Source: Escherichia coli
Lineage (GTDB): Bacteria > Pseudomonadota > Gammaproteobacteria > Enterobacterales > Enterobacteriaceae
Direction: 5' to 3' (one strand)
Length of the DNA stretch: 64,000 bases
NCBI RefSeq assembly: GCF_024223415.1
Contig: NZ_CP100500.1
A program made the translations under genes and the position numbers. The notes under the pieces are model-generated. The model did no database searches and was not told the origin of the DNA. It worked only from the letters and a program-made list of their open reading frames with translations. This document shows positions 1-64,000 of the stretch, in pieces (within the stretch, counting starts at the first letter, position 1; every line of letters begins with the position of its first letter).

Positions 1-981
1 GCTCAGGTGCTGTATCAGGAACTGGATATTGGTGCAGTCGCGATTACCGATCGAGAGAAATTGCTGGCCTTTACCGGAATTGGTGACGACCACCATTTAC
101 CCGGCAAACCGATTTCTTCAACTTATACTTTAAAAGCGATTGAAACCGGTGAAGTGGTCTACGCTGATGGCAACGAAGTACCTTACCGTTGCTCTTTGCA
201 TCCGCAATGCAAACTGGGGTCGACGCTGGTAATTCCGTTGCGTGGTGAAAATCAGCGGGTGATGGGCACCATCAAATTGTATGAAGCCAAAAACCGTTTA
301 TTCAGTTCAATCAACCGCACGTTGGGTGAGGGGATTGCGCAATTGCTTTCGGCGCAGATCCTTGCCGGGCAATATGAGCGGCAAAAAGCGATGCTCACCC
401 AGTCAGAGATCAAACTGCTTCACGCCCAGGTGAATCCCCATTTTTTGTTTAATGCGCTTAACACCATTAAAGCGGTGATCCGCCGCGACAGCGAACAGGC
501 CAGCCAGCTGGTGCAGTATCTTTCCACTTTTTTCCGCAAAAACTTAAAGCGGCCTTCGGAGTTTGTTACTCTCGCCGACGAAATTGAACATGTGAATGCT
601 TATCTGCAAATTGAAAAGGCGCGCTTCCAGTCGCGGTTGCAGGTCAACATTGCTATTCCGCAAGAATTATCCCAGCAGCAATTGCCCGCGTTTACCCTGC
701 AACCGATAGTGGAAAACGCCATTAAACATGGGACATCACAACTGCTGGATACAGGGCGAGTGGCAATCAGCGCCCGACGTGAGGGGCAACATTTGATGCT
801 GGAGATCGAAGACAATGCCGGTTTGTATCAACCGGTAACCAATGCCAGTGGGCTGGGGATGAATCTGGTGGATAAGCGTTTACGTGAACGGTTTGGCGAT
901 GACTATGGAATAAGCGTCGCCTGTGAGCCTGATAGTTACACCCGAATAACGTTACGACTACCATGGAGGGACGAGGCATGA
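1..981 (+). CDS. btsS: Sensor histidine kinase BtsS/YehU, C-terminal part (5' end lies outside the window)
   Basis: The frame is open from base 1. It has a LytS-type HK region ([21 protein letters not shown]). The stop overlaps the btsR start (ATGA at 978-981). Synteny with K-12 yehUT. Confidence 0.9.
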
Positions 982-1697
982 TTAAAGTCTTAATTGTCGA
1001 TGATGAACCGTTAGCACGGGATAACCTGCGTGTATTTTTGCAGGAGCAGAGCGATATTGAAATCGTTGGAGAGTGTTCAAACGCCGTGGAAGGGATCGGC
1101 GCGGTGCATAAACTGCGCCCGGATGTGCTGTTTCTCGATATCCAGATGCCGCGCATCAGTGGTCTGGAAATGGTGGGGATGCTTGACCCGGAACATCGCC
1201 CGTATATTGTTTTTCTCACTGCGTTTGACGAATACGCAATTAAAGCCTTTGAAGAACATGCCTTTGATTATCTGCTGAAGCCAATTGATGAAGCGCGACT
1301 GGAGAAAACGCTGGCGCGATTGCGTCAGGAGCGCAGCAAGCAGGATGTTTCGCTGTTACCGGAAAATCAACAGGCGCTGAAATTTATCCCTTGTACGGGG
1401 CATAGTCGGATTTATTTGCTGCAAATGAAAGATGTGGCATTTGTCAGCAGTCGGATGAGCGGTGTCTACGTTACCAGCCACGAAGGGAAAGAGGGCTTTA
1501 CCGAATTGACATTACGTACCCTGGAAAGTCGTACACCACTACTGCGCTGCCATCGTCAGTATCTGGTTAACCTCGCGCATTTACAGGAGATTCGTCTGGA
1601 AGATAACGGCCAGGCCGAGTTGATTTTGCGTAATGGCTTAACCGTGCCGGTCAGCCGCCGTTATCTGAAAAGCTTAAAAGAGGCGATTGGCCTGTAA
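978..1697 (+). CDS. btsR: LytTR-family response regulator BtsR/YehT
   Basis: N-terminus [14 protein letters not shown] is a receiver domain and the C-terminus is LytTR-like. The start was moved to the internal ATG that matches the 239-aa K-12 protein. Confidence 0.9.
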
Positions 1698-1743
1698 AAG
1701 ACTGCTAAAATGGCTTTTTGCCTCATCAACACCTGAAGGCCTC

Positions 1744-2214
1744 ATGCTAAGTAACGATATTCTGCGCAGCGTGCGCTACATTTTGAAAGCCAATAATAAT
1801 GACCTGGTGCGTATTCTGGCGCTGGGTAATGTCGAAGCCACCGCGGAACAGATCGCCGTCTGGCTACGTAAAGAAGACGAAGAGGGTTTTCAGCGTTGTC
1901 CGGACATTGTTTTGTCGTCATTCCTCAATGGCCTGATTTATGAAAAACGCGGCAAGGATGAGTCTGCTCCGGCACTGGAGCCGGAACGTCGCATTAATAA
2001 CAACATCGTGCTGAAAAAATTACGCATCGCGTTTTCGCTGAAAACCGATGACATTCTGGCTATCCTCACCGAACAGCAGTTCCGCGTTTCGATGCCGGAA
2101 ATTACAGCGATGATGCGCGCACCGGATCATAAAAACTTCCGCGAATGCGGCGATCAATTTTTACGTTATTTTCTGCGTGGACTGGCAGCGCGCCAGCATG
2201 TGAAAAAAGGCTAA
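1744..2214 (+). CDS. yehS: YehS, DUF1456 protein of unknown function
   Basis: The internal start MLSNDILRSVRYILK gives the 156-aa K-12-like product. Confidence 0.85.
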   Translation: MLSNDILRSVRYILKANNNDLVRILALGNVEATAEQIAVWLRKEDEEGFQRCPDIVLSSFLNGLIYEKRGKDESAPALEPERRINNNIVLKKLRIAFSLKTDDILAILTEQQFRVSMPEITAMMRAPDHKNFRECGDQFLRYFLRGLAARQHVKKG

Positions 2215-2220
2215 AAAATT

Positions 2221-2247
2221 GGCGGTCATGTTTAGAGCATGACCGCC
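2221..2247. terminator. Bidirectional hairpin terminator between convergent yehS and yehR
   Basis: ggcggtcatg-tttagag-catgaccgcc is a perfect 10-bp stem lying between two convergent stops. Confidence 0.6.
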
Positions 2248-2253
2248 AACCGA

Positions 2254-2715
2254 TTATTTCACTTCTTTAAAACCAGCGGCTTTCATCACCAGTTCCATTT
2301 GCGCCATAGTGATACCTTTTTTGGCATCTTCAGCAGAAACGTTGATTCCTGAAATACCCTGCAGGGCTTTAAAATCCACTTTTTCCATATCGATAGTCAC
2401 GTTTTCCTGCGCGTAGGTATCGGTATAGGTTAATTTTTCTTCAACACCCGCGATGTTTTTGTATTTGGCGCTTAACGGCTCAAGTGTCTTGGCAGCATCT
2501 TCTTTGGTGGTTGCACCAATGGAGGCAAATTGAATTTTGGTTTCAGAAGATTGCTTAAGCACCTTGTCACCTTTGTAGACATAGGTAATGGCAATTTCAG
2601 TGCCGTTCAGATTGGCGCTGAATTTCTTCGATTCTTCTTTGTCACCGCAGCCAGCAAGAGAGAAAACCAGAACAGATGCAACAACGAGGGAAAACAGCTT
2701 ATTGAAAGCCTTCAT
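2254..2715 (-). CDS. yehR: Lipoprotein YehR
   Basis: MKAFNKLFSLVVASVLVFSLAGC carries a lipobox. The size (153 aa) is K-12-like. Confidence 0.85.
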   Translation of the reverse strand: MKAFNKLFSLVVASVLVFSLAGCGDKEESKKFSANLNGTEIAITYVYKGDKVLKQSSETKIQFASIGATTKEDAAKTLEPLSAKYKNIAGVEEKLTYTDTYAQENVTIDMEKVDFKALQGISGINVSAEDAKKGITMAQMELVMKAAGFKEVK

Positions 2716-2839
2716 GTAAAACTCCATTTTATTTAATCAAGGAACTGGTGACTCTCACCAGGGGCTATATAGGATATGCCTAATACCGTGGCGTGAGCAG
2801 TCCGGAACTGGAGTAGAACTCTTAGTAAAAAGCACTATT

Positions 2840-4840
2840 TCATCCTTGTTGCTGAAGCATGGGGAATAATTGTTCGCAAAGCAAAACACCGTTATTCATT
2901 GCTTCTACCCGTGCCTCGCTTTCTGTATTACGAAATTGTCCCAACACATGTGCCAGCCGATAAAAACCCACCGCGGTGAGGTCATTCGCCAGCAACTCTG
3001 CCTGACCAATAGCACTCTGTTCCTGATAGCGCCAGCCGTTATGGAGCAGTTGAATAAGTAACGCCTGGCAGCGTATCAGCAACTGATGAGCAGTAGACGG
3101 CACAGGCAAAACGCTGGCAGAAGGTAGCGGTGCCACAGGCGTAGTTTCTGCGTCCAGCGCCCAGGCACGGGTTTTTGTCATCATCACCCGTGGTTCCAGT
3201 GTCAATTGCCCTTCAACAAAACTGACAAAGCCAGAAACCAGACACACGGGGTCGTCTGTTTGTTGCAAAAGCGCCGCCATGCGTTCAACGGCATAAGGTG
3301 CGCTGGCTGAGGCTGGTAATGATAACGTCAGCACATTATCTTCCCCTTCGCCGCTAATGACCTGCGCATCCAGCGTCTGGCGGCTGCTGTCCCAACCGAG
3401 CGAAATACACTCAGCGACCGGCAGAATAAATAAGTTATCGACCTGATTAAGAGGCCGTATGCAGGCGGGGGGACGCTGGCGTAAATATTCCCGCAAAGCC
3501 ACAATGCCCGGCTGGCGTAACGGCGCGCTCAACATTTGCCAGGCATCAGGCGACAGCGGCACAACGCTGCTTAAGCGGTTGCGGGTAGCTAACAGCAGCT
3601 CGCCATCGGCACTGCGTTTTGCTGCTTGTGAAACAATTTGCCCGCCCGCCAGTGCGCCAGCCTGAAAACTAAACAGCCGACGCGTAGCTGCCGGTGAGTT
3701 TTCCTGTTCACTTCGCGGCCAACTGCGCGAAAGGTGCAAAATACTGCCGGTGTCGGGATCGGTAAACCAGATGCGTAAACCATAATGCTCAATATCCTGC
3801 CAGCAACGCATACCTAAAGACACCAGCCGCAGATGATCAAGCTTTGCTTCTCCGGCAATGCCAGAGCCAACGACCGTGCGCCACGGCACAGGAGGAACTT
3901 CACCAATACTGTCGCGCCGGGCCATCTCTTGTGCGCAATTTAATCGACTGTTTAATGCCGCAAGCTGATGTAAGCATTCTCCGGCATTATAGTGGCTGGC
4001 GCGGGCGTGGAAGGCATCAACGCTGGCGCGCAGTTGCCGTAGCGATTCACTCACCCAGCGCCAGTTGCAGGTCTCTGCCGCCTGCAATGCGCGGTTGAAT
4101 GCTGCCTCGTAATGGATGAGCGGCTGGCTGATGCCGCCAAGCCATAATGTCTGGCTTAATTGCTGAACATATTGACGACACGCGTTGCCTTCTTCGCTGG
4201 CAAACGGATCGTCAGATGATGTGACGTGTTCGCTGCGCATCTGCCAGATTAAATGGTTAAATTCTGCTTGCTGCGCTTTGGCCTCGACGAAGGCCTGTAC
4301 CGCCAGTACGACATGTTCGCAAAGTGTGCCTTCAATACAATCACAACGGGCGAAACGAATACTGCTGCGGGAATAAAAACGCACATCGCTCATCGGTAAG
4401 CGGGCAGAGGGAATTTCACCCGGCGCACAGAACAACTCAATGGTGATGCCTTTAGCGACCAGCGCCTGTGCGCGTTTGCGGGTAGCATCGGGAAGGGTAG
4501 CCAGTTCTTCCAGCCAGATTGCCGGATCCCACTCTTCTTCTTTTTCCGTAGACTGAGTGGTGGCACAAAGTCGTTGATAACTTAACACCAGCATCACGCG
4601 ATGACGGCACATACCGTTGGCCCCGCAACTGCACTGAGCCTCTTTCAGTGCCTGGCCGTTCGCCAGCTGGGTACGGACACCGTCACTGAAGGTGGCGATT
4701 AAAGCGTCGTTCTCATGGCTGATCTCCGGGACGTTGCCATTTTCCAGTTCCTTAAGACTGCGCTTAACAAAACCGGCATTGCTTAACGCCGTCAGGGCCT
4801 GCGGTGTCAGTTCTAATAATTCCGGACGTAGTGAATTCAT
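2840..4840 (-). CDS. yehQ: YehQ, protein with two SWIM zinc fingers
   Basis: Two CxCx(n)CxH motifs are present (CSCGANGMCRH, CDCIEGTLCEH). The start was chosen at MNSLRPELL, whose ATG overlaps the yehP stop (ATGA, 4837-4840). Confidence 0.8.
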   Translation of the reverse strand: MNSLRPELLELTPQALTALSNAGFVKRSLKELENGNVPEISHENDALIATFSDGVRTQLANGQALKEAQCSCGANGMCRHRVMLVLSYQRLCATTQSTEKEEEWDPAIWLEELATLPDATRKRAQALVAKGITIELFCAPGEIPSARLPMSDVRFYSRSSIRFARCDCIEGTLCEHVVLAVQAFVEAKAQQAEFNHLIWQMRSEHVTSSDDPFASEEGNACRQYVQQLSQTLWLGGISQPLIHYEAAFNRALQAAETCNWRWVSESLRQLRASVDAFHARASHYNAGECLHQLAALNSRLNCAQEMARRDSIGEVPPVPWRTVVGSGIAGEAKLDHLRLVSLGMRCWQDIEHYGLRIWFTDPDTGSILHLSRSWPRSEQENSPAATRRLFSFQAGALAGGQIVSQAAKRSADGELLLATRNRLSSVVPLSPDAWQMLSAPLRQPGIVALREYLRQRPPACIRPLNQVDNLFILPVAECISLGWDSSRQTLDAQVISGEGEDNVLTLSLPASASAPYAVERMAALLQQTDDPVCLVSGFVSFVEGQLTLEPRVMMTKTRAWALDAETTPVAPLPSASVLPVPSTAHQLLIRCQALLIQLLHNGWRYQEQSAIGQAELLANDLTAVGFYRLAHVLGQFRNTESEARVEAMNNGVLLCEQLFPMLQQQG

Positions 4841-5973
4841 GACTGAAGATTCTCCGCAAGCCATGATGCCAGCTCGCCCGGCGTCATGGCGGCTATTTGT
4901 GCGCCGACATTAACCAGCGCCTGGGCCGTATCGCGGTCATAGCAAGGTGTTGCGGTGCTATCGAGCGCTGCCAGTCCCAGCACTTTGATGCCGCTCTGGA
5001 CACACTTTTTCACCTGATGCGTCAGTAATGATGATGAACCCCCTTCGTAAAAATCGCTCACGAGGATAATGACGCTTTTCGCTGGTTGTTCAATAAGTTG
5101 CCGACCATACTCCACGGCACTGGCGATATTGGTCCCGCCGCCCAACTGTACTTTCATTAATAACTCTACCGGATCGGCAACGTCTGCCGTGAGATCAACG
5201 ACGCTTGTGTCAAACGCCACCAGATGGGTACGAATGCCGGGTAACTGCCACAAACAGGCCGCCATCACCGCAGAGTGGATCACCGAATCGACCATCGATC
5301 CGCTTTGATCAACCAGTAAGACCAGTTGCCATTGTTCGCTTTGGCGTTTAATGCGGCTGTTAAAGCGGGGGGATTCGATATACAACTTGCCGTGTTGCGG
5401 GTGCCAGTGTTGCAGGTTGGCGCGCAGAGTACTTTTGAAATCAAAGTTTCGCGCCAGTGGAATAAATGAACGGCGACGGCGATCGCGGACACCAGAAAAA
5501 GCCTGACGAACTTCCTTTGCCAGTCGAGCCATAATTTCTTCAACAACCTGGCACACTATCCGGCGGGCGGCAGCCAGTACTTCGGGGTTCATCAGATGTT
5601 TGGTGTGCAAAACAGCGCGTAGCAGGCTTTCAGAAGGCTGCATACGTTCCAGCACGTCGAGATTCGTCACCACATCTTCAATGCCGTAGCGCAGCACGGC
5701 ATCGCTTTCCAGCCGCTCAATCACCTGCTGCGGAAACAGCGTGTGAATACTGTTGATCCACTCAGGGGTGGTGAGATTTGAGCCACCTAATCCACCGGAA
5801 CGTTCACCACGCTGGAGCCGTTCAGGATCGCGCCCATACAGCCACTCCAGCGCGTGGTCTATCTGCCGGGCGTTGTCATCCAGCCCACAAAGCGTCGTTT
5901 CTGCCGCTTCGCCAAGAATTAATCGCCAGCGTTGTAGCTCACGGGTGGTCAGAAGATCGTTCAGTTCAGACAT
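4837..5973 (-). CDS. yehP: YehP, von Willebrand factor A (VWA) domain protein
   Basis: MIDAS-like motif LLVDQSGSM. The start MSELNDLLTTREL gives 378 aa. There is an 8-nt overlap with the yehM stop (5966-5973). Confidence 0.85.
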   Translation of the reverse strand: MSELNDLLTTRELQRWRLILGEAAETTLCGLDDNARQIDHALEWLYGRDPERLQRGERSGGLGGSNLTTPEWINSIHTLFPQQVIERLESDAVLRYGIEDVVTNLDVLERMQPSESLLRAVLHTKHLMNPEVLAAARRIVCQVVEEIMARLAKEVRQAFSGVRDRRRRSFIPLARNFDFKSTLRANLQHWHPQHGKLYIESPRFNSRIKRQSEQWQLVLLVDQSGSMVDSVIHSAVMAACLWQLPGIRTHLVAFDTSVVDLTADVADPVELLMKVQLGGGTNIASAVEYGRQLIEQPAKSVIILVSDFYEGGSSSLLTHQVKKCVQSGIKVLGLAALDSTATPCYDRDTAQALVNVGAQIAAMTPGELASWLAENLQS

Positions 5974-8245
5974 GGAAAACTCCCCAGTTTTGCAGCGATG
6001 CCAGTGCCTGCTGTTCGAGTTGTTGATGATGTGCAATGGCCTGTGGTGGACAATGCAACGGCATTTGCAGCGCCGAAACGGGAAGTTGCGCCAGTTGATA
6101 ATGCTCAAGCACCTGATGCGCCAGCGTCCCGCGTTCTCGTGGTGGTAGCCAGGCCATCGCCGCGCGTAAATCGGGCAGGGCGTTAATAAAATCGGCTTCA
6201 CTCAGTTGATTTAAATGACTGCTGAAACCAGCGATAAATGCCGGCTGACAGGCCAGTTGATGGCGGGCCAGCGCCAGCAAACCGTGCAGCGCCTCACCAG
6301 ATTGTGCCGGGGATAACTGCGCCAGCATCGTCAGCGCCGCTTCGGCACTGGCGTTGGGATGTTCCAGACGCATTAGTGCGCCAAGAGCCGCGCCGCGATC
6401 CAGCGCCGGGGCATGAATTGCCTGACTGCGTCGCTCCAGTAAGGCTACCGCCGCAGAAAGAGAAACGCCGGGTAAATTAACGCCGCTATGTAGATCGCGC
6501 AGAATATGGCAAAGCGCTTGCCAGCTATGCAGGTGAGCGTGAAACTCCTTTTCATCCGGTCTGCCGTTAGATTCACACAGCCACAGCGTGCGATCGATAG
6601 TCGCGCATAACGTCGTTTGTAATATCTGCGCGCCTTGCATACCGCTAATTTCATCCAGCCGCCATAAGGCATAAAGCACTTCCAGCGCCTGGCCCATTTC
6701 GGCAAATTGATTTTCCTGGGCGATTAATAGTGTGAGTTGCTCCAGTAATTGTTGACTGAAGGACGCCAGACCCGCTAACGCCGCCTGGCTAAGACATGTG
6801 GTGATACTGCCGATTCCGCCCGCGTCCAGCATATCGGCTTCTAATTTATTGCGTGCGGCTTCCTGGAGTGTGGCACCAAAACAGGCGGCCTCAATCAATG
6901 CCGCATGCTGGCTAAGCGGGCGGGTTAATTTCCAGCGTTCTTCACCGTTGCCTGCAAGTGTCAGTGTACTTCCCTGCTGGCGTACAATCCCAGGGATCTC
7001 CAGTATTGCCAGCCGATGTAACACCTGACTTTGCGCCAGCCCATCGGGGGTAAAGCGATTTAAGGTAAGCTCCGCCGGAAGGGAGATTGCGGTACGTTCC
7101 AGTTCGCAGGTGACATCTTTTGGCAGAGGCGGTTGTGGCGTAGAAGGGGCAAGTTTACCGAATCCGTCACCCGCTAATGTGTCTATCAACGTTAGCAGAA
7201 TCGGATCGGTATCGGGATGAATAACGCCGCGATAGCTCCACGGCAACGGCGCGTTCAGGGCTTCTTTAATCAGCGAGCCTGCTATGGCATCCAGCCAGTC
7301 AGTGCGTAACGGTAGTGTATGACCGCGCAACTGTGCCAGCGCCATCGCATGCAGATGAGCGGCAGCCATATCCGCGGTAGAAGCGGGCAATTTGTGCTGG
7401 CGCAAACGGGTAAGGATAGTTTTTAGCAGTTGTTCACCGGCCTTCTGCAAGCCCCACTGCCAGCACCAGTTTTGCCATACCGGGGCAGGCATTCCTGAAA
7501 GGTATCCTGCCAGCACATCAAGGCGCTTTTCACTGTAGGGTGTGAGATAACAACCTGTAACGGCATCTGCCAGCGAGGGCAATTCTGGCTTGTTAATTTT
7601 CTGAGGGCATTCGCGCCACATCTTTGCCAGTGCCGGAGCGTGCCAGCCACCGCAGACAACTAACACGTCGCCATTATTTTGCTGCATCGCCCATCCAATC
7701 CAGCGGGCCATAAAGGCTTCGCGCTGACGATTGAGCGCATCGCCGGAGGCGTCGCCCCGCAGTTGGGCAAAATAGTGCGCCAGCGCAGAGGGTAATGCAG
7801 TTTGCTGGCTTTCATCTTCGAACAAGTGATCCCACAGGGTATCGCTGTTATCCATGCGGGTGGCACGCAGCAGTAAGGCCTGGCTTTCATCTTGCGTATC
7901 AGGCGAATCGTCCTCTTCTTCACTCTGCGCCCAGCAAGGCAAATCGATGAAGTAAGTTTGTGCCTGAATGCGACGTGCGGCTTGTAGCGCCTGCCACTCC
8001 GGCGAAAATTCAGCAAATGGCGTCCAGGCACCACGCCCGGGGGCTGCACCGTCCTGATACTGGCAATAACTGTAAATAGCTACCGGAAGCTGGTGGGCTA
8101 AAAACAGTTCGTCTACCCGGTCATTAAAATCAGCCGGGCCTTCAATCAACACGTATCGTGGCCGCTGGCTTTCGATTAACGATTTCACCAGCCGGGCGCA
8201 GGCCGGACTATGATGCCGGATGCCGACAATTAACGGCTCGCTCAT
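5966..8245 (-). CDS. yehM: YehM, large uncharacterised protein (DUF5682-like)
   Basis: The start MSEPLIVGIRHHSPACARL gives 759 aa as in K-12. It lies between the MoxR-like ATPase and VWA genes. Confidence 0.85.
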   Translation of the reverse strand: MSEPLIVGIRHHSPACARLVKSLIESQRPRYVLIEGPADFNDRVDELFLAHQLPVAIYSYCQYQDGAAPGRGAWTPFAEFSPEWQALQAARRIQAQTYFIDLPCWAQSEEEDDSPDTQDESQALLLRATRMDNSDTLWDHLFEDESQQTALPSALAHYFAQLRGDASGDALNRQREAFMARWIGWAMQQNNGDVLVVCGGWHAPALAKMWRECPQKINKPELPSLADAVTGCYLTPYSEKRLDVLAGYLSGMPAPVWQNWCWQWGLQKAGEQLLKTILTRLRQHKLPASTADMAAAHLHAMALAQLRGHTLPLRTDWLDAIAGSLIKEALNAPLPWSYRGVIHPDTDPILLTLIDTLAGDGFGKLAPSTPQPPLPKDVTCELERTAISLPAELTLNRFTPDGLAQSQVLHRLAILEIPGIVRQQGSTLTLAGNGEERWKLTRPLSQHAALIEAACFGATLQEAARNKLEADMLDAGGIGSITTCLSQAALAGLASFSQQLLEQLTLLIAQENQFAEMGQALEVLYALWRLDEISGMQGAQILQTTLCATIDRTLWLCESNGRPDEKEFHAHLHSWQALCHILRDLHSGVNLPGVSLSAAVALLERRSQAIHAPALDRGAALGALMRLEHPNASAEAALTMLAQLSPAQSGEALHGLLALARHQLACQPAFIAGFSSHLNQLSEADFINALPDLRAAMAWLPPRERGTLAHQVLEHYQLAQLPVSALQMPLHCPPQAIAHHQQLEQQALASLQNWGVFHV

Positions 8246-8255
8246 GCATCTTTCC

Positions 8256-9344
8256 TCACGGCAGGCGGTGGCGGGCTTGATAATAAGCCTGCCAGTGAGC
8301 TTCTTTATGTGTGGCGACACGCTGTTCGAAGTAACGGCGCAGACGCGCGCGATCTTCTTCGTTATCTTTGACGATGGTTCCGGCAATACATTCCACCAGG
8401 TCGGCAGGCTCCCCCGCGCGATTCGCTAAAAACCAGGCGCGGACGCCCACAGCATGGGCCACGTTCACGGCTTCAGCGGTGGACATAATCGCTGTCAGTG
8501 TATCCATTGACGTTTTCTTTTCGCCGTTGGCACGCAGATCGCGGAAGGTGCGGACCAGTAATTCCAGTACCGCGTCAGGCACTTTATGCGGAATACCGCT
8601 ATGGGCCAGCAAACGCGCCGAAGCACTGGCGACCAGTTCCAACTCCTGGGCGAAATCCATAATCGGAAAAACCGTTTCAAAATCGAAGCGACGCTTTAGC
8701 GCAGCACTCATTTCATTGACGCCGCGATCGCGGGTATTGGCAGTGGCAATAATATTAAAGCCTTCTCGCGCATAGAGCTGACTGGCTTCACCAGTGAGTT
8801 CCGGCACCGTCATCACCCTGTCAGAAAGCATACCTAACAGACAGTCCTGCACTTCCAGCGGTGTACGCGTTATCTCTTCGAAACGGACGATTTTGCCGTC
8901 GCGCATTCCCTGATAAAGCGGGGCAGGGACCAGCGCTTCCGTTGACGGACCATGATTGATAAGCAAGGCGTAGTTCCAGCCATACTTGATTTGATCTTCG
9001 GTGGTAGATGCCCCGCCCTGGATGGTTAACCCGGCATCGCCGCTAATAGCGGTTGCCAGTAATTCAGAAAGAAGAGATTTTGCGGTACCCGGTTCCCCCA
9101 CCAACATCAAACCGCGGCCGGTAGCAAGAGTGACTAACATACGTTCGACAGCGGAGGGGCTAATCACCACTTTACGGCTGATATTTTGCGCTTCGTCGCC
9201 AAGGATAAAAGCACGGGCCGCAGGCAAACTTAACTGCCAACCGGGCGGGCAAGGTGCGTTATCATTTTGTTTTAATTTTGCCAGTTCATCGGCGTATAAC
9301 ACAGCAGCAGGCGGACGCTGCAGATGATTATTCTGCGGTGACAT
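8256..9344 (-). CDS. yehL: YehL, MoxR-like AAA+ ATPase
   Basis: Walker A GEPGTAKS. The start MSPQNNHLQRPP gives 362 aa. Confidence 0.9.
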   Translation of the reverse strand: MSPQNNHLQRPPAAVLYADELAKLKQNDNAPCPPGWQLSLPAARAFILGDEAQNISRKVVISPSAVERMLVTLATGRGLMLVGEPGTAKSLLSELLATAISGDAGLTIQGGASTTEDQIKYGWNYALLINHGPSTEALVPAPLYQGMRDGKIVRFEEITRTPLEVQDCLLGMLSDRVMTVPELTGEASQLYAREGFNIIATANTRDRGVNEMSAALKRRFDFETVFPIMDFAQELELVASASARLLAHSGIPHKVPDAVLELLVRTFRDLRANGEKKTSMDTLTAIMSTAEAVNVAHAVGVRAWFLANRAGEPADLVECIAGTIVKDNEEDRARLRRYFEQRVATHKEAHWQAYYQARHRLP

Positions 9345-9454
9345 ATATTCATCCCTGAAATGTATTAATGAAATAAACGATATTTTACGCGCAATAAATG
9401 TTTGGCGCATTAGTTGTTTGAGCGAAAAATATCTGGAAAGCAGATCACAGTAAA

Positions 9455-9490
9455 TAAAAAAACCTGCTGGTGAGGCAGGTTCTTTTATTT
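9455..9490 (-). terminator. Rho-independent terminator downstream of yehK
   Basis: The aacctgc/gcaggtt stem is flanked by an A-run and a T-run. On the minus strand the hairpin is followed by TTTTTTT. Confidence 0.6.
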
Positions 9491-9650
9491 ACTATTTTCA
9501 GGCCTAACACCACAGCCTGTGCAACATCGTGTTCCAACGAACGAATTATAACCACGGCTGGACCCCGTTGCAATTAAGATAATGAGATTTATAATCCAGG
9601 CCATTGGGACGTTGCGCCGGATCGGACCAATTTGAATTATTTAGAGTATA

Positions 9651-9968
9651 TTATTCTATTTCTTGGTTGAATATATTCTGTAGTTCACGATTAAAAATTG
9701 CTATTACAGTTTCAGGTGATTCACCTCGTAATTTCCGCTCATCAATACACTCATCTCTTATATAAATCAACGCATCATTTATTAGCGGGTCAGCATCTTC
9801 TCGATCACGTTGATGAAATGTTGGACGTAGCCGGAATCGCTCCAGTCGATAGACGGAACCTGTAAATAATTCAGAGCATTTATGGATCTCAAGTCTGAAG
9901 GAAAACGGATCTTCAGGTACAGGGACCTCATAATCGTAAATAGCAACCAGCTCTTTTTGCACGATCAT
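9651..9968 (-). CDS. yehK: YehK, small uncharacterised protein
   Basis: 105-aa ORF in the K-12 position downstream of yehI. Confidence 0.8.
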   Translation of the reverse strand: MIVQKELVAIYDYEVPVPEDPFSFRLEIHKCSELFTGSVYRLERFRLRPTFHQRDREDADPLINDALIYIRDECIDERKLRGESPETVIAIFNRELQNIFNQEIE

Positions 9969-10028
9969 CGCTTTCCCCGCTGGTAAGTCGTGTTGATAAC
10001 GGGCAGTTGCATCACTGCCCGCTGTGTT

Positions 10029-13000
10029 TTAATGGAAAATGACGTCAGGTGCGCTTAACGCCTCACTCAAATCAAACACATCAAGTTCGGCAAAGGTGAC
10101 GGATTTATTGTCACGGTACACTCGAAGAGAACGGAAGCTCATTAGCGCTTTGCTATCAACATTGTAGTGGTTAAAACCGGGTGAAAACTTAAGGACCAGC
10201 CGGTACTCACCCAGGTTATAGACAAATGCGTCCTCATAGCCTGACTCCCAGCCTTTGTATCGCATTCCCATAAGTTGCCCAACGGTAGCGGATTTACCTT
10301 CCCAGCGAGTCAGGCTGTTACTGGTTGACTCGTCAGGTGTGAGCAGCACCGTGCGGCGCGACAACTGGCGAAAAGGCGGCATAATTTCGTAATCGGCAAA
10401 AAGCTGTGCAAATTCACTGCGCATTTCTGCTGTCATTTCTAACGGGTGGGCAATGCCAATCAGAGCGTCCGCAGGCAGGTCAATTGGCTCATCTTGCGCA
10501 TTGCAGAACTCCCCCTCTGCGGCCACACGAAAGGCTTTGAGTAAACAACGCGGTTCATTTGCCGGATAAACCCCCCATATTAATCGCTGGGTAACCAGAC
10601 GGGTAAAGGGATGATTAACAAACAGAGAATGAAAATCTGCCAGCGACCAGCGTCGGGTGGTACGTAGGGCCGTTTCAAGACGCGGGAGCAGGTTTTTGCT
10701 CACCTGAGTAGCATCTTTTTTTAGCCCTTTTAGTCGGGCCAGTGCCTCGGGCGCTTTCAGTTGATCGTCATCGGCGCGCAAACGGGGAACGCTTTTCTGG
10801 CGAACGTTTTGCTGATCAAAGATAACCGGGTTGAGATTTTCATCGAAGCGAACGGTAAACTGCCGGGGACCAAAATCAAAACTCAACGCCTGCGGATCAT
10901 CAAGGCCCAGGGTTGGGACTAATCTGTCCGCTAGCTCTTCCTGGCTTAGCCCGCGATTTTCTGCGACCACCTGAAGAAATTCCGCCGCGTTATCACGTAA
11001 GGGGCGGGATTTAGCCCGTTGCGATATATGATGCAGCTGTATCAGCGCCATATCATTATTCATCAGGGTAAGGATGTTCAGGCCGCTGACAGCACGGGCA
11101 GATTTGCCTTCTTGTGGCCAGGCGAGGATCTGTGTCGTCAGATCCCGTGCCGTGCTTTCGTCACCAAAGAGACTTAACGCCAGAAATGCCCAGTTGTCTT
11201 TTGCGGGGGCACCAGCTTGTTGCCACGCAGTGAAGAGATCCCAAGCAAAAGCTGCCAGCGTTTGTGGCTGGCAGAACGTTTTCAGTTGTTCCAGCCCGCT
11301 ATAAAAACGTCCCCCCTGGGTAAAGCGCAGCATTTCGCCGATAATTTCCAGAGCGTCATTGGTAACAGTTTGATTATTAGTGATAAGGCGCGGCCTGGAC
11401 CACATTTGCGGATGCCAGAAATCAGGGGCTTTTGGAATGCGTGCCGGGTAAATGTCCATTGGACCCTGTTTAAGCAACTGCTCCAGGGCAGACCATACAT
11501 CTGTACGCTGCCAGCGGTTTGCCACGGTTTGTAGCAATTCGCCATGTCCCTGTTCGTACAGTAAACGCAGGGCAAGTAATGCGGCTTCGCTATTATCGCT
11601 GGGTTTGGTAAAGACAAGAGGGATAAGTGCACTAGCCGTATGTTCCGGCCATTGTAAAATCCACTGGCGAGCCAGATCACGCTGCGCCGCGAAACGTCGC
11701 CAGACGTGGGCAACAGGCAGCGCCAGTTCTGTTGCGCCAAAATTTAAAATTAACGGAAATGTTTCTTTTGGACGATGTGAAAAAGCCAACAGCAGACCTG
11801 GTAGCGCATCCAATCCGAGGATACTGAGAAAATAGTCCTCACCCGCGAACAGATGCTTTTTCTCATTGATACGCAGCCAGAAGGTCAAAGCCATCTCACG
11901 CGGCAACTGTGCCAATAAATACAGGTTCCAGACACTCTTTTCCGGACGATAATGTGAGTAGTTGTCATTTTCCCATATGTTAATTAACGCTTCTATGTGA
12001 CCGCTGCGGAGCGCCTGTTCTGCTAATTGTGCTTCCGGGGAGTTCCAGCCATTCAGGATCTCTTCAACCCGCCCCTGGTAGTAATGCCACTGAACAAAGA
12101 GTGAATTGCGTGCAGCATCCAGTTTTCCGGGGAGTATATAATTCAGAAACAGCCATACATCATCCCCAAAACCCAGTTCCTGTAATACAACTCGTCCACT
12201 TTTTTGTTCCATGCGTTGCGCAAGAGATTCCGTGCTGAAATAACGGGCAGGCTCAGTGGCGGCAAGCCTCTCTTGTTCGCCTGGTTGCCAGTAAACTTGC
12301 GGAGTTAATTCGAGCGGTGCCAAATCAAGACGTGGAGCTGTCATTTTTTTCTTACTACGCCACGGTGGTGAAACGAGGATTTCTGGCAGATTGCTGTTAT
12401 CGGTGCCATCAATAACCGGTTTGGGCGGTGCCGATAAATAACTCTTCAGCACTGACTGGGGTTGAGTACTTAACCACGGCATCACTTCTGCTGCCAGTTG
12501 TGGCTGCGATGCCATCAGCGTTTGTAACAGCGCACGCCAGTATTCATCGCGTGCTTTTTGCTGTGCAGGCAGCTTTTTGTCTTCGATGATTGGATAACCA
12601 GGGCGGGCTGGTGGTTCTGTTAACGCCAGCAGTTCTGCCAGTGCGGCGAGCGTCGCATGGGGGAAGTTTTTATGGTATTTAGCTACACGTTGCAGGCTGG
12701 GTTTGTTTTTATCAGCCACCAGTAGCAAGGTGCGGATGACTTGCGGATGGTTAATTTGTACCAGCAGACTGCCGCAATCTTCTTTATGGGCATACATCGC
12801 GAGGCGCGGAATGGCTGCCAGTCCTTGTTCGCGCAAAAGGGCGGCGCAGGCCGCGTAGCCGAAGTGGTTTTCATGCGACATGTAGCTGGCTTCTCGATCG
12901 CTAAATATATCCTGGCTCCAGTAGTGTTCGAGTTTTCTCACCGCTGTGGGGTCATTAGCAACAACTTTTAACCACTCCTTAGAATGAAAATGAGTTCGCG

Positions 13001-13661
13001 GGCATTCAAGGCCTACCAACTCATTGGCTATTTCTGGTTTTTCCGGGAGGATCAGCGCAATAAAAGGGCGGCGAACTTTGGTTATTCCTGGTAGTGCGGC
13101 AATGAGTTTGTCGGCGCAACGCTGCCAGCAGCTTTCCTCTGCCAGAGAGAGATGCTTACGCAGTCGGAGATCGAATTCGTTATAGGTTTCTGAGCGATAA
13201 CCATAGCCATAATCCTCGTCCTGATACTGCAATGTCACTACCAGAGGATCACTCTCATAACACCGCGCAATAAACTGGCGTGCAATCACCACCTCAGTCG
13301 CATATTCCAGCCCCTCTTGTTGGACGATTTCGTCGAGCAACTGTTGGCTGTCATTTTGCGCGATACAGGCTAGCGCCGCCATTGTCCGGTCCGGGATTGA
13401 GGGTTTGTGTTCGCCGATCAAGTTGATGGCCTGCGTGATGGCGGACTGCCACTCCAGTGAAAAATTCTCATAACGCCAGACAATGTTTTTTTTCTTCTCA
13501 GCTTTTTGTAGCAATTCATCACCCAATGTCTGGATGAGACTTCCAGTGATAACGGACACTGGTTCGCCCGGCCAGCGACGATGACTGAGCGGCGTTTTGC
13601 CTTTTTTATATTTCAGTTCCAGTTGGGCGTTATCCGCCAGCCACGGTAATTCCTTGTCCAT
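10029..13661 (-). CDS. yehI: YehI, 1210-aa DUF4132-type protein (paralogue of YehH)
   Basis: Uninterrupted ORF with long collinear similarity to the adjacent YehH (e.g. RLRKHLSL.EES, LPEKPEIA, FGPRQFTV, LFADYE..PPFRQ). Confidence 0.9.
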   Translation of the reverse strand: MDKELPWLADNAQLELKYKKGKTPLSHRRWPGEPVSVITGSLIQTLGDELLQKAEKKKNIVWRYENFSLEWQSAITQAINLIGEHKPSIPDRTMAALACIAQNDSQQLLDEIVQQEGLEYATEVVIARQFIARCYESDPLVVTLQYQDEDYGYGYRSETYNEFDLRLRKHLSLAEESCWQRCADKLIAALPGITKVRRPFIALILPEKPEIANELVGLECPRTHFHSKEWLKVVANDPTAVRKLEHYWSQDIFSDREASYMSHENHFGYAACAALLREQGLAAIPRLAMYAHKEDCGSLLVQINHPQVIRTLLLVADKNKPSLQRVAKYHKNFPHATLAALAELLALTEPPARPGYPIIEDKKLPAQQKARDEYWRALLQTLMASQPQLAAEVMPWLSTQPQSVLKSYLSAPPKPVIDGTDNSNLPEILVSPPWRSKKKMTAPRLDLAPLELTPQVYWQPGEQERLAATEPARYFSTESLAQRMEQKSGRVVLQELGFGDDVWLFLNYILPGKLDAARNSLFVQWHYYQGRVEEILNGWNSPEAQLAEQALRSGHIEALINIWENDNYSHYRPEKSVWNLYLLAQLPREMALTFWLRINEKKHLFAGEDYFLSILGLDALPGLLLAFSHRPKETFPLILNFGATELALPVAHVWRRFAAQRDLARQWILQWPEHTASALIPLVFTKPSDNSEAALLALRLLYEQGHGELLQTVANRWQRTDVWSALEQLLKQGPMDIYPARIPKAPDFWHPQMWSRPRLITNNQTVTNDALEIIGEMLRFTQGGRFYSGLEQLKTFCQPQTLAAFAWDLFTAWQQAGAPAKDNWAFLALSLFGDESTARDLTTQILAWPQEGKSARAVSGLNILTLMNNDMALIQLHHISQRAKSRPLRDNAAEFLQVVAENRGLSQEELADRLVPTLGLDDPQALSFDFGPRQFTVRFDENLNPVIFDQQNVRQKSVPRLRADDDQLKAPEALARLKGLKKDATQVSKNLLPRLETALRTTRRWSLADFHSLFVNHPFTRLVTQRLIWGVYPANEPRCLLKAFRVAAEGEFCNAQDEPIDLPADALIGIAHPLEMTAEMRSEFAQLFADYEIMPPFRQLSRRTVLLTPDESTSNSLTRWEGKSATVGQLMGMRYKGWESGYEDAFVYNLGEYRLVLKFSPGFNHYNVDSKALMSFRSLRVYRDNKSVTFAELDVFDLSEALSAPDVIFH

Positions 13662-13670
13662 GCTCTTTCC

Positions 13671-16600
13671 TTATTCAAACAGGGCTTCAATATCGTTAAT
13701 TAGCTCGCTGGCGGTGATGGCATCGATTACGGAGAACTGCGCTTCCTGTGTTGAATTACTCCCCCAGCCATATCTTTCTGCTTTGCCTTCCCATAGCCAC
13801 AGCTTGCTTAAGAGCTGCTCAGCGCTGAGTTCGGCTGGCGACATGCCTACCGCAAAGCCTTCATCGATTTCCATGATTAACGACCAGCGACCCAAAGGTT
13901 TGATCATCCATCCGATCCAGCCTCCATCCTGTGGTTCGCCCTTTATCCAGCCTTTATTCGCCAGCCCCATGACCCGACCACTCGGGCATTTTCTGCCTGC
14001 CCAGCGGGTCAGTTCACTGGCATTGCGCTCGGCTTCTGTCAGGGCGTAGCTGTTACGGTCGATCTGGCGGAACGGTGGTAGCAGTTCGTAGTCGGCAAAA
14101 AGCTGACCAAAGGCGGCAGCATCCGTTGGTGATATTTCCAGAACGTGAGGAGTGCCGATAGAGATATCGCCTTCCGGCAGGGTGAAAAGATCATCGTCAG
14201 CGGTGCTGGAGCTGTTATCTTCTGCTACGCGAAAGCAAGCCAGTAGCTGGTTTTCGGCGCTATAAACGCCCCAAATCAGACGGCGGGTTAAGTGACGAAC
14301 CAGCGGATGCTCAACCAGGAAGAGCTGGAAGTTTTCCAGCGACCAGCGGCGGCGCAGGCACATGGCGGATTCCAGCCTTGCTACCTGCTGGGCGGCGATG
14401 GTACGCGCATCTTTTTTCAGCAATTTGTAGCGGTTAACCGCATCGTTCGCCCGCGTTTCATCATCGCTTTTGTTCGGTTTGGGCAGGTCTTTCAGGCGGC
14501 TGCCGGAAACATCACGCACAAACGGTTTTAAGGTTTCATCAAAGCTGACGGTGAACTGCCGTGGGCCAAAATCCAGCAGCAGCGAACCGTTATCATCCAG
14601 ACCGAGATCCGGTGCTAACCGATCTTCAAGCTCCGCCACCGTGAGTTCGCGGCTCTCGGCAATGTCGGCAATTTTTTCTTTTGCCCGCTCCTGTAATGCT
14701 TTGAATTTCAGTTTCTGGGCGATGCCGTTAAGCTGCATAAGGGCGATATCACTACCGATAGCAGCGAGAATATCCAACCCAACGGTGGCGCGTTTATGCT
14801 GGGATTCACCAGGCCAGGCGCGTATTAATGGCGTCAGTTTGCGGGCGGTGTCATCGTTACCGAGAACGCCTAACGCAGTGAACGCCCAACTCTCTTTCGA
14901 CGGCGCGCCAGCGGTCTGCCAGGCGGTAAACAGATCCCAGGCAAATCCCGCCAGTGAGTCGGCGGAACAGACGTCTTTCACCTGCAATAATCCCGGATAC
15001 AGAGCCTCTTCCTGAGGGAAGCGGAGCATTTCACCGAGGTGGAGGAGGGCGCTATCTGGCAGTGATTGGGCATTTGCTTTTAATACCGGGCGCGTCCAGA
15101 GCGATGGCTGATAAAAGGCCGGAAGAGTGGGGATTTTTGTCGGGTGATTATCTAAGGGATCGAGCGCAAGCAGAGCGTTCACCGCATCGGTTACTTCCGG
15201 CTGGTTATAACGTCGGGCGATTTCTTGCAGTAATGGCTGATGACCGTTTTCGGTAAGCATACGCAAGGCAGCGCGGGCGTTATCCTGGGCTTCACCGGCT
15301 TTGCCGAGCGCCGCAGGCAGCAGGCCGGTAAGGGCATGTTCCGGGTATTTCAACAGCCAGCTACGGGCGTTTTCGCGTAGCGTTTTCAGTTTGTTGAAGG
15401 CACGGGCGACGGCAGGAGCCAGCTCACTCGCTGCGAAGTAATTCGTGATGGGCAAGGCTTCTTGTGGATAGCGTGCAAGTGAGTTTACTAACCCAGGTAA
15501 CCCTTTGAGTCCAAAATGTAACATGGAGTATTCGGTATCGGTATGTGGAGATAGGGTAAGGGCATTCCATGCTTTTACTGCTTTCTCCAGCGGCAATGTT
15601 GTCAAAATCCCCAACTGCCAATAATGCCCGGTAGGTGAATGAAACACCTTAAATTCACTTAGTAAGGTTGAATAATCTTCATTTAGCCATGCCTCAACTA
15701 CCGCTTCGGGAGCTTTAATATATGTACCAGCGATCCGTCGTTGAAAACCCATCCTTGCCAACAGGTTGGTAGTACTTTCTTCATGGCTAACCGTGATGTG
15801 TTTTGAATACCAGATATATTTCGCCAAAAGTTGATTACTGATTTCTTCTGTCAGATAACAGATTGGCTCAATGCCTAATGGCGCTAAATCCAGCACCGGA
15901 ATCGGCGATTTTTTCTTTTTCGAAAGCCAGGGAGGGGAGACTACTACGGCTGGCAGTAGATCGGCGCTGGCATGGTTTGAGGGCTGTGTCAGTTGTTGCT
16001 GGCATGATTTCAGTACGGCAACTGCGGGTGTCGAGAGCCAGGGAATGACCTGTTCTGCCAGTGCTGGTTGTGAGATAAGCATTGTCATTAGCATAATGCG
16101 CCAACTGTTCTCTTCTTTTTGCCCAAGAAGTTCCGTCAGTGCCGCCATTGCTGCATGTGGGAACGCAGCAATGGCTTTCGTCATCCGATCGTGACAGCGT
16201 TTAGTTTGCCCGGCTACACGTATAAGCAGTGTCAATGCGAACGGATGATTGATATGACGCAACACATCGGCGCAGTAGTCACTTGCGGCATAGGGAGCAA
16301 ATCGGGGCAGGGCTGCAACACCTTGCTCCTGTAATACGGTGGCTGACCATATCGCACCACAATAGTAATCATCAAAAATGGCATATGGTTCGTGATATTT
16401 TTCTAATGAGGCAAGAATGTGCTCATCAGTCGCCACTATTTTTAACCACTCAAGCGAGGGTAATTTTTTTTGCCCCAGTAGACGCTGGGCAATTTCATGT
16501 GCAATTTCTGGTTTTTCGGGTAATAACAAAGCAATTAATGGTTGCCGCCATTCTGGAATATGTGGAATTGCTGCAATAAGTTTTTGTGCACATTTTTGCC

Positions 16601-17465
16601 AGAGAGACTCTTCCGTCAGTGATAAATGTTTACGTAGGCGTAATTCAAATCTGGAATATTGCTCCAAGTAGCTAGGTGCAATGCCAGACGGCAGAATAAT
16701 AATGACATTATTCGCATAATCCCATTCAATATCAATCTGTTGAAGGTGTGTTATTACATCAGTAGCATATTCCAGACCGCCTTCCTGGACGATCTGATCC
16801 ATAACATCCTCACGCACTTTATATCTTGTGCATTTCATTTCAAGTGCCGTGAGTACAGCCATTACTGGTGATGGTAACTGTGTTGTTTTCAGGCCGTCGA
16901 TCTGACTGATCGCCTGGGCGACGGTGTTTTGCCATTCTAAAGAACAGGCGCTGAAGTCAAATGTGGCTGTTTTATTATCCCGTTGCGACACACTACAGGC
17001 TAAGCGACGTAATTGGGTCAATTTGTCTGCTTGCTGAACAGGAACTCCGGGAAAGCGGCGATGACTTAACGTGGTGTGTACAACTTCGGGCGGAAAAACG
17101 ACAGCAATATCTTTCGCCAGCCACGGTAAAACAGCATCTGTATTTTTGTCAGGCGCACGGGTTTCTGCTACGAAAGAGGGTTGTTCCTGAATAATGGTGG
17201 ATAAGTCCGCTACCTTGAGAGAGCCCGTTACCGTTTGGGAAGGTTGCAAAGAATTATCCTTCGCTTGCTCCACATACCCCTTCTTCACCTTCTCCGCAAT
17301 CAGCTTAAGTTCCGCTTTTTCCGCTGCCGCAGCATCTGAAAAACTTTTTATCTGACTTTGCCCTTTGGTGCCAACTTTTCCCCAACTGATATGCAACTCG
17401 TTTCCCTGTTGCTCCACCGCCCAGAATTTATGTGATTTTTCGTCCTGATAGATAAAGTGTCTCAT
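13671..17465 (-). CDS. yehH: YehH (MolR), 1264-aa protein with an N-terminal WGR-like domain and a DUF4132-type body; intact here
   Basis: N-terminus MRHFIYQDEKSHKFWAVEQQGNELHISWGKVGTKGQ is WGR-like. It is a single ORF, whereas I recall K-12 molR being annotated as a split pseudogene. Confidence 0.85.
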   Translation of the reverse strand: MRHFIYQDEKSHKFWAVEQQGNELHISWGKVGTKGQSQIKSFSDAAAAEKAELKLIAEKVKKGYVEQAKDNSLQPSQTVTGSLKVADLSTIIQEQPSFVAETRAPDKNTDAVLPWLAKDIAVVFPPEVVHTTLSHRRFPGVPVQQADKLTQLRRLACSVSQRDNKTATFDFSACSLEWQNTVAQAISQIDGLKTTQLPSPVMAVLTALEMKCTRYKVREDVMDQIVQEGGLEYATDVITHLQQIDIEWDYANNVIIILPSGIAPSYLEQYSRFELRLRKHLSLTEESLWQKCAQKLIAAIPHIPEWRQPLIALLLPEKPEIAHEIAQRLLGQKKLPSLEWLKIVATDEHILASLEKYHEPYAIFDDYYCGAIWSATVLQEQGVAALPRFAPYAASDYCADVLRHINHPFALTLLIRVAGQTKRCHDRMTKAIAAFPHAAMAALTELLGQKEENSWRIMLMTMLISQPALAEQVIPWLSTPAVAVLKSCQQQLTQPSNHASADLLPAVVVSPPWLSKKKKSPIPVLDLAPLGIEPICYLTEEISNQLLAKYIWYSKHITVSHEESTTNLLARMGFQRRIAGTYIKAPEAVVEAWLNEDYSTLLSEFKVFHSPTGHYWQLGILTTLPLEKAVKAWNALTLSPHTDTEYSMLHFGLKGLPGLVNSLARYPQEALPITNYFAASELAPAVARAFNKLKTLRENARSWLLKYPEHALTGLLPAALGKAGEAQDNARAALRMLTENGHQPLLQEIARRYNQPEVTDAVNALLALDPLDNHPTKIPTLPAFYQPSLWTRPVLKANAQSLPDSALLHLGEMLRFPQEEALYPGLLQVKDVCSADSLAGFAWDLFTAWQTAGAPSKESWAFTALGVLGNDDTARKLTPLIRAWPGESQHKRATVGLDILAAIGSDIALMQLNGIAQKLKFKALQERAKEKIADIAESRELTVAELEDRLAPDLGLDDNGSLLLDFGPRQFTVSFDETLKPFVRDVSGSRLKDLPKPNKSDDETRANDAVNRYKLLKKDARTIAAQQVARLESAMCLRRRWSLENFQLFLVEHPLVRHLTRRLIWGVYSAENQLLACFRVAEDNSSSTADDDLFTLPEGDISIGTPHVLEISPTDAAAFGQLFADYELLPPFRQIDRNSYALTEAERNASELTRWAGRKCPSGRVMGLANKGWIKGEPQDGGWIGWMIKPLGRWSLIMEIDEGFAVGMSPAELSAEQLLSKLWLWEGKAERYGWGSNSTQEAQFSVIDAITASELINDIEALFE

Positions 17466-17605
17466 TCTGCATCCCTGTAATTTTATCCAGTTGAATGCAG
17501 ATGCTACCAGTATTTATGCGGGTTAGAGAGAGACAAAATCGCAAGAAAACAACTTTAGGAATTTATAAAGAAAAGGCGCTGTCGATGCAGCGCCTTGAAG
17601 GGGGA

Positions 17606-19639
17606 TTATTTCACCTGATGACCCGGTTTAGCACCAGCATCCGGGCTTAGCAGGAAGATATCTTTCCCGCCTGGACCGGCAGCCATCACCATGCCTTCGG
17701 AGATTCCAAAGCGCATTTTACGTGGTGCCAGGTTAGCCACCATAATGGTGTGACGACCAATCAGTGCCTGCGGATCCGGGTAGGCAGAACGAATACCGGA
17801 GAAGACATTGCGTTTTTCACCGCCGAGATCCAGTGTCAGGCGCAGCAGTTTGTCAGAACCTTCAACAAACTCTGCGTTTTCGATCAGCGCTACGCGCAGG
17901 TCAACTTTGGCGAAGTCGTCAAAGGTGATGGTTTCCTGAATCGGATCATCTGCCAGTGGGCCAGTAACTGGCGCGGCAGCTGCTTTCACTTCTTCTTTAG
18001 AGGCTTCCACCAGAGCTTCAACCTGTTTCATATCGATGCGGTTATACAGCGCCTTGAACGGATTCACTTTGTGGCCCAGCAGCGGTTGCTGGATACCATC
18101 CCAGGTCAGTTCCGTATTGAGGAAGGCTTCTGCACGCTCGGTCAGTTTCGGCAGTACCGGCTTCAGGTAAGTCATCAGCACGCGGAACAGGTTGATGCCC
18201 ATTGAGCAAATCGCCTGCAGGTCAGCATCGCGACCTTCCTGTTTTGCGACTACCCACGGAGCCTGTTCATCGACATAGCGGTTAGCCAGATCAGCCAGCG
18301 CCATGATTTCGCGCACAGCTTTACCAAATTCACGGCTTTCCCACGCTTCACCAATCACTTCAGCGGCATCAGTGAAGGTTTTGTACAACTGCGGGTCAGC
18401 CAGTTCGTTTGCCAGCACGCCGTCAAAACGTTTGTTGATAAAGCCCGCGTTACGGGAGGCCAGGTTAACCACTTTGTTAACGATATCGGCATTCACGCGC
18501 TGAACGAAATCCTCCAGGTTGAGATCGATATCATCAATGCGCGAAGAGAGTTTCGCAGTGTAGTAGTAACGCAGGCTGTCAGCGTCAAAATGATTCAGCC
18601 AGGTGCTGGCTTTAATAAAGGTGCCGCGAGACTTGGACATCTTCGCGCCGTTCACCGTCACATAGCCATGAACAAACAGGTTGGTCGGCTTGCGGAAGTT
18701 GCTGCCTTCCAGCATGGCAGGCCAGAACAGGCTGTGGAAGTAAACGATATCTTTACCGATGAAGTGGTACAGCTCGGCGGTGGAGTCTTTCTTCCAGTAT
18801 TCATCGAAGCTTACGCTGTCGCCGCGCTTGTCGCACAGATTCTTGAAAGAACCCATGTAGCCAATCGGTGCGTCCAGCCAGACGTAGAAATATTTGCCCG
18901 GCGCGTTCGGAATTTCAAAACCGAAGTAAGGGGCGTCGCGGGAGATATCCCACTGTTGCAGGCCAGATTCAAACCACTCCTGCATTTTATTTGCCACCTG
19001 CTCCTGCAACGCACCGCTGCGGGTCCATGCCTGCAACATTTCGCTGAAAGAGGGCAGATCAAAGAAGAAGTGTTCAGAATCACGCATTACCGGCGTAGCG
19101 CCAGAAACCACCGATTTCGGCTCGATCAATTCAGTCGGGCTGTAGGTCGCGCCGCAGACTTCGCAGTTATCGCCGTATTGATCCGGGGATTTACATTTCG
19201 GGCAGGTGCCTTTCACAAAACGGTCCGGCAGGAACATGCCTTTTTCCGGATCGTACAGCTGAGAGATGGTGCGGTTTTTAATAAAACCGTTTTCTTTCAG
19301 GCGAGAGTAGATAAGTTCTGACAACTGGCGGTTCTCTTCGCTGTGCGTCGAGTGATAGTTGTCATAGCTGATGTTAAAGCCTGCGAAATCAGTCTGATGC
19401 TCCTGACTCATTTCGCCAATCATCTGCTCCGGTGTGATACCAAGCTGCTGAGCTTTCAGCATGATCGGTGTACCGTGGGCATCGTCGGCGCAGATGAAGT
19501 TGACCTCGTGGCCGCGCATTCGCTGGTAACGGACCCAGACATCAGCCTGGATGTGCTCCAGCATATGGCCGAGGTGGATTGAGCCGTTAGCGTACGGCAG
19601 TGCGCACGTCACCAGAATTTTCTTCGCGACTTGAGTCAT
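17606..19639 (-). CDS. metG: Methionyl-tRNA synthetase
   Basis: [25 protein letters not shown] (HIGH motif) and KMSKS are both present. Product is 677 aa. Confidence 0.97.
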
Positions 19640-19770
19640 AGTAGGCATTACTTCTTAATAGTGAAAAGGGGTTAGATAGTACCAAATGGGAAAATGTTAA
19701 GTAAGTACTTCTCTATATTCTTCAGGTAAACTATCAGCTGATGGTTTATCTATACAAAAAAGGAGTCGGG

Positions 19771-20880
19771 ATGAACGAACAATCCCAGGCCAAATCACCA
19801 GAAGCCTTGCGCGCAATGGTCGCCGGGACACTGGCCAATTTTCAGCACCCAACCCTGAAGCATAACCTCACCACGCTGAAAGCGTTGCACCATGTCGCCT
19901 GGATGGACGACACGTTGCATGTGGAACTGGTTATGCCATTCGTCTGGCATAGCGCGTTTGAAGAGTTAAAAGAGCAATGTAGCGCCGAACTGCTGCGTAT
20001 CACCGGGGCGAAAGCTATCGACTGGAAACTGTCGCACAATATCGCCACCTTAAAACGCGTGAAGAATCAGCCGGGTATTAATGGCGTGAAGAACATCATT
20101 GCGGTCAGTTCCGGTAAAGGCGGCGTGGGTAAATCCTCCACGGCGGTAAACCTGGCACTGGCGCTGGCGGCAGAAGGGGCGAAAGTCGGCATTCTGGACG
20201 CCGATATCTACGGCCCATCAATCCCAACAATGTTGGGCGCAGAAAATCAGCGTCCAACTTCGCCGGACGGTACCCATATGGCACCGATTATGTCTCATGG
20301 CCTGGCAACCAATTCAATTGGTTATCTGGTCACTGACGACAATGCGATGGTGTGGCGTGGACCGATGGCGAGCAAGGCGTTAATGCAGATGTTGCAGGAA
20401 ACCTTGTGGCCGGATCTCGACTATCTGGTGCTTGATATGCCGCCAGGCACCGGTGACATTCAATTGACGCTTGCGCAAAACATTCCAGTAACTGGTGCAG
20501 TCGTGGTCACCACCCCGCAGGACATCGCGTTGATCGATGCGAAAAAAGGCATTGTGATGTTCGAGAAAGTCGAGGTTCCGGTGCTTGGTATTGTCGAGAA
20601 CATGAGTGTGCATATTTGCAGTAACTGTGGTCACCATGAACCGATTTTCGGTACCGGTGGTGCAGAGAAACTGGCTGAAAAATACCACACACAGCTGCTG
20701 GGGCAGATGCCGTTACACATCTCCTTACGTGAGGATCTCGATAAAGGCACGCCAACGGTTATCAGCCGTCCGGAGAGCGAATTTACCGCTATCTACCGCC
20801 AGCTGGCTGACCGCGTTGCAGCTCAGCTCTACTGGCAGGGTGAAGTCATTCCAGGCGAGATTTCCTTCCGCGCGGTCTAA
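19771..20880 (+). CDS. mrp: Fe-S cluster carrier ATPase Mrp/ApbC
   Basis: MNEQSQAKSPEALRAM start, a deviant Walker A SGKGGVGKSS, and a CxxC motif. Confidence 0.92.
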   Translation: MNEQSQAKSPEALRAMVAGTLANFQHPTLKHNLTTLKALHHVAWMDDTLHVELVMPFVWHSAFEELKEQCSAELLRITGAKAIDWKLSHNIATLKRVKNQPGINGVKNIIAVSSGKGGVGKSSTAVNLALALAAEGAKVGILDADIYGPSIPTMLGAENQRPTSPDGTHMAPIMSHGLATNSIGYLVTDDNAMVWRGPMASKALMQMLQETLWPDLDYLVLDMPPGTGDIQLTLAQNIPVTGAVVVTTPQDIALIDAKKGIVMFEKVEVPVLGIVENMSVHICSNCGHHEPIFGTGGAEKLAEKYHTQLLGQMPLHISLREDLDKGTPTVISRPESEFTAIYRQLADRVAAQLYWQGEVIPGEISFRAV

Positions 20881-21142
20881 CGCCTATTAACCATTCTGGT
20901 TATTCTTCATACACCGCAGAGATGTTACATTGATGCGGTGTATTAGTTTTTGCCGCATTAATGAACACTTATTTAATACTGCGAATATTCTGCGGACCTT
21001 CGTCCGAAACTCTACAAAGTCGATTGATCATACAGGCAATGCTTCATTATCATCCTTCGTGGCTGTGTAGTGGATGTACAGCTATAGTTTGTTATGCACT
21101 CATTCTATCCAGGCATAACCTTTACTACAGGGATAACGTTCA

Positions 21143-21424
21143 ATGAATAAGTATTGGCTGTCAGGAATTATTTTTCTTGCCTATGGATTGGCTTCTCCCG
21201 CATTCTCTTCAGAGACTGCCACATTAGCGATTAATGGCAGGATCAGTCCCCCAACATGCAGTATGGCTATGGTTAATGGTCAACCTCAACAGCATTGTGG
21301 TCAGTTAACGTATAATGTTGACACCCGTCATCTGTTTTCTTCGCCCGTCAAAGGTGTAACGACAGAAGTGGTTGTTGCAGGTAGCGATAGCAAACGTCGA
21401 ATCGTGTTAAATCGCTACGATTAA
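21143..21424 (+). CDS. yehE: YehE, small secreted protein upstream of the yeh fimbrial operon
   Basis: 93-aa ORF with a signal peptide, in the K-12 position. Confidence 0.7.
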   Translation: MNKYWLSGIIFLAYGLASPAFSSETATLAINGRISPPTCSMAMVNGQPQQHCGQLTYNVDTRHLFSSPVKGVTTEVVVAGSDSKRRIVLNRYD

Positions 21425-21455
21425 TTTGGCAACCTGATTTTAATTGCATTTAGAA

Positions 21456-21493
21456 AGCCGAAATCATTTATATAAATGATTTCGGCTTTTTTA
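21456..21493 (+). terminator. Rho-independent terminator after yehE
   Basis: agccgaaatcattta/taaatgatttcggct is a 15-bp stem followed by TTTTTT. Confidence 0.75.
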
Positions 21494-21716
21494 TTGATAT
21501 CAACAATACCATTTACATAAATCTACATTAATTGATAGATGCGATAAATAGTTAATACTCTTAAATATTTGTTGTATTTATATTGCAATGGTTAATTTGT
21601 TTTAAATCAATAAAACAATGTGTTTACATTGCGGCAACTTTTTTGATGTGAGAAATTTGTTTCCAAGAGATACAGACTCTTAACAACCAAAAATAAATTT
21701 TATTAAGGAACATATT

Positions 21717-22259
21717 ATGAAACGTTCAATTATTGCTGCCGCTGTCTTTTCTTCTTTTTTTATGAGCACTGGAGTATTTTCTGCAGACGTTGATACCGGA
21801 ACATTAACTATTAAGGGGAATATTGCAGAATCTCCGTGTAAATTCGAAGCGGGTGGTGATTCAGTAAGTATTAATATGCCGACTGTACCAACCACTGTCT
21901 TTGAAGGTAAAGCTAAATATTCTACCTATGATGATGCAGTCGGTGTAACCAGCAGCATGTTAAAAATTAGCTGCCCGAAAGAAGTTGCTGGTGTAAAACT
22001 CTCGTTGATTACCAACGATAAAATAACCGGTAACGATAAGGCGATAGCCAGTAGCAACGATACCGTGGGGTACTATCTCTATTTAGGTGATAACAGCGAT
22101 GTCCTGGATGTTTCTGCACCTTTTAACATTGAGAGTTATAAAACAGCGGAAGGTCAATATGCTATTCCGTTTAAAGCAAAATACCTGAAACTGACAGATA
22201 ACTCAGTGCAATCAGGTGATGTGTTATCTTCTCTGGTTATGCGTGTGGCGCAGGATTAA
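21717..22259 (+). CDS. yehD: Fimbrial major subunit YehD
   Basis: Signal peptide and a type-1 fimbrial subunit pattern. It is the first gene of the chaperone-usher cluster. Confidence 0.85.
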   Translation: MKRSIIAAAVFSSFFMSTGVFSADVDTGTLTIKGNIAESPCKFEAGGDSVSINMPTVPTTVFEGKAKYSTYDDAVGVTSSMLKISCPKEVAGVKLSLITNDKITGNDKAIASSNDTVGYYLYLGDNSDVLDVSAPFNIESYKTAEGQYAIPFKAKYLKLTDNSVQSGDVLSSLVMRVAQD

Positions 22260-22293
22260 TAAATAAAATTGTAAGTTTCTCCAGGTAATAAAC

Positions 22294-23013
22294 ATGGCCG
22301 CTATCCCATGGCGGCCTTTTAATTTAAGAGGCATTAAAATGAAAGGATTATTATCTTTACTCATTTTTTCTATGGTCCTTCCTGCACATGCCGGAATTGT
22401 TATCTACGGGACGCGCATTATTTACCCGGCAGAAAATAAAGAAGTGATGGTGCAGTTGATGAACCAGGGAAACCGTTCTTCGCTGCTGCAGGCGTGGATT
22501 GATGATGGCGATACGTCATTACCACCAGAAAAAATTCAGGTTCCTTTCATGTTAACGCCACCAGTGGCAAAAATAGGGGCAAATTCCGGGCAGCAAGTAA
22601 AAATCAAAATTATGCCGAATAAACTGCCCACTAATAAAGAAAGCATTTTTTATCTGAATGTTCTGGATATTCCACCAAATAGTCCAGAGCAAGAAGGTAA
22701 GAATGCACTGAAGTTTGCGATGCAAAACAGAATTAAGTTGTTTTACCGGCCAGCGGGTATTGCTCCGGTAAATAAAGCGACATTTAAAAAATTGCTGGTA
22801 AATCGCAGTGGCAATGGTTTGGTGATAAAAAATGACTCAGCTAATTGGGTGACGATTTCGGATGTCAAAGCTAATAATGTTAAAGTCAATTATGAAACTA
22901 TTATGATTGCCCCCTTAGAAAGTCAGAGTGTTAATGTCAAAAGTAATAATGCAAATAACTGGTATCTGACCATTATCGATGACCACGGCAACTATATTAG
23001 TGACAAAATTTAA
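22294..23013 (+). CDS. yehC: Periplasmic fimbrial chaperone YehC
   Basis: PapD-like chaperone motifs (GTRIIYP, NRIKLFYRP). An alternative start at 22339 (MKGLLSLL) is possible. Confidence 0.85.
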   Translation: MAAIPWRPFNLRGIKMKGLLSLLIFSMVLPAHAGIVIYGTRIIYPAENKEVMVQLMNQGNRSSLLQAWIDDGDTSLPPEKIQVPFMLTPPVAKIGANSGQQVKIKIMPNKLPTNKESIFYLNVLDIPPNSPEQEGKNALKFAMQNRIKLFYRPAGIAPVNKATFKKLLVNRSGNGLVIKNDSANWVTISDVKANNVKVNYETIMIAPLESQSVNVKSNNANNWYLTIIDDHGNYISDKI

Positions 23014-23028
23014 TTGCAGGAGCTGCCT

Positions 23029-25509
23029 ATGTTGAGAATGACCCCACTTGCATCAGCAATCGTAGCGTTATTGCTCGGCATTGAAGCTTATGCAGCTGAA
23101 GAAACCTTTGATACCCATTTTATGATAGGTGGAATGAAAGACCAGCAGGTTGCAAATATTCGTCTTGATGATAATCAACCCTTGCCGGGGCAGTATGACA
23201 TCGATATTTATGTCAATAAGCAATGGCGCGGGAAATATGAGATCATTGTTAAAGACAACCCGCAAGAAACATGTTTATCAAGAGAAGTTATCAAGCGGTT
23301 AGGCATTAATAGCGATAACTTCGCCAGCGGTAAGCAATGTTTAACATTTGAGCAACTTGTTCAGGGGGGGAGCTATAGCTGGGATATCGGGGTTTTTCGT
23401 CTCGATTTCAGTGTCCCGCAGGCTTGGGTGGAAGAACTGGAAAGTGGCTATGTTCCACCGGAAAACTGGGAGCGGGGTATTAATGCGTTTTATACCTCTT
23501 ATTATGTGAGTCAGTATTACAGCGACTATAAAGCGTCGGGTAATAACAAGAGTACATATGTACGTTTTAACAGCGGGTTAAATTTACTGGGGTGGCAACT
23601 GCATTCTGATGCCAGTTTCAGTAAAACAAATAACAATCCAGGGGTGTGGAAAAGCAATACCCTGTATCTGGAACGTGGATTTGCCCAACTTCTCGGCACG
23701 CTTCGCGTGGGTGATATGTACACATCAAGCGATATTTTTGATTCTGTTCGCTTCAGCGGTGTGCGGTTGTTTCGTGATATGCAGATGTTGCCTAACTCGA
23801 AACAAAATTTTACGCCACGGGTGCAGGGGATTGCTCAGAGTAACGCGCTGGTAACTATTGAACAGAATGGTTTTGTGGTTTATCAGAAAGAGGTTCCTCC
23901 TGGCCCGTTTGCGATTACAGATTTGCAGTTGGCCGGTGGTGGAGCGGATCTTGATGTCAGCGTGAAAGAGGCGGACGGTTCGGTAACCACCTATCTGGTG
24001 CCTTATGCAGCGGTGCCAAATATGCTGCAACCCGGCGTGTCGAAATATGATTTTGCGGCGGGTCGTAGCCATATTGAAGGGGCGAGCAAACAAAGTGATT
24101 TTGTCCAGGCGGGTTATCAGTATGGTTTTAATAACTTATTGACGCTGTATGGTGGCTCGATGGTTGCTAATAATTACTATGCCTTTACTTTGGGGACTGG
24201 CTGGAATACACGCATTGGTGCCATTTCCGTCGATGCCACGAAGTCGCATAGTAAACAAGACAACGGCGATGTGTTTGACGGGCAAAGTTATCAAATTGCC
24301 TACAACAAATTTGTGAGCCAAACGTCGACGCGTTTTGGTCTGGCGGCCTGGCGTTATTCGTCGCGTGATTACCGGACATTTAACGATCACGTTTGGGCAA
24401 ACAATAAAGATAATTATCGCCGTGATGAAAACGATGTCTATGACATTGCCGATTATTACCAGAATGATTTTGGTCGCAAAAATAGCTTTTCCGCCAATAT
24501 GAGCCAGTCATTGCCAGAAGGTTGGGGGTCTGTGTCATTAAGTACGTTATGGCGAGATTACTGGGGGCGTAGCGGCAGTAGTAAGGATTATCAGTTGAGT
24601 TATTCCAACAACCTGCGACGGATAAGCTATACCCTCGCGGCAAGCCAGGCTTATGACGAGAATCATCATGAAGAGAAACGTTTTAATATTTTTATATCGA
24701 TTCCCTTTGATTGGGGTGATGACGTTTCGACGCCTCGTCGGCAAATATATATGTCTAACTCAACGACGTTTGATGATCAGGGGTTTGCCTCAAATAATAC
24801 GGGATTATCAGGAACAGTAGGGAGTCGGGATCAGTTCAATTATGGTGTCAACCTGAGTCATCAACATCAGGGAAATGAAACGACAGCTGGGGCGAATTTG
24901 ACCTGGAACGCGCCGGTTGCGACAGTGAATGGCAGTTATAGTCAGTCGAGTACTTATCGACAGGCTGGAGCCAGTGTTTCAGGGGGCATTGTCGCCTGGT
25001 CGGGTGGCGTTAATCTGGCGAACCGTCTTTCCGAAACGTTTGCTGTGATGAATGCGCCAGGAATTAAAGATGCTTATGTCAATGGGCAAAAATATCGCAC
25101 AACAAACCGTAATGGAGTGGTGATATACGACGGAATGACACCTTATCGGGAAAATCACCTGATGCTGGATGTGTCGCAAAGCGATAGCGAAGCAGAATTA
25201 CGTGGCAACCGGAAAATTGCCGCCCCTTATCGCGGCGCGGTTGTACTGGTTAATTTTGATACCGATCAGCGCAAGCCCTGGTTTATTAAAGCGTTAAGAG
25301 CGGATGGTCAACCATTAATGTTTGGTTATGAAGTCAATGATATCCATGGTCATAATATTGGCGTTGTCGGCCAGGGAAGCCAGTTATTTATTCGCACCAA
25401 TGAAGTACCGCCATCGGTTAATGTGGCAATTGATAAGCAACAAGGACTTTCATGCACAATCACCTTCGGTAAAGAGATTGATGAAAGTAGAAATTATATT
25501 TGCCAGTAA
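23029..25509 (+). CDS. yehB: Outer-membrane fimbrial usher YehB
   Basis: The MLRMTPLASAIV start gives 826 aa. The sequence is usher-family throughout. Confidence 0.9.
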   Translation: MLRMTPLASAIVALLLGIEAYAAEETFDTHFMIGGMKDQQVANIRLDDNQPLPGQYDIDIYVNKQWRGKYEIIVKDNPQETCLSREVIKRLGINSDNFASGKQCLTFEQLVQGGSYSWDIGVFRLDFSVPQAWVEELESGYVPPENWERGINAFYTSYYVSQYYSDYKASGNNKSTYVRFNSGLNLLGWQLHSDASFSKTNNNPGVWKSNTLYLERGFAQLLGTLRVGDMYTSSDIFDSVRFSGVRLFRDMQMLPNSKQNFTPRVQGIAQSNALVTIEQNGFVVYQKEVPPGPFAITDLQLAGGGADLDVSVKEADGSVTTYLVPYAAVPNMLQPGVSKYDFAAGRSHIEGASKQSDFVQAGYQYGFNNLLTLYGGSMVANNYYAFTLGTGWNTRIGAISVDATKSHSKQDNGDVFDGQSYQIAYNKFVSQTSTRFGLAAWRYSSRDYRTFNDHVWANNKDNYRRDENDVYDIADYYQNDFGRKNSFSANMSQSLPEGWGSVSLSTLWRDYWGRSGSSKDYQLSYSNNLRRISYTLAASQAYDENHHEEKRFNIFISIPFDWGDDVSTPRRQIYMSNSTTFDDQGFASNNTGLSGTVGSRDQFNYGVNLSHQHQGNETTAGANLTWNAPVATVNGSYSQSSTYRQAGASVSGGIVAWSGGVNLANRLSETFAVMNAPGIKDAYVNGQKYRTTNRNGVVIYDGMTPYRENHLMLDVSQSDSEAELRGNRKIAAPYRGAVVLVNFDTDQRKPWFIKALRADGQPLMFGYEVNDIHGHNIGVVGQGSQLFIRTNEVPPSVNVAIDKQQGLSCTITFGKEIDESRNYICQ

Positions 25510-25524
25510 TAGTCAGGTGGTTCT

Positions 25525-26559
25525 ATGGAAATTCGCATAATGCTATTTATATTAATGATGATGGTTATGCCTGTGAGCTATGCGGCATGTTATAGTGAGT
25601 TATCTGTTCAGCACAATTTGGTTGTTCAGGGGGATTTTGCACTTACTCAAACACAAATGGCGACATATGAGCATAATTTTAATGATTCGTCATGCGTGAG
25701 TACAAATACTATCACCCCTATGAGCCCGTCGGATATTATTGTTGGACTTTATAACGATACCATTAAATTAAATTTACATTTTGAATGGACCAATAAAAAC
25801 AACATCACGTTGTCAAATAATCAGACCAGTTTCACCAGTGGTTATTCAGTTACGGTGACACCTGCGGCCAGTAATGCAAAAGTGAATGTTTCTGCGGGGG
25901 GCGGCGGTTCAGTGATGATTAATGGTGTTGCGACATTATCCAGTGCTTCATCATCGACACGCGGGAGTGCCGCAGTACAATTTCTACTGTGTTTATTAGG
26001 TGGCAAGTCATGGGATGCATGTGTAAATAGCTACAGAAATGCATTGGCACAAAATGCAGGTGTCTATTCCTTTAATCTGACATTGTCATACAACCCGATA
26101 ACCACAACCTGCAAACCGGACGATTTATTAATTACTTTAGACAGTATTCCCGTTTCACAATTACCAGCCACAGGTAACAAAGCAACAATAAATAGTAAAA
26201 AAGAGGATATTATTCTGCGTTGTAAAAATTTATTAGGTCAACAAAATCAAACATCACGGAAAATGCAGGTGTATTTATCAAGTTCTGACTTGTTAACCAA
26301 CAGCAACACAATACTGAAAGGTGCGGAAGATAATGGCGTAGGATTTATTCTTGAAAGTAATGGTTCGCCAGTCACACTTTTAAATATCACTAACAGCAGT
26401 AAAGGATACACAAATTTAAAAGAAATTGCGGCAAAGTCAAAACTTACAGATACAACGGTTTCAATTCCGATAACAGCCAGTTACTACGTCTACGATACAA
26501 ATAAAATTAAATCTGGCGCACTGGAGGCAACCGCATTAATCAACGTGAAATACGACTAA
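25525..26559 (+). CDS. yehA: Fimbrial adhesin-like subunit YehA
   Basis: 344-aa secreted protein and last gene of the yehDCBA cluster. Confidence 0.8.
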   Translation: MEIRIMLFILMMMVMPVSYAACYSELSVQHNLVVQGDFALTQTQMATYEHNFNDSSCVSTNTITPMSPSDIIVGLYNDTIKLNLHFEWTNKNNITLSNNQTSFTSGYSVTVTPAASNAKVNVSAGGGGSVMINGVATLSSASSSTRGSAAVQFLLCLLGGKSWDACVNSYRNALAQNAGVYSFNLTLSYNPITTTCKPDDLLITLDSIPVSQLPATGNKATINSKKEDIILRCKNLLGQQNQTSRKMQVYLSSSDLLTNSNTILKGAEDNGVGFILESNGSPVTLLNITNSSKGYTNLKEIAAKSKLTDTTVSIPITASYYVYDTNKIKSGALEATALINVKYD

Positions 26560-26615
26560 TAACAAGCAAGACGAGCAAGTGGCTAATAATAAAAAATAAC
26601 AAGGTGTCTGCATTT

Positions 26616-26642
26616 CCCCCTCATGATGAGGGGGCTTTTTTT
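26616..26642 (+). terminator. Terminator after yehA
   Basis: ccccctca-tga-tgaggggg stem followed by CTTTTTTT. Confidence 0.75.
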
Positions 26643-26979
26643 AGCGATGATAAAAAATCTCACCGTCGTAGGCTTTAATGATTTTACCGTCGGTGTCGCT
26701 GATCAACACGTACGCGCCACCCATATAGGTCCAGTGCGTCCCGGCATCAGGCGCGGGCAGGTTACGTAACTGCCACTGCTTAATGTTGTACTCATCGGTG
26801 CGGTACATCTCTGGGACGGTATCACCTGGTTTGAAATGCTTAAAGTCAGCAATGAAACTACTTAACTCATACTTAGAAATTCCCGAGGTATTGGTCGAAC
26901 CCGCGGTGGCTGGTGCGGCCCAGGCGGCACTGGTAACCAGCAAAAGCACACCCAGCAACATCTTATTTTTAATGGTCAT
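26641..26979 (-). CDS. rcnB: Periplasmic Ni/Co homeostasis protein RcnB (YohN)
   Basis: The internal start MTIKNKMLLGVLLLVTSAAWA gives the 112-aa K-12-like protein. The 172-aa ORF-track form is an over-extension. Confidence 0.85.
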   Translation of the reverse strand: MTIKNKMLLGVLLLVTSAAWAAPATAGSTNTSGISKYELSSFIADFKHFKPGDTVPEMYRTDEYNIKQWQLRNLPAPDAGTHWTYMGGAYVLISDTDGKIIKAYDGEIFYHR

Positions 26980-27197
26980 AAACTCTCCACTTTGGGGATC
27001 TGTAATATCAGTCGCATATCTTTCCTGCCATACAATATAACTGACAAGCGATATTTTGTTAGTGATCCCATGATTTCGTAAAAAGTGTAAATGAAAGGAT
27101 GCCCTAAAAGCATCCTTAGCGAGCAGAGAGTCAGCGGAAATAGCTGATTTAAGAATCATCCTGGGCTGAAGATAACATGCAAGCCTAAAGGATTGAG

Positions 27198-28022
27198 TTA
27201 TCGCATTATGCCCATGAAGCCATGTACGCCCATATACACACCGACTAAGCCAATCAACAGACTGGAAAAATAGGGGGCGCGTTTAGCGAGAGTGTTAAAT
27301 CCGCTCCAGCGTTTTGCGACCTGCTGAACGCTGATTGCTGCGCCAACGCCTACGGTGACAAGCGTTAACGCCAGGCCAATGCTGAAACTGACGACCAGTG
27401 TTGCGCCCAGTGTCAGGGCTTTCAACTGAATGCAAATCAACAGCACGGTAATTGCTGCCGGACAGGGGATAAGACCACCTGTTAAGCCAAATAACAAAAT
27501 TTGCCAGTTGGTGACCTCTCTACCATCAAAGCGTCGTTTAATATCATTGGCATGGGCTCGTGCATGGGCATCCTGATACTCGCCATGTTCGTGATGGTGA
27601 TGATGTCCATGGTCGTGGTGATCTTCGTGATCGTGGTGATGATGTTCATGATCATACTCGTGCATATTCTCCAGCCAGTTGCGTTCGCCGCGCCAGGTAC
27701 GCCAGAACATCCAGAACGCGGTGCCAATAATGATCACTGCGGAAATCAGCTGGAGCCACGGTTCTGCTGATTGAGCAGTAAAGCGCTTGCTGATCACCAT
27801 CCCGCCAAAGGCAATTAACCAGACCACTGCGGTATGCGAAATAGTTGCTGCCAGTCCGAGCATCACCGCCTGTTTAATGGTGCCTTTGATGGCGATGATA
27901 AACGCCGCCATCATCGTTTTTGAGTGCCCTGGTTCCAGGCCATGAAGCGCACCAAGTAAGATGGCGCTGGGGATGAAGAACCAGGCGTTTCCTTGCTGAA
28001 GAAGAGTTGTAAATTCGGTCAT
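27198..28022 (-). CDS. rcnA: Nickel/cobalt efflux pump RcnA
   Basis: 274-aa membrane protein with a His-rich loop (HEYDHEHHHHDHEDHHDHGHHHHHEHG). Confidence 0.92.
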   Translation of the reverse strand: MTEFTTLLQQGNAWFFIPSAILLGALHGLEPGHSKTMMAAFIIAIKGTIKQAVMLGLAATISHTAVVWLIAFGGMVISKRFTAQSAEPWLQLISAVIIIGTAFWMFWRTWRGERNWLENMHEYDHEHHHHDHEDHHDHGHHHHHEHGEYQDAHARAHANDIKRRFDGREVTNWQILLFGLTGGLIPCPAAITVLLICIQLKALTLGATLVVSFSIGLALTLVTVGVGAAISVQQVAKRWSGFNTLAKRAPYFSSLLIGLVGVYMGVHGFMGIMR

Positions 28023-28059
28023 GATAATAATTCTTAGTATTAATTCGGCAATCTGATTC

Positions 28060-28095
28060 TACTCCCCCCCCAGTACCTGATACTACCCCCCAGTA
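28060..28095. promoter_or_regulatory. RcnR operator pair in the rcnA-rcnR divergent region
   Basis: tactccccccccagta (28060-28075) and tactaccccccagta (28081-28095) match the known TACT-G6-N-AGTA RcnR motif on the opposite strand. Confidence 0.7.
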
Positions 28096-28143
28096 GATTA
28101 ATAGTGCTATGATTTTTCATATTCTTGTTAACCAGGTGTTGCC

Positions 28144-28416
28144 ATGTCTCATACAATCCGTGATAAACAGAAACTGAAAGCGCGTGCCAGTAAGATTCAG
28201 GGCCAGGTCGTGGCGCTCAAGAAAATGCTCGACGAGCCGCACGAATGCGCTGCAGTTTTACAACAGATTGCTGCTATCCGTGGCGCGGTAAACGGTCTGA
28301 TGCGGGAAGTGATTAAAGGTCATCTGACGGAACACATCGTTCACCAGGGGGATGAGCTAAAACGTGAAGAAGATCTGGATGTCGTTCTGAAGGTGCTGGA
28401 TTCATATATCAAATAA
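28144..28416 (+). CDS. rcnR: Ni/Co-responsive repressor RcnR (CsoR/RcnR family)
   Basis: 90-aa protein [21 protein letters not shown], in the K-12 position. Confidence 0.92.
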
Positions 28417-28510
28417 TTTATTAACGCGATTGTAAAACTGCCGTTTTTCCTCGTTTACAACGCGTGCGCTGGACATTACCATCCTCCTCTGCGATTTATC
28501 ATCGCAACCA

Positions 28511-28557
28511 AACGACTCGGGGTGCCCTTCTGCGTGAAGGCTGAGAAATACCCGTAT
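28511..28557 (+). promoter_or_regulatory. 5' half of the thiM TPP (THI-box) riboswitch aptamer, cut off by the island
   Basis: aacgactcggggtgcccttctgcgtgaaggctgagaaatacccgtat equals the 5' part of the crystallised E. coli thiM aptamer. Similarity ends abruptly at 28557. Confidence 0.88.
28544..28557 (+). repeat. attL core (direct repeat copy 1)
   Basis: agaaatacccgtat is identical to 39954-39967. Confidence 0.8.
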
Positions 28558-28642
28558 TTTCTCATTTAGTGTTTTTTGTGGTTCGGGGTTGTTCGTGGTT
28601 GTTTGTGTATGTGTTTGATATATATTGAATTATTGTGTTTTC

Positions 28643-28718
28643 TTGTTTGTTGTTGTTCGTCGTTGTTCGTAGAGCTTCAACAAAATGTGTGGTCAGTTGT
28701 GTGGTCAGTTTTTTGAGG
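28643..28718 (+). repeat. Left-arm copy of a ~75-bp repeat shared by both island arms (candidate Int arm-type sites)
   Basis: 28653-28712 is 60/60 identical to 39831-39890. It contains tandem GTGTGGTCAGTT x2 and TTGTTCGT x2, and a further GTTGTTCGT copy lies near 28594. Confidence 0.8.
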
Positions 28719-28745
28719 CTGGAGGACTGAAAAGAGGATCTGATA

Positions 28746-29969
28746 GTGGGAAAAGCACTAAACAAACTGAGCGATTCGACGTTAAAAAAATTGGCGTCTG
28801 TCCAAGCAGAAAAAGAGCGTTTTTACTCCGACGGGGGCGGGCTGGAGATTAAACACTCAAAGGGCGGCAAATTAACCTGGTATTTCCGGTACCGAACGGG
28901 AGGCCGTGAGGTTGCCGCAGAGCGGTTAAAGCTGGGGGCTTACCCTGAATTGTCGCTGAAAGCTGCAAGGGAAAAACGCGCACAGTGCCGGGCATGGCTG
29001 GCTGAGGGTAAAAACCCCCGTTATGAGTTGTGCGCCACAGTACAGGAAGCGCTAAAACCCGTTACGGTGAAGGAGGCGATTAACTACTGGCTGGATGAAT
29101 ATGCGAAGGATAACCGCAAAGACTACATAAAGCTGGTGCAACGTATGGATAAGCACATCATTTGCCATATAGGGGCAATTCCCCTTGATAAGTGTGATAC
29201 AAGGCAGTGGATCGCATGTTTTGACCGTGTACGAAAAAAAGCACCAGTAGCAGCAGGGCACGTCATGCAAACCTGCAAACAGGCGCTAAAGTTCTGCCGC
29301 AGGAGACGCTACGCGTTCAGTAATGCCCTGGACGATTTGATCGTCAGCGATGTGGGTAAGAGAGCAGAAATTCGCGAGAGGGTGCACAGCAACAGCGAAT
29401 TAAAGGAAATTTTACGCGCTATTGATGGTGATGTGTTCGCGCCTTACTACAGCGCGTTAATGCGCTTGCTGATTGTGTTCGGGTGCAGAACGGCAGAGGT
29501 CAGACTTTCAGAGATCAAAGAATGGGATCTGAAAGAAATGTTGTGGACAGTGCCAAAAGAGCATAGCAAAACGAAGGTAACGATATTCAGGCCAATCCCC
29601 GATGGCATTTTGCCGTTCATTCAGAAGCTGGTGGAGCAGAACCGGCATACAGGGTTATTACTCGGAGAACTGAAAAAAGATACCACGGTAGCGCAATATG
29701 GGCGAAATGCGCATAAGCGGCTTAACCAGGAACACTGGACGCTGCATGACTTTCGCCACACGTTTACAACGATGCTGAACGATTTAGGTGTCGATCCGCA
29801 TATCGTGGAGCACATCACAGCGCATCAGATGCCCGGTCAGCAAAAAACCTATAACCATTCACGCTATTTACAGGCGAAGCGAGACGCTCTGAATCTGTGG
29901 GTTGAGCGCCTCGATGTGCTGGCTGGAAATCATGAAAATATTGTCATATTAAGGGCTGAAAATGAATAA
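28746..29969 (+). CDS. int: Tyrosine recombinase, P4-type integrase
   Basis: GTG start with a GAGGA RBS 7 nt upstream. The N-terminus resembles an arm-binding domain (GGGLEIKHSKGGKLTWYFRYR). The C-terminus has HDFRHTF...HQ...Y catalytic motifs. Confidence 0.9.
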   Translation: MGKALNKLSDSTLKKLASVQAEKERFYSDGGGLEIKHSKGGKLTWYFRYRTGGREVAAERLKLGAYPELSLKAAREKRAQCRAWLAEGKNPRYELCATVQEALKPVTVKEAINYWLDEYAKDNRKDYIKLVQRMDKHIICHIGAIPLDKCDTRQWIACFDRVRKKAPVAAGHVMQTCKQALKFCRRRRYAFSNALDDLIVSDVGKRAEIRERVHSNSELKEILRAIDGDVFAPYYSALMRLLIVFGCRTAEVRLSEIKEWDLKEMLWTVPKEHSKTKVTIFRPIPDGILPFIQKLVEQNRHTGLLLGELKKDTTVAQYGRNAHKRLNQEHWTLHDFRHTFTTMLNDLGVDPHIVEHITAHQMPGQQKTYNHSRYLQAKRDALNLWVERLDVLAGNHENIVILRAENE

Positions 29970-30747
29970 TCTGGGCCGTGTATATCATACGCTGCCAATG
30001 GCAGCTAAAAAAATGGGATGTACTGTAGAGGATATTCTACATTTTGGTGCAACTAACCGACTTGAAATATGTGCGTATATTGATGATATTGAACAGAGAA
30101 AAGATTATTGCACTTTTAATGTGTTTTTTGATAATGAAGATAGCGAGAATAGTTTTTCTAAAACTATAAATAAATATAATTCCATATTTACTGACATGTA
30201 TGAAATATCATTGTTTAATTATAATGATGAGTTTTGTGTTGATGATGAGCGTATGGTTATTGAAGGTTTGTATGCTAATCATATGAAAGGCTTTTTTGCA
30301 ATACCATCTGAATTTCTTGTCGAAGTTGAATTGTCAAGTGCCTGTGAAATCATAAATCTATCGCCTCGTTATTTATATACACCGAAAGGTTATGGTGATT
30401 ATATTCGGTTGGATAGTATAGAAGGTCTTTCTATTCCAGAAAACAGGCTCGTGATATTCGATAGTGAGATATCGGGTTTTAATTATCAAAAGAAACCTAA
30501 ATATGCCGGAGGTGAAAGAGAATCACCTAAAACCAGAGCTAAAAAAGCCGAGATAATACCTGCTCTCATAAAACTGATCCCTGAGATGCAAGATGTGGAT
30601 TTGGAGGATACACCCGTATCCAAAATTGCAGAAATGATAGAGGTTATTGCTGCACAAAGAGGGGTTGAGTTACCTAGCACTCACAGGCAGACATGGCAGA
30701 AATATTTAGGGCGTGATGCTGGTGACGTTCCAAAACGTCAAAAGTGA
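29962..30747 (+). CDS. Hypothetical 261-aa protein, strongly AT-rich cargo-like gene, with possible N- and C-terminal HTH-like segments
   Basis: The ATG overlaps the int stop (ATGAATAA). I recognise no family. Composition is visibly more AT-rich than its neighbours. Confidence 0.6.
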   Translation: MNNLGRVYHTLPMAAKKMGCTVEDILHFGATNRLEICAYIDDIEQRKDYCTFNVFFDNEDSENSFSKTINKYNSIFTDMYEISLFNYNDEFCVDDERMVIEGLYANHMKGFFAIPSEFLVEVELSSACEIINLSPRYLYTPKGYGDYIRLDSIEGLSIPENRLVIFDSEISGFNYQKKPKYAGGERESPKTRAKKAEIIPALIKLIPEMQDVDLEDTPVSKIAEMIEVIAAQRGVELPSTHRQTWQKYLGRDAGDVPKRQK

Positions 30748-30774
30748 TATCACGTACAGATAGTGTGATATCAC
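30744..30774. promoter_or_regulatory. Pair of perfect 10-bp palindromes GTGATATCAC upstream of alpA (candidate operators)
   Basis: Copies at 30744-30753 and 30765-30774, offset by 21 bp (two helical turns). Confidence 0.6.
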
Positions 30775-30803
30775 ACAAACGGCATTTTACCACCGCCTAG
30801 AAT

Positions 30804-30837
30804 CGTCCTCGTTCGGCAACGTTCGAGGACGTTTTTT
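30804..30837 (+). terminator. Hairpin plus T-run directly abutting the alpA start; its 3' arm contains the alpA Shine-Dalgarno
   Basis: cgtcctcg (30804-30811) pairs with cgaggacg (30824-30831) and is followed by TTTTTT, then the ATG at 30838. Confidence 0.6.
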
Positions 30838-31062
30838 ATGAATCAAAATACACAATTTCAATCACTATCAGATCGCGTAATCCGTGAGGATGAATGCCGT
30901 AAGTTAACAGGAGTGTGCCGCACTACACGCTACGAACTGGAGAAAAAAGGGAGCTTTCCGTCTCGCCGTAATCTTGGTGGGCGTTCTGTAGGTTGGCTGC
31001 TGTCCGAGGTTATGGAATGGGTTAAAAGCCGGGATCGCATTAATTCAGGCAAGGCAGCGTAA
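30838..31062 (+). CDS. alpA: AlpA-family (prophage CP4-57 regulatory / excisionase-like) DNA-binding protein
   Basis: 74 aa with the motif RVIREDECRKLTGVCRTTRYELEKKGSFPSRRNLGGRSVGWLLSEVMEWV, typical of the AlpA/Vis family. Confidence 0.85.
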   Translation: MNQNTQFQSLSDRVIREDECRKLTGVCRTTRYELEKKGSFPSRRNLGGRSVGWLLSEVMEWVKSRDRINSGKAA

Positions 31063-31080
31063 AGGGGAGTATATGACACA

Positions 31081-31109
31081 TAAAACAAAGGCGACCGGGG
31101 GCGGTCGCC
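31081..31109 (-). terminator. Terminator for the leftward two-gene repressor operon (convergent with alpA)
   Basis: The ggcgaccg/cggtcgcc 8-bp stem is followed on the minus strand by TTTGTTTTA. Confidence 0.55.
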
Positions 31110-31200
31110 AATGGGAAAACACTAAACATAAGCCCGGCCATCATAGCGATTTGCTGGCTGGTGGGCAATGTGTCCAGTGTGGTGGCTTGCTGGTGGATTG

Positions 31201-31428
31201 TCAGCCAGGCGGTCGGTTTTTGCCGGATTTAAGCCGCCGTGGGTATTTATCGACAAAATCTTCAAGGGCAAATTTTTCTGGTGGCACTAAGCGCGGCGCT
31301 GGTGGTGGTATTTTTGTTCTGGTTAGTTCTTCCTCAAGTCTGGCGCAGGCTTCTGACTGCCTTTGCCGGATGATTTCATCATCTTGCGTTTGCGTGTCTT
31401 GTATTGGTGATAGTGTGTTGTTGGTCAT
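31201..31428 (-). CDS. Hypothetical 75-aa protein, second gene of the leftward operon
   Basis: ORF downstream of the RHH gene on the same strand, with a weak RBS. It competes with a 336-codon plus-strand ORF that I judge spurious. Confidence 0.45.
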   Translation of the reverse strand: MTNNTLSPIQDTQTQDDEIIRQRQSEACARLEEELTRTKIPPPAPRLVPPEKFALEDFVDKYPRRLKSGKNRPPG

Positions 31429-31485
31429 GATACTGCCCTGTAAAGCAATGCGCCGTAGTACCTCACACCACGGCGCTGATAGTGA

Positions 31486-31683
31486 TTATTCTGATTCTTT
31501 GGCCTTGCGGCGCTGTTCATATTTTAATTTGCGTCCACAGGCATCTAAGACCCATGCGGAAAAATTAGCACTAGGATTAGTTAATTTTTCTTGTTCAACG
31601 CTGGCATCAATCCCATCTATAAGCTCATGTGGGAATCGAATATTTTTCTTTGCTGATTTGTTGTTTGTGTTACCACTAGACAT
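31486..31683 (-). CDS. Small ribbon-helix-helix (Arc/CopG-like) DNA-binding protein, candidate island repressor
   Basis: KKNIRFPHELIDGIDASVEQEK...FSAWVLDACGRKL fits a beta-strand plus two-helix RHH pattern. It has a good RBS (GAGGTG 7 nt upstream) and is divergent from the operator cluster. Confidence 0.6.
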   Translation of the reverse strand: MSSGNTNNKSAKKNIRFPHELIDGIDASVEQEKLTNPSANFSAWVLDACGRKLKYEQRRKAKESE

Positions 31684-31710
31684 TGATGCACCTCACTTAA
31701 ATGGACTTTA

Positions 31711-31790
31711 TGGGCGCACACAATACAGCAAAAAAAGTGAGAAGTTAAGTATTGACATGTGCGCACACATGATTCTAATCTGTGCGCACA
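31711..31790 (+). promoter_or_regulatory. Divergent control region: three TGTGCGCACA palindromic operators overlapping a rightward sigma70-like promoter
   Basis: Perfect palindromes at 31758-31767 and 31781-31790, plus a 9/10 copy at 31711-31720. TTGACA (31752-31757), a 16-bp spacer and TCTAAT (31774-31779) form the promoter. Confidence 0.65.
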
Positions 31791-31882
31791 GTTTGGGTTG
31801 CATTGCTCAAATTAAGCAACGCCCCGCAGTGCTCGCAACACATGCAGGGCGTCTAACCAAACCGTTAATAGGAGTAACGATT

Positions 31883-32083
31883 ATGGCTGGAACACAGCAT
31901 ACCCCACGCCTTGCGCACACACAAACCGCCTTTGTGTGGCGTTTTCTGGCACTGAGTGCCGGAGAATCTCAAATTATCCACGTAACCGCCTGGACGGAAC
32001 GCGAAGCGCGTAACCGTTGCCCGTCCGGTTGTGTCGCTGTATTCGCCGCCCGTATCCGTCAGGGGGAAACCTATGCACAATAA
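31883..32083 (+). CDS. Icd-like (P4 host cell division inhibitor-like) small protein
   Basis: 66 aa, MAGTQHTPRLAHTQTAFVWRFLALSAGESQIIHVTAWTEREARNRCPSGCVAVFAARIRQ. It has an AGGAG RBS. It resembles the family annotated Icd-like in P4-type islands (from memory). Confidence 0.6.
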   Translation: MAGTQHTPRLAHTQTAFVWRFLALSAGESQIIHVTAWTEREARNRCPSGCVAVFAARIRQGETYAQ

Positions 32084-32303
32084 AACAACACCGGACGCAG
32101 CAGAAGAAGCAATGCAAATACTGATACGTGCGCTCGTTGATGTTACCCACATGGTGGAGATTATGGAGAGAAAATCACAGTCGGAGCACGACAAAAGAAA
32201 ACTTAAAACAATAAAAATAATTGCCAAAAACTCGCTGATAAAAGTTACAGACATCCTTAATGAGGACATTAAAAGAATCAGGGAGAAAGTGTGTGATGCA
32301 TAA
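32073..32303 (+). CDS. Hypothetical 76-aa helical protein
   Basis: The start ATG overlaps the icd-like stop (ATGCACAATAA) and has an AGGGGGA RBS. Confidence 0.5.
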   Translation: MHNKTTPDAAEEAMQILIRALVDVTHMVEIMERKSQSEHDKRKLKTIKIIAKNSLIKVTDILNEDIKRIREKVCDA

Positions 32304-32523
32304 AATACCTTTTGATGTTCTTATTCATTCTGAAAACGCATTAATCCGTGCAAAGGAAATGGACGCATTACTACTTAAGTTAATTGATGTGCCGGAAAGT
32401 GGCGATGAATCTGATTCAATAATGTTTTCTGCCGTGCGTACGCTATTAACGCATGTTATTAATGAATTAAATACAGTGATGGCAATTCACGAGAATAATA
32501 AAGCGCAGCACACCGGAGAATAA
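32296..32523 (+). CDS. Hypothetical 75-aa protein
   Basis: The start overlaps the previous stop (ATGCATAA) and has a GGGAGA RBS. Confidence 0.5.
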   Translation: MHKIPFDVLIHSENALIRAKEMDALLLKLIDVPESGDESDSIMFSAVRTLLTHVINELNTVMAIHENNKAQHTGE

Positions 32524-32528
32524 AAACC

Positions 32529-32828
32529 ATGAAAAATAAAAATTCTGGCGTTAATGCCAGCGGCCCCGCTCGGCCTGAATTTATGAACGGCGATATTTAC
32601 CGCGACCAGTACGGCGGCACGGTAACGATTAAAGGCGTGGAGGAACGGCGCATCACTTACCGCCGTGAAGGCTACGAATATGATTGCGTGATGCCTGTTT
32701 ATCAGTTCCGGCGTGATTTTTCTCTGGTACAGGCAGCGCCCCGCAGTAAACCAACCAGCAGGGAGAAAGCACGCGCCAATATTCAGGAAATAAAAAAGAT
32801 GCTTAACGTATTCAGGGGTAAAAAATGA
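32529..32828 (+). CDS. Hypothetical 99-aa protein (DUF4222-like, common in enterobacterial prophage-like elements)
   Basis: The motif GDIYRDQYGGTVTIKGVEERRITYR supports the family assignment, which is from memory only. Confidence 0.5.
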   Translation: MKNKNSGVNASGPARPEFMNGDIYRDQYGGTVTIKGVEERRITYRREGYEYDCVMPVYQFRRDFSLVQAAPRSKPTSREKARANIQEIKKMLNVFRGKK

Positions 32829-34573
32829 AACTGGCACCGAACGTAAAAAAACAGCCGCGTGGAATAAAACACAAAGACACAGAGGTGATTATCTTTGCGG
32901 GTAGTGATGCCTGGGCGCACGCGAAACAGTGGCAGGAACAGGACGGCCCCGCATCCGGCGATGATGTGCCGCCTGTGTGGCTCGGGCCAAATCAGCTTGC
33001 TGAACTGGATGCACTGAAAATTGTACCGGAGGGAAAAAAACGCGTAAGGCTGTACAGGGCCGGAGAACTGGATTTGGTGGAGACCAAAAAGATTGGTCAG
33101 AAGCTGGCGGCGGCAGATATTCAGGATGCGAATTTTTACTCTGAAGGAATGCACGGCCAGAAGGTGCAGAACTGGCGGCGCTATCTGAGTGCTGAGCGTG
33201 AAAATATTGCCGCAGGGCTTACCATGCCGGAACAGAAAAAAGCACAACTTTCACAGATGGCAGACAGTGAACGGGCACAGCTTCTTTCTTCCCGCTTTGA
33301 TGGTGTCTGCGTCCATGCAGAAAGTGAAATCGTTCACGTATGGCGCGGCGGGGTATGGTGTCCGGTCAGCACAATGGAACTTAGCCGCGAAATGGTGGCG
33401 ATCTATTCAGAGCACAGGGCCACTTTCAGCAAGCGCGTAATCAATAACGCCGTGGAAGCGTTAAAAGTTATTGCCGAACCAATGGGCGAGCCGTCCGGCG
33501 ATTTGCTGCCGTTCGCCAATGGTGCGCTTGACCTGAAAACGGGGGAATTTTCCCCGCACACGCCGGAGAACTGGATCACCACGCACAACGGCATTGAGTA
33601 CACGCCACCAGCACCAGGGGAGAATATCTGCGACAACGCGCCAAACTTTCATAAATGGCTTGAGCACGCAGCCGGAAAAGACCCGCGCAAGATGATGCGT
33701 ATATGTGCCGCGCTGTACATGATTATGGCGAACCGGTACGACTGGCAGATGTTTATTGAGGCCACCGGAGACGGCGGGAGCGGCAAAAGTACATTCACAC
33801 ACATAGCCAGCCTTCTGGCAGGGAAACAGAACACGGTAAGCGCTGAGATGACATCGCTTGATGATGCTGGTGGGCGTGCGCAGGTTGTCGGGAGTCGGCT
33901 TATTGTCCTGGCAGACCAGCCGAAATATACAGGCGAAGGAACGGGCATCAAGAAAATCACGGGCGGAGACCCCGTGGAAATAAACCCGAAATATGAGAAG
34001 CGTTTTACGGCGGTAATCAGGGCGGTGGTGCTGGCTACCAACAATAACCCGATGATATTCACCGAACGGGCCGGAGGTGTGTCACGTCGTCGCGTAATTT
34101 TCCGTTTCGACAATATCGTCAGTGAGGCTGAAAAAGACAGGGAGCTACCGGAAAAGATTGCGGCTGAAATCCCTGTCATTATCCGCCGCTTGCTGGCGAA
34201 CTTTGCCGACCCTGAAAAGGCACGGGCTTTACTCATTGAACAGCGAGACGGTGATGAAGCTCTGGCAATAAAGCAACAGACGGATCCGGTTATTGAGTTT
34301 TGCCAGTTTCTGAATTTTCTGGAGGAAGCGCGCGGCCTGATGATGGGCGGCGGCGGTGACTCTTCCAGGTACACGACCAGAAACAGCCTTTACCGCGTCT
34401 ATCTGGCGTTTATGGCGTATGCAGGCAGGAGCAAACCGCTAAACGTAAATGACTTTGGCAAGGCTATGAAGCCAGCGGCGAAAGTTTACGGACATGAATA
34501 TATAACGCGCAGGATTAAAGGGTTTACGCAAACCAACGTGACAACAACAGACGACTGCGACGCGTTTTTATAA
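32825..34573 (+). CDS. Replication initiator/helicase, phage-plasmid primase P4-family C-terminal type (SF3 helicase); primase activity of the N-terminus is uncertain
   Basis: NGALDLKTGEF motif, Walker A GDGGSGKST and Walker B LIVLAD. ATGA overlap with the upstream gene. Iterons lie immediately downstream. Confidence 0.85.
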   Translation: MKLAPNVKKQPRGIKHKDTEVIIFAGSDAWAHAKQWQEQDGPASGDDVPPVWLGPNQLAELDALKIVPEGKKRVRLYRAGELDLVETKKIGQKLAAADIQDANFYSEGMHGQKVQNWRRYLSAERENIAAGLTMPEQKKAQLSQMADSERAQLLSSRFDGVCVHAESEIVHVWRGGVWCPVSTMELSREMVAIYSEHRATFSKRVINNAVEALKVIAEPMGEPSGDLLPFANGALDLKTGEFSPHTPENWITTHNGIEYTPPAPGENICDNAPNFHKWLEHAAGKDPRKMMRICAALYMIMANRYDWQMFIEATGDGGSGKSTFTHIASLLAGKQNTVSAEMTSLDDAGGRAQVVGSRLIVLADQPKYTGEGTGIKKITGGDPVEINPKYEKRFTAVIRAVVLATNNNPMIFTERAGGVSRRRVIFRFDNIVSEAEKDRELPEKIAAEIPVIIRRLLANFADPEKARALLIEQRDGDEALAIKQQTDPVIEFCQFLNFLEEARGLMMGGGGDSSRYTTRNSLYRVYLAFMAYAGRSKPLNVNDFGKAMKPAAKVYGHEYITRRIKGFTQTNVTTTDDCDAFL

Positions 34574-34586
34574 TTTTTTGTAATTG

Positions 34587-34814
34587 CTGTCTACCCTGTC
34601 TACCTGAGTAAAGAAAAATACATTTAATTCAGTGCATTAAGTTAGGTAGATAGCCTTTTTTTACTGTCTACCCACTATCTACCCTCTCTACCTGATTTTA
34701 CCAGAATCAGACAGGGAGGTAGACACGGGGTAGATAGTGGATAAAAGCACTCTACCCCGCTGAAAGCCGCGCCATTACTGGCATGAGGGCCACTAAGGTA
34801 GGTAAGGTAGACAA
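34587..34814. other. Candidate island replication origin: iteron cluster (C)TGTCTACC / GGTAGA(C/T)A
   Basis: Direct copies at 34587, 34596, 34664, 34675, 34684 and 34751. Inverted copies at 34645, 34718, 34729 and 34806. The cluster lies in the 288-bp non-coding gap after the replicase gene. Confidence 0.75.
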
Positions 34815-34861
34815 GGGGAGGCACAACTCAAAACTTTTTAAACGAGGGGGTAAAAATAAAA

Positions 34862-35119
34862 ATGCACACATCAGAAAAATTTAACAATCAGAAGAAATCA
34901 CATAACCGCGCCATTGACCTTACAGAGCACTGGCTGAGGGTGGCGATAAAAATCATCGACCGCAACGCGGGAGAAGGATACGCGAAAGCACATCCCGAAC
35001 TGATAAGCGCATTCATGACCACAGCGGCGGCAAACTTTGCCACGTTGACAGAACGGGAGATTGCCGAAGCGGAACAGGTGACAACCATCAATGTTAAAAC
35101 CGGAGAGCAGACAGCATGA
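34862..35119 (+). CDS. Hypothetical 85-aa protein
   Basis: ORF with a GAGGGGG RBS. Its stop overlaps the ssb start. Confidence 0.5.
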   Translation: MHTSEKFNNQKKSHNRAIDLTEHWLRVAIKIIDRNAGEGYAKAHPELISAFMTTAAANFATLTEREIAEAEQVTTINVKTGEQTA

Positions 35120-35526
35120 CAGCACAGATAGCGGCTTACGGGCGGCTGGTGGACGACCCGCAGACAAAACAGACCAGCAAGGGAACACCGATGACGCTGG
35201 CACGTATGGCGGTATCGCTGCCATGCAGCCAGGCACAGGATGGACAGGCGACGTTATGGCTATCGGTCATCGCATTTGGTAAGCAGGCCGACTTCCTGGC
35301 TAAACATCAAAAAGGCGACGTTGCCAGCGTATCCGGCACGATGCAGGTCAGCCAGTGGACCGGACAGAACGGGGAAACGCGGCAGGGTTATCAGGTTATT
35401 GCAGACAGCGTAATCAGTGCCCGTGCGGCACGTCCTGGCGGGAACAGACGCAAAACCACAGGCACACAGGGTAATCAGCCACCAGCGGGAGGCGATGACC
35501 CTTACGGTGATGATATTCCGTTCTGA
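35116..35526 (+). CDS. ssb: Single-stranded DNA-binding protein
   Basis: OB-fold-like N-terminus, a Gly/Pro/Gln-rich linker and the canonical acidic tip DDIPF at the C-terminus. Confidence 0.85.
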   Translation: MTAQIAAYGRLVDDPQTKQTSKGTPMTLARMAVSLPCSQAQDGQATLWLSVIAFGKQADFLAKHQKGDVASVSGTMQVSQWTGQNGETRQGYQVIADSVISARAARPGGNRRKTTGTQGNQPPAGGDDPYGDDIPF

Positions 35527-35536
35527 GGGGGTGACG

Positions 35537-35809
35537 ATGGTACATGACCGGATAGCGGAGGAACTGGAGGCGAAAGGATTTTACCGGAGGGCGGCCGCGC
35601 GATGGGGTGAAGTTATGAGGCTGGTGAGCACTGACAAGGAGCGCGAACAGGTGGCAATGCGACGGCTGGAATGTTCACAGAAGGCACAGAGGCCACCGGA
35701 GCCGCCGGATGATTTAGGCGCTCTGAAAAGGTCAGTTAATCGCACTGAAAAACAAATGGGGATAGCTGGTATTGGCAAAGCAATATGGCGCAACTACCCG
35801 CAGAAGTGA
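35537..35809 (+). CDS. PerC-family-like transcriptional regulator (90 aa)
   Basis: MVHDRIAEELEAKGFYRRAAARWGEVM resembles the PerC/Pch N-terminal signature (from memory). The start was chosen at the ATG with a GGGGGTGA RBS, not the longer ORF-track form. Confidence 0.55.
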   Translation: MVHDRIAEELEAKGFYRRAAARWGEVMRLVSTDKEREQVAMRRLECSQKAQRPPEPPDDLGALKRSVNRTEKQMGIAGIGKAIWRNYPQK

Positions 35810-35815
35810 GCACAC

Positions 35816-35839
35816 AGCCGGAGCAATCCGGCTTTTTTG
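35816..35839 (+). terminator. Rho-independent terminator ending the replication/regulation operon
   Basis: agccgga-gcaa-tccggct followed by TTTTTG. Confidence 0.75.
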
Positions 35840-35844
35840 CACCC

Positions 35845-35889
35845 AAAAAAAGCCCGATAAGTACAGGAGGCATCTTATCGGGCTTTTGC
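35845..35889. terminator. Second, bidirectional-looking hairpin terminator
   Basis: AAAAAAA-gcccgataag...cttatcgggc-TTTTG. Confidence 0.6.
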
Positions 35890-35966
35890 ATATGAGGTTT
35901 TTTTTGGTGCACTGACACACATGATCGGGATAATCATTTCATAATTTGCAACGTAACTCAATATTG

Positions 35967-36016
35967 TTGCGCAAAATGCAATCATGATTATAATCAGGAC
36001 TGGATGAACATCCAGT
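35967..36016 (+). promoter_or_regulatory. Candidate promoter of the capsid operon, followed by a perfect hairpin/palindrome
   Basis: TTGCGC (35967-35972), a 16-bp spacer and a perfect TATAAT (35989-35994) inside the palindrome TGATTATAATCA. This is followed by ACTGGATG-AA-CATCCAGT (35999-36016). Confidence 0.5.
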
Positions 36017-36050
36017 TATGATTTTTTAAGTCAAAGAGGAATTTCTGACT

Positions 36051-36257
36051 ATGGCAGAAGAGAAAAAAGGCGGGGTGACGGTCTACATAAGCCCCGACAT
36101 CGTGGAGGCGCTCAAGGAACGCCACCAGCAGAATGTAAAAGCAGGCATTGCGGCAGGACTTGATCCGCTGGCGATGGTTGAGCCGTCAACAGGCTGGCAG
36201 GTGCGTACCTATTTACGTGCGGCGCTGGGTATCAATCAGGTTCACGGAGGTGAATAA
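36051..36257 (+). CDS. Hypothetical 68-aa protein, first gene of the capsid module
   Basis: AGAGGA RBS. Its stop overlaps the capsid gene start (TAATG). Confidence 0.55.
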   Translation: MAEEKKGGVTVYISPDIVEALKERHQQNVKAGIAAGLDPLAMVEPSTGWQVRTYLRAALGINQVHGGE

Positions 36258-37312
36258 TGACAGGCAAAGCAACGGCACTTACAACTAACCAGCTTTTCGC
36301 GTACCTGAATCGCGGGGATATTTCGGAATTAAAATTCAGTCCGCTGTTTACCACGCTGTTTTTCCCGAACGTGGCGACCTTCAACACCCAAAACATCATG
36401 CTGGACACCCTGGACATTGAAGAGGTTACGATGTCAGCGTTCTGTTCGCCTATGGTGGGTAGTCAGGTCCAGCGCGATAAAGGGTACGAAACCAGCACAA
36501 TCAAACCTGGCTACATGAAGCCAAAGCACGAAATCGATCCAACAAAGACCATCATGCGCATGGCTGGAGAAGATCCGGCACAGCTTAACGACCCAACCTA
36601 TCGCCGTATGCGCCTGATTACTGGCAACATGCGCCGCCAGGTAAACGCCATTAAAGCGCGTGTTGAATGGCTGGCGGTGAATGCGGTAACGACCGGAAAA
36701 AACATCATTGAGGGCGAAGGCATAGAACGCTATGAAATCGACTGGAAAATACCGGAAAACTGCATCATACAGCAGGCCAGTGGTAAAAAATGGTCCCAGC
36801 AGGATAAAGACATGCACGACCCAATCTATGACATCGAGCTTTATGCTGATCAGGCAGGTTGCCCCGCCAACGTCATGATTATGGGCGGTGAGGTATGGCG
36901 CACATTACGCAGCTTTAAAAAATTCCGTGAACTGTACGATCTTTCCCGTGGATCAGAATCCGCCGCCGAGCTGGCCTGTAAAAACCTGGGCGAAGTGGTG
37001 AGCTTTAAAGGCTATCTTGGTGATCTGGCCCTTATCGTCTATTCCGGCAAATACACTGACAGCGACGGCACCGAAAAATATTTCCTTGAGCCTGATTTGC
37101 TGGTCCTGGGTAACACCAATAATAAAGGGCTGGTGGCATATGGTGCGATTATGGATCAGGAAGCGGTAAGAACGGGCGCAACGCAAAACATGTACTACCC
37201 GAAAAACTGGATTGAGGACGGCGATCCGGCGATTGAGTACGTGCAGACGCACAGCGCACCGCAGCCGGTACCGGCAGATATTCGCAAATTTGTTACCGTC
37301 AAAATTGCTTAA
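36257..37312 (+). CDS. Major capsid protein, lambda gpE family
   Basis: Collinear similarity to lambda gpE as recalled: PGYMKPKHEIDP vs PGYVKPKHEVNP, DPTYRRMRL vs DPAYRRRRI, and YPKNWIEDGDPAIEYVQTHSAP vs YPKNWVTTGDPAREFTMIQSAP. Length is 351 aa against 341 aa for gpE. Confidence 0.88.
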   Translation: MTGKATALTTNQLFAYLNRGDISELKFSPLFTTLFFPNVATFNTQNIMLDTLDIEEVTMSAFCSPMVGSQVQRDKGYETSTIKPGYMKPKHEIDPTKTIMRMAGEDPAQLNDPTYRRMRLITGNMRRQVNAIKARVEWLAVNAVTTGKNIIEGEGIERYEIDWKIPENCIIQQASGKKWSQQDKDMHDPIYDIELYADQAGCPANVMIMGGEVWRTLRSFKKFRELYDLSRGSESAAELACKNLGEVVSFKGYLGDLALIVYSGKYTDSDGTEKYFLEPDLLVLGNTNNKGLVAYGAIMDQEAVRTGATQNMYYPKNWIEDGDPAIEYVQTHSAPQPVPADIRKFVTVKIA

Positions 37313-37323
37313 CGGGGGATTCT

Positions 37324-37659
37324 ATGGACGCTCCATATATTGAGTTATTTGCAGGCAGCCAGCAGGTATCCACGACGCTGGTACATTTTGCCGCTGATGC
37401 TGGCGTTATTCAGGAATTTACCCCGCTGATGCTGGCAGACAATGGCGAGTTTAAGGCGTGGGATGGTCAGGAATCTGGCAAAGCTGTTTATCTGACTTCG
37501 CACCCCGTGGACACGTCAAAGCAGAAATCAGCACAGTGTTACAAAACGGGGATATTCAATATTGCCGCCGTTAACTGGCCTGACAGCGTCGACACCGATG
37601 CGAAAAAATGCGCCGCCTTTGCGGGTTCCGGCGTATCCGTTCAGCCGCTGGCCCGATAA
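37324..37659 (+). CDS. Head decoration protein, lambda gpD-like
   Basis: 111 aa. FTPLMLADNGEFKAWDG vs lambda MTPLMLDTSSRKLVAWDG, and YKTGIFNIAAVNWP...KKCAAFAGSGVSV vs YKSGTFRYEDVLWP...KKRTAFAGTAISI. Confidence 0.8.
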   Translation: MDAPYIELFAGSQQVSTTLVHFAADAGVIQEFTPLMLADNGEFKAWDGQESGKAVYLTSHPVDTSKQKSAQCYKTGIFNIAAVNWPDSVDTDAKKCAAFAGSGVSVQPLAR

Positions 37660-37671
37660 GCAGGGGGAACG

Positions 37672-38085
37672 ATGGCAACGAATGAAAGTATCATGACGCT
37701 ACCGCTGGCGAGTAAATTTAAAGCCGAAGCGCGGGCAATGGCTGACAGAGGTTTATCAACCTACGAGGCCATACACCGACTAAACAAACTGGAAGAACAG
37801 GACAAGCCGCGCGCTGATGCGATTATGGCGCTTCATGAATCTGACGACTACCAGCCGCTGTTACGTGCAATGGCTAACGTGCCTTGTATCGATGTTGGTA
37901 CGGCTAAAAGCATCCTTAGCATGACCATAGAGCAGGAACGCCCGAAGGTTGCACCAGAGCTTACTTCAGCCTTTGAAAACTTTATGGACATGCACAGCCC
38001 GAAAGCCGTATCAGCTGGCATGGCATACGATGGCAGAACCCCGTGCGATGACGGCGACATCGACCGCATACTGAAAACCATCTGA
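37672..38085 (+). CDS. Hypothetical 137-aa protein in the capsid module (function unknown; a scaffold or size-determination role is only a guess)
   Basis: ORF with a GGGGGA RBS, last gene before the terminator and cos site. Confidence 0.55.
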   Translation: MATNESIMTLPLASKFKAEARAMADRGLSTYEAIHRLNKLEEQDKPRADAIMALHESDDYQPLLRAMANVPCIDVGTAKSILSMTIEQERPKVAPELTSAFENFMDMHSPKAVSAGMAYDGRTPCDDGDIDRILKTI

Positions 38086-38090
38086 GACAA

Positions 38091-38114
38091 GGCCGGAGAA
38101 ATCCGGCTTTTTTT
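38091..38114 (+). terminator. Rho-independent terminator after the capsid module
   Basis: ggccgga-gaaa-tccggc followed by TTTTTTT. Confidence 0.75.
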
Positions 38115-38116
38115 GC

Positions 38117-38190
38117 GGGTCCTTTCCGGCATGTGGACCCGTTACGGGGCGTCGACCTCGCACGTTTTCGCTATTTATGACGTTTTTCCG
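38117..38190 (+). other. cos site 1 (plus orientation): lambda-like cosQ-cosN and the beginning of cosB
   Basis: gggtcctttccgg...cccgttacGGGCGTCGACCTcgcacgttttcgctatttatga matches recalled lambda gggtcctttccgg...ggttacgGGGCGGCGACCTcgcgggttttcgctatttatga. The 12-nt overhang equivalent is at 38147-38158 (11/12 identical to lambda). Confidence 0.8.
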
Positions 38191-38247
38191 TGAAGGTGAC
38201 ACCACCACCACTTGATTAATATTTAACCATGTAGTTAAGGTAACATT

Positions 38248-38682
38248 ATGATTGATAAAGCTTGTTTTGTAAGTCAGCAGGAAATAGCTGAACATTTCAA
38301 TGTTAACAGAACCACTATTCGCGCATGGACCAAACAGGGGATGCCGTATCTTAATGCGGATCGCGGAAAGTCTGGCGGTTATCACATCGGGCATACATTG
38401 TTTTGGTATTCAGGTAAAAGCCATCTTCAGACCATCGGATATCACGTAGAAACCAGTGCGCTGGAAAAAATTATGTTTGCCAGGCTGCTTTCATCTGAGC
38501 GTGACGAGTACTCCAGTGAAGAAACAGAACATCGATTTGATGAAGGTTTGCAGATTTACGGCTATTCACCGGAAGATGTGAGCAAGGCACGAAATAAAAT
38601 GGCTGGCTTTCTGGCTGGGTGGCGTCATGCCGTAAGCGTTCGCCGTGCCAGCATGGAGCAATCAGCCGATACAGAACAGTAA
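38248..38682 (+). CDS. Small terminase subunit, lambda Nu1-like (winged HTH N-terminus)
   Basis: VSQQEIAEHFNVNRTTIRAWTKQGMPYLNADRGKSGGYHIGHTLFWY parallels Nu1 KKQLADIFGASIRTIQNWQEQGMPVLRGGGKGNEVLYDSAAVIKWY. It lies just downstream of cos site 1, as Nu1 does in lambda. Confidence 0.75.
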   Translation: MIDKACFVSQQEIAEHFNVNRTTIRAWTKQGMPYLNADRGKSGGYHIGHTLFWYSGKSHLQTIGYHVETSALEKIMFARLLSSERDEYSSEETEHRFDEGLQIYGYSPEDVSKARNKMAGFLAGWRHAVSVRRASMEQSADTEQ

Positions 38683-38720
38683 AGCCGATAACTTGTTAAT
38701 CACGCGCAGCAATGCGTGTG

Positions 38721-38847
38721 ATTTTTGCACACTTCCGGTTAACGGGTACGATGTCCGGTTTGTTTGTACATTTTTTGCACATGTCCGGTTCGCAGAAAGC
38801 ATGTTTTTATATTTTTCAGATAGTTAACTTGCAGAGAAACCGGACAT
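38721..38847 (-). promoter_or_regulatory. cosB-like array of small-terminase binding-site candidates (ATGTCCGGTT repeats) belonging to cos site 2
   Basis: TTCCGGTT at 38733-38740. ATGTCCGGTT at 38751-38760 and 38781-38790. An inverted AACCGGACAT at 38838-38847. An AT-rich spacer at 38800-38830. Two copies carry the extended motif TTTTTGCACA. Confidence 0.6.
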
Positions 38848-38850
38848 GGA

Positions 38851-38930
38851 TCCCGAAAAATTTTCATAAATAGTGAAAACGCGCGGGTTCGACGCCCCGT
38901 AACGGGCCATAATTCCAGAAGGACCCGACG
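38851..38930 (-). other. cos site 2 (minus orientation): second lambda-like cosQ-cosN, convergent with cos site 1
   Basis: The minus strand reads gggtccttctgg...cccgttacGGGCGTCGAACCcgcgcgttttcactatttatgaaaattttt. The overhang equivalent is at 38886-38897 (9/12 to lambda). An 18-nt core (38889-38906) is identical to 38138-38155. Confidence 0.75.
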
Positions 38931-38960
38931 ACACCAGACTATCAGAGCGATGGGGGCACA

Positions 38961-39242
38961 ATGACAGAAGCCGAACTACTGGGATTAATCCGCCGCGTTA
39001 CCGGAATCAGCCAGCAGCATGACGAACAGGCCACGCAGCCGGACAGCGTGACCGCCGAAAATTATGTGCGTGTTGTTGCGGAGGTGATGCGCCGTGACGG
39101 TATTGAGCTTAACGGCGTGGATATGCGCGACATACGGATCCGCGTTCTGGAAATGCTGGCATACCGTCGCCGCGTGCAGACGTACAGGGAAAAAGCAAAA
39201 ATAACGTACCACTGGAAGAAGCCGGAACGACTGCGTACGTAA
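38961..39242 (+). CDS. Hypothetical 93-aa protein
   Basis: ORF with a GGGGG RBS. It ends in the palindrome CGTACGTA-A-TACGTACG (39233-39249). Confidence 0.45.
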   Translation: MTEAELLGLIRRVTGISQQHDEQATQPDSVTAENYVRVVAEVMRRDGIELNGVDMRDIRIRVLEMLAYRRRVQTYREKAKITYHWKKPERLRT

Positions 39243-39261
39243 TACGTACGGACATCGAGAT

Positions 39262-39506
39262 AACGCAAAATTGCGCTGGCTACATCCCTCACATCTGAGG
39301 ACTGATAACAAGCTGCCTGAAAGACAGTCACAAACTACGAAATTTTCGCAGTTTAATTAATGGTCAGCTTAATCGCTAACCCGCTGATATTTTCGGAAAC
39401 ATCAATTTGAGGAAGTCGGCGCGGTAACTCGCTGAACTTAAAGCAAAGCGCAAAATTGCGCTGATTACTGGTTGGAATTGTTCCAGAGTGCAAATTTGCA
39501 CTCTGG
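39262..39506. repeat. Set of related inverted repeats (GCGCAA-AA-TTGCGC type) plus a 24-bp perfect palindrome
   Basis: aacgcaaaattgcgct at 39262-39277, agcgcaaaattgcgct at 39447-39462, and ccagagtgcaaatttgcactctgg at 39483-39506. Confidence 0.7.
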
Positions 39507-39667
39507 CCTAACCCGTTGATTATTTCGAAAACCTGCAATGCAGGAAATCGGGGAAGTAAGCCTAAGCTATTGATTGTTTCGAAAACCACCATTGGGGGAT
39601 GTCGGGAAAGTAAGACTAACCCATTGATTCTTCCACAATCCTCAATGTGAGGAGGCCGGACATCGTG
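39376..39667. repeat. Four degenerate ~54-bp repeat units (three in exact tandem phase) in the right arm of the island
   Basis: Units start at 39376, 39508, 39562 and 39616. Consensus is CTAACCCnTTGATTnTTTCGAAAAC plus a short hairpin plus GTCGG..AGTAAG. Confidence 0.75.
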
Positions 39668-39820
39668 ACAGAGCGTGACAACCAGGTAACTAATCTCGCT
39701 GGTGGGCGTGATGTCGATATGGTGATCCCCATAACGGGTTATCCGTGATCATCCACCAGCTTCATGGCAGATAGCCGGAAAATGATAACGGTTAAGCAAA
39801 ACTGCCAGCAAATTTCCCTT

Positions 39821-39894
39821 TTGTTTGTTATTGTTCGTCGTTGTTCGTAGAGCTTCAACAAAATGTGTGGTCAGTTGTGTGGTCAGTTTTGAGG
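39821..39894 (+). repeat. Right-arm copy of the ~75-bp repeat shared by both island arms
   Basis: 39831-39890 is identical to 28653-28712. Confidence 0.8.
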
Positions 39895-39953
39895 TTTTTA
39901 ATTCTTATGTGCTGAAAAACTTATTAATTATCAACTGATAACAAAAATTAGTA

Positions 39954-39967
39954 AGAAATACCCGTAT
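39954..39967 (+). repeat. attR core (direct repeat copy 2)
   Basis: agaaatacccgtat is identical to 28544-28557. Confidence 0.8.
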
Positions 39968-40048
39968 CACCTGATCTGGATAATGCCAGCGTAGGGAAGT
40001 CACGGACCACCAGGTCATTGCTTCTTCACGTTATGGCAGGAGCAAACT
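39954..40048 (+). promoter_or_regulatory. 3' half of the thiM TPP riboswitch aptamer plus its expression platform
   Basis: agaaatacccgtatcacctgatctggataatgccagcgtagggaagtcacgg...ggcaggagcaaact continues the thiM aptamer exactly where 28557 stops and runs to the thiM ATG. Confidence 0.88.
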
Positions 40049-40837
40049 ATGCAAGTCGACCTGCTGGGTTCAGCGCAATCTGCGCACGCGTTACACCTTT
40101 TTCACCAACATTCCCCTCTTGTGCACTGCATGACCAATGATGTGGTGCAAACCTTTACCGCCAATACCTTGCTGGCGCTCGGTGCATCGCCAGCGATGGT
40201 TATCGAAACCGAAGAGGCCAGTCAGTTTGCGGCTATCGCCAGTGCCTTGTTGATTAACGTTGGCACACTGACGCAGCCACGCGCTCAGGCGATGCGTGCT
40301 GCCGTTGAGCAAGCAAAAAGCTCTCAAACACCCTGGACGCTTGATCCAGTAGCGGTGGGTGCGCTCGATTATCGCCGCCATTTTTGTCATGAACTTTTAT
40401 CTTTTAAACCGGCAGCGATACGTGGTAATGCTTCGGAAATCATGGCATTAGCTGGCATTGCTAATGGCGGACGGGGAGTGGATACCACTGACGCCGCAGC
40501 TAACGCGATACCCGCTGCACAAACACTGGCACGGGAAACTGGCGCAATCGTCGTGGTCACTGGCGAGATGGATTATGTTACCGATGGACATCGTATCATT
40601 GGTATTCACGGTGGTGATCCGTTAATGACCAAAGTGGTAGGAACTGGCTGTGCATTATCGGCGGTTGTCGCTGCCTGCTGTGCGTTACCAGGCGATACGC
40701 TGGAAAATGTCGCATCTGCCTGTCACTGGATGAAACAAGCCGGAGAACGCGCAGTCGCCAGAAGCGAGGGGCCAGGCAGTTTTGTTCCACATTTCCTTGA
40801 TGCGCTCTGGCAATTGACGCAGGAGGTGCAGGCATGA
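40049..40837 (+). CDS. thiM: Hydroxyethylthiazole kinase
   Basis: 262 aa, [32 protein letters not shown], in the K-12 position. Confidence 0.95.
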
Positions 40838-41634
40838 AACGAATTAACGCTCTGACGATTGCCGGTACTGATCCGAGTGGTGGTGCGGGGATTCAGGCCG
40901 ATCTTAAAACCTTCTCGGCACTTGGCGCTTATGGTTGCTCAGTTATTACTGCACTGGTGGCGCAAAATACCCGTGGCGTACAGTCGGTGTATCGCATTGA
41001 GCCTGATTTTGTCGCCGCCCAGCTCGATTCGGTGTTCAGCGATGTGCGAATCGATACCACTAAAATCGGTATGCTGGCGGAAACCGATATTGTTGAAGCG
41101 GTGGCAGAACGGTTGCAACGTTATCAGATCCAAAACGTGGTACTCGACACCGTTATGCTGGCAAAAAGCGGCGACCCGCTGCTTTCACCTTCGGCGGTTG
41201 CTACGCTGCGCAGTCGATTATTGCCACAGGTTTCATTAATAACGCCAAACTTGCCCGAAGCTGCCGCCTTGCTCGACGCGCCACACGCGCGCACCGAACA
41301 GGAAATGCTGGAACAAGGGCGATCGCTGTTGGCGATGGGCTGTGGCGCAGTGCTAATGAAAGGTGGTCATCTGGATGATGAGCAAAGCCCGGACTGGCTG
41401 TTTACCCGCGAGGGTGAACAACGGTTTACCGCACCGCGCATTATGACCAAAAACACCCACGGCACTGGTTGTACACTCTCTGCGGCGTTGGCTGCACTAC
41501 GCCCGCGCCATACAAACTGGGCTGACACCGTACAGGAGGCAAAAAGCTGGCTTTCATCGGCGTTAGCCCAGGCCGACACGCTGGAAGTTGGTCACGGTAT
41601 TGGTCCGGTTCACCACTTCCACGCCTGGTGGTGA
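40834..41634 (+). CDS. thiD: Hydroxymethylpyrimidine/phosphomethylpyrimidine kinase
   Basis: 266 aa, [29 protein letters not shown] overlap with thiM. Confidence 0.95.
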
Positions 41635-41698
41635 GCACCGTACTATAGCTGCTTTGGTTATTGTCAGCCTTTGGCACTGACATTCAGGGATGAAACCA

Positions 41699-42517
41699 AT
41701 GCAGCTAAGAATTACCAGTCGAAAAAAACTCACCTCTCTATTATGCGCTCTTGGGCTAATTTCCATCGTTGCAATTTATCCGCGTCAGACGGTGAATTTT
41801 TTCTATTCGACAGCAGTTCAGATTACAGACTACATCCACTTCTACGGTTATCGCCCGGTTAAATCTTTCGCTATTCGCATTCCTGCCAGTTACACCATTC
41901 ACGGAATAGATGTTTCGCGCTGGCAGGAGCGGATCGACTGGCAGCGGGTGGCAAAAATGCGCGACAACGGTATCCGCTTACAGTTTGCTTTTATTAAGGC
42001 GACGGAAGGCGAAAAGCTGGTGGACCCCTATTTTTCGCGTAACTGGCAACTAAGCCGCGAAAATGGCCTGCTGCGTGGGGCGTATCATTATTTCTCCCCG
42101 TCGGTATCCGCTTCAGTTCAGGCGAGATTATTTCTGCAAACGGTGGATTTCTCACAAGGCGATTTCCCTGCCGTGCTGGACGTAGAAGAACGGGGAAAAT
42201 TATCGGCAAAAGAATTACGCAAGCGGGTAAGTCAGTGGCTAAAAATGGTCGAAAAAAGTACGGGGAAAAAGCCGATTATTTACTCAGGAGCCGTTTTTTA
42301 TCACACCAATCTGGCGGGCTATTTCAATGAATATCCGTGGTGGGTGGCTCACTACTATCAACGTCGTCCGGACAATGACGGAATGGCCTGGCGCTTCTGG
42401 CAGCATTCCGACCGTGGACAGGTAGATGGCATCAATGGTCCGGTGGATTTTAATGTATTTAATGGCACGGTGGAGGAGTTGCAGGCATTCGTTGATGGGA
42501 TTAAAGAAACGCCTTAA
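41699..42517 (+). CDS. yegX: YegX, GH25 (lysozyme-like) family protein
   Basis: GIDVSRWQ...DWQRV and FAFIKATEG motifs are typical of GH25 muramidases. The start is ambiguous (41690 or 41699). Confidence 0.8.
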   Translation: MQLRITSRKKLTSLLCALGLISIVAIYPRQTVNFFYSTAVQITDYIHFYGYRPVKSFAIRIPASYTIHGIDVSRWQERIDWQRVAKMRDNGIRLQFAFIKATEGEKLVDPYFSRNWQLSRENGLLRGAYHYFSPSVSASVQARLFLQTVDFSQGDFPAVLDVEERGKLSAKELRKRVSQWLKMVEKSTGKKPIIYSGAVFYHTNLAGYFNEYPWWVAHYYQRRPDNDGMAWRFWQHSDRGQVDGINGPVDFNVFNGTVEELQAFVDGIKETP

Positions 42518-42568
42518 ATAAGAAGCAGTGATATACTCCCACCAGACTCCCCGGCAGGAAAAAGACAA

Positions 42569-43315
42569 ATGGAACAAGCGCATACCCAGCTGATTGCCCA
42601 ACTGAACGAGCGTATTTTAGCGGCGGATAACACGCCGCTTTATATTAAGTTTGCCGAAACGGTAAAAAATGCCGTGCGCAGCGGGGTGCTGGAGCATGGC
42701 AATATTTTGCCCGGTGAGCGTGATTTAAGTCAGTTAACCGGCGTTTCGCGCATTACGGTGCGCAAGGCGATGCAGGCGCTGGAAGAAGAGGGTGTGGTGA
42801 CGCGTTCGCGCGGTTACGGCACGCAGATCAACAACATCTTCGAATACTCGTTGAAAGAAGCGCGAGGTTTTTCTCAGCAGGTGGTATTGCGCGGGAAAAA
42901 GCCCGATACGCTATGGGTTAACAAGCGTGTCGTGAAATGTCCCGAAGAAGTCGCGCAGCAGCTGGCGGTCGAAGCAGGAAGTGATGTCTTTTTGCTTAAG
43001 CGTATTCGCTATGTCGATGAAGAAGCGGTATCGATTGAGGAATCGTGGGTTCCGGCGCATTTAATTCATGATGTTGATGCCATCGGGATTTCACTTTATG
43101 ACTATTTCCGCAGCCAGCACATTTACCCACAACGTACGCGTTCCCGCGTTAGCGCCCGGATGCCAGATGCCGAGTTTCAGTCACATATTCAGTTAGATAG
43201 CAAAATACCGGTGCTGGTGATCAAGCAAGTGGCGCTTGACCAACAGCAACGGCCTATTGAATACAGCATTAGCCACTGTCGCAGCGATCTATACGTTTTT
43301 GTGTGCGAGGAGTAG
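42569..43315 (+). CDS. yegW: GntR/HutC-family transcriptional regulator YegW
   Basis: 248 aa with an N-terminal GntR wHTH (LPGERDLSQLTGVSRITVRKAMQAL) and a UTRA-like C-terminus. Confidence 0.88.
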   Translation: MEQAHTQLIAQLNERILAADNTPLYIKFAETVKNAVRSGVLEHGNILPGERDLSQLTGVSRITVRKAMQALEEEGVVTRSRGYGTQINNIFEYSLKEARGFSQQVVLRGKKPDTLWVNKRVVKCPEEVAQQLAVEAGSDVFLLKRIRYVDEEAVSIEESWVPAHLIHDVDAIGISLYDYFRSQHIYPQRTRSRVSARMPDAEFQSHIQLDSKIPVLVIKQVALDQQQRPIEYSISHCRSDLYVFVCEE

Positions 43316-44254
43316 TTCCTCGCGCGTTGGCGCACAATCACCGCCCCGATGCCCGACAACCCACGACGCCACTGCATTGCCCAGTAATACGGCATCCGCC
43401 AGTGGCAGACCAGAGGCCAGCCCGGCAAGTACGCCACCGGCATGACTGTCGCCCGCCCCAATGGTGTCGACAACTTGCGTTGGAAATGCCGGAATGCAGC
43501 CAGAAGCGTCGTTGCTGAAATACCATGCGCCTTCTTTATCGAGACGAACGATCAACGGCGCGGCAAATTTCTCCTGCCATTGTTTGCCAAGTGTTGTTAT
43601 CTCTGCGGATAAAGCAAAACGTTCGGCGGCAATCTCAGCCTCTTGACGATTGAGCGACACTAAAGGTCGACAGGCCATGATCCGCGCCAGTAATGCATCC
43701 GGGATATCGCCAATACGTGGGCCAAAATCGATAAACGGCGTCACGTCTTGCAGCTTTTCCAGCCATTCCACTAATAATTCGCCGCAGGGCGAGGCCAGTT
43801 GATAACCGGAAAAATAGAGCAGGCTGCCAGGCGCAACGGTTAATCGCGCCAGACACTGGCGATTCCACTGATTTTCCACACCGCTGAATGACATAAAAGT
43901 GCGTTCGCCATCCGGCTCAACCAGCGCCAGACACCAGCCGTTATCACCTTCGGCGTTATCGATCAGGCTGATTAAGCCCTCTTTTGCCATCCGGTTGCGA
44001 ATAATCTCCGCCCACACGCCCTGACCGAGCGGCAAGGCATTACCCGCTTCGATGCCGAGGCGCTTTAACGCCACGGCAATATTCAGTGCGCAGCCGCCAA
44101 CGTTAACGCTCTGCTGTTTCAGTTCGATATCGCACCCACGCCAGGGGAGGGCATAAGCGTCGGCGATCACGTCAATGACCGCCGCGCCGACGACCATCAC
44201 CGACTGACGCGTGGTTAATTCAGGCAGCAGCGTGTGTAATCGAGCGCCGCTCAT
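43289..44254 (-). CDS. yegV: PfkB-family sugar/nucleoside kinase YegV
   Basis: 321 aa with the C-terminal motif DTIGAGDSHAGG. Convergent overlap with yegW. Confidence 0.88.
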   Translation of the reverse strand: MSGARLHTLLPELTTRQSVMVVGAAVIDVIADAYALPWRGCDIELKQQSVNVGGCALNIAVALKRLGIEAGNALPLGQGVWAEIIRNRMAKEGLISLIDNAEGDNGWCLALVEPDGERTFMSFSGVENQWNRQCLARLTVAPGSLLYFSGYQLASPCGELLVEWLEKLQDVTPFIDFGPRIGDIPDALLARIMACRPLVSLNRQEAEIAAERFALSAEITTLGKQWQEKFAAPLIVRLDKEGAWYFSNDASGCIPAFPTQVVDTIGAGDSHAGGVLAGLASGLPLADAVLLGNAVASWVVGHRGGDCAPTREELLLAHKNV

Positions 44255-45255
44255 ACCGCCTCCCGTTGTTGACGATATTTCGCCAGCGCTGTGGCATAGC
44301 GGTTGAAATCAAGCTGATTTACCGCATCCAGCTCCGCCTTTAACGCAGGATCGATAGCGTTAATGCCATGCAACGCGCCGCAGATTGCCGTCGCCATAGC
44401 ACCGATGGTGTCTGTATCGCCGCCAAGGTTAGCGCACAGTACGGCGCAACGGTTCGGGTCGGTTTGTGCCAGTTCAACCAGCGCAATGGCGCACGGAACG
44501 GACTCAATAGTGCTGGTACCTGCGCCAACGACCTGGTAAAGCTGTTCGCTGGCGGATTCGGTGCCGTCGGCATTGCGCACAATTTTCAGCGCAATCTCCA
44601 ACCGCGCTGCCAGTGAGGCGCTGAACGTAGTGATGCGTTTTTGCTGTGCATGTCGCGCAATTGAAGGCAGGGAATCAACAATCGCTGACCAGCTTTCTCC
44701 GTCAATGGCACGAGAAATCGCCCATGCGATGACTACCGCGCCTGCAACCGCCAGATCGGATTTATGGGTCGGGCTGGACGCCAGCGCTACATCATCAATA
44801 AAGGAATCAACATCACGCGCCGGAAGCAAACAACCTAATGGCGAGACGCGCATCGCTGCGCCGTTGGTCACGCCGTTGTTTTCCAGTTCAGCAACGGGTT
44901 TACCGTCGCGAATGGCGTTAAGCGCAATCTTCGAGGTCGGACCTAGTACGTTTTTGTTAAAGGCGTCGAAACGCAGCGCCCAGTCGAGAATATTACGCCC
45001 AATCAGATCCGGATCGATCTTGCCTTCACGTTCCAGTAACGCATCCGCCAGACACAGCGCCATCGAGGTATCGTCGGTGAATTCGGCGCGGTTAAAATAA
45101 CAGGCCGCGTTATTCTCCTTTGGTCCAGGAAGAAAACGGTCAATCCAGCCAAAGTGTGCTTTAACGCGGCTGCGTGGCCAAAGCTCGGAGGGCATCCCCA
45201 TCGCATCCCCTAACGCCTGCCCATAAAGAGCACCGAGAATACGTTCTGTTTTCAT
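44251..45255 (-). CDS. yegU: ADP-ribosylglycohydrolase-family protein YegU
   Basis: 334 aa with GALYGQALGDAMGMPSE and GGDTDTIGAM motifs. Confidence 0.88.
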   Translation of the reverse strand: MKTERILGALYGQALGDAMGMPSELWPRSRVKAHFGWIDRFLPGPKENNAACYFNRAEFTDDTSMALCLADALLEREGKIDPDLIGRNILDWALRFDAFNKNVLGPTSKIALNAIRDGKPVAELENNGVTNGAAMRVSPLGCLLPARDVDSFIDDVALASSPTHKSDLAVAGAVVIAWAISRAIDGESWSAIVDSLPSIARHAQQKRITTFSASLAARLEIALKIVRNADGTESASEQLYQVVGAGTSTIESVPCAIALVELAQTDPNRCAVLCANLGGDTDTIGAMATAICGALHGINAIDPALKAELDAVNQLDFNRYATALAKYRQQREAV

Positions 45256-46529
45256 TTAACTTCCCCTTGTGTCAACGCAATATCGCGATCATCGACCTTG
45301 ATAGCCGTAATTTCGTTGTCGGATTCGCGGAAAAAAATCATGAACAGCACGGCGATAATGGCAATCATCACCGCGCCGAAAGTCCACATCCCGGACCAGT
45401 TGAAAGTCAGTCCGTTTACCGGTTCCTGATAAGCGAACATCTTTTCCATCATCACACCGCCAAGACGATAGCCGAGCAAACTGCCGAAGCCCTGGCAGCA
45501 GAGCGTGATCAGCCCCTGCGCAGCGGTACGCATATGCACGGGGGCTTTTTTATCGACATAGATGTAAGCGGTAACGTAGTAAAAATCGTAACTTACGCCG
45601 TGAAGCAAAATACCGAGGAACAGTAACGCGTAGGTGAAATATTCATCCGCACTACCGTAAATAAAGAAGCCATAGCGGATCGCAGCGGTGACCAGACCAA
45701 GCAATAATACCTTTTTGATACCAAAGCGTTTAGTGAAAAACGGCAATGCCAGCATAAAGAAGATTTCAGAGAACTGGCCGAGCGTCATCCAGCCGGTGGC
45801 GTTTTTCATGCCAACTTCGGTCAGATAACCGTTGGCAAAGATGTAATAGAACGCTAGTGGCATCGCAAACAGGAATGAACAGAAGAAAAAGACGAGGAAG
45901 TTTTTATCGCGCAGCAGGATCAGCGCATCCAGGCCGAGCATGACTTTAATATCCATTTTGCCGGTGCTTTTTGGTGGCGTGTCGGGCAGGAAAAACGCAA
46001 ACACACCGAGCAGAGCAGAACTTCCGGCGGTAATCAGCAGCGGGATGTTAGTCGGTGAGATATCGGCATACCCCAGTATTTGCGGCAAGAAACCACATGC
46101 CAGACCGGAGGCAATCCAGCCGATAGTGCCCATCACACGAATGCGCGGGAAATCACGCTCAACATCCGGCACGTTGGCAAAAGCGATGCTGTTAGTCAGC
46201 GCAATGGTCGGCATATAGGTTAGCGAGTAGGCCAGCAGTAACGGGAAGAACCCGGCAAAAGTGGTCTGTTGCGCAGCGAAATACATCAGCAGCGCGCCTG
46301 CGAACATCAATACCGCCAGCACTTTCTGCGCCGAGAAAAAGCGGTCAGTGATGGAGCCAACCAGAATTGGCGACAGGATCGCCGCAATGGCGGTACAGGC
46401 ATACGACCAGCCAATTTCTCCGGCACTAAAACCGCTTTTACTTAACCACAACCACAATGGCACAAACCACGCGCCCCAGATAAACCATTCAACAAACATC
46501 ATGAACGACAGCTTTGCTGTTGTTTTCAT
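45252..46529 (-). CDS. yegT: Nucleoside:H+ symporter-family transporter YegT
   Basis: 425-aa polytopic membrane protein. ATGA-type coupling to yegU. Confidence 0.88.
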   Translation of the reverse strand: MKTTAKLSFMMFVEWFIWGAWFVPLWLWLSKSGFSAGEIGWSYACTAIAAILSPILVGSITDRFFSAQKVLAVLMFAGALLMYFAAQQTTFAGFFPLLLAYSLTYMPTIALTNSIAFANVPDVERDFPRIRVMGTIGWIASGLACGFLPQILGYADISPTNIPLLITAGSSALLGVFAFFLPDTPPKSTGKMDIKVMLGLDALILLRDKNFLVFFFCSFLFAMPLAFYYIFANGYLTEVGMKNATGWMTLGQFSEIFFMLALPFFTKRFGIKKVLLLGLVTAAIRYGFFIYGSADEYFTYALLFLGILLHGVSYDFYYVTAYIYVDKKAPVHMRTAAQGLITLCCQGFGSLLGYRLGGVMMEKMFAYQEPVNGLTFNWSGMWTFGAVMIAIIAVLFMIFFRESDNEITAIKVDDRDIALTQGEVK

Positions 46530-46785
46530 CTTTTAATTCCTTCATGACAGGTAATGTAAGGTACGCGATGACAATACCACTTAATAATACCTTTTAAATA
46601 CCTTTGCGGTGAAAACTTGACCGCGCTAACATTTTTTCTGATGAATCGAGCCAACAGAAAACGCTGAAAAAACATCCAAAAGATGGAAAAACTCGCCCGT
46701 AACGACCAGGATTATGATTGCCCGCAAAAGGCGGGCCAGGAAAATCCATAGCCGATATCCAATCGGAATTTACGGGAGCATAGTA

Positions 46786-47838
46786 ATGACAGATATTGCG
46801 CAGTTGCTTGGCAAAGACGCCGACAACCTTTTACAGCACCGTTGTATGACTATTCCTTCTGACCAGCTTTATCTCCCCGGACATGACTACGTAGACCGCG
46901 TGATGATTGACAATAATCGCCCGCCTGCGGTGTTACGTAATATGCAGACGTTGTACAACACCGGGCGTCTGGCTGGCACAGGATATCTTTCTATTCTGCC
47001 GGTTGACCAGGGGGTTGAGCACTCTGCCGGAGCTTCATTTGCTGCTAACCCGCTCTACTTTGACCCGAAAAACATTGTTGAACTGGCGATCGAAGCGGGC
47101 TGTAACTGTGTGGCGTCAACTTACGGCGTGCTGGCGTCGGTATCGCGGCGTTATGCGCATCGCATTCCATTCCTCGTCAAACTTAATCACAACGAGACGC
47201 TAAGTTACCCAAACACCTACGATCAAACGCTGTATGCCAGCGTGGAGCAGGCGTTCAACATGGGCGCGGTGGCGGTTGGTGCGACTATCTATTTTGGCTC
47301 GGAAGAGTCACGTCGCCAGATTGAAGAAATTTCTGCGGCTTTTGAACGTGCGCACGAGCTGGGCATGGTGACAGTGCTGTGGGCCTATTTGCGTAACTCC
47401 GCCTTTAAGAAAGATGGCGTTGATTACCATGTCTCCGCCGACCTGACTGGTCAGGCGAACCATCTGGCGGCAACCATAGGTGCAGATATCGTCAAACAAA
47501 AAATGGCGGAAAATAACGGCGGCTATAAAGCGATTAATTACGGTTATACCGACGATCGCGTGTACAGCAAGTTAACCAGCGAAAACCCGATTGATCTGGT
47601 GCGTTATCAGTTAGCTAACTGCTATATGGGCCGGGCTGGGTTGATAAACTCCGGCGGTGCTGCGGGCGGTGAAACTGACCTCAGTGATGCAGTGCGTACT
47701 GCGGTTATCAACAAACGCGCTGGCGGAATGGGGCTGATTCTTGGACGTAAAGCGTTCAAGAAATCGATGGCTGACGGCGTGAAACTGATTAACGCCGTGC
47801 AGGACGTTTATCTCGATAGCAAAATTACTATCGCCTGA
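46786..47838 (+). CDS. fbaB: Class I fructose-bisphosphate aldolase
   Basis: The internal start [20 protein letters not shown] gives 350 aa as in K-12. Confidence 0.92.
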
Positions 47839-47841
47839 TAC

Positions 47842-47985
47842 GCCTTATACGGACAACACCACCCCGTAGGACGGATAAGGCGTTTACGCTGCATCCGGCA
47901 ACCTATGCCTGATGCGACGCTGAAGCGTCTTATCATGCCTACATAGCACTGCCACGTATGTTTACACCGCATCCGGCATAAAAAC
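47842..47985. repeat. REP/BIME cluster
   Basis: gtaggacggataaggcgtttacgctgcatccggca, tgcctgatgcgacgctgaagcgtcttatcatgcctaca and tgtttacaccgcatccggcat are typical E. coli REP sequences. Confidence 0.85.
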
Positions 47986-48000
47986 ACGCGCACTTTGCTA

Positions 48001-48028
48001 CGGCTTCCCCCGGGAGGCCGTTTTTTTT
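48001..48028 (+). terminator. Terminator downstream of fbaB and the REP cluster
   Basis: cggcttccc-cc-gggaggccg followed by TTTTTTTT. Confidence 0.7.
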
Positions 48029-48089
48029 GCCTGTCATTCTGGATTAATTTTCACATTGTCGTTTTTGTGATCGTTATCTCGACATTTAA

Positions 48090-50289
<2,200 letters not shown>

Positions 50290-50298
50290 GGACGGTAT

Positions 50299-50751
50299 AT
50301 GACTAACCTGTTTGTTCGTAGCGGAATTTCTTTTGTCGATCGTAGCGAAGTTTTAACCCATATCGGTAATGAGATGCTCGCCAAAGGTGTGGTTCATGAT
50401 ACCTGGCCACAGGCATTAATTGCCAGAGAAGCAGAATTCCCTACCGGGATAATGCTTGAGCAGCACGCTATTGCAATACCGCATTGTGAGGCGATTCATG
50501 CTAAGTCGTCAGCCATTTATCTGTTAAGGCCAACAAATAAAGTTCATTTTCAGCAAGCGGATGATGATAACGACGTGGCGGTATCGTTGGTTATTGCGTT
50601 GATTGTGGAAAATCCGCAGCAGCAATTGAAACTTTTACGCTGTTTATTTGGCAAGTTACAACAGCCCGATATCGTCGAGACACTAATCACTCTTCCTGAA
50701 ACCCAGTTAAAGGAATACTTCACAAAGTATGTTTTAGATTCAGACGAATAA
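50299..50751 (+). CDS. gatA: Galactitol PTS EIIA
   Basis: 150 aa, in the gat operon position. Confidence 0.92.
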   Translation: MTNLFVRSGISFVDRSEVLTHIGNEMLAKGVVHDTWPQALIAREAEFPTGIMLEQHAIAIPHCEAIHAKSSAIYLLRPTNKVHFQQADDDNDVAVSLVIALIVENPQQQLKLLRCLFGKLQQPDIVETLITLPETQLKEYFTKYVLDSDE

Positions 50752-50781
50752 ATCCCTCTGTAACAATAAAAAGGACTATTT

Positions 50782-51066
50782 ATGAAACGCAAGATTATTG
50801 TCGCTTGCGGAGGCGCGGTTGCGACCTCTACGATGGCGGCGGAAGAAATTAAAGAGTTGTGTCAGAATCATAATATTCCTGTTGAATTAATCCAGTGTCG
50901 GGTTAATGAAATAGAAACCTATATGGATGGTGTGCATTTGATATGCACCACTGCCAAAGTGGATCGTAGTTTTGGCGATATTCCGTTAGTTCACGGCATG
51001 CCTTTTATTTCTGGTATCGGTATCGAAGCATTACAAAATAAAATTCTGACTATCTTACAGGGGTGA
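50782..51066 (+). CDS. gatB: Galactitol PTS EIIB
   Basis: 94 aa, [16 protein letters not shown]. Confidence 0.92.
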
Positions 51067-51069
51067 CCT

Positions 51070-52425
51070 ATGTTTTCAGAAGTCATGCGTTATATTCTCG
51101 ACCTCGGCCCTACGGTGATGCTGCCGATTGTCATCATTATTTTTTCTAAAATATTAGGCATGAAGGCAGGCGATTGCTTTAAAGCGGGTCTGCATATCGG
51201 GATTGGCTTTGTTGGCATTGGCCTTGTGATTGGCTTAATGCTGGATTCCATTGGCCCGGCGGCGAAAGCGATGGCGGAAAATTTCGACCTGAATCTGCAT
51301 GTGGTCGATGTTGGCTGGCCGGGCTCTTCACCAATGACCTGGGCGTCGCAAATTGCGCTGGTGGCGATTCCGATTGCGATTCTGGTTAACGTGGCGATGT
51401 TACTGACCCGTATGACGCGGGTGGTAAATGTTGATATCTGGAATATCTGGCATATGACCTTCACCGGCGCGTTGCTGCATCTGGCAACCGGTTCATGGAT
51501 GATAGGGATGGCAGGTGTGGTAATTCACGCGGCGTTTGTTTATAAGCTCGGCGACTGGTTTGCCCGCGATACCCGAAATTTCTTTGAGCTGGAAGGTATT
51601 GCTATTCCGCACGGTACGTCGGCGTATATGGGGCCGATTGCGGTGCTGGTCGATGCTATCATCGAGAAAATCCCAGGCGTTAACCGAATTAAATTTAGCG
51701 CCGACGATATTCAGCGCAAATTTGGTCCATTTGGCGAGCCTGTCACCGTGGGTTTTGTGATGGGGCTGATTATCGGCATCCTCGCGGGTTACGATGTCAA
51801 AGGTGTATTGCAGCTGGCGGTAAAAACGGCGGCAGTGATGCTGCTAATGCCACGGGTGATTAAACCCATCATGGATGGTTTAACGCCCATCGCTAAGCAG
51901 GCTCGTAGTCGTTTACAGGCGAAGTTCGGCGGTCAGGAGTTCCTGATTGGCCTTGATCCGGCGTTGCTGCTGGGACATACGGCGGTGGTATCGGCAAGCC
52001 TGATTTTTATCCCACTCACCATTTTAATTGCTGTTTGTGTGCCGGGTAATCAGGTGCTGCCGTTTGGCGATCTTGCCACCATCGGCTTCTTCGTGGCGAT
52101 GGCGGTCGCCGTGCATCGTGGAAATCTGTTCCGCACCTTAATCTCGGGTGTCATCATTATGAGCATCACCCTGTGGATCGCGACGCAAACTATTGGTTTG
52201 CACACCCAACTGGCGGCTAATGCTGGGGCGTTAAAAGCCGGGGGTATGGTGGCTTCAATGGATCAGGGCGGTTCTCCCATTACCTGGTTACTGATTCAGG
52301 TTTTCTCCCCGCAAAATATTCCCGGTTTCATTATTATCGGTGCAATTTATCTGACCGGTATTTTCATGACCTGGCGTAGAGCGCGTGGCTTTATTAAACA
52401 AGAGAAAGTCGTTCTCGCAGAATAA
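51070..52425 (+). CDS. gatC: Galactitol PTS EIIC
   Basis: 451-aa polytopic membrane protein. Confidence 0.92.
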   Translation: MFSEVMRYILDLGPTVMLPIVIIIFSKILGMKAGDCFKAGLHIGIGFVGIGLVIGLMLDSIGPAAKAMAENFDLNLHVVDVGWPGSSPMTWASQIALVAIPIAILVNVAMLLTRMTRVVNVDIWNIWHMTFTGALLHLATGSWMIGMAGVVIHAAFVYKLGDWFARDTRNFFELEGIAIPHGTSAYMGPIAVLVDAIIEKIPGVNRIKFSADDIQRKFGPFGEPVTVGFVMGLIIGILAGYDVKGVLQLAVKTAAVMLLMPRVIKPIMDGLTPIAKQARSRLQAKFGGQEFLIGLDPALLLGHTAVVSASLIFIPLTILIAVCVPGNQVLPFGDLATIGFFVAMAVAVHRGNLFRTLISGVIIMSITLWIATQTIGLHTQLAANAGALKAGGMVASMDQGGSPITWLLIQVFSPQNIPGFIIIGAIYLTGIFMTWRRARGFIKQEKVVLAE

Positions 52426-52472
52426 TTTTTACCTGAGGGGGAGGTTATCCCCCTTAACAATCAGGAGTTTTT

Positions 52473-53513
52473 ATGAAATCAGTGGTGAATGATACTGATG
52501 GTATCGTGCGCGTTGCAGAAAGCGTCATTCCTGAAATTAAACATCAGGATGAGGTGCGGGTAAAAATTGCCAGCTCGGGCTTATGTGGTTCCGATTTACC
52601 CAGGATATTTAAAAATGGTGCACATTATTATCCAATAACGTTAGGCCATGAATTTAGCGGCTATATTGATGCGGTGGGATCCGGTGTTGATGATTTACAC
52701 CCTGGCGATGCGGTTGCCTGTGTGCCGTTATTACCCTGTTTTACTTGTCCAGAGTGTCTGAAAGGGTTTTATTCCCAGTGCGCAAAATATGATTTTATTG
52801 GCTCGCGGCGTGATGGTGGATTTGCTGAATATATTGTCGTTAAGCGAAAAAATGTCTTTGCTCTACCCACGGATATGCCTATTGAGGATGGGGCTTTTAT
52901 TGAGCCGATTACCGTTGGTCTGCATGCTTTTCATTTAGCGCAAGGTTGTGAGAATAAAAACGTTATTATTATTGGTGCCGGAACCATTGGCCTGCTGGCC
53001 ATTCAGTGCGCTGTCGCGCTGGGAGCAAAGAGTGTGACGGCGATCGACATTAGTTCAGAAAAACTGGCACTGGCAAAATCTTTCGGTGCGATGCAAACAT
53101 TTAACAGTAGCGAAATGAGCGCGCCGCAAATGCAGAGCGTTTTACGCGAACTGCGCTTTAATCAGCTTATCCTCGAGACGGCTGGCGTACCGCAAACTGT
53201 CGAACTGGCGGTAGAGATTGCCGGTCCTCATGCCCAACTGGCGCTGGTGGGCACGTTGCATCAGGATCTGCATTTAACATCGGCAACGTTTGGCAAAATA
53301 TTGCGTAAAGAGCTGACGGTTATCGGCAGTTGGATGAACTACTCCAGCCCTTGGCCGGGGCAGGAGTGGGAAACGGCGAGCCGGTTGCTGACAGAACGTA
53401 AGTTAAGCCTGGAGCCATTAATCGCTCACCGTGGAAGCTTTGAAAGCTTCGCCCAGGCGGTGCGTGACATCGCTCGTAATGCTATGCCGGGCAAAGTGTT
53501 GCTCATTCCCTGA
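52473..53513 (+). CDS. gatD: Galactitol-1-phosphate 5-dehydrogenase
   Basis: 346-aa Zn-dependent MDR dehydrogenase (GLCGSD, GHEFSG). Confidence 0.92.
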   Translation: MKSVVNDTDGIVRVAESVIPEIKHQDEVRVKIASSGLCGSDLPRIFKNGAHYYPITLGHEFSGYIDAVGSGVDDLHPGDAVACVPLLPCFTCPECLKGFYSQCAKYDFIGSRRDGGFAEYIVVKRKNVFALPTDMPIEDGAFIEPITVGLHAFHLAQGCENKNVIIIGAGTIGLLAIQCAVALGAKSVTAIDISSEKLALAKSFGAMQTFNSSEMSAPQMQSVLRELRFNQLILETAGVPQTVELAVEIAGPHAQLALVGTLHQDLHLTSATFGKILRKELTVIGSWMNYSSPWPGQEWETASRLLTERKLSLEPLIAHRGSFESFAQAVRDIARNAMPGKVLLIP

Positions 53514-53612
53514 AACCGCGGGCCAGCGTGATGCTGGCCCGGTATTGTGCAAAACAGATCATTCACCAATGGTCCCCCTTCGTTTACACTAGCCACAATT
53601 GAATATGGGTAA

Positions 53613-54392
53613 ATGACGATGAATTCATTCGAGCGAAGGAATAAGATCATCCAATTAGTGAATGAACAGGGAACCGTGCTTGTTCAGGATCTGGCGGGAG
53701 TATTTGCTGCCTCGGAAGCGACAATCCGTGCCGATTTGCGCTTTCTCGAACAAAAAGGCGTGGTTACGCGCTTTCATGGCGGTGCGGCGAAAATAATGTC
53801 TGGTAATAGTGAAACCGAGACCCAGGAAGTCGGGTTTAAAGAGCGATTTCAGCTCGCCAGCGCGCCAAAAAACAGAATAGCGCAGGCGGCAGTCAAAATG
53901 ATCCACGAAGGGATGACCGTTATTCTCGACAGCGGAAGTACGACAATGCTTATCGCCGAAGGATTAATGACCGCCAAAAATATCACGGTGATTACCAACA
54001 GTCTCCCGGCAGCGTTTGCCCTTTCCGAAAATAAAGACATTACTCTGGTCGTCTGTGGTGGCACGGTCCGCCATAAAACGCGCTCGATGCATGGTTCCAT
54101 TGCCGAGCGTTCATTACAGGATATTAATGCCGATTTAATGTTTGTCGGTGCTGATGGTATTGATGCGGTTAATGGTATTACGACCTTTAATGAAGGTTAT
54201 TCTATTAGCGGTGCGATGGTCACAGCCGCTAATAAAGTGATTGCCGTTCTCGATTCATCGAAATTTAACCGTCGCGGTTTTAATCAGGTACTACCAATCG
54301 AAAAAATTGACATTATTATTACCGATGATGCTGTGTCAGAGGTGGATAAACTGGCATTGCAGAAGACGCGGGTAAAATTAATTACGGTGTAG
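53613..54392 (+). CDS. gatR: DeoR-family galactitol operon repressor, uninterrupted
   Basis: 259-codon ORF with a DeoR N-terminal HTH (RRNKIIQLVNEQGTVLVQDLAGVFAASEATIRADLRFLEQKG). The start may instead be at 53619. Confidence 0.88.
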   Translation: MTMNSFERRNKIIQLVNEQGTVLVQDLAGVFAASEATIRADLRFLEQKGVVTRFHGGAAKIMSGNSETETQEVGFKERFQLASAPKNRIAQAAVKMIHEGMTVILDSGSTTMLIAEGLMTAKNITVITNSLPAAFALSENKDITLVVCGGTVRHKTRSMHGSIAERSLQDINADLMFVGADGIDAVNGITTFNEGYSISGAMVTAANKVIAVLDSSKFNRRGFNQVLPIEKIDIIITDDAVSEVDKLALQKTRVKLITV

Positions 54393-54403
54393 TATTGTTC
54401 TGT

Positions 54404-54437
54404 ATGCCGGATAAGGTGTTTACACCGCATCCGGCAT
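54404..54437. repeat. REP element
   Basis: atgccggataaggtgtttacaccgcatccggcat. Confidence 0.8.
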
Positions 54438-54473
54438 TACGGATTCTCCCTGGTTCAAGAGAGAATAGTTTGA

Positions 54474-55373
54474 TTAACGCAACAGTGGACAATCTGGTGG
54501 CAGACGGCAACGCAACGCTGCCGGAAGTATTTCAATATGAAAATTTTGCCCACTCAACGGTTCGCCATCAAGATTAAAGGTGATGTCGTGTGGTGCCTGA
54601 ATATCAAACCACGACGAAGCGCCTTCGATAATATTCGGGTTATCTTCGTCAGATTTTAAGGTTGATACGAGAGCCGGAAGTATTTCATCGCCGGTAAAAA
54701 TGCGCAGTTGCAGCAAGCCATCGTTAATTAACGCGTTCGGACACAATTGCTGACCGCCACCGGCCTGACGCCCGTTACCAATACCAATGACCAGGGCGTC
54801 ACCTTGCCAGTGAAAGTTTTCACCGCGGATTTCACAACGGTCCGGTTGCAGAGTATCCATGCGCATTAAGCCATGAATGATGTAAGAGACGCCACCCAGC
54901 GCGGCTTTTAATTTTTCCGGCGTTTCTGTGGTAATACGCGTCCCAAATCCGCCTGTCGCCATATTAATAAAACAGGTTTGTTTGTTGACCTGCGCCATAT
55001 CTATCGCAATGGCGTTACCGGCAATTGCCAGTTTCAGCGCCTTATCCAGTGCCTCAGGAATCCCTACACTGGTGGCAAAATCATTGGCGGTTCCTAATGG
55101 CAAAATTCCCAGCGCGGGTATGTCATCCCCCTCACACTGAATCAACGCCGTAGAAACTTCATTAATGGTGCCATCGCCACCACCGGCAATCACCGTTGCG
55201 ACGCCCAACTTCCGGGCCTCCTCTACATATCGTGCGGCATCGCCTTTCTCCCAGGTGACCCGCACATGGATCGTCATTCCTTCCTCACGCAACAGCATAA
55301 TTGCTTCGCGCAAGGGTAAATTGTCAGTACTTTTGCCATTAAGAATCAGTAAGCTGGCGGGAAATTCTGCCAT
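54474..55373 (-). CDS. yegS: Lipid kinase YegS (DAG-kinase-like fold)
   Basis: The internal start [15 protein letters not shown] gives 299 aa, and the GGDGT motif is present. The ORF-track form is over-extended. Confidence 0.9.
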
Positions 55374-55777
55374 GATCGTATGTGCCTTTATGATTGGTCT
55401 GTAGATAGTGTAGAGCAGAAAAGAAAAGGTGGAGTCAGAACAGGATGAAAGTCGGAGGATAAAAGTCAGTTCAAGTATGGAGGATTCAGTGGTTACCACC
55501 AGGAGCTTGCAATGGGGACAGCGAATACTAACGGCAGCCACCGATAAATTTCAAAAAAGAGAATATACCTAATATTCAACTAAACGGTGGCATCTTCAAT
55601 ATAATATATTAAAGCCCTCATGGAGTTACCCGGAAGGGCCTCCATGTCCGTAATTCCTACTTATGTAGGAAATGTTGTACAGAACATTTATTATAATCCT
55701 ATTCAATTATAATAATCATGCCATTATTATATTTAAACACTAGAGAGTGTCGTTGGTATTTAATGGGGGAAGGTGAG

Positions 55778-56095
55778 ATGAAAAAGATAGCTGCTATATC
55801 ATTAATTAGTATTTTTATTATGTCTGGTTGTGCTGTGCATAATGATGAGACAAGTATCGGTAAATTTGGTCTTGCATATAAAAGTAATATTCAGCGTAAA
55901 CTCGATAACCAATACTACACCGAAGCCGAAGCTTCTTTAGCCAGGGGTAGAATATCTGGTGCAGAAAATATAGTAAAAAATGATGCAACTCATTTCTGTG
56001 TTACTCAGGGCAAAAAAATGCAAATAGTTGAGCTGAAGACAGAAGGTGTAGGATTACATGGTGTCGCTCGTCTGACATTCAAATGTGGAGAGTGA
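55778..56095 (+). CDS. yegR: YegR, small lipoprotein-like protein
   Basis: MKKIAAISLISIFIMSGC carries a lipobox. 105 aa. Confidence 0.8.
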   Translation: MKKIAAISLISIFIMSGCAVHNDETSIGKFGLAYKSNIQRKLDNQYYTEAEASLARGRISGAENIVKNDATHFCVTQGKKMQIVELKTEGVGLHGVARLTFKCGE

Positions 56096-56253
56096 GAATA
56101 TTTTTTGGTAAGCGTCAAATATGCGCTTTCTGGCTGTGCGTAGCCGGAACCTGTGGGAGCACGATGCCGATAAGTGAAAGGCATCGTGCTATGAAGGAGG
56201 ATTCTATCGATGTGGTCAATGGAAGACGGTTACCAGAGATAGGGCTTATGCAT

Positions 56254-56341
56254 AAAAAAATAAGCCCGTGTAAGGGAGATTACACAGGCTAAGGAGGTGG
56301 TTCCTGGTACAGCTAGCATTTTATGGGTTATGTTTTTCAGC
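56254..56341 (-). ncRNA. cyaR: CyaR (RyeE) Hfq-dependent sRNA
   Basis: The minus strand reads gctgaaaaacataacccataaaatgctagctgtaccaggaaccacctccttagcctgtgtaatctcccttacacgggcttattttttt, which is the CyaR sequence as I recall it. A CRP half-site TGTGA-N6-TCTAA is centred about 42 bp upstream (56376-56391) and a TATCAT -10 is present. Confidence 0.9.
56255..56281. other. Apparently unoccupied phage P2 attB (locI-type core) overlapping the cyaR terminator
   Basis: aaaaaataagcccgtgtaagggagatt matches the 27-nt P2 att core as I recall it. No ogrK/yegZ remnant lies between yegR and cyaR. Confidence 0.55.
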
Positions 56342-56425
56342 GAAACGGATGATAACCTTAATAAATGCAGCTGTATGTGATCGGTTTCTAAGAATTTTCC
56401 ATCCGGGAAAAATAATCGAAATTAA

Positions 56426-57787
56426 TCACTTACCGTGTGGGTTACGCGTGGTTTCCCCGGAGAAATTACGCATCAGCAGAGCGTAATTGAGCTCAAGATC
56501 CTGCGGGACCGGGAGCCACACAGTATAACCATCGCCTGGTGCGACCGGCATCGCTTCACCTTTGGCGTTTTCCATGTGCTCAAGGGTAAAGTTAATGTTG
56601 CCTTGCGGCGTCATCAGCTCAAGGCTGTCGCCAACGGAGAATTTATTTTTCACCGCTACCGCCGCGAGGTCCCCCTTGCGCTCACCGGTAAACTCACCAA
56701 CAAACTGCTGGCGGTCAGAAACTGAATAACCGTATTCGTAGTTCTGATAATCGTCGTGAGTATGACGACGCAGGAAACCTTCGGTATAGCCACGATGCGC
56801 CAGACCTTCCAGAGTTTCCAGCAGGCTGGTATCGAACGGTTTGCCCGCAGCGGCGTCATCGATAGCTTTACGGTAAACCTGTGCGGTGCGTGCGCAATAG
56901 TAGAAAGATTTAGTACGGCCTTCGATTTTCAGCGAATGCACGCCCATTTTGGTCAGGCGTTCTACATGGGCGATGGCGCGCAGATCTTTCGAGTTCATGA
57001 TGTAAGTGCCGTGCTCATCTTCAAACGCGGTCATATACTCGCCCGGACGCTGGGCTTCTTCGATCATAAACACTTTGTCGGTTGGCGCGCCGATACCCAG
57101 CGTCGGCTCAACATTTTGCACCGGAATCGGCTCGTACTTGTGTACGATGTTGCCAACGTCATCTTCTTTCCCTTCCTGGACGTTGTACTCCCAGCGGCAG
57201 GCGTTGGTGCAGGTACCCTGGTTCGGATCGCGCTTGTTGATATAGCCAGAGAGCAGGCAGCGACCGGAGTAGGCCATGCACAGTGCGCCGTGAACGAAGA
57301 TCTCGATCTCCATATCCGGCACCTGATTGCGGATCTCTTCAATCTCTTCCAGCGACAGCTCGCGAGAGAGGATCACGCGGGTCAGGCCCATTTGCTGCCA
57401 GAATTTCACCGTCGCCCAGTTTACGGCGTTAGCCTGCACCGAGAGGTGGATCGGCATTTCAGGGAAGTGCTCACGCACCAGCATAATCAGCCCTGGATCG
57501 GACATAATCAGCGCATCCGGCCCCATTTCCACCACCGGTTTCAGGTCACGGATAAAGGTTTTCAGCTTGGCGTTGTGCGGTGCAATGTTGACCACGACAT
57601 AAAACTTTTTCCCCAGCGCGTGGGCTTCATTGATGCCGAGCTGAAGATTTTCGTGGTTGAATTCGTTGTTGCGCACACGCAGGGAGTAACGCGGCTGGCC
57701 CGCATAAACAGCATCTGCGCCATAAGCGAAAGCGTAACGCATATTTTTCAGCGTTCCCGCCGGGGAAAGGAGTTCCGGTTTAAACAT
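56426..57787 (-). CDS. trhP: U32-family protein YegQ/TrhP (tRNA ho5U34 hydroxylation)
   Basis: 453 aa, MFKPELLSPAGTLKNMRYAFAYGADAVYAG, with a peptidase U32 signature. Confidence 0.92.
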   Translation of the reverse strand: MFKPELLSPAGTLKNMRYAFAYGADAVYAGQPRYSLRVRNNEFNHENLQLGINEAHALGKKFYVVVNIAPHNAKLKTFIRDLKPVVEMGPDALIMSDPGLIMLVREHFPEMPIHLSVQANAVNWATVKFWQQMGLTRVILSRELSLEEIEEIRNQVPDMEIEIFVHGALCMAYSGRCLLSGYINKRDPNQGTCTNACRWEYNVQEGKEDDVGNIVHKYEPIPVQNVEPTLGIGAPTDKVFMIEEAQRPGEYMTAFEDEHGTYIMNSKDLRAIAHVERLTKMGVHSLKIEGRTKSFYYCARTAQVYRKAIDDAAAGKPFDTSLLETLEGLAHRGYTEGFLRRHTHDDYQNYEYGYSVSDRQQFVGEFTGERKGDLAAVAVKNKFSVGDSLELMTPQGNINFTLEHMENAKGEAMPVAPGDGYTVWLPVPQDLELNYALLMRNFSGETTRNPHGK

Positions 57788-57933
57788 AATTCTCTCGTTC
57801 TGATGACAGGTCAGATCCGCTTCACCTGATGAAGCGGTTAGGGGAGTGCCCCCACTTTAAGGGCGGGCATTGTAGCGCTGTGGGGGGATCTGGTAAAGCG
57901 CCGGACGCCAACAACCCACGCCCGGCATCGTAA

Positions 57934-58266
57934 TTACGTATTGTCTTTCACCGTCTGGCTTGTGCCATTGGCTTTAACGGAGGCAATTCCGGTTTCACGA
58001 GATTGCGCGGTGGCGTACATCTGGCTGGAGCCGATAATTTGATGATTAGCGGCTTTCAGATTGAAATAGAATTTGCCGTTACTTGCCGTTTTTTTCTCAT
58101 AGCGTTCTTCTTGCGGGCTGTTGCTACGCACCGACGCGATGCCCTTTTCCGCAGAGGCTTTTGAGGTATAAAGCTCGCTGGTGAGGATAGTCTCACCATT
58201 GCCCGCTTTTAGCACAAACCGGAACTGATTATCACTGCTCTTACTGAGTTCAAACCAACCAGCCAT
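57934..58266 (-). CDS. yegP: YegP (DUF1508 tandem-repeat protein)
   Basis: The internal start MAGWFELSKSSDNQFRFVLKAGNGE gives 110 aa. Confidence 0.85.
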   Translation of the reverse strand: MAGWFELSKSSDNQFRFVLKAGNGETILTSELYTSKASAEKGIASVRSNSPQEERYEKKTASNGKFYFNLKAANHQIIGSSQMYATAQSRETGIASVKANGTSQTVKDNT

Positions 58267-58456
58267 AATGACTCCTTGATTGAAATTGTGTATCGAAAAC
58301 AGCATCTAAAGGTGCTGTTTACCGATTAAAGTATGAGCGATTTTCTGATGCCTGCCAGGGCGGAGAGATAATGTCAGTTTGCTGACCATGCGTGGGATAA
58401 TGTTGCCGGATCTGGTCTGAACGCCATCTCCGGCTAACAAAATAATGTCGCTAAAA

Positions 58457-59179
58457 CTAAACGATGCGGCAGGCGTCGGCTTCCCAGCGGTAACCGACGC
58501 CATAAACGGCGCGGATAAATGACTGTTCGGCGTCGAGAGATTCCAGCTTGCGGCGCAGGTTTTTAATGTGGCTGTCGATGGTGCGGTCGGTTACTACGCG
58601 GTAGTCGTCATAAAGATGATTGAGCAATTGCTCGCGGGAGAACACTTTTCCTGGTTCGTGAGAGAGCGTTTTCAGCAGACGAAATTCCGCAGGCGTCAGG
58701 TCAAGCATTTTACCGCGCCATGAAGCCTGAAAACGACCTTCGTCGATAATCAACGGGCTTTCAGCATCCTGTTGCTGCAACTCGCGCTGCGGTTTGCAAC
58801 GGCGCAAAATGGTTTTGACGCGCGCTACCACTTCCCGTGGGCTGTACGGCTTACAGATATAATCATCTGCGCCAATCTCCAGCCCCAGCAGGCGATCGAT
58901 CTCTTCGATTTTTGCCGTCACCATCACGATCGGAATGTCAGAAAAACGACGAATTTCCCGGCACAGCGTCAGGCCATCGGTGCCAGGGAGCATCAGATCT
59001 AACAGGATCAGATCCGGTGGTGTCTGGCGCACATACGGCAGTACCTGATCGCCGTGGCTGATAAGCGTCGGCGCATAGCTCGCAGCACGCAGATAATCAA
59101 TGAGCAACTGCCCCAGCTTCGGTTCATCTTCCACGATCAAAATACGCGGTGTGTTTTCGTCGATTGGTAACTCGGTCAT
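58457..59179 (-). CDS. baeR: OmpR-family response regulator BaeR
   Basis: 240 aa, [15 protein letters not shown]. Confidence 0.95.
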
Positions 59180-60579
59180 ACTTCTCTCTGTAAATCCCGT
59201 TCCAGCGGTAACTCTACTGTAATGCTTACCCCGCCAAAAGGCGAATGGGCAGCAATAATGCGACCATTATGTGCTTCAACAATGTTCAGGCAAATCGCCA
59301 GCCCCAGCCCGGAACCGCCGCTGGCACGGTTGCGGGAACCTTCGGTGCGATAAAAACGTTCAAACAATTTTTGTAGCTGATCGTCACTGACACCTGGCGC
59401 ACTGTCGGCAAAGGTCAGGCGCACCGTTTTGTCGCGCTGCCCGGCAGAGATTTGCAGGCTGCCGCCGCTGTCAGTGTAGCGCAGGCTGTTTTCCAGTAAG
59501 TTATTGAATAACTGCATTAAACGGTCGCGATCGCCAAATACGGTAATACTGTCTGGCAGGGAAAATTGCAGTTTCAGGCCACGACTGGCGAATCGTTCGC
59601 GAAATGCGCCGCCCGCCACTTCCAGCAGTGGGATCAAATCTACCGGTGCTTTTTGATAGGCGAGAGCGCCTTCATCAGACATCGACAACTGATGGAGATC
59701 GTCAACCAGTTTGGTCAGTGTACCGACCTCCGCCTGTAAAGACGCCACCGTCTCCGGCGTGAATTTACGCACGCCATCCTGAATGGCTTCCAGTTCACCG
59801 CGCAGCACCGCTAATGGCGTACGCAGTTCGTGAGAAATATCGGCCATAAAATCGCGCCGCATTTGCTGGTTTTTCTCCAGTGTGCTGGCAAGCTGGTTGA
59901 AGTCTTGCGCCAGTTTGCCCAGTTCATCTTCACTGGTGGGCGTTACGCGGGTAGTGAAATCGCCCGCCGCCAGTTTGTGCGTGCCATCGACAAGTCGTTT
60001 TACCGGTGCCAGTAAACCGCGCGCCAGCAGAAAAGTGGCAAGTGCCGCGAGTAACGTTGCCAGGGCGACAATCAACCAGCTGGTTTGCCGCTGTTGTTTA
60101 TCGAAATTGATATCAGTATTGCGCGTTAACCGCTCAACGGGGGAGGCGATCACCGCGCCAACTTCCGCACCGTTGACCAGAATGGGTCGCCGTGTACCGT
60201 CAGGTGGAATCGGCGCTCGCGGACCAACCAGCACTTTGTTGTTTTGATCAACCACCCAGAACTGGGTACGCCAGCCGTGCGGTGGCATACCCGGGCCGGG
60301 TTTATCTTCCGAATTATCGTGTTCAAATGAACGCAGGATCTGAAAGACAAAGCGATCATTGTTGCGCAGGAAGCGCCAGTTGCCATGCTGCGCATACTGC
60401 TCGCCAAGCGCATCACTTAACAGTTGTAATCGCTGTTCATTACCATGCTTGATGTAATCAATAAAGCCACGCTCAAAACTGATACGCACCGCCCAGTGCA
60501 TACTGATCAGCAAGACAATGCAGGTGGCGAAAATCGCCAGAAACAGTTTGCCGGTAATACCGGGTCGCCAGAACTTCAT
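59176..60579 (-). CDS. baeS: Envelope-stress sensor histidine kinase BaeS
   Basis: 467 aa with HAMP, an H-box (SHELRTPL) and N/G boxes. ATGA overlaps on both sides. Confidence 0.95.
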
Positions 60580-61991
60580 TGCGCGCTCCTTTTTCGCCGC
60601 GAAATAGCTACATTTTGATGCGTATCGTTCGGCACTCTGGCAAAGATGAACGCCGGAAGGGCGATGATCAACGCCATGCTAAGCCAGGTGTACATAAAGA
60701 CGGTTTGTGTGGTGCCGCTGTCGACGCTGACATGCTGTGAACCAAAAAGTCCCAGCAACAGCCCGGCGATAGTGACGCCGATACTCATCGACAATTGCAT
60801 AATCATCGACAGCAGGCTGTTGCCGCTGCTCGCCAGATTGTCCGGGAGATCTTTCAGCGTCAGGGTGTTCATGGAGGAGAAACGCGTCGAGTTGACCATC
60901 CCTTGTAAAAACAGGACGAACGGCAAAACGTAGTACCAGCCCAGCAGGGCGGTAGTCATAAACAACAGGGTGACCAGCGACAGACCCAGCGTGGTCGCTA
61001 CCAGTACCCGACGATAACCAAAGCGATTCACCACCTGTACCACAATTCGCTTCATTCCCATGCTGCCAAGCACCATCGGGATCATCATCAGTCCGGCATG
61101 AAACGGCGAGAAACCGAGGCCAATTTGCAGGAAAACCGGTGTCATAAAGGGCAACATGCCACTGCCAATACGTCCGGCAAAGCTCCCCGCCAGGCCCAGC
61201 GAAAAGGTACGAGTACGGAACAGTTTCAGACTGAACAGGGCACGGTTGTTATTTCTGGCGTGCAGCAGATAAAGCACCAGTGCCACCACGCCAACTGCGA
61301 CCAGGCCTGCAATCGTCAGCGGCGATAAACCTGTACCTTTACTGCCGTCCAGCGCCAGGGTTAATACCGCCATGCCAACCGCCAGCAATAAAAATCCGGA
61401 GAGATCAAAGCGCCGCGTCTGCATGGTGTAGTTTGGCATTAACAGCAATGTGGCGATCGCACCGATAATCCCCACCGGAATGTTGATCAAAAAGATACAG
61501 TGCCACGATGCGTACTCCACCAGCAGACCGCCGAGCGCCGGACCGAGCAGCGGACCGACCTGACCGGGTAACGTGACAAAGGTCATCGCCGCCATATATT
61601 GCTCGCGCGGTACGATTTTCATCACCGTCAATCTGCCGACCGGCACCATCATCGCGCCGCCAACGCCCTGTAACGCGCGTGCCAGCAACAGTTCGTTCAG
61701 CGTGCCGGAAAGCGCGCAAAACAGTGAACCGAGAGTAAACAGCACGATGGCGGTAAAGAAAATATTGCGCACGCCGACTTTGTCCGCCAGCCAGCCGCTG
61801 GCGGGCAGCATCACCGCCACGGTCAGCACATAAGAGACAATGACCATGTGCATATGCAACGGACTTTCCCCGAGGCTTTGCGCCATTGAGGGAAGGGCGG
61901 TGTTTACGATGGTGGTGTCCAGCGACTGCATAAAGAAGCCGAAAGCCACAATCCACAATTGCCAACGGGTGCTGTCGGGAAGATCTGTCAT
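60576..61991 (-). CDS. mdtD: MFS transporter MdtD
   Basis: 471-aa MFS protein with 14 predicted TM segments, in the K-12 position. Confidence 0.92.
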
Positions 61992-64000
61992 TTACTCGGT
62001 TACCGTTTGTTTAGGTTTACGCGAAAAACGCAGCCGCAGACGGTCGAAAAAGAGATACACCACCGGCGTGGTATACAGCGTAAGGAGCTGGCTCATTACC
62101 AGTCCGCCGACAATGGTGATCCCCAGGGGTTGCCGCAGCTCCGAGCCGTCGCCGCCCGACAATACCAGCGGCAGCGCACCAAACAGCGCCGCCAGGGTAG
62201 TCATCATAATCGGGCGAAAACGCAGCAGACAGGCCTGGAAAATAGCTTCCTGCGGCGTCAGGTTACCGTGCCGTTGGGCTTCAAGCGCAAAATCGACCAT
62301 CATAATGGCGTTTTTCTTCACGATGCCGATTAATAGCATGATCCCTATCAGGGCGATTAGGCTGAACGGGGCATTGAACAGCTCCAGCGCCAACAGCGCT
62401 CCAACGCCCGCCGAGGGCAGGGTGGAGAGAATCGTCAGCGGATGTACGTAACTCTCGTAAAGGATACCCAGCACGATATACACCGTGGCGATGGCGGCGA
62501 TAATCAGGATCACCTGCGAGTTCATCGTCTCCTGGAACACCTGCGCCGTGCCGGCAAAACTGCCGCGCACCGTCGAAGGCACACCAAGCTGGGTCATTGC
62601 GCGATCGATCGCCGCACTGGCGTCCGAGAGCGATTTTCCGGTCGGCAGGTTAAACGAAATGGTCGAGGCCGCCGATAATCCCTGATGATTCACCGATAGT
62701 GGGGCATTCGCCGGTTGCCATTTAGCGAAATACGACAGCGGGATCGCTTTGCCTTCGTTATTGATAACGAACATTTTTTCCAGCGCACTGATGTCCTGGG
62801 TATAGCGCGGATCCACTTCCATCACCACTTTATACTGGTTCATCGGCTGGTAAATGGTCGAGATTTGCCGCTGACCGAAGGCGTTATTTAACAGACTGTT
62901 GGCGGCTTGTACGTCGATTCCCAGCCGTGCCATGGTGTCGCGGTCGTAAACCAGATTCATCTCCGCGCCGTTATCCTGCTGATCGGAGTTCACGTCCGCC
63001 AGTTCCGGCAACGTCGCCAGTTTTTTGCGGATTTTCGGCTCCCATTCTCGCAGTGCCGCCAGGTCGTCGGATAACAACGTGTACTGGTAGCTGGCGTTCG
63101 ACTGACGCCCACCAACGCGAATATCCTGTACCGCCATCAGGAACAGATTCGCCCCCGGTTCTTTCGCCAGTTTTACGCGCAGACGGTCGATAATTTGCTG
63201 CGCCGTTTCGCTGCGTTCGTCGCGTGGCTTGAGGGTGATAAACATCATCCCGCTGTTCACTCGCGAACCGCCTGTAAAGCCGGTGACATTATCCACTGCC
63301 GGATCGTCACGGATAATTTTCATGAAATCCTGCAACTTACCGCGCATCGCCTGAAACGAAATACTCTGATCCGCCTGAATCCCGCCCATCAACACGCCAG
63401 TGTCCTGCTCCGGGAAGAAGGTTTTCGGGATCGAGATATACAGCCAGATATTCAGCGCAATGGTGCCAAGCAGCACCACGCCCACCAGACGGGTATGATT
63501 GAGCACCCATTTCAGTGACTTGCCGTAGCCTTGTTGCAGGGCTACCAACATGCGACCAAAACCACGCAGTCGCTTTTGCTCGCGCGGCTTGCTGGCTTTC
63601 AGCATCCAGCCACACATCATTGGCGTTAATGTCAGAGAAACCAGCAACGATATACCAATGGCGACAGAAAGCGTCACGGCAAATTCGCGTAACAGTCGGC
63701 CCGGCAATCCGCCCATCAACAGCAGCGGCAGGAACACCGCCACCAGTGACAGACTCATCGACAGCACCGTAAAACCGACTTCGCGAGTACCTTGCAGTGC
63801 GGCTTGCAACGGTTTCATTCCCGCTTCCAGATGACGTGCAATGTTTTCCAGCACCACGATGGCGTCATCCACCACGAAACCAGTAGCGATGGTGAGCGCC
63901 ATTAACGAAAGGTTATTGAGACTGAATCCGCACAGGTACATCGCCGCAAACGTACCAATCAGCGAAACCGGCACCGAAACGGCGGGAATAATAGTGGCGC
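61992..64000 (-). CDS. mdtC: RND multidrug efflux subunit MdtC, C-terminal ~2/3 (5' end outside the window)
   Basis: RND-family sequence ending RKPKQTVTE. The frame stays open to the window edge. Confidence 0.92.

Follow-up and report, generated by a model that had tools for sequence, protein, structure and literature searches.

We found, in the stretch of DNA analysed, an intact copy of a poorly studied, apparently ATP-driven machine with five parts, which is broken at three places in K-12. Judging from gene order, yehH/yehI and yehLMPQ form one five-component module, DUF4132-L-M-P-Q. We read the yeh genes as a single self-contained sensor–switch–hydrolase system driven by ATP, most likely one that responds to DNA damage or genetic conflict, and give this reading a probability of roughly 40%. 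Genetic conflict here means phage or mobile-element surveillance, which is favoured as most likely over a housekeeping role. The one-module organisation, the TIKI-like fold modelled for YehM, the LexA box and H-NS silencing, the hypervariability of the giant proteins and the frequent decay of the system are new relative to the initial annotation.

The window (the whole stretch, 64,000 nucleotides) matches the metG–yeh–btsSR region of E. coli. Of 5426 E. coli genomes, 5425 have the locus at one fixed position on the chromosome, outside any variable island. The seven genes are all on the minus strand (coordinates use RefSeq start codons):

13671-17465, minus strand: yehH (molR), 1264 aa, one open frame, intact
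10029-13661, minus strand: yehI, 1210 aa
9651-9968, minus strand: yehK, 105 aa
8256-9344, minus strand: yehL, 362 aa
5966-8245, minus strand: yehM, 759 aa
4837-5973, minus strand: yehP, 378 aa
2840-4840, minus strand: yehQ, 666 aa, full length here

These coordinates had been given in the initial annotation and are present in the sequence, as are the two overlaps that it described: an ATGA at 4837-4840, where yehP stops and yehQ starts, and the 8-nt ATGTCTGA at 5966-5973, where yehM stops and yehP starts. The claim that all four yehLMPQ genes are coupled holds for these two junctions, but yehL and yehM are separated by a 10-nt gap containing GGAAAG, with no overlap.

The genes had been described as two clusters, with a module beside two giants. 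Instead, the giants are part of one module: 59 YehLMPQ loci have 4.5 kb or more of flank on each side, and in 55 of these L-M-P-Q adjoins a DUF4132 ORF that is 800 aa or longer and usually has WGR. The loci span Proteobacteria, Myxococcota, Acidobacteriota and Actinomycetota. Of 82 loci, 80 encode L, P and Q and 71 encode DUF4132 proteins, with strand and order unchanged. The arrangement of DUF4132 giant(s), MoxR ATPase, DUF5682, CoxE-type VWA and SWIM proteins is kept in at least five phyla, and gene order and translational coupling are kept from Actinomycetota to E. coli. WGR-DUF4132 is the commonest giant architecture adjoining LMPQ in other phyla, and 574 or more species genomes encode a YehM relative. 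Failed domain profiles, or a lack of co-conservation beyond Enterobacteriaceae, had been named beforehand as grounds for rejection. Every domain assignment passes a Pfam profile search, and the proposed neighbourhood comparison finds the genes co-conserved far beyond that family. DUF4132 giants are also found without an adjoining LMPQ operon, which counts against our main reading. No further neighbour of the module is conserved across the 76 loci compared, which come from many phyla; the genes that flank it are heterogeneous.

The yehK gene has no recognised domain (no match in Pfam, NCBIfam or PADLOC) and is present in just the 5 Escherichia/Shigella loci of the 82. Because it is found only in Escherichia, it is probably outside the core module. 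The gap that follows it contains one further feature:

9451-9481, minus strand: terminator-like hairpin and T-run in the yehK–yehL gap, aacctgcctcaccagcaggtttttttattt (hairpin located by scan at 9461-9481)

This terminator-like element divides yehHIK from the yehLMPQ transcription unit in Escherichia, and both it and yehK are Escherichia-specific insertions.

The Walker A, MIDAS and two SWIM motifs claimed for the core proteins are all present. YehL is a MoxR-family AAA+ ATPase (Pfam AAA_5, E 1.6e-34) with Walker A GEPGTAKS at aa 83-90, a motif that varies little or not at all in 77 orthologues, in which E156 and E157 are invariant. It is the type member of its own MoxR subfamily, called "YehL" (PMC3893208), and the closest solved structures by sequence are the Midasin AAA modules (E 7e-10) and the MoxR structure 2r44. 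YehP matches Pfam VWA_CoxE (E 2.3e-72, 243.5 bits versus a cut-off of 26.4), and its MIDAS motif DQSGS lies at aa 222-226, with D222 and S224 invariant in 77 orthologues. YehQ has two N-terminal SWIM zinc fingers, CxCx(n)CxH, at aa 70-80 and 166-176, conserved in 73 orthologues at 95-97% and about 75%, respectively. The Pfam SWIM model (E 1.6e-07) reports only the first finger at the default threshold and the second at a relaxed one. The remaining 480 or so aa of YehQ contain no recognised domain.

YehM was initially called a 759-aa unknown. The length is correct, but the protein has a DUF5682 domain (Pfam, E 2.4e-98), and its N-terminal ~240 aa model as a TIKI/TraB/ChaN/erythromycin-esterase-like alpha/beta domain, followed by HEAT/MIF4G-like helical repeats. 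Across 33 sequences drawn from five or more phyla, seven residues never vary, namely G8, R10 and H11 (GxRH), E35, and G199, G200 and H202 (GGxH). Because of the TIKI-like modelled fold and these invariant motifs, the N-terminal domain is a candidate hydrolase. The likeness of YehM to the TIKI/TraB/PrgY/ChaN/erythromycin-esterase superfamily (Tiki, RRSP, EreB, HopBA1) lies in this modelled fold. The His follows strand 1, the Glu follows strand 2 and GGxH follows a later parallel strand, an arrangement resembling the 2His/2Glu catalytic motif by which the superfamily is described (PMC6254334). No Pfam model of the TIKI/TraB/erythromycin-esterase superfamily reaches threshold on YehM, and profile-to-sequence searches did not recover the link. 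YehM differs from the superfamily in an extra helical insertion of ~90 residues, a C-terminal HEAT-like extension of ~500 residues and its position within a MoxR–VWA operon, a context in which we know of no described TIKI-superfamily member.

The tandem 1264- and 1210-aa proteins, the first with an N-terminal WGR domain, had been proposed to be paralogues, and 37% identity over about 1180 aa confirms this. YehH consists of WGR, a variable region, conserved ARM/HEAT-like helices and a DUF4132 alpha/beta module:

17259-17450, minus strand: WGR domain of YehH, aa 6-69 (Pfam PF05406, E 1.7e-18)
16596-17315, minus strand: hypervariable segment 1 of YehH, aa ~51-290, from allele comparison
15396-15887, minus strand: hypervariable cassette 2 of YehH, aa ~527-690, from allele comparison
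13947-14504, minus strand: DUF4132 domain of YehH, aa 988-1173 (Pfam, E 7e-50)

The WGR domain resembles PDB chain 2ra8_A (E 2.3e-17), and WGR modules are established DNA-break readers in PARP enzymes. Structure prediction of YehH residues 900-1264 has a pLDDT of 93. YehI, which has neither the WGR domain nor the linker, carries DUF4132 at aa 954-1138 (Pfam, E 2e-47).

Within E. coli, these giants are hypervariable in both copy number and sequence. YehH alleles are mosaics, with cassettes down to 27-60% identity. Segment 1 is 36-84% identical to other E. coli alleles, versus 96-100% for the rest of the protein. In cassette 2, the common alleles P0179 and P0223 are 27-57% identical to the window's YehH, and about 98% elsewhere. 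By contrast, the adjacent MetG is 99.7% identical. The YehI of strain S14 is 91.7% identical to the window's; aa ~400-550 form a variable patch. There are two or three tandem giant copies per E. coli genome, and tandem duplications also occur in Massilia, Glycomyces, Lentzea and Klebsiella. Taken at the sequence level, the mosaic alleles, copy-number change and recurrent duplication and inactivation look like conflict-like evolution.

In E. coli, yehH is normally intact, with full-length clusters of 7215, 21639 and 927 member sequences. K-12 differs from the window at 23 positions in 15.4 kb, three of which inactivate genes:

window 16642: L275* in K-12 yehH (TTA>TGA)
near window 14621: +1 G insertion in K-12 yehH, a frameshift
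window 2998: E615* in K-12 yehQ, truncated at residue 614, last 52 residues lost

The first two bear out the statement that K-12 molR is fragmented; the K-12 annotation has a yehF CDS and a yehH pseudogene. The yehQ lesion was absent from the initial annotation. With the end of YehQ lost as well, the advice to start from an intact strain instead of K-12 gains force. The L275* allele occurs in 706 of 5426 complete genomes, natural isolates included. The system often decays, by independent inactivations: besides K-12, O157:H7 has three pseudogenes in it, Shigella flexneri has inactivated it independently, strain XYEH3934 has a yehI frameshift and ST131 L1a has a transposon insertion. Frequent decay is also expected of a dispensable gene set, a point against our main reading. 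These inactivations, the spread of L275* and the H-NS silencing of yehLM would fit a silenced, slowly decaying gene set kept by inertia with no current function in E. coli. We regard this as very unlikely, given that the open frames (1264, 1210, 759 and 666 aa) persist across tens of thousands of sequences, that motifs for catalysis and metal binding do not vary between phyla and that gene order and coupling are preserved from Actinomycetota to E. coli. Purifying selection on the core is therefore indicated.

The fixed, core-like position and the very strong CoxE-type match of YehP could instead point to a machine dedicated to one housekeeping enzyme, as its chaperone or for its maturation, like CoxD–CoxE, NorQ–NorD, CbbQ–CbbO and RavA–ViaA. 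In these pairs, a MoxR AAA+ ATPase likewise adjoins a VWA protein with an intact MIDAS, the CoxD–CoxE pair shares the CoxE-type VWA family with YehP, and the same mechanism would be expected, in which the MIDAS catches a partner peptide and ATP hydrolysis remodels. Characterised MoxR proteins, the family of YehL, serve complex maturation (PMC3893208, PMC7159879). Some databases name YehH "molybdate metabolism regulator" (MolR), and a molybdate function is one version of this explanation. We consider it unlikely in any version. The CoxDE, NorQD and CbbQO genes adjoin those of their target enzymes, but no client enzyme is conserved beside the yeh module in the 76 loci from many phyla, nor encoded nearby in any phylum. 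The MoxR–VWA pair of the module also always comes with three added dedicated proteins (DUF5682, SWIM and giant DUF4132), and YehL belongs to a subfamily of its own, unlike the ATPases of these pairs. Hypervariable alleles and copy-number change are unexpected for a housekeeping chaperone. K-12 lacks intact YehH and full-length YehQ, and we know of no reported housekeeping defect attributed to their loss.

Regulation bears on a response to DNA damage. A LexA box precedes yehH:

17475-17490, minus strand: LexA (SOS) box CTGGATAAAATTACAG, read from sequence

It overlaps the ribosome-binding region, ending 10 nt before the yehH ATG. In strain S14, the 140 nt that precede the gene match at 98-99% identity. 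A published table of LexA-regulated genes includes molR (yehH) as one whose SOS box is known (PMC6590174, Table 1). In a Deinococcus study, WGR and DUF4132 genes are in the radiation regulon of DdrO; molybdenum genes were unaffected, which argues against the molybdate version above. This regulation, the role of WGR in PARP enzymes, the candidate hydrolase fold of YehM and a chromosomal locus nearly universal in E. coli are all compatible with an SOS-induced machine for DNA repair or damage tolerance rather than a conflict system. WGR and SWIM could recognise breaks or DNA–protein adducts, and the AAA+ protein and protease could remove them, on the model of p97 and SPRTN/Wss1. This possibility seems rather unlikely. 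The LexA box is on yehH only; yehLMPQ is its own unit, reported to be H-NS-silenced, and hns/stpA mutants de-repress yehL and yehM. The Serratia and beta-proteobacterial loci that could be examined show no LexA-type box upstream of the orthologues, which also counts against our main reading. Repair proteins seldom show such extreme within-species divergence and cassette exchange, K-12 and O157:H7 do without the intact system, and DNA binding by WGR and SWIM is only putative.

Under the preferred sensor–switch–hydrolase reading, the WGR–DUF4132 giants would be sensors or scaffolds. Their WGR and hypervariable regions would read a signal, which could be nucleic acid (damaged or foreign) or a protein of an invader, and their conserved C-terminal half (ARM/HEAT and DUF4132) would dock on the core machine. 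The MIDAS site of YehP would capture an acidic peptide from a partner, a hexamer of YehL would remodel the complex with ATP, like other MoxR–VWA pairs, and YehM would be switched on as a hydrolase (protease or esterase). The SWIM fingers of YehQ may supply DNA or protein contacts. In E. coli, LexA would hold the sensor gene until the SOS response releases it, and H-NS would silence the core operon.

The conflict part of this reading has evidence against it: the fixed site, near absence from phages, rarity on plasmids (38 records out of 72,556, most of them megaplasmids or chromosomes with a wrong label), defence genes as occasional neighbours only and no PADLOC model matching any of the seven proteins. 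The initial annotation alluded to a proposal that MoxR-VWA modules are conflict systems, which we take to be that of Kaur, Burroughs, Iyer and Aravind 2020. Their four MoxR–vWA ternary systems (VMAP, iSTAND, FtsH and beta-propeller types) are others, and the paper does not mention SWIM, WGR, YehL or MolR (PMC7159879). Because of this, the score of YehL against the bpMoxR model (18.4 bits, below the cut-off of 27) and the lack of PADLOC matches, the allusion stands as an analogy, not as membership. The yeh module has none of the third components (VMAP, inactive STAND, FtsH, beta-propeller), and YehP has no C-terminal effector domain. The ternary systems likewise combine a MoxR–vWA pair with extra large proteins and a likely hydrolase output, one component diversifies, and many carriers have large genomes or are multicellular, e.g., actinomycetes and myxobacteria. 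The iSTAND-type vWA protein also has a CoxE-like N-terminal helical domain. Although Midasin/Rea1 of eukaryotic ribosome assembly is one polypeptide of ~5000 aa with six AAA modules acting on pre-ribosomes, and the yeh parts are separate proteins that nothing ties to ribosomes, it likewise joins an AAA_5-type ATPase, a MIDAS domain and large helical repeats.

The initial annotation described two separate gene clusters, yehHIK beside yehLMPQ. We found instead a single five-component module, D-L-M-P-Q, whose order is conserved across loci. D is a giant DUF4132 protein (YehH, YehI and relatives), and the remaining components are YehL, a MoxR AAA+ ATPase, YehM, a DUF5682 protein, YehP, a CoxE-type VWA protein, and YehQ, a SWIM protein. 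Relatives of YehM were scanned in one genome per GTDB species, which confirmed at least 574, and the best 80 of these were used for a survey of loci with 10-kb flanks. The surveyed loci belong to Enterobacterales, Burkholderiales, the Xanthomonas/Lysobacter group, Moraxellaceae, Desulfuromonadaceae, Myxococcota, Acidobacteriota and many Actinomycetota. The genes are therefore co-conserved outside Enterobacteriaceae, so the initial annotation is not refuted on this point. Local profile searches of all ORFs detected homologues of YehL, YehP and YehQ in 80 of the 82 loci, and DUF4132 giants in 71. The order D(x1-3)-L-M-P-Q on a single strand is nearly always kept among the 82 loci.

When at least 4.5 kb was available on both sides, 55/59 non-Escherichia loci had a DUF4132 ORF with a length of 800 amino acids or more. 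The giant ORF is usually directly upstream of yehL, and now and then downstream of yehQ. Nearly all WGR ORFs in the surveyed loci (55/56) are DUF4132 proteins, and a giant that is the only one in its locus normally bears a WGR domain. Given these two observations, the YehH type, which has been lost in K-12, is the ancestral core component. Beyond D-L-M-P-Q, no conserved neighbour family was found in 76 non-Escherichia loci. The 99 genes examined next to 38 diverse loci serve transport, metabolism or regulation and are unrelated to one another. The genes yehK and yehR occur in Escherichia alone, or in Escherichia plus Klebsiella, and YehK has no domain recognisable with Pfam or NCBIfam. The converse association fails, in that some DUF4132 giants do not adjoin LMPQ genes. 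As a family, the giants thus extend beyond the LMPQ core. In two comparison loci, no MoxR, VWA, DUF5682 or SWIM gene follows the WGR/DUF4132 giants within the 8.8-10 kb of downstream sequence available (L085, 213-4169; L086, 1426-4884).

The btsSR/yehS-metG interval of the E. coli chromosome matches positions 2500-17800 of the window, with 99.9% identity to several clinical and animal isolates. All seven yeh genes are on the minus strand and their translations have no internal stops. Start codons were taken from the RefSeq annotation of the closest record.

Features of the yeh region in the window
2840-4840, minus strand, yehQ, 666 aa, full length in the window
4837-5973, minus strand, yehP, 378 aa
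5966-8245, minus strand, yehM, 759 aa
8256-9344, minus strand, yehL, 362 aa
9451-9481, hairpin and T-run, 3′ of yehK
9651-9968, minus strand, yehK, 105 aa
10029-13661, minus strand, yehI, 1210 aa
13671-17465, minus strand, yehH, 1264 aa

Both claimed overlaps, ATGA at 4837-4840 and 8 nt at 5966-5973, are present in the sequence. Between yehL and yehM there are 10 nt, with a GGAAAG ribosome-binding sequence, and yehP lies two genes downstream of yehL in the same translationally coupled operon. Because of the hairpin and T-run after yehK, it seems that in Escherichia yehHIK is transcribed separately from yehLMPQ.

The domain assignments of the initial annotation were all confirmed by Pfam, at scores well over the curated cut-offs. 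YehL matches AAA_5 with 119.4 bits (cut-off 22). Its Walker A sequence GEPGTAKS occupies residues 83-90, and E156/E157 in the Walker-B region are invariant among 77 orthologues. With its Walker A motif and Walker B acidic residues, YehL has the core of a MoxR/AAA_5 protein. A gene for a VWA partner is kept near yehL in 80/82 loci. YehP matches VWA_CoxE (E 2.3e-72) over residues 151-372 of its 378 amino acids, and its orthologues are ~374-390 aa long. The MIDAS motif DQSGS is at residues 222-226; D222 and S224 are 100% conserved and Q223 89% conserved in 77 orthologues. YehQ matches SWIM and has two CxCx(n)CxH motifs, at residues 70-80 and 166-176. Among 73 orthologues from many phyla, the first of these fingers is invariant or nearly so, and the second is retained in about three quarters. 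At a relaxed Pfam threshold, nothing but SWIM was found in 24 YehQ orthologues. Searches of solved-structure sequences with YehM, YehQ and YehP gave no matches, and NCBIfam gave only sub-threshold matches to the proteins.

DUF5682 spans almost all of YehM according to Pfam. YehM was modelled with AlphaFold2 from 60 homologues, and in the confident model (mean pLDDT 85.8, pTM 0.79) the first ~240 residues form an alpha/beta domain, followed by a small mixed domain in the middle and a long helical-repeat C-terminus. Judging from this model, the N-terminal domain probably has the fold of the TIKI/TraB/ChaN/erythromycin-esterase superfamily, an alpha/beta fold whose core is a parallel beta-sheet. 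A structural study grouped PMT, HopBA1, the Ere-like Bcr135, ChaN and RRSP in the TIKI superfamily, for which it defined a catalytic 2His/2Glu motif (PMC6254334). An alignment of 33 YehM sequences, which represent at least five phyla, shows four invariant motifs, G8-x-R10-H11-(H)-S-P-x-C, L-[IV]-E35-G-P-x-D, F-x-D101-L-P-x-W and G199-G200-x-H202-x-P. In the model, the invariant motifs come after strands beta-1, beta-2, beta-5 and beta-6, a placement that would be expected if an active site were retained. The positions of G8-x-R10-H11, E35 and G199-G200-x-H202, after beta-1, beta-2 and a later strand, resemble the published His/Glu constellation (2His/2Glu, with paired GxxH motifs). The YehM equivalent of the first Glu is not acidic. 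YehM could be catalytically competent, and is a candidate hydrolase.

Profile and structure searches did not recover this superfamily relationship. Among 60 homologues, the YehM N-terminal domain was below the Pfam gathering threshold for every superfamily model. Sub-threshold matches were to the ChaN model Cofac_haem_bdg (7/60, best E 0.012), Erythro_esteras (2/60) and TraB_PrgY_gumN (1/60). A profile of the domain matched PDB sequences only by chance, in the form of designed TIM barrels. In a Foldseek comparison of the full-length model with the PDB, helical repeats dominate and nothing was found at E <= 1e-3.

The WGR and DUF4132 proteins (“MolR family”) have 5943 representatives at E <= 1e-3 in a library clustered at 50% identity. 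YehH has a WGR domain at residues 6-69 and DUF4132 at residues 988-1173, and only DUF4132 was detected in YehI by Pfam. The two proteins are 37% identical over ~1180 residues, and YehI begins past the WGR domain and linker. No informative relative was found for the DUF4132 end of the giants. Most homologues in the family align solely from about residue 620 of YehH onward, indicating that the C-terminal half is constant and the N-terminal half variable.

Full-length YehH is usual in E. coli, with clusters of 7215, 21639 and 927 member sequences, and its variability is also evident within this species. We compared the window with S14, an E. coli strain with tandem giant paralogues, of which D2 is the closest to the window YehH.

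Protein identity between the window and S14
YehH, 74.9% (closest S14 paralogue, D2)
YehI, 91.7%
YehQ, 95.4%
YehM, 96.4%
YehP, 98.1%
YehL, 98.9%
MetG, 99.7%

The yehH alleles are mosaic, with cassettes only 27-60% identical, against 99.7% identity in the flanking metG. Outside a cassette at residues ~527-690 (window 15396-15887), where identity falls to 27-57%, very common YehH alleles match the window protein at ~98%. A second variable block comprises residues ~51-290 (window 16596-17315). In the window yehH, the promoter and the initial ~60 nt are of the paralogue-1 type (98-99% identity), the C-terminal third is of the second-paralogue type (91-100% nucleotide identity), and the middle has just 50-65% nucleotide identity to either paralogue. 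The window yehH thus appears to be a fusion of a paralogue-1 promoter and 5′ end to a paralogue-2-type body. The number of giant WGR/DUF4132 paralogues varies by E. coli lineage, being two or three (L083, 13001-20575; L084, 13001-19808).

A LexA (SOS) box, CTGGATAAAATTACAG, is located at 17475-17490 and ends 10 nt upstream of the yehH ATG. It has the SOS-box form CTG-N10-CAG with an AT-rich spacer in a promoter region, a form found for yehH only, and is the one CTG-N10-CAG match whose AT-rich spacer is next to a start codon. A published list of E. coli genes whose SOS box is known includes this gene under its other name, molR (PMC6590174). CTG-N10-CAG occurs 32 times in the window, versus 12.8 expected and a maximum of 22 in dinucleotide-preserving shuffles. 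We rejected the idea that many LexA sites underlie this excess, for which abundant CTG and CAG codons in coding sequence are the simplest explanation. Upstream of orthologous DUF4132 and yehL genes, where ORF starts are uncertain, no LexA-type or actinobacterial SOS box was found apart from two weak Variovorax matches. With the same uncertainty in ORF starts, no LexA-type box was found upstream of the Serratia and beta-proteobacterial orthologues. The SOS link, as far as upstream sequences indicate, may be lineage-specific. In Deinococcus radiodurans, DR2173 (WGR) and DRA0166 (DUF4132) are strongly de-repressed on depletion of DdrO, the repressor of the radiation response. In E. coli, hns/stpA mutants show increased expression of yehL and yehM, and the intergenic region next to these genes is bound by H-NS (PMC3686432).

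The initial annotation related these genes to MoxR-VWA conflict systems. The module contains a MoxR-VWA pair. The third component of the ternary systems of Kaur et al. 2020 is VMAP, an inactive STAND, FtsH or a beta-propeller, all of which are absent here; the only other domains of the module in Pfam are DUF5682, SWIM, WGR and DUF4132. Their systems also have variable effector domains on the vWA C-terminus, whereas YehP has no such fusion. Their study (PMC7159879) does not mention the domains of this module, and their bpMoxR model scores 18.4 bits against YehL, under its cut-off of 27. We rate the module as a variant of the MoxR-VWA kind of system.

The CoxE-type domain of YehP raises cofactor maturation as an alternative role. 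CoxD/CoxE-like systems are encoded beside genes for their client metalloenzymes, but the module has no such neighbour in 76 loci. The legacy name “molybdate regulator” was also rejected as an explanation, since molybdenum genes are not nearby.

Further alternatives are a known anti-phage defence system and a mobile defence element borne by plasmids or phages. None of eight proteins matched PADLOC models at E <= 0.01, and few of the 99 flanking genes match MADS or AriA models. The module is at the same chromosomal site in 5425 of 5426 E. coli genomes. Among 72,556 plasmid records, 38 contain YehM, and most of these 38 are megaplasmids, chromids or mislabelled chromosomes. In a phage collection, YehH was unmatched and YehM had one weak match. 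The mobile-element explanation was rejected, given this rarity on plasmids and practical absence from phages. The protein behind the sole phage-collection match shares 27% identity with residues 1-515 of YehM (E 3e-27) and is encoded at 11208-12770 of MT835988.1, a 14-kb unannotated “Bacteriophage sp.” record assembled from human faeces.

A role in conflict is suggested by the way the giants evolve, by a modular architecture that is self-contained and by the type of enzyme fold, and not by membership in a known system. We give a probability of roughly one in four to the reading that DUF4132-YehLMPQ, widespread among bacteria, is a so far unrecognised system of immunity or surveillance. The polymorphic WGR-DUF4132 giants would then be exchangeable sensors of foreign or damaged nucleic acid, the MoxR-VWA pair would be an ATP-dependent licensing switch, YehM would be the effector, as a TIKI-type hydrolase, and the SOS response would arm the system in E. 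coli.

The genes are already annotated in every RefSeq E. coli genome, so nothing is new at the level of annotation, and the name of the YehL subfamily dates from 2006, according to a citation in PMC3893208. In the searchable literature, we found no functional study of the module, no mention of DUF5682 and just four papers with DUF4132. What is new is the five-component module with its wide spread over phyla, YehM as a candidate hydrolase, a third K-12 lesion, in yehQ, and the combination of SOS control with hypervariable, sensor-like behaviour of the giants. The module is in nearly every E. coli genome, and YehM relatives are in at least 574 other species. A unified module with a candidate hydrolase and an SOS-controlled, hypervariable, sensor-like part turns a set of y-genes into testable experiments in natural isolates, the strain of the window among them. 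If the module acts as a machine in conflict or damage response, it would be a new architecture among MoxR-VWA systems and would provide the first functional context for the bacterial WGR domain.

To our knowledge, genetic screens in K-12 never gave the genes of the module a phenotype. The K-12 lesions, two in yehH and one in yehQ, together with H-NS silencing of the operon, could explain this, and for the same reason an immunity system would have escaped discovery. The window and K-12 are 99.85% identical across 15,441 bases, and three of the 23 differing positions are inactivating in K-12. The initial annotation's statement that K-12 molR is fragmented proved correct in this alignment: codon 275 of yehH is changed from TTA to TGA, and a G is inserted (+1) near codon 948. 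In the MG1655 annotation, the gene corresponds to a yehF CDS (WGR) followed by a yehH pseudogene. The yehQ lesion is additional to that statement. Codon 615 is changed from GAG to TAG (window 2998), so that the last 52 residues are lost and the annotated K-12 YehQ has 614 aa.

Exact 61-mer searches of 5426 complete genomes found the L275* allele of yehH in 706, clinical and animal isolates among them, which makes it a natural polymorphism. The E615* allele of yehQ is in 348, mostly K-12-type laboratory strains. Independent inactivation of the locus is frequent in E. coli/Shigella. Besides the three lesions of K-12, the entire locus is degraded in Shigella flexneri, strain XYEH3934 has a frameshift in yehI, and in ST131 sublineage L1a a blaCTX-M-15 transposon lies within the DUF4132 region (PMC9334617).

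Two E. coli plasmid records from blood isolates (NZ_CP103756.1 and NZ_CP049079.2, 181 kb) contain yehM-yehP at 96% identity (116495-118771). Apparently, a piece of the chromosomal yeh region was captured on a plasmid. On plasmids there are 207 matches to the region as a whole, and the capture may be related to these and to the transposon inserted at the locus in ST131.

Follow-up and report, generated by a model that had tools for sequence, protein, structure and literature searches.

A phage satellite inserted within the Escherichia coli thiM TPP-riboswitch aptamer cuts the aptamer in two

Elements that target tRNA and tmRNA genes use a tyrosine integrase and a short core in a conserved structured RNA, and bring with them a copy of the gene segment that they displace, so that the target is restored. 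The 4.5S RNA (ffs) gene has been described as such an integration target (PMC12540744). Among phage satellites, EcCICFT073 and other Gram-negative PICIs are approximately 11 kb long, have a unidirectional int-alpA-primase arrangement, often contain a capsid gene (21 of 29 reference PICIs) and occupy dedicated intergenic att sites (PMC10111431). EcCI224, a PICI of E. coli Ecol_224, has been catalogued with the att core AGAAATACCCGTAT at the position 'frmR-thiM' (Fillol-Salom et al. 2018, ISME J, PMC6092414, Table S1). That paper labels the site as intergenic and nowhere mentions a riboswitch, and no report was found in the literature that places the 14-bp PICI site inside one.

The window analysed here, a 64-kb stretch of E. 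coli DNA, contains an 11.4-kb Gram-negative PICI inserted within the thiM TPP-riboswitch aptamer, which is thereby cut in two. A perfect 14-bp direct repeat, AGAAATACCCGTAT, bounds the island (Table 1), giving a core-to-core length of 11,410 bp. Exactly two copies of this 14-mer are present in the window, against a chance expectation of 0.01 per window, and the island ends and the aptamer share identity only over the 14-bp core, with no extension on either side. When the flanks were joined (28380-28557 and 39968-40150, 361 nt), the resulting sequence, with a single core copy, gave a gapless 100% match to the rcnR / TPP riboswitch / thiM region of many complete E. coli genomes, as the first-pass annotation of this DNA had predicted. 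Both aptamer parts were 100% identical to those of empty-site genomes.

The gathering threshold of the Rfam TPP riboswitch model (RF00059) is 54.3 bits. The intact, uninterrupted site of strain ER1709 scored 71.2 bits. The left half (28508-28557 with adjoining island sequence) scored 19.5 bits and the thiM-proximal half (39880-40014) 36.4 bits, the latter with the P1-P3 positions unpaired; as both halves are below the threshold, there is no working THI-box ahead of thiM. An Rfam scan found no TPP riboswitch at the gathering score in the window, a second complete THI-box was sought upstream of thiM and none was found, and PGAP annotated no riboswitch at the occupied sites inspected. These scores and the exact repeat agree with the earlier claims of an island inside the aptamer and of halves 11.4 kb apart. 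The core covers the end of J3-2, the P2 3' strand (ACCC) and J2-4. Because the core itself holds the P2 3' strand, the left junction retains the whole P2/P3 arm, and the thiM side retains only AGAAAUACCCGUAU, P4/P5 and the P1 3' strand. This refines the earlier description of the two halves. The island carries no displaced aptamer copy and the attR fragment is sub-threshold, so that, in contrast to the tRNA, tmRNA and ffs integrators, it restores nothing; its target is also a cis-regulatory aptamer rather than an RNA gene.

Table 1 Coordinates of the island, its att sites and the flanking thiM locus in the window
Feature	Position	Strand	Basis
Native thiM-leader promoter-like site TTTACA-17-TACCAT, now upstream of attL and int (putative)	28454..28482	+	Consensus scan
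5' part of thiM TPP aptamer: P1 5' strand, P2, P3, J3-2 (CUGAGA), P2 3' strand	28508..28557	+	Rfam alignments
attL core copy, AGAAATACCCGTAT	28544..28557	.	Repeat search; core equals published EcCI224 core
Left att arm	28558..28745	+	94% identical to left ends of EcCI224 and SMS-3-5 islands
P4-like tyrosine integrase, 407 aa	28746..29969	+	Pfam Arm-DNA-bind_3 and Phage_integrase; PHROG integrase
261-aa ORF, function unassigned; sits where EcCI224 has a DUF6387 gene	29962..30747	+	Position comparison; no Pfam or PHROG match
alpA, regulator/excisionase-type helix-turn-helix	30838..31062	+	Pfam Phage_AlpA 4.4e-16; PHROG excisionase/regulator
336-aa ORF, C-terminal part transcriptional-repressor-like	31073..32083	+	PHROGs 29966, 1743, 6196
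Two small ORFs (87 and 99 aa) ahead of primase gene	32260..32828	+	phrog_2196, phrog_285
Primase/helicase (replication protein), 582 aa	32825..34573	+	PHROG DNA primase 7.8e-168; Pfam D5_N, DUF5906, Pox_D5
Small ORF, SSB-like ORF (35116-35526), transcriptional-activator-like ORF (35417-35809)	34862..35809	+	PHROGs 1231, 44, 994/10396
Intrinsic-terminator-like hairpin GCCGGAGCAATCCGGC, then T run	35812..35838	+	Read from sequence
Capsid module: 68-aa ORF, lambda E-type major capsid (36257-37312), lambda D-type head decoration (37324-37659), 137-aa ORF	36051..38085	+	Pfam Phage_cap_E 1e-50, HDPD 1.7e-17; PHROGs
Second terminator-like hairpin GCCGGAGAAATCCGGC, then T run	38087..38113	+	Read from sequence
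Two overlapping promoter-like sites ahead of last island genes (putative)	38196..38252	+	Consensus scan
Last island genes: terS-like/HTH ORF (38248-38682), conserved 93-aa ORF (38961-39242)	38248..39242	+	phrog_57, phrog_1561
Three imperfect 54-nt direct repeats, non-coding DNA	39374..39613	.	Repeat search (family D1)
Right att arm, kept in all three backbones	39694..39953	+	Alignment, 93-96% identity
attR core copy	39954..39967	.	Repeat search
3' aptamer part (P4, P5, P1 3' strand) and thiM expression platform with Shine-Dalgarno	39968..40048	+	Rfam
thiM (40049-40837, 262 aa) and thiD (40834-41634, 266 aa), both intact	40049..41634	+	ORF list; lengths as annotated in ER1709

The island was assigned to the Gram-negative PICIs using the criteria of Fillol-Salom et al. 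2018. Its int gene, AlpA-type regulator and primase module are all on the + strand, its length lies within the range of approximately 8-15 kb, with a short direct repeat at a dedicated att site, and lytic genes are absent. The structural set is incomplete, with matches only to an E-type capsid, a D-type decoration protein and a terS-like protein; portal, TerL, tail and lysis genes gave no match in PHROG and Pfam searches of the island. No near match to the island longer than 158 nt was found among 50,697 phage records. A capsid-forming PICI (cf-PICI) was rejected, as no portal, prohead protease, head-tail connector or large terminase was matched in the island. A P4-like satellite was also rejected: none of the 19 island ORFs scanned against PHROG and Pfam matched sid, psu, delta or cnr/plasmid functions, and only the integrase is P4-type.

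A cluster of 588 E. coli sequences matches this integrase at 99% identity. The integrase ORF begins 189 nt past the attL core, in line with the P4-type gene placed about 190 bp inside the left junction by the first-pass annotation, which had also correctly located the thiM ATG. Every island ORF with a family match points towards thiM, where the earlier reading had nearly all of them doing so. The int, alpA, primase and capsid genes are all full-length, and the 99-aa ORF immediately ahead of the primase gene corresponds in position to the DUF4222 gene of EcCI224. A 70-nt block of the left arm (28643-28712) recurs at the right end (39821-39890) and contains a tandem GTGTGGTCAGTT doublet (28687-28710 on the left, 39865-39888 on the right). 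A GTG(T/A)GGTCAGTT doublet is also found upstream of Salmonella int genes, and the doublets of the att arms are candidate arm-type integrase sites.

EcCI224 and the window island are identical in core and position, and their identity is 94% over the int region with the left arm, 87% over alpA and 96% over the right arm. The middle of EcCI224 differs: it has a gene for a ClpP-protease/capsid fusion and one for a DUF1441 protein, where the window island has a lambda E-type capsid and a D-type decoration protein encoded separately, together with an SSB-like gene and other regulators. The capsid-forming PICI of E. coli SMS-3-5 (955625-970780) has the same integrase protein as EcCI224, the same att arms and the same split of the thiM aptamer, but differs from the window island in having a complete set of head and packaging genes (portal, protease, connector, HNH, TerS, TerL). 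What the three backbones have in common is limited to int, alpA, the last ORF (93 aa; 80-82% DNA identity in the other two islands) and both att arms. Sister integrases of 67-68% identity serve other PICI sites already in the catalogue, those adjoining cspD and lysR. EcCICFT073 has a different integrase, att site (ycfD-phoQ) and core (GGACATATTT), and its helper dependence and packaging were shown experimentally. Helper-embedded PICIs (PMC10111431) and 'active lysogeny' elements, like the window island, have the same orientation as the host or prophage transcription unit that they interrupt and are therefore wired in cis to it; in helper-embedded PICIs this unit is a helper-phage late protein-coding gene with an analysed regulatory logic, whereas here it is a metabolic riboswitch. 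The novelty implied by the first-pass annotation does not hold for the island family, its exact core or its position, which were catalogued in 2018; the riboswitch interruption is the overlooked consequence.

Among 5,426 complete E. coli genomes, the thiM aptamer is split by this att module in approximately 1.3%. The attL junction was found in 71 genomes and the attR junction in 74, from many sources, and the contiguous riboswitch was missing in 86. Empty sites were common, with at least 80% of the 361-nt joined sequence covered in one piece in 4,728 genomes; this is the survey of occupied and empty sites that had been proposed earlier. Four integrase clusters, 71-76% identical and two of them named Salmonella enterica, adjoin the identical junction GGCTGAGAAATACCCGTAT|T(T/A)TCTAA(C/T)TTAG. 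The occurrence of the same int/att module on three backbones, in many unrelated strains and in Salmonella, indicates repeated independent integrations. The circular attP junction was not found in viral or metagenome contigs, nor was an occupied site found in species-representative genomes.

Integration of a PICI of the EcCI224 att group via the 14-bp core in the thiM aptamer, leaving the riboswitch split, is very probably the best overall explanation of these observations. The P4-like tyrosine integrase would have recombined the island copy of AGAAATACCCGTAT with the identical sequence in the aptamer. By analogy with tRNA and tmRNA genes, the target was likely chosen as a conserved landing pad; the aptamer may be a reliable one because it is invariant, strongly selected and found in almost all E. 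coli and also in Salmonella. As no target copy is carried, the aptamer would stay split while the island is integrated. In the known aptamer structure, TPP connects the P2/P3 arm with the P4/P5 arm and makes P1 more stable. Since both sensor arms are needed and P2/P3 is gone from the thiM side, thiMD, left with P4/P5, the P1 3' strand and the expression platform, is predicted to be unable to sense TPP. Since nothing but one 14-bp core is duplicated, precise excision through Int and AlpA would regenerate the riboswitch exactly. The loss of TPP sensing would be a testable and previously overlooked consequence of a known element.

The only promoter-like site of the native leader, which is also the only one on the + strand within 1.4 kb upstream of int, is now separated from thiMD, as had been claimed. 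Any transcription of thiMD would then have to arise inside the island. The island-derived promoter proposed earlier was not supported: the consensus scan, which weak promoters can escape, detected no promoter-like site on the + strand in the 1.7 kb before thiM (38300-40048). The sole candidate sources of read-through towards thiM are the two overlapping sites ahead of the last island genes; they are weak candidates, because the number of such sites equals the chance expectation. The two terminator hairpins upstream in the island suggest that expression of thiMD might be close to nil instead of constitutive. Folding of the new thiM leader was equivocal, with the RBS open or closed depending on the assumed 5' end. 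The proposed selection on the host for continued thiMD expression was overstated, as E. coli can take up and salvage external thiamine. The first-pass annotation overlooked that transcription from the native thiM promoter would now run through the half-aptamer directly into int; both this promoter and the orphan P2/P3 arm would point into the gene 189 nt downstream, with no terminator-like site between.

A chance repeat or an assembly artefact, with the riboswitch in fact uninterrupted, has no observation in its favour and is already refuted by the rarity expected of a 14-mer, the gapless rejoining of the flanks and the same junctions in more than 70 independently finished genomes. It is possible, though doubtful, that the insertion is instead a polar knock-down, in which thiMD has no usable promoter and carriers need external thiamine or make trace ThiD, rather than expressing thiMD constitutively and blind to TPP. 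The promoter-free interval before thiM and the upstream hairpins favour this, as does the general quiescence of satellite genes until helper-phage induction (PMC6092414). However, thiM and thiD were intact in every occupied genome inspected, with ThiD identical to the empty-site protein, and occupation of the site in many unrelated isolates implies that no large cost is attached to it; a trace of ThiD may suffice, and weak promoters are missed by a consensus scan.

A fixed, immobile remnant, with the split riboswitch a historical accident of one lineage, would agree with the lack of an attP junction in the viral and metagenome collections searched, with the species-representative genomes without an occupied site and with the existence of decayed remnants at the neighbouring att site, such as that of ECONIH5, but is improbable given full-length int, alpA, primase and capsid genes, perfect direct repeats and an int/att module on three backbones in many unrelated strains and Salmonella. 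Still more improbable is 'active lysogeny' or regulated gene integrity, in which the island would be a reversible switch and its excision under defined conditions would restore TPP control to the benefit of the host. The exact rebuilding expected on excision and the co-orientation of the island with thiM are consistent with such a switch, but nothing ties thiamine status to PICI induction, and a PICI that excises on helper-phage induction is normally packaged while the cell dies (PMC6092414). The att sites of other PICIs lie in unremarkable intergenic regions, so that a special switch is not needed to explain the thiM site. Integration that leaves the riboswitch split remains the preferred reading.

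The thiM aptamer also contains a second att site, overlooked in the first-pass annotation, at which an unrelated integrase lineage (BLASTP E = 1.1 against the window integrase) has inserted intact islands that restore the riboswitch in E. coli MRE162, H8 and PI6. These islands resemble the window island in locus, orientation, an integrase adjoining the left junction and a length of approximately 11-14 kb. Their core lies at ...AATGCCAGCGTAG, in L5/P5/J5-4. The intact islands bring their own aptamer copy of approximately 72 nt, and a full riboswitch (73-75 bits) therefore again stands ahead of thiM, which is target-restoring integration; another, nearly full aptamer copy (60.5 bits) stands ahead of int. 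Riboswitch aptamers may tentatively be viewed as an unrecognised class of landing pad like tRNA genes, with two unrelated tyrosine-integrase lineages in enterobacteria each specialised on the thiM THI-box. On this reading one lineage rebuilds the riboswitch, and the other, by splitting it, would uncouple thiMD from thiamine sensing and place int under the thiM promoter, so that carriers would be natural riboswitch-knockout strains with altered thiamine regulation.

Across the 64-kb window there are exactly two copies of the 14-mer AGAAATACCCGTAT, at 28544-28557 and 39954-39967 (chance expectation 0.01), and identity between the two junctions ends immediately outside these 14 bp on either side. 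When the flanks were rejoined (28380-28557 with 39968-40150), the resulting 361 nt gave a single gapless match, at 100% identity, to the rcnR/TPP riboswitch/thiM region of many complete E. coli genomes. The first-pass annotation had placed a mobile island inside the thiM riboswitch aptamer, bounded by this repeat, and expected such a match to the uninterrupted region; both points were borne out.

No TPP riboswitch was found in the window at the Rfam gathering score (54.3 bits), which the uninterrupted site of strain ER1709 exceeds with 71.2 bits. At permissive thresholds, two aptamer fragments were recovered: a left fragment of 19.5 bits and a thiM-side fragment of 36.4 bits in which all P1-P3 pairs were marked as broken, in agreement with the earlier proposal that these helices are lost before thiM. 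In the Rfam alignment the core spans the end of J3-2 (AGA of CUGAGA), the P2 3' strand (ACCC) and J2-4 (GUAU), and therefore the complete P2/P3 arm stays at the left junction (attL), together with the thiM promoter region and the P1 5' strand. The thiM side (attR) retains the core, P4/P5, the P1 3' strand and the expression platform. Rebuilding of the aptamer by island sequence was considered and ruled out, as the identity is confined to 14 bp and the thiM side is sub-threshold with P1-P3 unpaired. The element is a site-specific insertion at a 14-bp core within the aptamer, without repair of the target; the observation in the first-pass annotation is fully confirmed and its structural interpretation was right.

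By gene organisation the island is a Gram-negative phage-inducible chromosomal island (PICI). The integrase gene begins 189 nt past the core, close to the 190 bp first described, and every island ORF with a family match lies on the + strand, as expected from the remark that nearly all island genes point towards thiM. Portal, large terminase, tail and lysis genes are absent from the island. A P4-like satellite was ruled out because sid, psu and delta-type matches are absent, and a capsid-forming PICI was also ruled out for this island. Among 50,697 phage records there was no near match to the island longer than 158 nt, and base composition showed no anomaly of note (38-54% G+C in the island, 42-54% in the flanks).

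Features of the island and of thiM-thiD, with junction loci of the class-2 islands in other E. coli genomes (L-numbers, own coordinates)
Feature	Position	Strand	Remarks
Tyrosine integrase (int)	28746-29969	+	Arm-DNA-bind_3 and Phage_integrase domains
ORF without assigned family		+	second gene, between int and alpA
alpA	30838-31062	+
ORF with repressor-like C-terminal part		+	after alpA
Small ORFs		+	between repressor-like ORF and primase/helicase
D5-type primase/helicase	32825-34573	+
SSB-like and activator-like proteins		+	after primase/helicase
Terminator-like hairpins	35812-35838 and 38087-38113		near-identical, GCCGGAG(C/A)AATCCGGC then T run; one on each side of the capsid module
Lambda E-type major capsid protein	36257-37312	+
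Lambda D-type decoration protein	37324-37659	+
terS-like/HTH ORF		+	after decoration protein gene
Conserved 93-aa ORF		+	last island gene
thiM	40049-40837		intact
thiD	40834-41634		intact
Class-2 locus	L004:12381-12476 and 19993-20092
Class-2 locus	L016:6366-6460 and 20083-20178
Class-2 locus	L018:15980-16074 and 27173-27269

Near both island ends lies a 70-nt direct repeat (28643-28712 and 39821-39890, 99% identical), and a tandem GTGTGGTCAGTT doublet lies in each copy. Such a doublet, or GTGAGGTCAGTT, also precedes the Salmonella int genes. These doublets are probable arm-type sites for the integrase and would lie on both sides of the core once the island is excised as a circle. Elsewhere in the island, the longest phage-matching stretch (38751-38908, 88.6% over 158 nt to PhiR12 phages, inside a 'hypothetical protein') sits among inverted repeats pairing 38124-38193 with 38851-38920 and 38743-38766 with 38832-38855; it may be a cos/pac region related to a helper. 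A match of 90-94% to roi/anti-repressor genes was seen in another 50 nt of the island, at 39611-39660. Ahead of the right att arm, non-coding DNA carries three imperfect 54-nt direct repeats (39374-39613, 70-78% identical), possibly iterons or a packaging signal, overlapped by a 79-aa minus-strand ORF without a family match (39353-39592).

The thiM THI-box is a textbook TPP riboswitch. Crystal structures and biochemistry place TPP between the P2/P3 and P4/P5 arms, and when the ligand stabilises P1, the RNA switches to the form in which the ribosome-binding site is hidden. Given this established structure, TPP cannot be sensed by an RNA that lacks P2, P3 and the 5' strand of P1. A consensus scan of the native leader returned a single promoter-like site, TTTACA-17-TACCAT at 28454-28482, to the left of the island, from which thiMD would have been parted by the insertion, its native promoter being left on the far side. 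The same scan found no promoter-like site in the last 1.7 kb before thiM and no outward-facing promoter at the right island end, where the AT-rich stretch 39880-39953, inspected by eye, offers -10 hexamer matches of only 3/6; the nearest upstream candidates lie at 38196-38252, before the last two island genes. Because the native promoter lies left of the island and no such site was seen in these 1.7 kb, thiMD would be transcribed by read-through and weak promoters, blind to TPP, or hardly at all. We lean towards thiMD being expressed without TPP control, and regard a strong reduction of its expression as rather unlikely. In folds of the new thiM leader an ON-type helix (GGGAAG:CUUCUU) and an OFF-type helix (CUUCUUC:GGCAGGAG) both appear, and whether the ribosome-binding site comes out open or closed depends on where the 5' end is placed.

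On the other side of the island, no terminator-like site was found between the thiM promoter and int, and the promoter would now read through the orphan P2/P3 arm into the integrase gene. In the folded attL RNA, the leader pairs with the island end in a G-U-rich helix (z = -2.7), the E. coli island end offering only this G-U-rich partial complement to the P1 5' strand. In a Salmonella attL (L006:9770-9850), the sequence AGTCGTC, about 27 nt past the core, complements the P1 5' strand GACGACT exactly and might turn the orphan P2/P3 arm into a closed hairpin, although chance is also possible.

A survey of E. coli genomes, which the first-pass annotation had proposed, returned the left junction of this site (class 1) in 71 and the right junction in 74 of 5,426 complete genomes, a split in approximately 1.3% of finished genomes; the strains with these junctions come from humans, livestock, wildlife and water. 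The contiguous riboswitch is missing in 86 of the 5,426 genomes, and the rejoined 361 nt are covered in one piece, over at least 80% of their length, in 4,728. At least three different backbones occupy the site: the window island, EcCI224, which carries a ClpP/capsid fusion gene, and the SMS-3-5 island, a capsid-forming element of 15 kb with portal and TerL genes. They have in common int with the left arm (94%), alpA (87%), the last ORF (80-82%) and the right arm (93-96%), and nothing else; thus the integration module is a portable cassette.

The clusters that come next to the window integrase share 71-76% identity with it, and two of them are named as Salmonella enterica. All four such integrases looked up lie downstream of rcnB at a junction reading GGCTGAGAAATACCCGTAT and then T(T/A)TCTAA(C/T)TTAG, the same core in a thiM-type aptamer. 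At 67-68% identity, the integrases belong to other PICI sites already catalogued, beside cspD and beside a lysR-type gene, and therefore the thiM integrases are a distinct clade specialised on this aptamer across two genera. In species-representative genomes a peptide scan found no integrase relatives and the attL pattern had no match; in viral and metagenome contigs, no circular attP junction was detected. In the RefSeq annotation of sites occupied by class 1 (L002, L003), PGAP lists no riboswitch, so the disruption is invisible in standard annotation.

A second att site lies in the same aptamer, 27 nt downstream of the first core, in L5/P5/J5-4; in other E. coli genomes this class-2 junction directly follows GGATAATGCCAGCGTAG, also given as AATGCCAGCGTAG. 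The class-2 integrases (433 aa in MRE162, 452 aa in H8) are 66% identical to each other, and BLASTP detects no similarity between them and the integrase of the window (E = 1.1). Intact class-2 islands bear their own aptamer copy of about 72 nt at the right end, deviating in the P3 loop and one J2-4 base, and thus a full riboswitch, of 73-75 bits, again precedes thiM; another annotated TPP riboswitch is left immediately ahead of their integrase gene. Like tRNA-targeting elements, this lineage repairs its target, whereas the window lineage does not. The MRE162 island carries, among other cargo, a SIR2-family protein and a HigB-type toxin. Its integrase gene is preceded, at a distance of 69 nt, by a second aptamer copy (60.5 bits), and the PGAP annotation shows one TPP riboswitch on each side of the island.

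Class-2 left-junction matches were found in 190 genomes for the MRE162/ECONIH5 type and 36 for the H8 type, counts that may overlap, and the aptamer is duplicated by an unrelated island in approximately 4% of finished E. coli genomes. In a few of these matches the island has decayed to a remnant and the riboswitch stays split. One such remnant, a partial integrase with an IS3, is fixed between riboswitch and thiM in ECONIH5 and related strains (L017:19962-22366, L005:18001-23265), and therefore thiMD is permanently apart from its leader. Together, an estimated 260-300 genomes (about 5%) carry a class-1 or class-2 element in the thiM aptamer, in agreement with the 305 extra riboswitch fragments counted.

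The novelty first attached to the element was too strong, because EcCI224 of strain Ecol_224 (CP018948.1, 1961620-1972242, 10.6 kb) is already listed with the same att core and the att gene 'frmR-thiM' by Fillol-Salom et al. 2018 (PMC6092414, Table S1). Ecol_224 is among the genomes matching the class-1 junctions. The word 'riboswitch' is absent from that paper and its supplements, and in open-access papers and bioRxiv preprints no account of integration into thiM or into any riboswitch was found; a phage att site within the 4.5S RNA gene ffs (PMC12540744) comes closest. Therefore the physical fact is already in print, but what it means for the riboswitch apparently is not. What appears to be unreported is the reading of this att site as that of a PICI integrase clade dedicated to a riboswitch aptamer, which it splits.

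This reading corrects the published label 'intergenic' and would extend the structured-RNA integration targets (tRNA, tmRNA, 4.5S RNA) by a cis-regulatory RNA, at a site used across genera and restored by an unrelated island class. In practice, annotation pipelines silently omit the riboswitch at occupied sites. Carriers are ready-made natural experiments on the contribution of the riboswitch to fitness, on the fate of thiMD after loss of TPP control and native promoter, and on whether satellites use host promoters or aptamers to drive their integrases.

The further Rfam matches in the window are all ordinary E. coli features: the OrzO-P antitoxin RNA of a type I toxin-antitoxin locus (9456-9531, - strand), naRNA4 (47869-47939, + strand) and the CyaR sRNA (56258-56343, - strand).

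Follow-up and report, generated by a model that had tools for sequence, protein, structure and literature searches.

Repeat modules in both arms of a phage satellite inserted in the Escherichia coli thiM riboswitch: probable integrase arm-type sites adjoined by a probable AlpA array

The window considered here, that is, the whole 64-kb stretch of Escherichia coli DNA that was analysed, contains an 11.4-kb phage satellite, a PICI of the EcCI224 type, inserted in the thiM TPP riboswitch. The island lies between rcnR (28144-28416) and thiM (from 40049), and not in the late gene of a helper prophage. Its identity as a phage satellite follows from the encoded gene set (integrase, AlpA, primase, capsid-E, decoration-D and terminase), where the primase is of the D5 type, the small terminase is Nu1-like and an SSB is also encoded. 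The integration genes, the attachment sites and the two riboswitch halves are placed as follows.

28508..28557, + strand: 5' half of the thiM TPP riboswitch aptamer, at attL (by comparison with the intact riboswitch of L137)
28544..28557, + strand: attL identity block AGAAATACCCGTAT, 14 bp
28746..29969, + strand: tyrosine integrase (Int), with N-terminal Arm-DNA-bind_3 at residues 8-94 (PF13356, E=2.3e-18; PF00589, E=7e-17; PHROG 1)
30838..31062, + strand: AlpA-family wHTH protein, excisionase/regulator (Pfam PF05930, E=4e-16; PHROG 2790)
39954..39967, + strand: attR identity block AGAAATACCCGTAT, 14 bp
39954..40014, + strand: 3' half of the thiM TPP riboswitch, at attR (Rfam TPP, 36.4 bits, below the gathering score of 54.3)

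The supplements of PMC10111431 list rcnR_thiM.EcCI224 with exactly the block AGAAATACCCGTAT, and removal of the island from the sequence yields an attB that matches uninterrupted E. coli genomes at 100% identity. Int of the same type has also inserted at a secondary site within yphF; as the two sites have only ACCCGTA in common, the crossover is confined to these 7 bp (28550-28556). The published att list names the site simply rcnR_thiM; at an uninterrupted site (L137, 508-604) the intact TPP riboswitch scores 71.2 bits, and the insertion point is within the aptamer, in the J3-2/P2 region, where the island sequence fails to restore P1-P3. The 5' half of the riboswitch and a thiM promoter-like site (28454-28482) are left facing int, and thiMD retains the 3' half only.

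Further observations concern the cargo of the island and of its relatives. A 261-aa ORF (29962-30747) overlaps the int stop codon and is without a Pfam or PHROG match; the ORFs that occupy this position in L001 and L002 carry the annotation DUF6387, and the ORF is missing from L032 and L034, which retain the arm architecture described below, so that it is unnecessary for that architecture. Directly after the primase gene, at 34587-34743, lies a cluster of iteron-like CTGTCTACC/CTATCTACCC repeats, direct and inverted, which is probably the satellite replication origin and which gave spurious weak matches to miRNA families of Rfam. The stretch that follows the last ORF and leads up to the right arm (39374-39613) contains a 54-nt unit in three copies (GCCTAACCCGTTGAT..TTCGAAAAC..GGAAGTAA, 70-78% identical) and a 24-bp perfect palindrome (39483-39506); parts of this unit recur at the right ends of related islands, and the region may be a TerS-binding or cos-proximal region or an sRNA. 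In strain A65EC (L002 13880-13930 / L003 2040-2100), a capsid-forming satellite (HK97 capsid, portal, TerL) with an Int 96.5% identical and a left module 100% identical to those of the window lies within the 5' end of yphF, and this secondary site has only GAGAA..ACCCGTA in common with the thiM site. The same attP-int module thus serves very different cargo and a second target.

The subject of this analysis is a direct repeat carried by both ends of the island, inside the attachment sites. The repeat search of the window aligned 28643-28712 with 39821-39890 over 70 nt at 69/70 identity (99%), the sole mismatch being G28652 against A39830, and 28653-28712 equals 39831-39890 at 60/60 positions. 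A T-run is followed by TTTTTTGAGG in the left copy and by TTTTGAGG in the right one, and with a 2-nt indel the match runs on through GAGG to about 75 bp. The left copy is 85 bp past the att identity block and 33 bp ahead of the int start (28746), and the right copy ends 63 bp from the attR block and 158 bp from thiM. The preliminary description, which had reported a perfect 60-bp identity between the arms in direct orientation, its extension to about 75 bp with one mismatch and a 2-nt T-run difference, and its placement between attL and int on one side and about 60 bp from attR on the other, is borne out on each of these points by the repeat search and by the sequence of both copies. The parts of the two modules, and other candidate sites in the arms, are listed here.

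28643..28712, + strand: left-arm module (P' arm, int-proximal), 70-bp, bipartite (repeat search, sequence)
39821..39890, + strand: right-arm module (P arm), 70-bp, bipartite (69/70 to the left copy)
28642..28671, + strand: left three-unit array CTTGTTTGT, GTTGTTCGT, GTTGTTCGT, proposed AlpA (RDF) array
39820..39849, + strand: right three-unit array TTTGTTTGT, ATTGTTCGT, GTTGTTCGT
28686..28709, + strand: left doubled 12-mer tgTGTGGTCAgt x2, proposed Int arm-type half-site pair, at +133..+156 from the crossover centre
39864..39887, + strand: right doubled 12-mer tgTGTGGTCAgt x2, proposed Int arm-type half-site pair, at -99..-76 from the crossover centre
28587..28606, + strand: two core-proximal units GTTGTTCGT, GTTGTTTGT on the P' arm
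28608..28620, - strand: IHF-like site TATCAAACACATA in the gap between core and left module, 1 mismatch (consensus match only)
39929..39941, + strand: IHF-like site TATCAACTGATAA in the gap between right module and core, 1 mismatch to WATCAANNNNTTR (consensus match only)

Each copy consists of three 10-bp-phased TTGTTCGT-like units and a tandem 12-mer, tgTGTGGTCAgt x2. The composition from short tandem motifs, two of each per copy, had been described correctly (GTGTGGTCAGTT occurs twice in tandem, and exact TTGTTCGT twice), and a further copy of TTGTTCGT lies at 28589. Within the 12-mers, TGTGGTCAGT cores start at 28688, 28700, 39866 and 39878, and at the same positions TGTGGTCA forms an 8-nt core doubled at a 12-nt period. 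The 64-kb window holds five exact copies of TGTGGTCAGT, four of them in the arms, and allowing at most one mismatch gives 11 matches against 2.5 expected, a number reached in 0/100 shuffles. Similarly, TTGTTCGT occurs seven times in the window (2.3 expected; 0/100 shuffles reach 7), and five of the seven are in the arms, at 28653, 28663, 39831, 39841 and the 28589 position already mentioned. The units start at 28642, 28652 and 28662 on the left and at 39820, 39830 and 39840 on the right, as direct repeats with a 10-bp period, the first unit of each array being degenerate and the other two exact. These arrays adjoin the putative arm-type sites, ending about 15 bp before the 12-mers, and the TTGTTCGT units are found on both arms rather than being confined to one; core-proximal units like those at 28587..28606 are also present in L032, a related island at cspD/clpS.

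Among 5,426 complete E. coli genomes, a 76-bp segment containing the module is present in 75, and all 75 carry at least two copies; a solo copy was searched for in the same genomes and none was found. Related islands with the segment in one arm only, which would have spoken against the preliminary description, were thus looked for, in these genomes and in the related loci compared below, and were not encountered. The rcnR-thiM attB is uninterrupted in 4,727 of the 5,426 genomes, which leaves about 700 with a split or altered region; as only 75 genomes have the 76-bp segment, the site must also be used by other occupants or by more diverged types of arm. Two other origins of the repeats, as att sites proper of a nested element or as scars that tandem integration left behind, were considered and rejected, since there is no solo copy in the 5,426 genomes, the uninterrupted attB is without the segment, and the repeats lie inside the island ends with island-specific spacers.

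In the attP reconstructed from the two ends, the doubled 12-mers occupy -99..-76 and +133..+156 from the crossover. They are outside the core, on the attP arms, and distinct in sequence from the inverted repeats of the core, whose half-sites are GAGAAA / TTTCTC, unlike the arm core TGTGGTCA. Closely similar distances are seen in the attP of L032 (-100..-77 and +132) and of L136, a PICI at fis (about -80 and +132), and for helper-embedded PICIs (HE-PICIs) the published positions of the doubled motif are -81 +/- 2 and +132 +/- 2 (PMC10111431). The excised circle would place the two copies about 230 bp apart, within an attP-int module of about 1.6 kb. Such a configuration exists in nature. The first 290 nt of L143, a metagenomic viral contig, are 95.9% identical to the reconstructed attP of L032, and L219 is a circular metagenomic contig (119-nt terminal overlap) in which two doubled motifs 232 nt apart follow the order right doubled motif, core, left doubled motif, int. 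The excised form was seen directly for these two sister types only and not for the thiM type, as a search of metagenomes for a thiM-type attP (two doubled motifs 195-225 nt apart) gave no match. The earlier suggestion that the copies flank the attP core on both sides in the circle therefore agrees with the reconstruction and, for the sister types, with contigs of the excised form.

Relatives with Ints 40-76% identical were located in contigs via protein homology; the search with the single Int protein gave no confirmed relative among genome contigs and, among viral contigs, only Ints 96-99% identical. In L032 (Int 67% identical), the module is 60 nt long, begins its first occurrence 20 nt ahead of int and recurs at the right end; it is composed of TTGTTCGT units and GGTGTAGTTAAT x2, and the two arms are only 78% identical. 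L136 has TGCAGTCAGT x2 in both arms, and HE-PICIs have TGTATTGC x2 in both arms (loci collected here; PMC10111431); in L095 and L136 the arms share only the doubled motif of 24-25 bp. Among loci selected solely on Int homology, those with DNA upstream of int number 28 (Int 49-97% identical; several represent the same element type and are not all independent), and 28/28 have a tandem-doubled unit 9-38 nt before the int start, with a period of 12 nt in 27 and 11 nt in one, in about 10 sequence variants. The variants of this architecture are found in islands at thiM, cspD/clpS, fis, tqsA, roxA/phoQ and beside dppA. For L156-type islands, the composite-pattern search gave no match in right arms, and the right arm was read from the E. 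coli O157 locus L225. The repeat architecture and its geometry are thus conserved across the Int clade.

Two of these relatives deserve separate mention. L225 (E. coli O157:H7 TR01, roxA-phoQ, 16165-26601) is a PICI with the capsid-E/decoration/TerS content and order of the window island, at a different site and with a different Int/attP module of the TGTAGTTAAT type, indicating free reassortment of integration modules and cargo. In L135 (10001-11218), an Int 65% identical to that of the window is accompanied by a TGTAGTTAAT/TGCAGTTAAT doubled motif and follows immediately on the lysis and terminase-like genes of a prophage that encodes Stx; the arrangement suggests a helper-embedded PICI whose Int lineage is other than that of the TGTATTGC HE-PICIs.

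An alignment of 12 left and 13 right arms, taken from IMG/VR and E. coli loci, separates what is constant in the module from what is not. All 12 left arms agree in the doubled 12-mer, which is also exact in 11/13 right arms, the other two having one change, and the 5' T/G-rich half varies; the comparison of arms proposed earlier thus singles out the 12-mers as the conserved submotif. The left copy is 100% conserved beside flanks that are 88-94% identical. In seven paired islands, left and right copies are identical at 59-69/70 positions, the window being the maximum and the six others ranging over 59-68/70, and all but one of the differences fall outside the 12-mers; a 60/60 identity is hence not a requirement of the family, in keeping with the earlier remark that conservation over 60 bp is more than arm sites need. 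Two haplotypes are seen among the left arms, one window-like and almost the same as the right arm in sequence, the other diverged (type B, 59/70); L016 has both right-arm-specific variants in its left copy, and the same A/G polymorphism occurs in both arms. In this small sample, the haplotype patterns, together with the full conservation of the left copy beside its less conserved flanks, make the 60/60 identity look like recent homogenisation between the arms by gene conversion or recombination, and of the explanations offered at the outset for this identity, recent gene conversion is the one that accounts for it best.

Comparison of the motifs with the encoded proteins indicates which protein may read which motif. 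The AlpA proteins of the window and of L032 are identical over the aligned part (63/63) and their 12-mers differ; L156/L225 and L158/L219 have identical AlpA and different 12-mers; and L198 and L205 have near-identical AlpA and quite different motifs. AlpA therefore does not determine the 12-mer. L031 and L133, both at the thiM site, have Ints that are 94% identical in the catalytic part and 71% in the N-domain, with TGTGGTCA in L031 and TGAGGTCA in L133, whereas L032 and L135, with N-domains 87% identical, use the same motif family. Between L225/L156 and L219/L158 the 12-mer and the Int N-domain change together, the 12-mer in both arms (TTAAT against TCACT), although the stretches of T/G units that immediately precede the doubled motif are alike in L225 and L219 on either arm. 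As judged from these comparisons, the 12-mer sequence is shown to follow the N-terminal arm-binding domain of Int, and not AlpA or the catalytic domain. N-domains and 12-mers do not correspond one to one, as the N-domain of L034 is 61-66% identical to those of L032 and L135 and they have one 12-mer type in common. Linkage explains part of the covariation, because the left pair adjoins int within an attP-int module of only ~1.6 kb; the coordinated switch in two arms with conserved intervening T/G regions is the only observation that would partly escape it. A host factor as the reader of the motifs was ruled out, since they differ among islands in the same host species.

The 10-bp units behave differently. 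The AlpA recognition-helix RTTRYELEK accompanies the unit TTGTTCGT in the window and L032, RTTRYMMEK the unit GTTCAT in fis PICIs, RTCRYRLEK the unit TTGTTYCA in L156, L158 and L225, and RSTRFDWER the unit TTGTCCGT in L034. The TTGTTCGT units would thus follow AlpA and not Int, and are more likely to be sites for the RDF or regulator, an assignment weakened by L134, which has GTTCGT units and an AlpA 51% identical to that of the window. The preliminary description had likened all of these motifs to arm-type integrase sites; this now holds for the 24-bp doubled 12-mer, which co-varies with the Int N-domain in both arms, and no longer for the TTGTTCGT units, which would go with AlpA rather than Int.

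Taken together, the two copies probably represent the P-arm and P'-arm protein-binding modules of the PICI attP, each composed of probable integrase arm-type sites and a probable AlpA array, a reading to which we assign a probability of about 0.7. The 12-mer pairs are most likely arm-type sites for the N-terminal arm-binding domain of the island tyrosine integrase, a protein-motif pairing that we infer from covariation; the two pairs would supply four half-sites, one per protomer of an Int tetramer. Some 23 helical turns separate the centres of the two pairs, and arm-bound Int could be brought to the core by IHF-like bends, one on each side between pair and core. The TTGTTCGT units, phased at 10 bp, are most likely occupied by AlpA in a head-to-tail array of the kind formed by other wHTH RDFs (PMC11963761), which would direct excision and/or regulate int. 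As the left 12-mer pair lies just before the int start (36 bp, or 33 bp when the T-run of the module is included), between any upstream promoter and the int RBS, Int bound there would probably also repress int. The near-perfect identity over 60-70 bp would not be functionally required, and may reflect homogenisation on top of purifying selection acting on the motifs.

Other readings of the module were weighed against this one. That AlpA, as RDF or activator, binds the entire 70-bp module, 12-mers included, and thereby controls excision and activates int, is unlikely, even though PMC10111431 also considers AlpA among the possible binders of the doubled motif in HE-PICIs, tandem direct repeats are common targets of wHTH RDFs and the left copy adjoins the int start; in at least three independent comparisons (window/L032, L156/L225 against L158/L219, L198/L205), identical or near-identical AlpA proteins are accompanied by different 12-mers.

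Somewhat less probable again is a duplicated promoter or leader element, one copy of which would drive int and the other the thiMD genes cut off from their promoter and riboswitch. The setting invites such a reading, as the island splits the thiM riboswitch and shifts the thiM promoter by 11.4 kb, both copies face a downstream gene (int at 33 bp, thiM at 158 bp), and the motif in TGTATAAACA-type relatives resembles a -10 box. However, a scan for sigma-70 promoters (-35/-10 with 16-18-bp spacing) found no site over either copy, its only match being the thiM promoter-like site at 28454-28482, and the promoter alternative of the preliminary description thus found no support. The two-copy geometry is also seen at cspD/clpS, fis, tqsA, roxA/phoQ and in late genes of prophages, although the host DNA that the right copy faces there is unrelated, and the distance is fixed to the crossover and not to the downstream gene.

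The unusually high identity in this island (69/70) and the haplotypes suggestive of exchange between arms would also be expected if the repeat were a mere recent duplication or gene-conversion tract devoid of sequence-specific function. We regard this as improbable, because the architecture and its spacing from the crossover are kept both where the arms are only 78% identical (L032) and where they share no more than the doubled motif (L095, L136), and because divergence of the flanks leaves the 12-mers invariant. Iterons typically consist of short tandem repeats, and the right copy is near that end of the island which has the TerS gene, but a role as replication iterons or as packaging (cos/pac) sites of the satellite is very improbable, given that the separate iteron-like cluster follows the primase gene and that the doubled motif tracks int and the crossover across unrelated cargo (RepA against D5 primase; HK97 against capsid-E). 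A structured RNA (sRNA or leader), another suggestion of the preliminary description, is the least probable of all, since the fold of the left copy (z = -2.76, + strand) is not repeated in the right copy (z = -0.38) or significant on the minus strands, left arms of type B, with CAGCGAAA, disrupt the hairpin TTGTTTGTTG/CAACAAAA, and neither copy matched an Rfam family at E<=1.

Returning to the arm-module reading, a more far-reaching extension of it is possible, though we hold it only tentatively. The doubled 12-mer might constitute a clade-wide arm-site code, in which each Int N-domain variant would have its own word of 8-10 nt (about 10 seen), always as 2+2 half-sites at fixed helical positions. 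The N-domain and both arm pairs would then form an orthogonality module, exchanged or co-evolving independently of core/target specificity and of AlpA. In the present island, int and thiMD would have been rewired, int coming under the host thiM promoter with roadblock control by Int, and thiMD coming under satellite control after destruction of the riboswitch.

The analysis provides a testable attP map for a widespread family of phage satellites of E. coli and Salmonella, with four putative Int arm half-sites, AlpA-type arrays and IHF-like bends. It indicates that the doubled motif is general to the integrase clade, whereas earlier reports of it had been confined to helper-embedded PICIs, and it adds sequence variants that follow the Int N-domain and covariation that favours Int over AlpA. 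Such variants could help predict which integrase pairs with which island (cross-mobilisation, orthogonality), and may offer natural orthogonal Int/attP pairs for genome engineering. The striking 60-bp identity would find an ordinary explanation in putative recent homogenisation over conserved binding motifs, and the splitting of the thiM riboswitch has possible consequences for thiamine regulation and for int expression.

Among known systems, lambda Int is heterobivalent, with an N-terminal arm-binding domain, and its arm sites P1, P2 and P'1-P'3 flank the core and are reached via bends, with IHF and Xis sites in addition. The Xis sites of lambda are on one arm only, and adjoin an arm site. 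The present system resembles it in the N-terminal arm-binding domain, in arm sites on both sides of the core that are distinct from the core sites and would be reached via bends, and in putative RDF sites that adjoin an arm site. It differs in the symmetric 2+2 layout of identical, co-oriented pairs, in the greater distance of the P' pair from the core (+133..+156, much farther than lambda P'1-3), and in the putative RDF units on both arms, which is unusual in comparison with the one-arm Xis sites.

Two integrative elements offer further parallels. The P4-family integrase IntS of ICEMlSymR7A needs five arm motifs TGKTGGTATC, P1-P5, its wHTH RDF (RdfS) binds beside the arm site upstream of intS, and attP-bound IntS represses intS (PMC11963761). 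A P4-family integrase, arm motifs with GTGGT and a wHTH RDF beside the int-upstream arm site are thus points of likeness, although the five sites there are dispersed, compared with two tandem pairs here, RdfS has no clear consensus motif, and the element is an ICE and not a phage satellite. For ICEKp1 (PMC13023037), state-dependent transcription of int and use of a host promoter are described, with int directly downstream of attL and co-oriented with the host promoter, and with the right end joined upstream of int in the circle, an arrangement like that of the present island. Here the thiM promoter-like site (28454-28482) is oriented toward int and no terminator is predicted between them, and by analogy int may be transcribed from the host thiM promoter; the repeat in the present island itself is without a promoter consensus.

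The closest counterpart is the attP of HE-PICIs, in which the doubled motif tgTGTATTGCantgTGTATTGCa was reported with the arm domains of an Int tetramer, or AlpA, as proposed binder (Mageeney et al. 2023, PMC10111431). Both systems repeat an 8-nt core with a period of 12 nt, and in both the attP has two copies in the same orientation at comparable distances (about -81/+132 there, -76/-99 and +133 here), one of them just upstream of int. The differences are in the core (TGTATTGC there, TGTGGTCA here), in the Int, which is only ~40% identical, in the location (a helper prophage late gene there, a chromosomal riboswitch here), and in the neighbouring 10-bp units, which the window island also shares between its arms. 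As a sequence variant of the doubled motif known from related islands, the feature is well supported and largely ordinary.

Follow-up and report, generated by a model that had tools for sequence, protein, structure and literature searches.

How the phage-inducible chromosomal islands of Gram-negative bacteria detect their helper phages has been an open question since 2018, with no repressor or sensor identified. AlpA is the activator of the island cycle in these satellites and a helper phage switches alpA on, but the inducer is unknown and the global repressor has been called "unclear" (PMC6092414). The locus considered here gives this question a concrete form. In a window of 64,000 nucleotides from Escherichia coli (contig NZ_CP100500.1), an island carries between its integrase gene, int, and alpA a gene that we call X, and the literature on Gram-negative islands, capsid-forming islands, EcCIMP1 and helper-embedded islands makes no mention of a gene in that position. 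What, then, does X do? We think it probable, if not strongly so, that X acts on the alpA promoter as a DNA-binding regulator and that its middle domain serves as a specificity or sensor module; the binding itself, the domain that would read the DNA, the position of the promoter, the sign of the regulation and the sensing of a helper are parts of this reading that we infer. An earlier, sequence-only reading of the locus had preferred a variable cargo or anti-phage gene and had named a helper-sensing regulator like Stl as its alternative; the evidence now favours the latter, with helper sensing as the part that we deduce rather than observe.

The island is 11.4 kb long and bounded by a 14-bp direct repeat (Table 1), and its flanks, when joined, match the empty rcnR-thiM site at 100% identity. 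That site is contiguous and empty, at a coverage of at least 80%, in 4728 of 5426 complete E. coli genomes. Besides int, X and alpA, the island encodes a D5/DUF5906 primase, SSB, a lambda-E-type major capsid protein, a head decoration protein and small genes, a content like that of the classical satellite EcCICFT073. Its att arms carry a repeat of their own, TGTGTGGTCAGT, present twice and distinct from the palindromes discussed below.

Table 1. Coordinates, in the window, of the island boundaries, the genes around X, the modules of X and the candidate regulatory elements upstream of alpA.
Feature	Position	Strand	Remarks
attL core AGAAATACCCGTAT	28544..28557	+	Left island boundary, in the thiM TPP riboswitch; 14-bp direct repeat with attR
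int	28746..29969	+	Tyrosine integrase, 407 aa; Pfam Arm-DNA-bind_3 and Phage_integrase
Gene X	29962..30747	+	261 aa; AT-rich; three modules
X, N-terminal module	29962..30096	+	Residues 1-45; predicted winged helix-turn-helix of the excisionase/MerR type
X, middle module	30097..30486	+	Residues 46-175; GC 0.307, most AT-rich and most variable; predicted mixed alpha/beta
X, C-terminal module, type A	30517..30714	+	Residues 186-251; conserved, predicted three-helix bundle; end ...THRQTWQKYLGR
Palindrome 1, GTGATATCAC	30744..30753	.	Holds the X stop codon TGA; candidate operator
Palindrome 2, GTGATATCAC	30765..30774	.	21 bp from palindrome 1; candidate operator, centre at about -40 from the putative alpA start
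-10-like hexamer TAGAAT	30798..30803	+	Putative alpA promoter; no recognisable -35
Hairpin CGTCCTCG-tt-CG-gcaa-CG-tt-CGAGGACG, then T6	30804..30837	+	Stem-loop part 30804-30831; abuts the alpA ATG
alpA	30838..31062	+	74 aa; Pfam Phage_AlpA, E 4e-16
attR core AGAAATACCCGTAT	39954..39967	+	Right island boundary; 14-bp direct repeat with attL

X is a real gene. As the sequence-only reading had said, its frame of 261 aa overlaps int, with the X start codon (ATG, 29962-29964) inside the region of the int stop codon (TAA, 29967-29969), both within ATGAATAA, and an overlap of 4 or 8 nt between int and the downstream gene is kept across related loci. Wherever dS is unsaturated, dN/dS lies between 0.06 and 0.3 in all three parts of X, so that each module is under purifying selection. 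The strong AT-richness that had been noticed is also borne out: the 400 bp from 30000 to 30399 have a GC content of 0.305, against about 0.48-0.52 for int and most of the island, and the whole gene has a GC of 0.356 and a GC3 of 0.26, against 0.492 and 0.549 for int. Low GC is, however, common to the X homologues in every host genus (GC 32-39%, GC3 21-37%), and AT-richness is thus a trait of the family and no mark of recent import into this island.

The earlier description of X as an orphan does not survive the homology searches. A word-indexed search returned 19 clusters, all of them unnamed and from Enterobacterales, and an exhaustive profile search of 1.84 billion representatives retrieved 207 relatives at E<1e-3, 36 of them at E<1e-30. 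That no family could be recognised was, on the other hand, correct, given that the whole protein has no match in Pfam, PHROGs or PADLOC and one match, at noise level, in NCBIfam. The modules searched separately in family libraries gave none either. At E values up to 10, X matches nothing in Pfam, including the HTH_17 and Phage_AlpA HMMs, and 0 families of the PADLOC-DB 2.0 defence models; among 148 relatives, four match HTH_17 weakly (best E 3e-4) and one matches MerR_1. When PDB sequences were searched with either the family profile or the N-terminal profile, only noise came back; tblastn against 50,697 phage records gave no match, and Foldseek against viral predicted structures gave nothing below an E of 0.3. 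Judged by its sequence, X belongs to an unnamed three-part protein family.

The members of this family keep the same company. The order int, X, alpA is found in every Enterobacterales locus with readable context: in three further E. coli islands that share the attachment site, in the capsid-forming island of O157:H7, which is of the model EcCIEDL933 type and whose X allele recurs in 47 complete genomes at an identity of at least 99%, and in Serratia, Yersinia and an unclassified Enterobacterales genome. Metagenome contigs keep this order too, even for relatives that share only the N-terminal domain of X, and further homologues occur in Erwinia and Kosakonia genomes. Homologues that seemed to consist of the C-terminal part only were considered as a separate form and rejected, as they are fragments of frameshifted genes. 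Natural isolates hold such frameshifted copies of X alongside intact alpA and primase genes, and their persistence argues against X as the sole indispensable repressor; a free C-terminal fragment might nevertheless still bind or act.

The AF2 model of X (pLDDT 80.7) contains an N-terminal strand-helix-turn-helix-wing, a mixed alpha/beta middle, a disordered linker and a C-terminal three-helix bundle. In structure searches it matches known proteins only through its N-terminal 50 or so residues, namely Xis, MerR-type regulators, BldC, RdfS, an AlpA-family excisionase and Cox, with excisionases as the best matches (Pukovnik Xis, RdfS, TorI, Cox and Tn916 Xis). By predicted fold (strand, helix, turn, helix, beta wing), the N-terminal module fits the winged helix-turn-helix of the excisionase/MerR type; an hhalign comparison with the islands' own AlpA proteins gave a probability of 0.1%, that is, no relationship. 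The middle module has no match to a known fold, and the C-terminal bundle has none to any known DNA-binding fold. Of the helix-turn-helix-like stretches seen by the sequence-only reading at both ends of X, the N-terminal one lies in a predicted winged helix-turn-helix and the C-terminal one in a bundle unlike any known DNA-binding fold. The middle module is, in our reading, a candidate specificity or sensor domain.

It had also been predicted that the slot between int and alpA would vary between related islands, and it does. Among islands at the same attachment site, Int is 96.6-99.3% and AlpA 92-97% identical, whereas the middle domain of X falls to as little as 16% identity or X is swapped for an unrelated protein. 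Pairwise identities show that the three modules assort independently between islands. For instance, the window X shares 98% of its N-terminal, 78% of its middle and 67% of its C-terminal module with that of TUM9812, but 71%, 43% and 95%, respectively, with that of OkiPb01685, while the X proteins of PKF4 and O157 are 79%, 30% and 94% identical in the same three parts; over all comparisons, the identity of the middle domain ranges from 14 to 78%. The replacement found in sister islands at the rcnR/thiM site is a DUF6387 (PF19924) protein, which also overlaps the int stop. One such occupant (locus L011) matches the DUF6387 HMM with an E of 1.4e-25, and neither X nor its relatives match that HMM; the slot protein is 18% identical to X and shares no motifs with it. 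In EcCICFT073 and in the cspD-site islands, the slot is a non-coding gap of 365-420 bp with no X remnant and, given that EcCICFT073 is helper-inducible through AlpA with no gene there, X is no universal requirement. The mosaic structure of X, its replacement by DUF6387 proteins and the empty slots thus make the int-alpA interval a hotspot of variation, but in this integrase lineage it is usually filled by a single family, that of X.

Two identical and perfect 10-bp palindromes follow one another at the end of X, the first of them around its stop codon. In the 64-kb window, GTGANNTCAC occurs at these two places and nowhere else, the att arms included. All 40 loci with a type-A C-terminus, which comprise at least 20 distinct alleles, have a GTGAwwTCAC palindrome at the X stop and a second copy 20-22 bp further on, when one or two mismatches are allowed; the exact-match pattern is found in 36 of the 63 loci fetched. 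Wherever it is present among those 63 loci, the twin site is single and lies at the X stop codon. It is found in none of ten loci that lack a type-A C-terminus, whether they carry type B (L007, L022, L026), other C-termini (L008, L021), a DUF6387 protein (L011, L030) or an empty slot (L029, which is EcCICFT073, L031 and L032). Given that the AlpA proteins of L011, L030 and L031 are nonetheless 91-93% identical to that of the window, and the Int proteins of L011 and L030 96.6% identical to its Int, the sites track X and not AlpA or Int. Because the palindromes adjoin the C-terminal coding sequence, this association could partly be simple linkage. They are conserved, however, in Serratia, Yersinia, Erwinia and Kosakonia, although the adjacent non-coding sequence has fully diverged. 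The outer half-sites, GTGA and TCAC, are invariant. A covariation of the two central bases with a C-terminal motif (TH.. and TD.. classes) was tested and proved inconsistent. Among loci that share an identical palindrome, the N-terminal recognition helix of X varies (TVEDILH, PISNIFH, QESDVLH), whereas helix 3 of the C-terminal module is nearly invariant, and this points to the C-terminal bundle, from sequence conservation, as the best candidate for the module that would read the palindromes.

Between the palindromes and alpA lie two further elements. A hexamer of the form nAnAAT is found at a fixed 22-23 nt past palindrome 2 in about 20 distinct lineages, despite divergence of the sequence between the two, and it directly abuts a hairpin. 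If the hexamer is taken as the -10 element of an alpA promoter, the centres of the palindromes fall near -40 and -61; these candidate operators co-occur strictly with X type A. A generic promoter scan made no call here, and the putative position follows from a weak consensus. An alternative promoter might have its -10 in the interval that separates the palindromes, where many loci have a -10-like hexamer; the position of a matching -35 is not conserved there. The arrangement near -40 and -61, with no -35, resembles that of activator-dependent promoters, while the expression of X together with Int, like the parallel to Stl, would rather suggest a repressor. The hairpin itself takes up the Shine-Dalgarno sequence of alpA (GAGGA, 30825-30829) in its 3' arm, with a centroid energy of -17.7 kcal/mol, a minimum free energy of -19.2 kcal/mol and a z score of -3.1. 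Single-sequence folds of 12 diverse alpA leaders gave an equivalent hairpin with a paired Shine-Dalgarno in all 12, and the changes in the stem are compensatory. As the hairpin hides the ribosome-binding site, read-through from int and X should yield no AlpA.

These observations are best explained if X belongs to the switch that governs integration and induction in this family of phage-inducible chromosomal islands. X would be made together with Int, as the overlap of the two genes implies, and would most likely bind as a dimer to each GTGAwwTCAC palindrome, about -61 and -40 from the putative alpA start. Bound X would then set the level of AlpA, which in turn would start excision and replication. 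A transcript from the putative promoter, starting about 7 nt past the hexamer and therefore inside the 5' arm of the hairpin, would lack that arm and could be translated. The N-terminal winged helix-turn-helix may act as a second nucleic-acid-binding module, and the hypervariable middle domain is the best candidate for the part that responds in an island-specific way, for example to a protein of the helper phage.

It could be argued instead that X is accessory cargo, directed against phages or interfering with them, and that the palindromes merely autoregulate X or block read-through. The AT-richness of X, the hypervariability of the slot between near-identical flanks, the unrelated DUF6387 protein in sister islands, the empty slot of EcCICFT073 and the absence of known folds for the middle and C-terminal parts would all fit such a role, which was also the one first proposed for this gene. 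Nevertheless, we consider it unlikely, as PADLOC gave no defence family at E values up to 10, no enzymatic, toxin or membrane domain is recognisable in X, its N-terminus is predicted to be of a DNA-binding type and no homologue was found among the 50,697 phage records. Moreover, the int-X-alpA order is strictly kept, under purifying selection, across several genera and several attachment sites, and X comes with cis-sites of its own at the putative alpA promoter, at a fixed distance from the -10-like element, which would not be expected of autoregulation.

Two other explanations seem less likely still. X might act with Int at the att sites, either as a recombination directionality factor or as an accessory to the integrase, which would account for the translational coupling of the two genes, for the Xis-like N-terminal fold with excisionases as its top structural matches and for the fact that X always overlaps or directly follows int. 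Islands with a 96.6% identical Int and the same att site carry a DUF6387 protein instead of X, however, and others with a 67% identical Int have an empty slot; Int and AlpA suffice for the excision of EcCICFT073 (PMC6092414), the att arms hold TGTGTGGTCAGT twice and none of the palindromes, and X, with 261 aa and three domains, is unlike directionality factors of 50-100 aa. We thus regard this role as quite improbable. We would give equally little credence to the idea that a helper-phage or host protein binds the palindromes while X does something else, the association with the C-terminal type being one of co-inherited adjacent DNA. It is true that palindrome 1 overlaps the X stop and cannot be physically separated from the block that codes for the C-terminus, that no DNA-binding fold matches the C-terminal domain and that helper phages are known to switch on alpA (PMC6092414). 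But the palindromes are kept in Serratia, Yersinia, Erwinia and Kosakonia next to diverged non-coding sequence and are gone whenever the type-A C-terminus is gone, even with the same AlpA allele, and a site for a host factor would be expected in islands lacking type A as well.

We therefore return to X as a regulator of alpA. In a bolder form of this reading, X would fill the vacant place of helper-phage sensor and master regulator in a large lineage of Gram-negative islands, capsid-forming ones such as EcCIEDL933 included; its C-terminal bundle would be a new DNA-binding fold acting on the twin operators, and its hypervariable, freely recombining middle domain would bind a helper protein and so decide which phages induce the island. 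We put this form forward tentatively, as a conjecture that we rather doubt. Even so, the X family is a concrete and testable candidate for helper detection in a major island lineage, which includes the experimentally tractable EcCIEDL933 type with its known helpers HK106 and HK446, and both the exact DNA sites for mutation and a swappable domain are now defined. If confirmed, the proposal would add two protein folds not described before, together with a compact switch in which an operator overlaps the stop codon of the regulator and alpA is shielded by a hairpin against transcription from upstream. Should X turn out to be cargo, it would still mark a recombination hotspot between two conserved genes.

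Several known systems resemble X in part. Compared with the winged helix-turn-helix proteins of the excisionase/MerR group (HTH_17 and Phage_AlpA, with Pukovnik Xis, RdfS, P2 Cox and TorI), X is missed by their HMMs and, with two additional domains, reaches three to four times their length. The DUF6387 proteins share with X its place and its overlap with the int stop, but they are unrelated to it and are followed by no twin palindromes. In phage lambda, CI binds OR1 and OR2, twin operators two helical turns apart that abut a -35, a geometry that allows cooperative binding together with activation or repression. The X sites likewise form two palindromes about two turns apart, with the proximal one beside the would-be -35, although X is a protein unrelated to CI whose binding is hypothetical, and neither a third operator nor a divergent promoter can be seen. 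A last comparison is with Stl/Rpr of the Gram-positive SaPIs. X has no sequence relationship or detectable fold relationship to these regulators, and no family-library match; it is co-directional and coupled with int and co-directional with alpA, whereas Stl is divergent from the operon that it regulates; its proposed target is the promoter of an activator, alpA, and it is absent from some Gram-negative islands. As with Stl/Rpr, however, we have here an island-encoded regulator, its role and DNA binding being proposed in the case of X, situated between int and the genes that start the cycle and, like Stl, highly divergent between islands, and we propose that X couples its island to a particular helper just as Stl does (PMC6092414).

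The slot between int and alpA that X, the 261-aa gene, fills in this island is occupied in two sister islands inserted at the same site (L011 and L030) by a DUF6387 protein of 284-331 aa, whose gene, like X, overlaps the int stop codon, and which may be an analogue of X. A hairpin sequestering the alpA Shine-Dalgarno sequence is found with either upstream gene, and it lies at the same position in the fetched loci L004-L007, L011, L012, L014, L016, L022, L026, and L030. Only some versions of this leader hairpin end in a T-run, so what they have in common is masking of translation and not termination.

The relatives in L007, L022, and L026 share the N-terminal and middle architecture and terminate in a different C-terminal module (type-B, ...PPVSGxTLxTWLxDVELDYVEI). 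In these three loci, the gap between the X relative and alpA is only around 50 bp, and the GTGAwwTCAC palindrome is absent; if type-B has cis-sites, they must be located inside the coding sequence. Disrupted copies have also been found. In two E. coli islands (L024 and L025) with a frameshifted X, alpA and the primase are intact; the cluster occurs on 9 contigs, and truncated forms, such as P0018, exist as well.

Features of the island and of related loci
Feature	Location	Remarks
Hairpin sequestering alpA Shine-Dalgarno	window 30804-30837	conserved structure, compensatory stems
70-nt direct repeat, two copies	window 28643-28712 and 39821-39890	copies 99% identical
54-nt unit, three copies	window 39374-39613	70-100% identical, internal inverted repeat in each
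27-nt hairpin plus T-run, near-identical pair	window 35812-35838 and 38087-38113	GCCGGAGcAATCCGGCTTTTTT
DUF6387 protein gene	L011 3253-4248 (E. coli VG35A2)	X slot
DUF6387 protein gene	L030 2573-3427 (E. coli OSUCMP42NDM)	X slot
Frameshifted X	L024 and L025 4561-5279	split into 139-aa and 92-aa ORFs

The island interrupts the thiM TPP riboswitch within its aptamer (28544-28557 and 39954-39967; flanks 28500-28557 and 39954-40014). Upstream of int there is now the aptamer's 5′ half, and upstream of thiM its 3′ half. The attR side reaches no more than 36 bits in Rfam, where the gathering score is 54; therefore, transcription from the thiM promoter may read into int-X, and the normal control of thiMD may be lost. 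Around 700 of 5424 E. coli genomes lack a contiguous empty site (5424 minus 4728).

Within the island, each of the two 27-nt hairpin-plus-T-run elements lies 3′ of one of two gene blocks, and they are probably intrinsic terminators. The three 54-nt units are close to the right end, where they overlap a doubtful ORF on the minus strand; they might represent iterons, a packaging site, or some other kind of repeat. The 70-nt repeats lie just within each island end, and in the circular form their copies would sit co-oriented on both sides of the att core. Each copy contains a tandem 12-mer (TGTGTGGTCAGT, twice). Int or an accessory protein probably uses the repeats as arm-type sites, similar to the “doubled motif” reported in PMC10111431.
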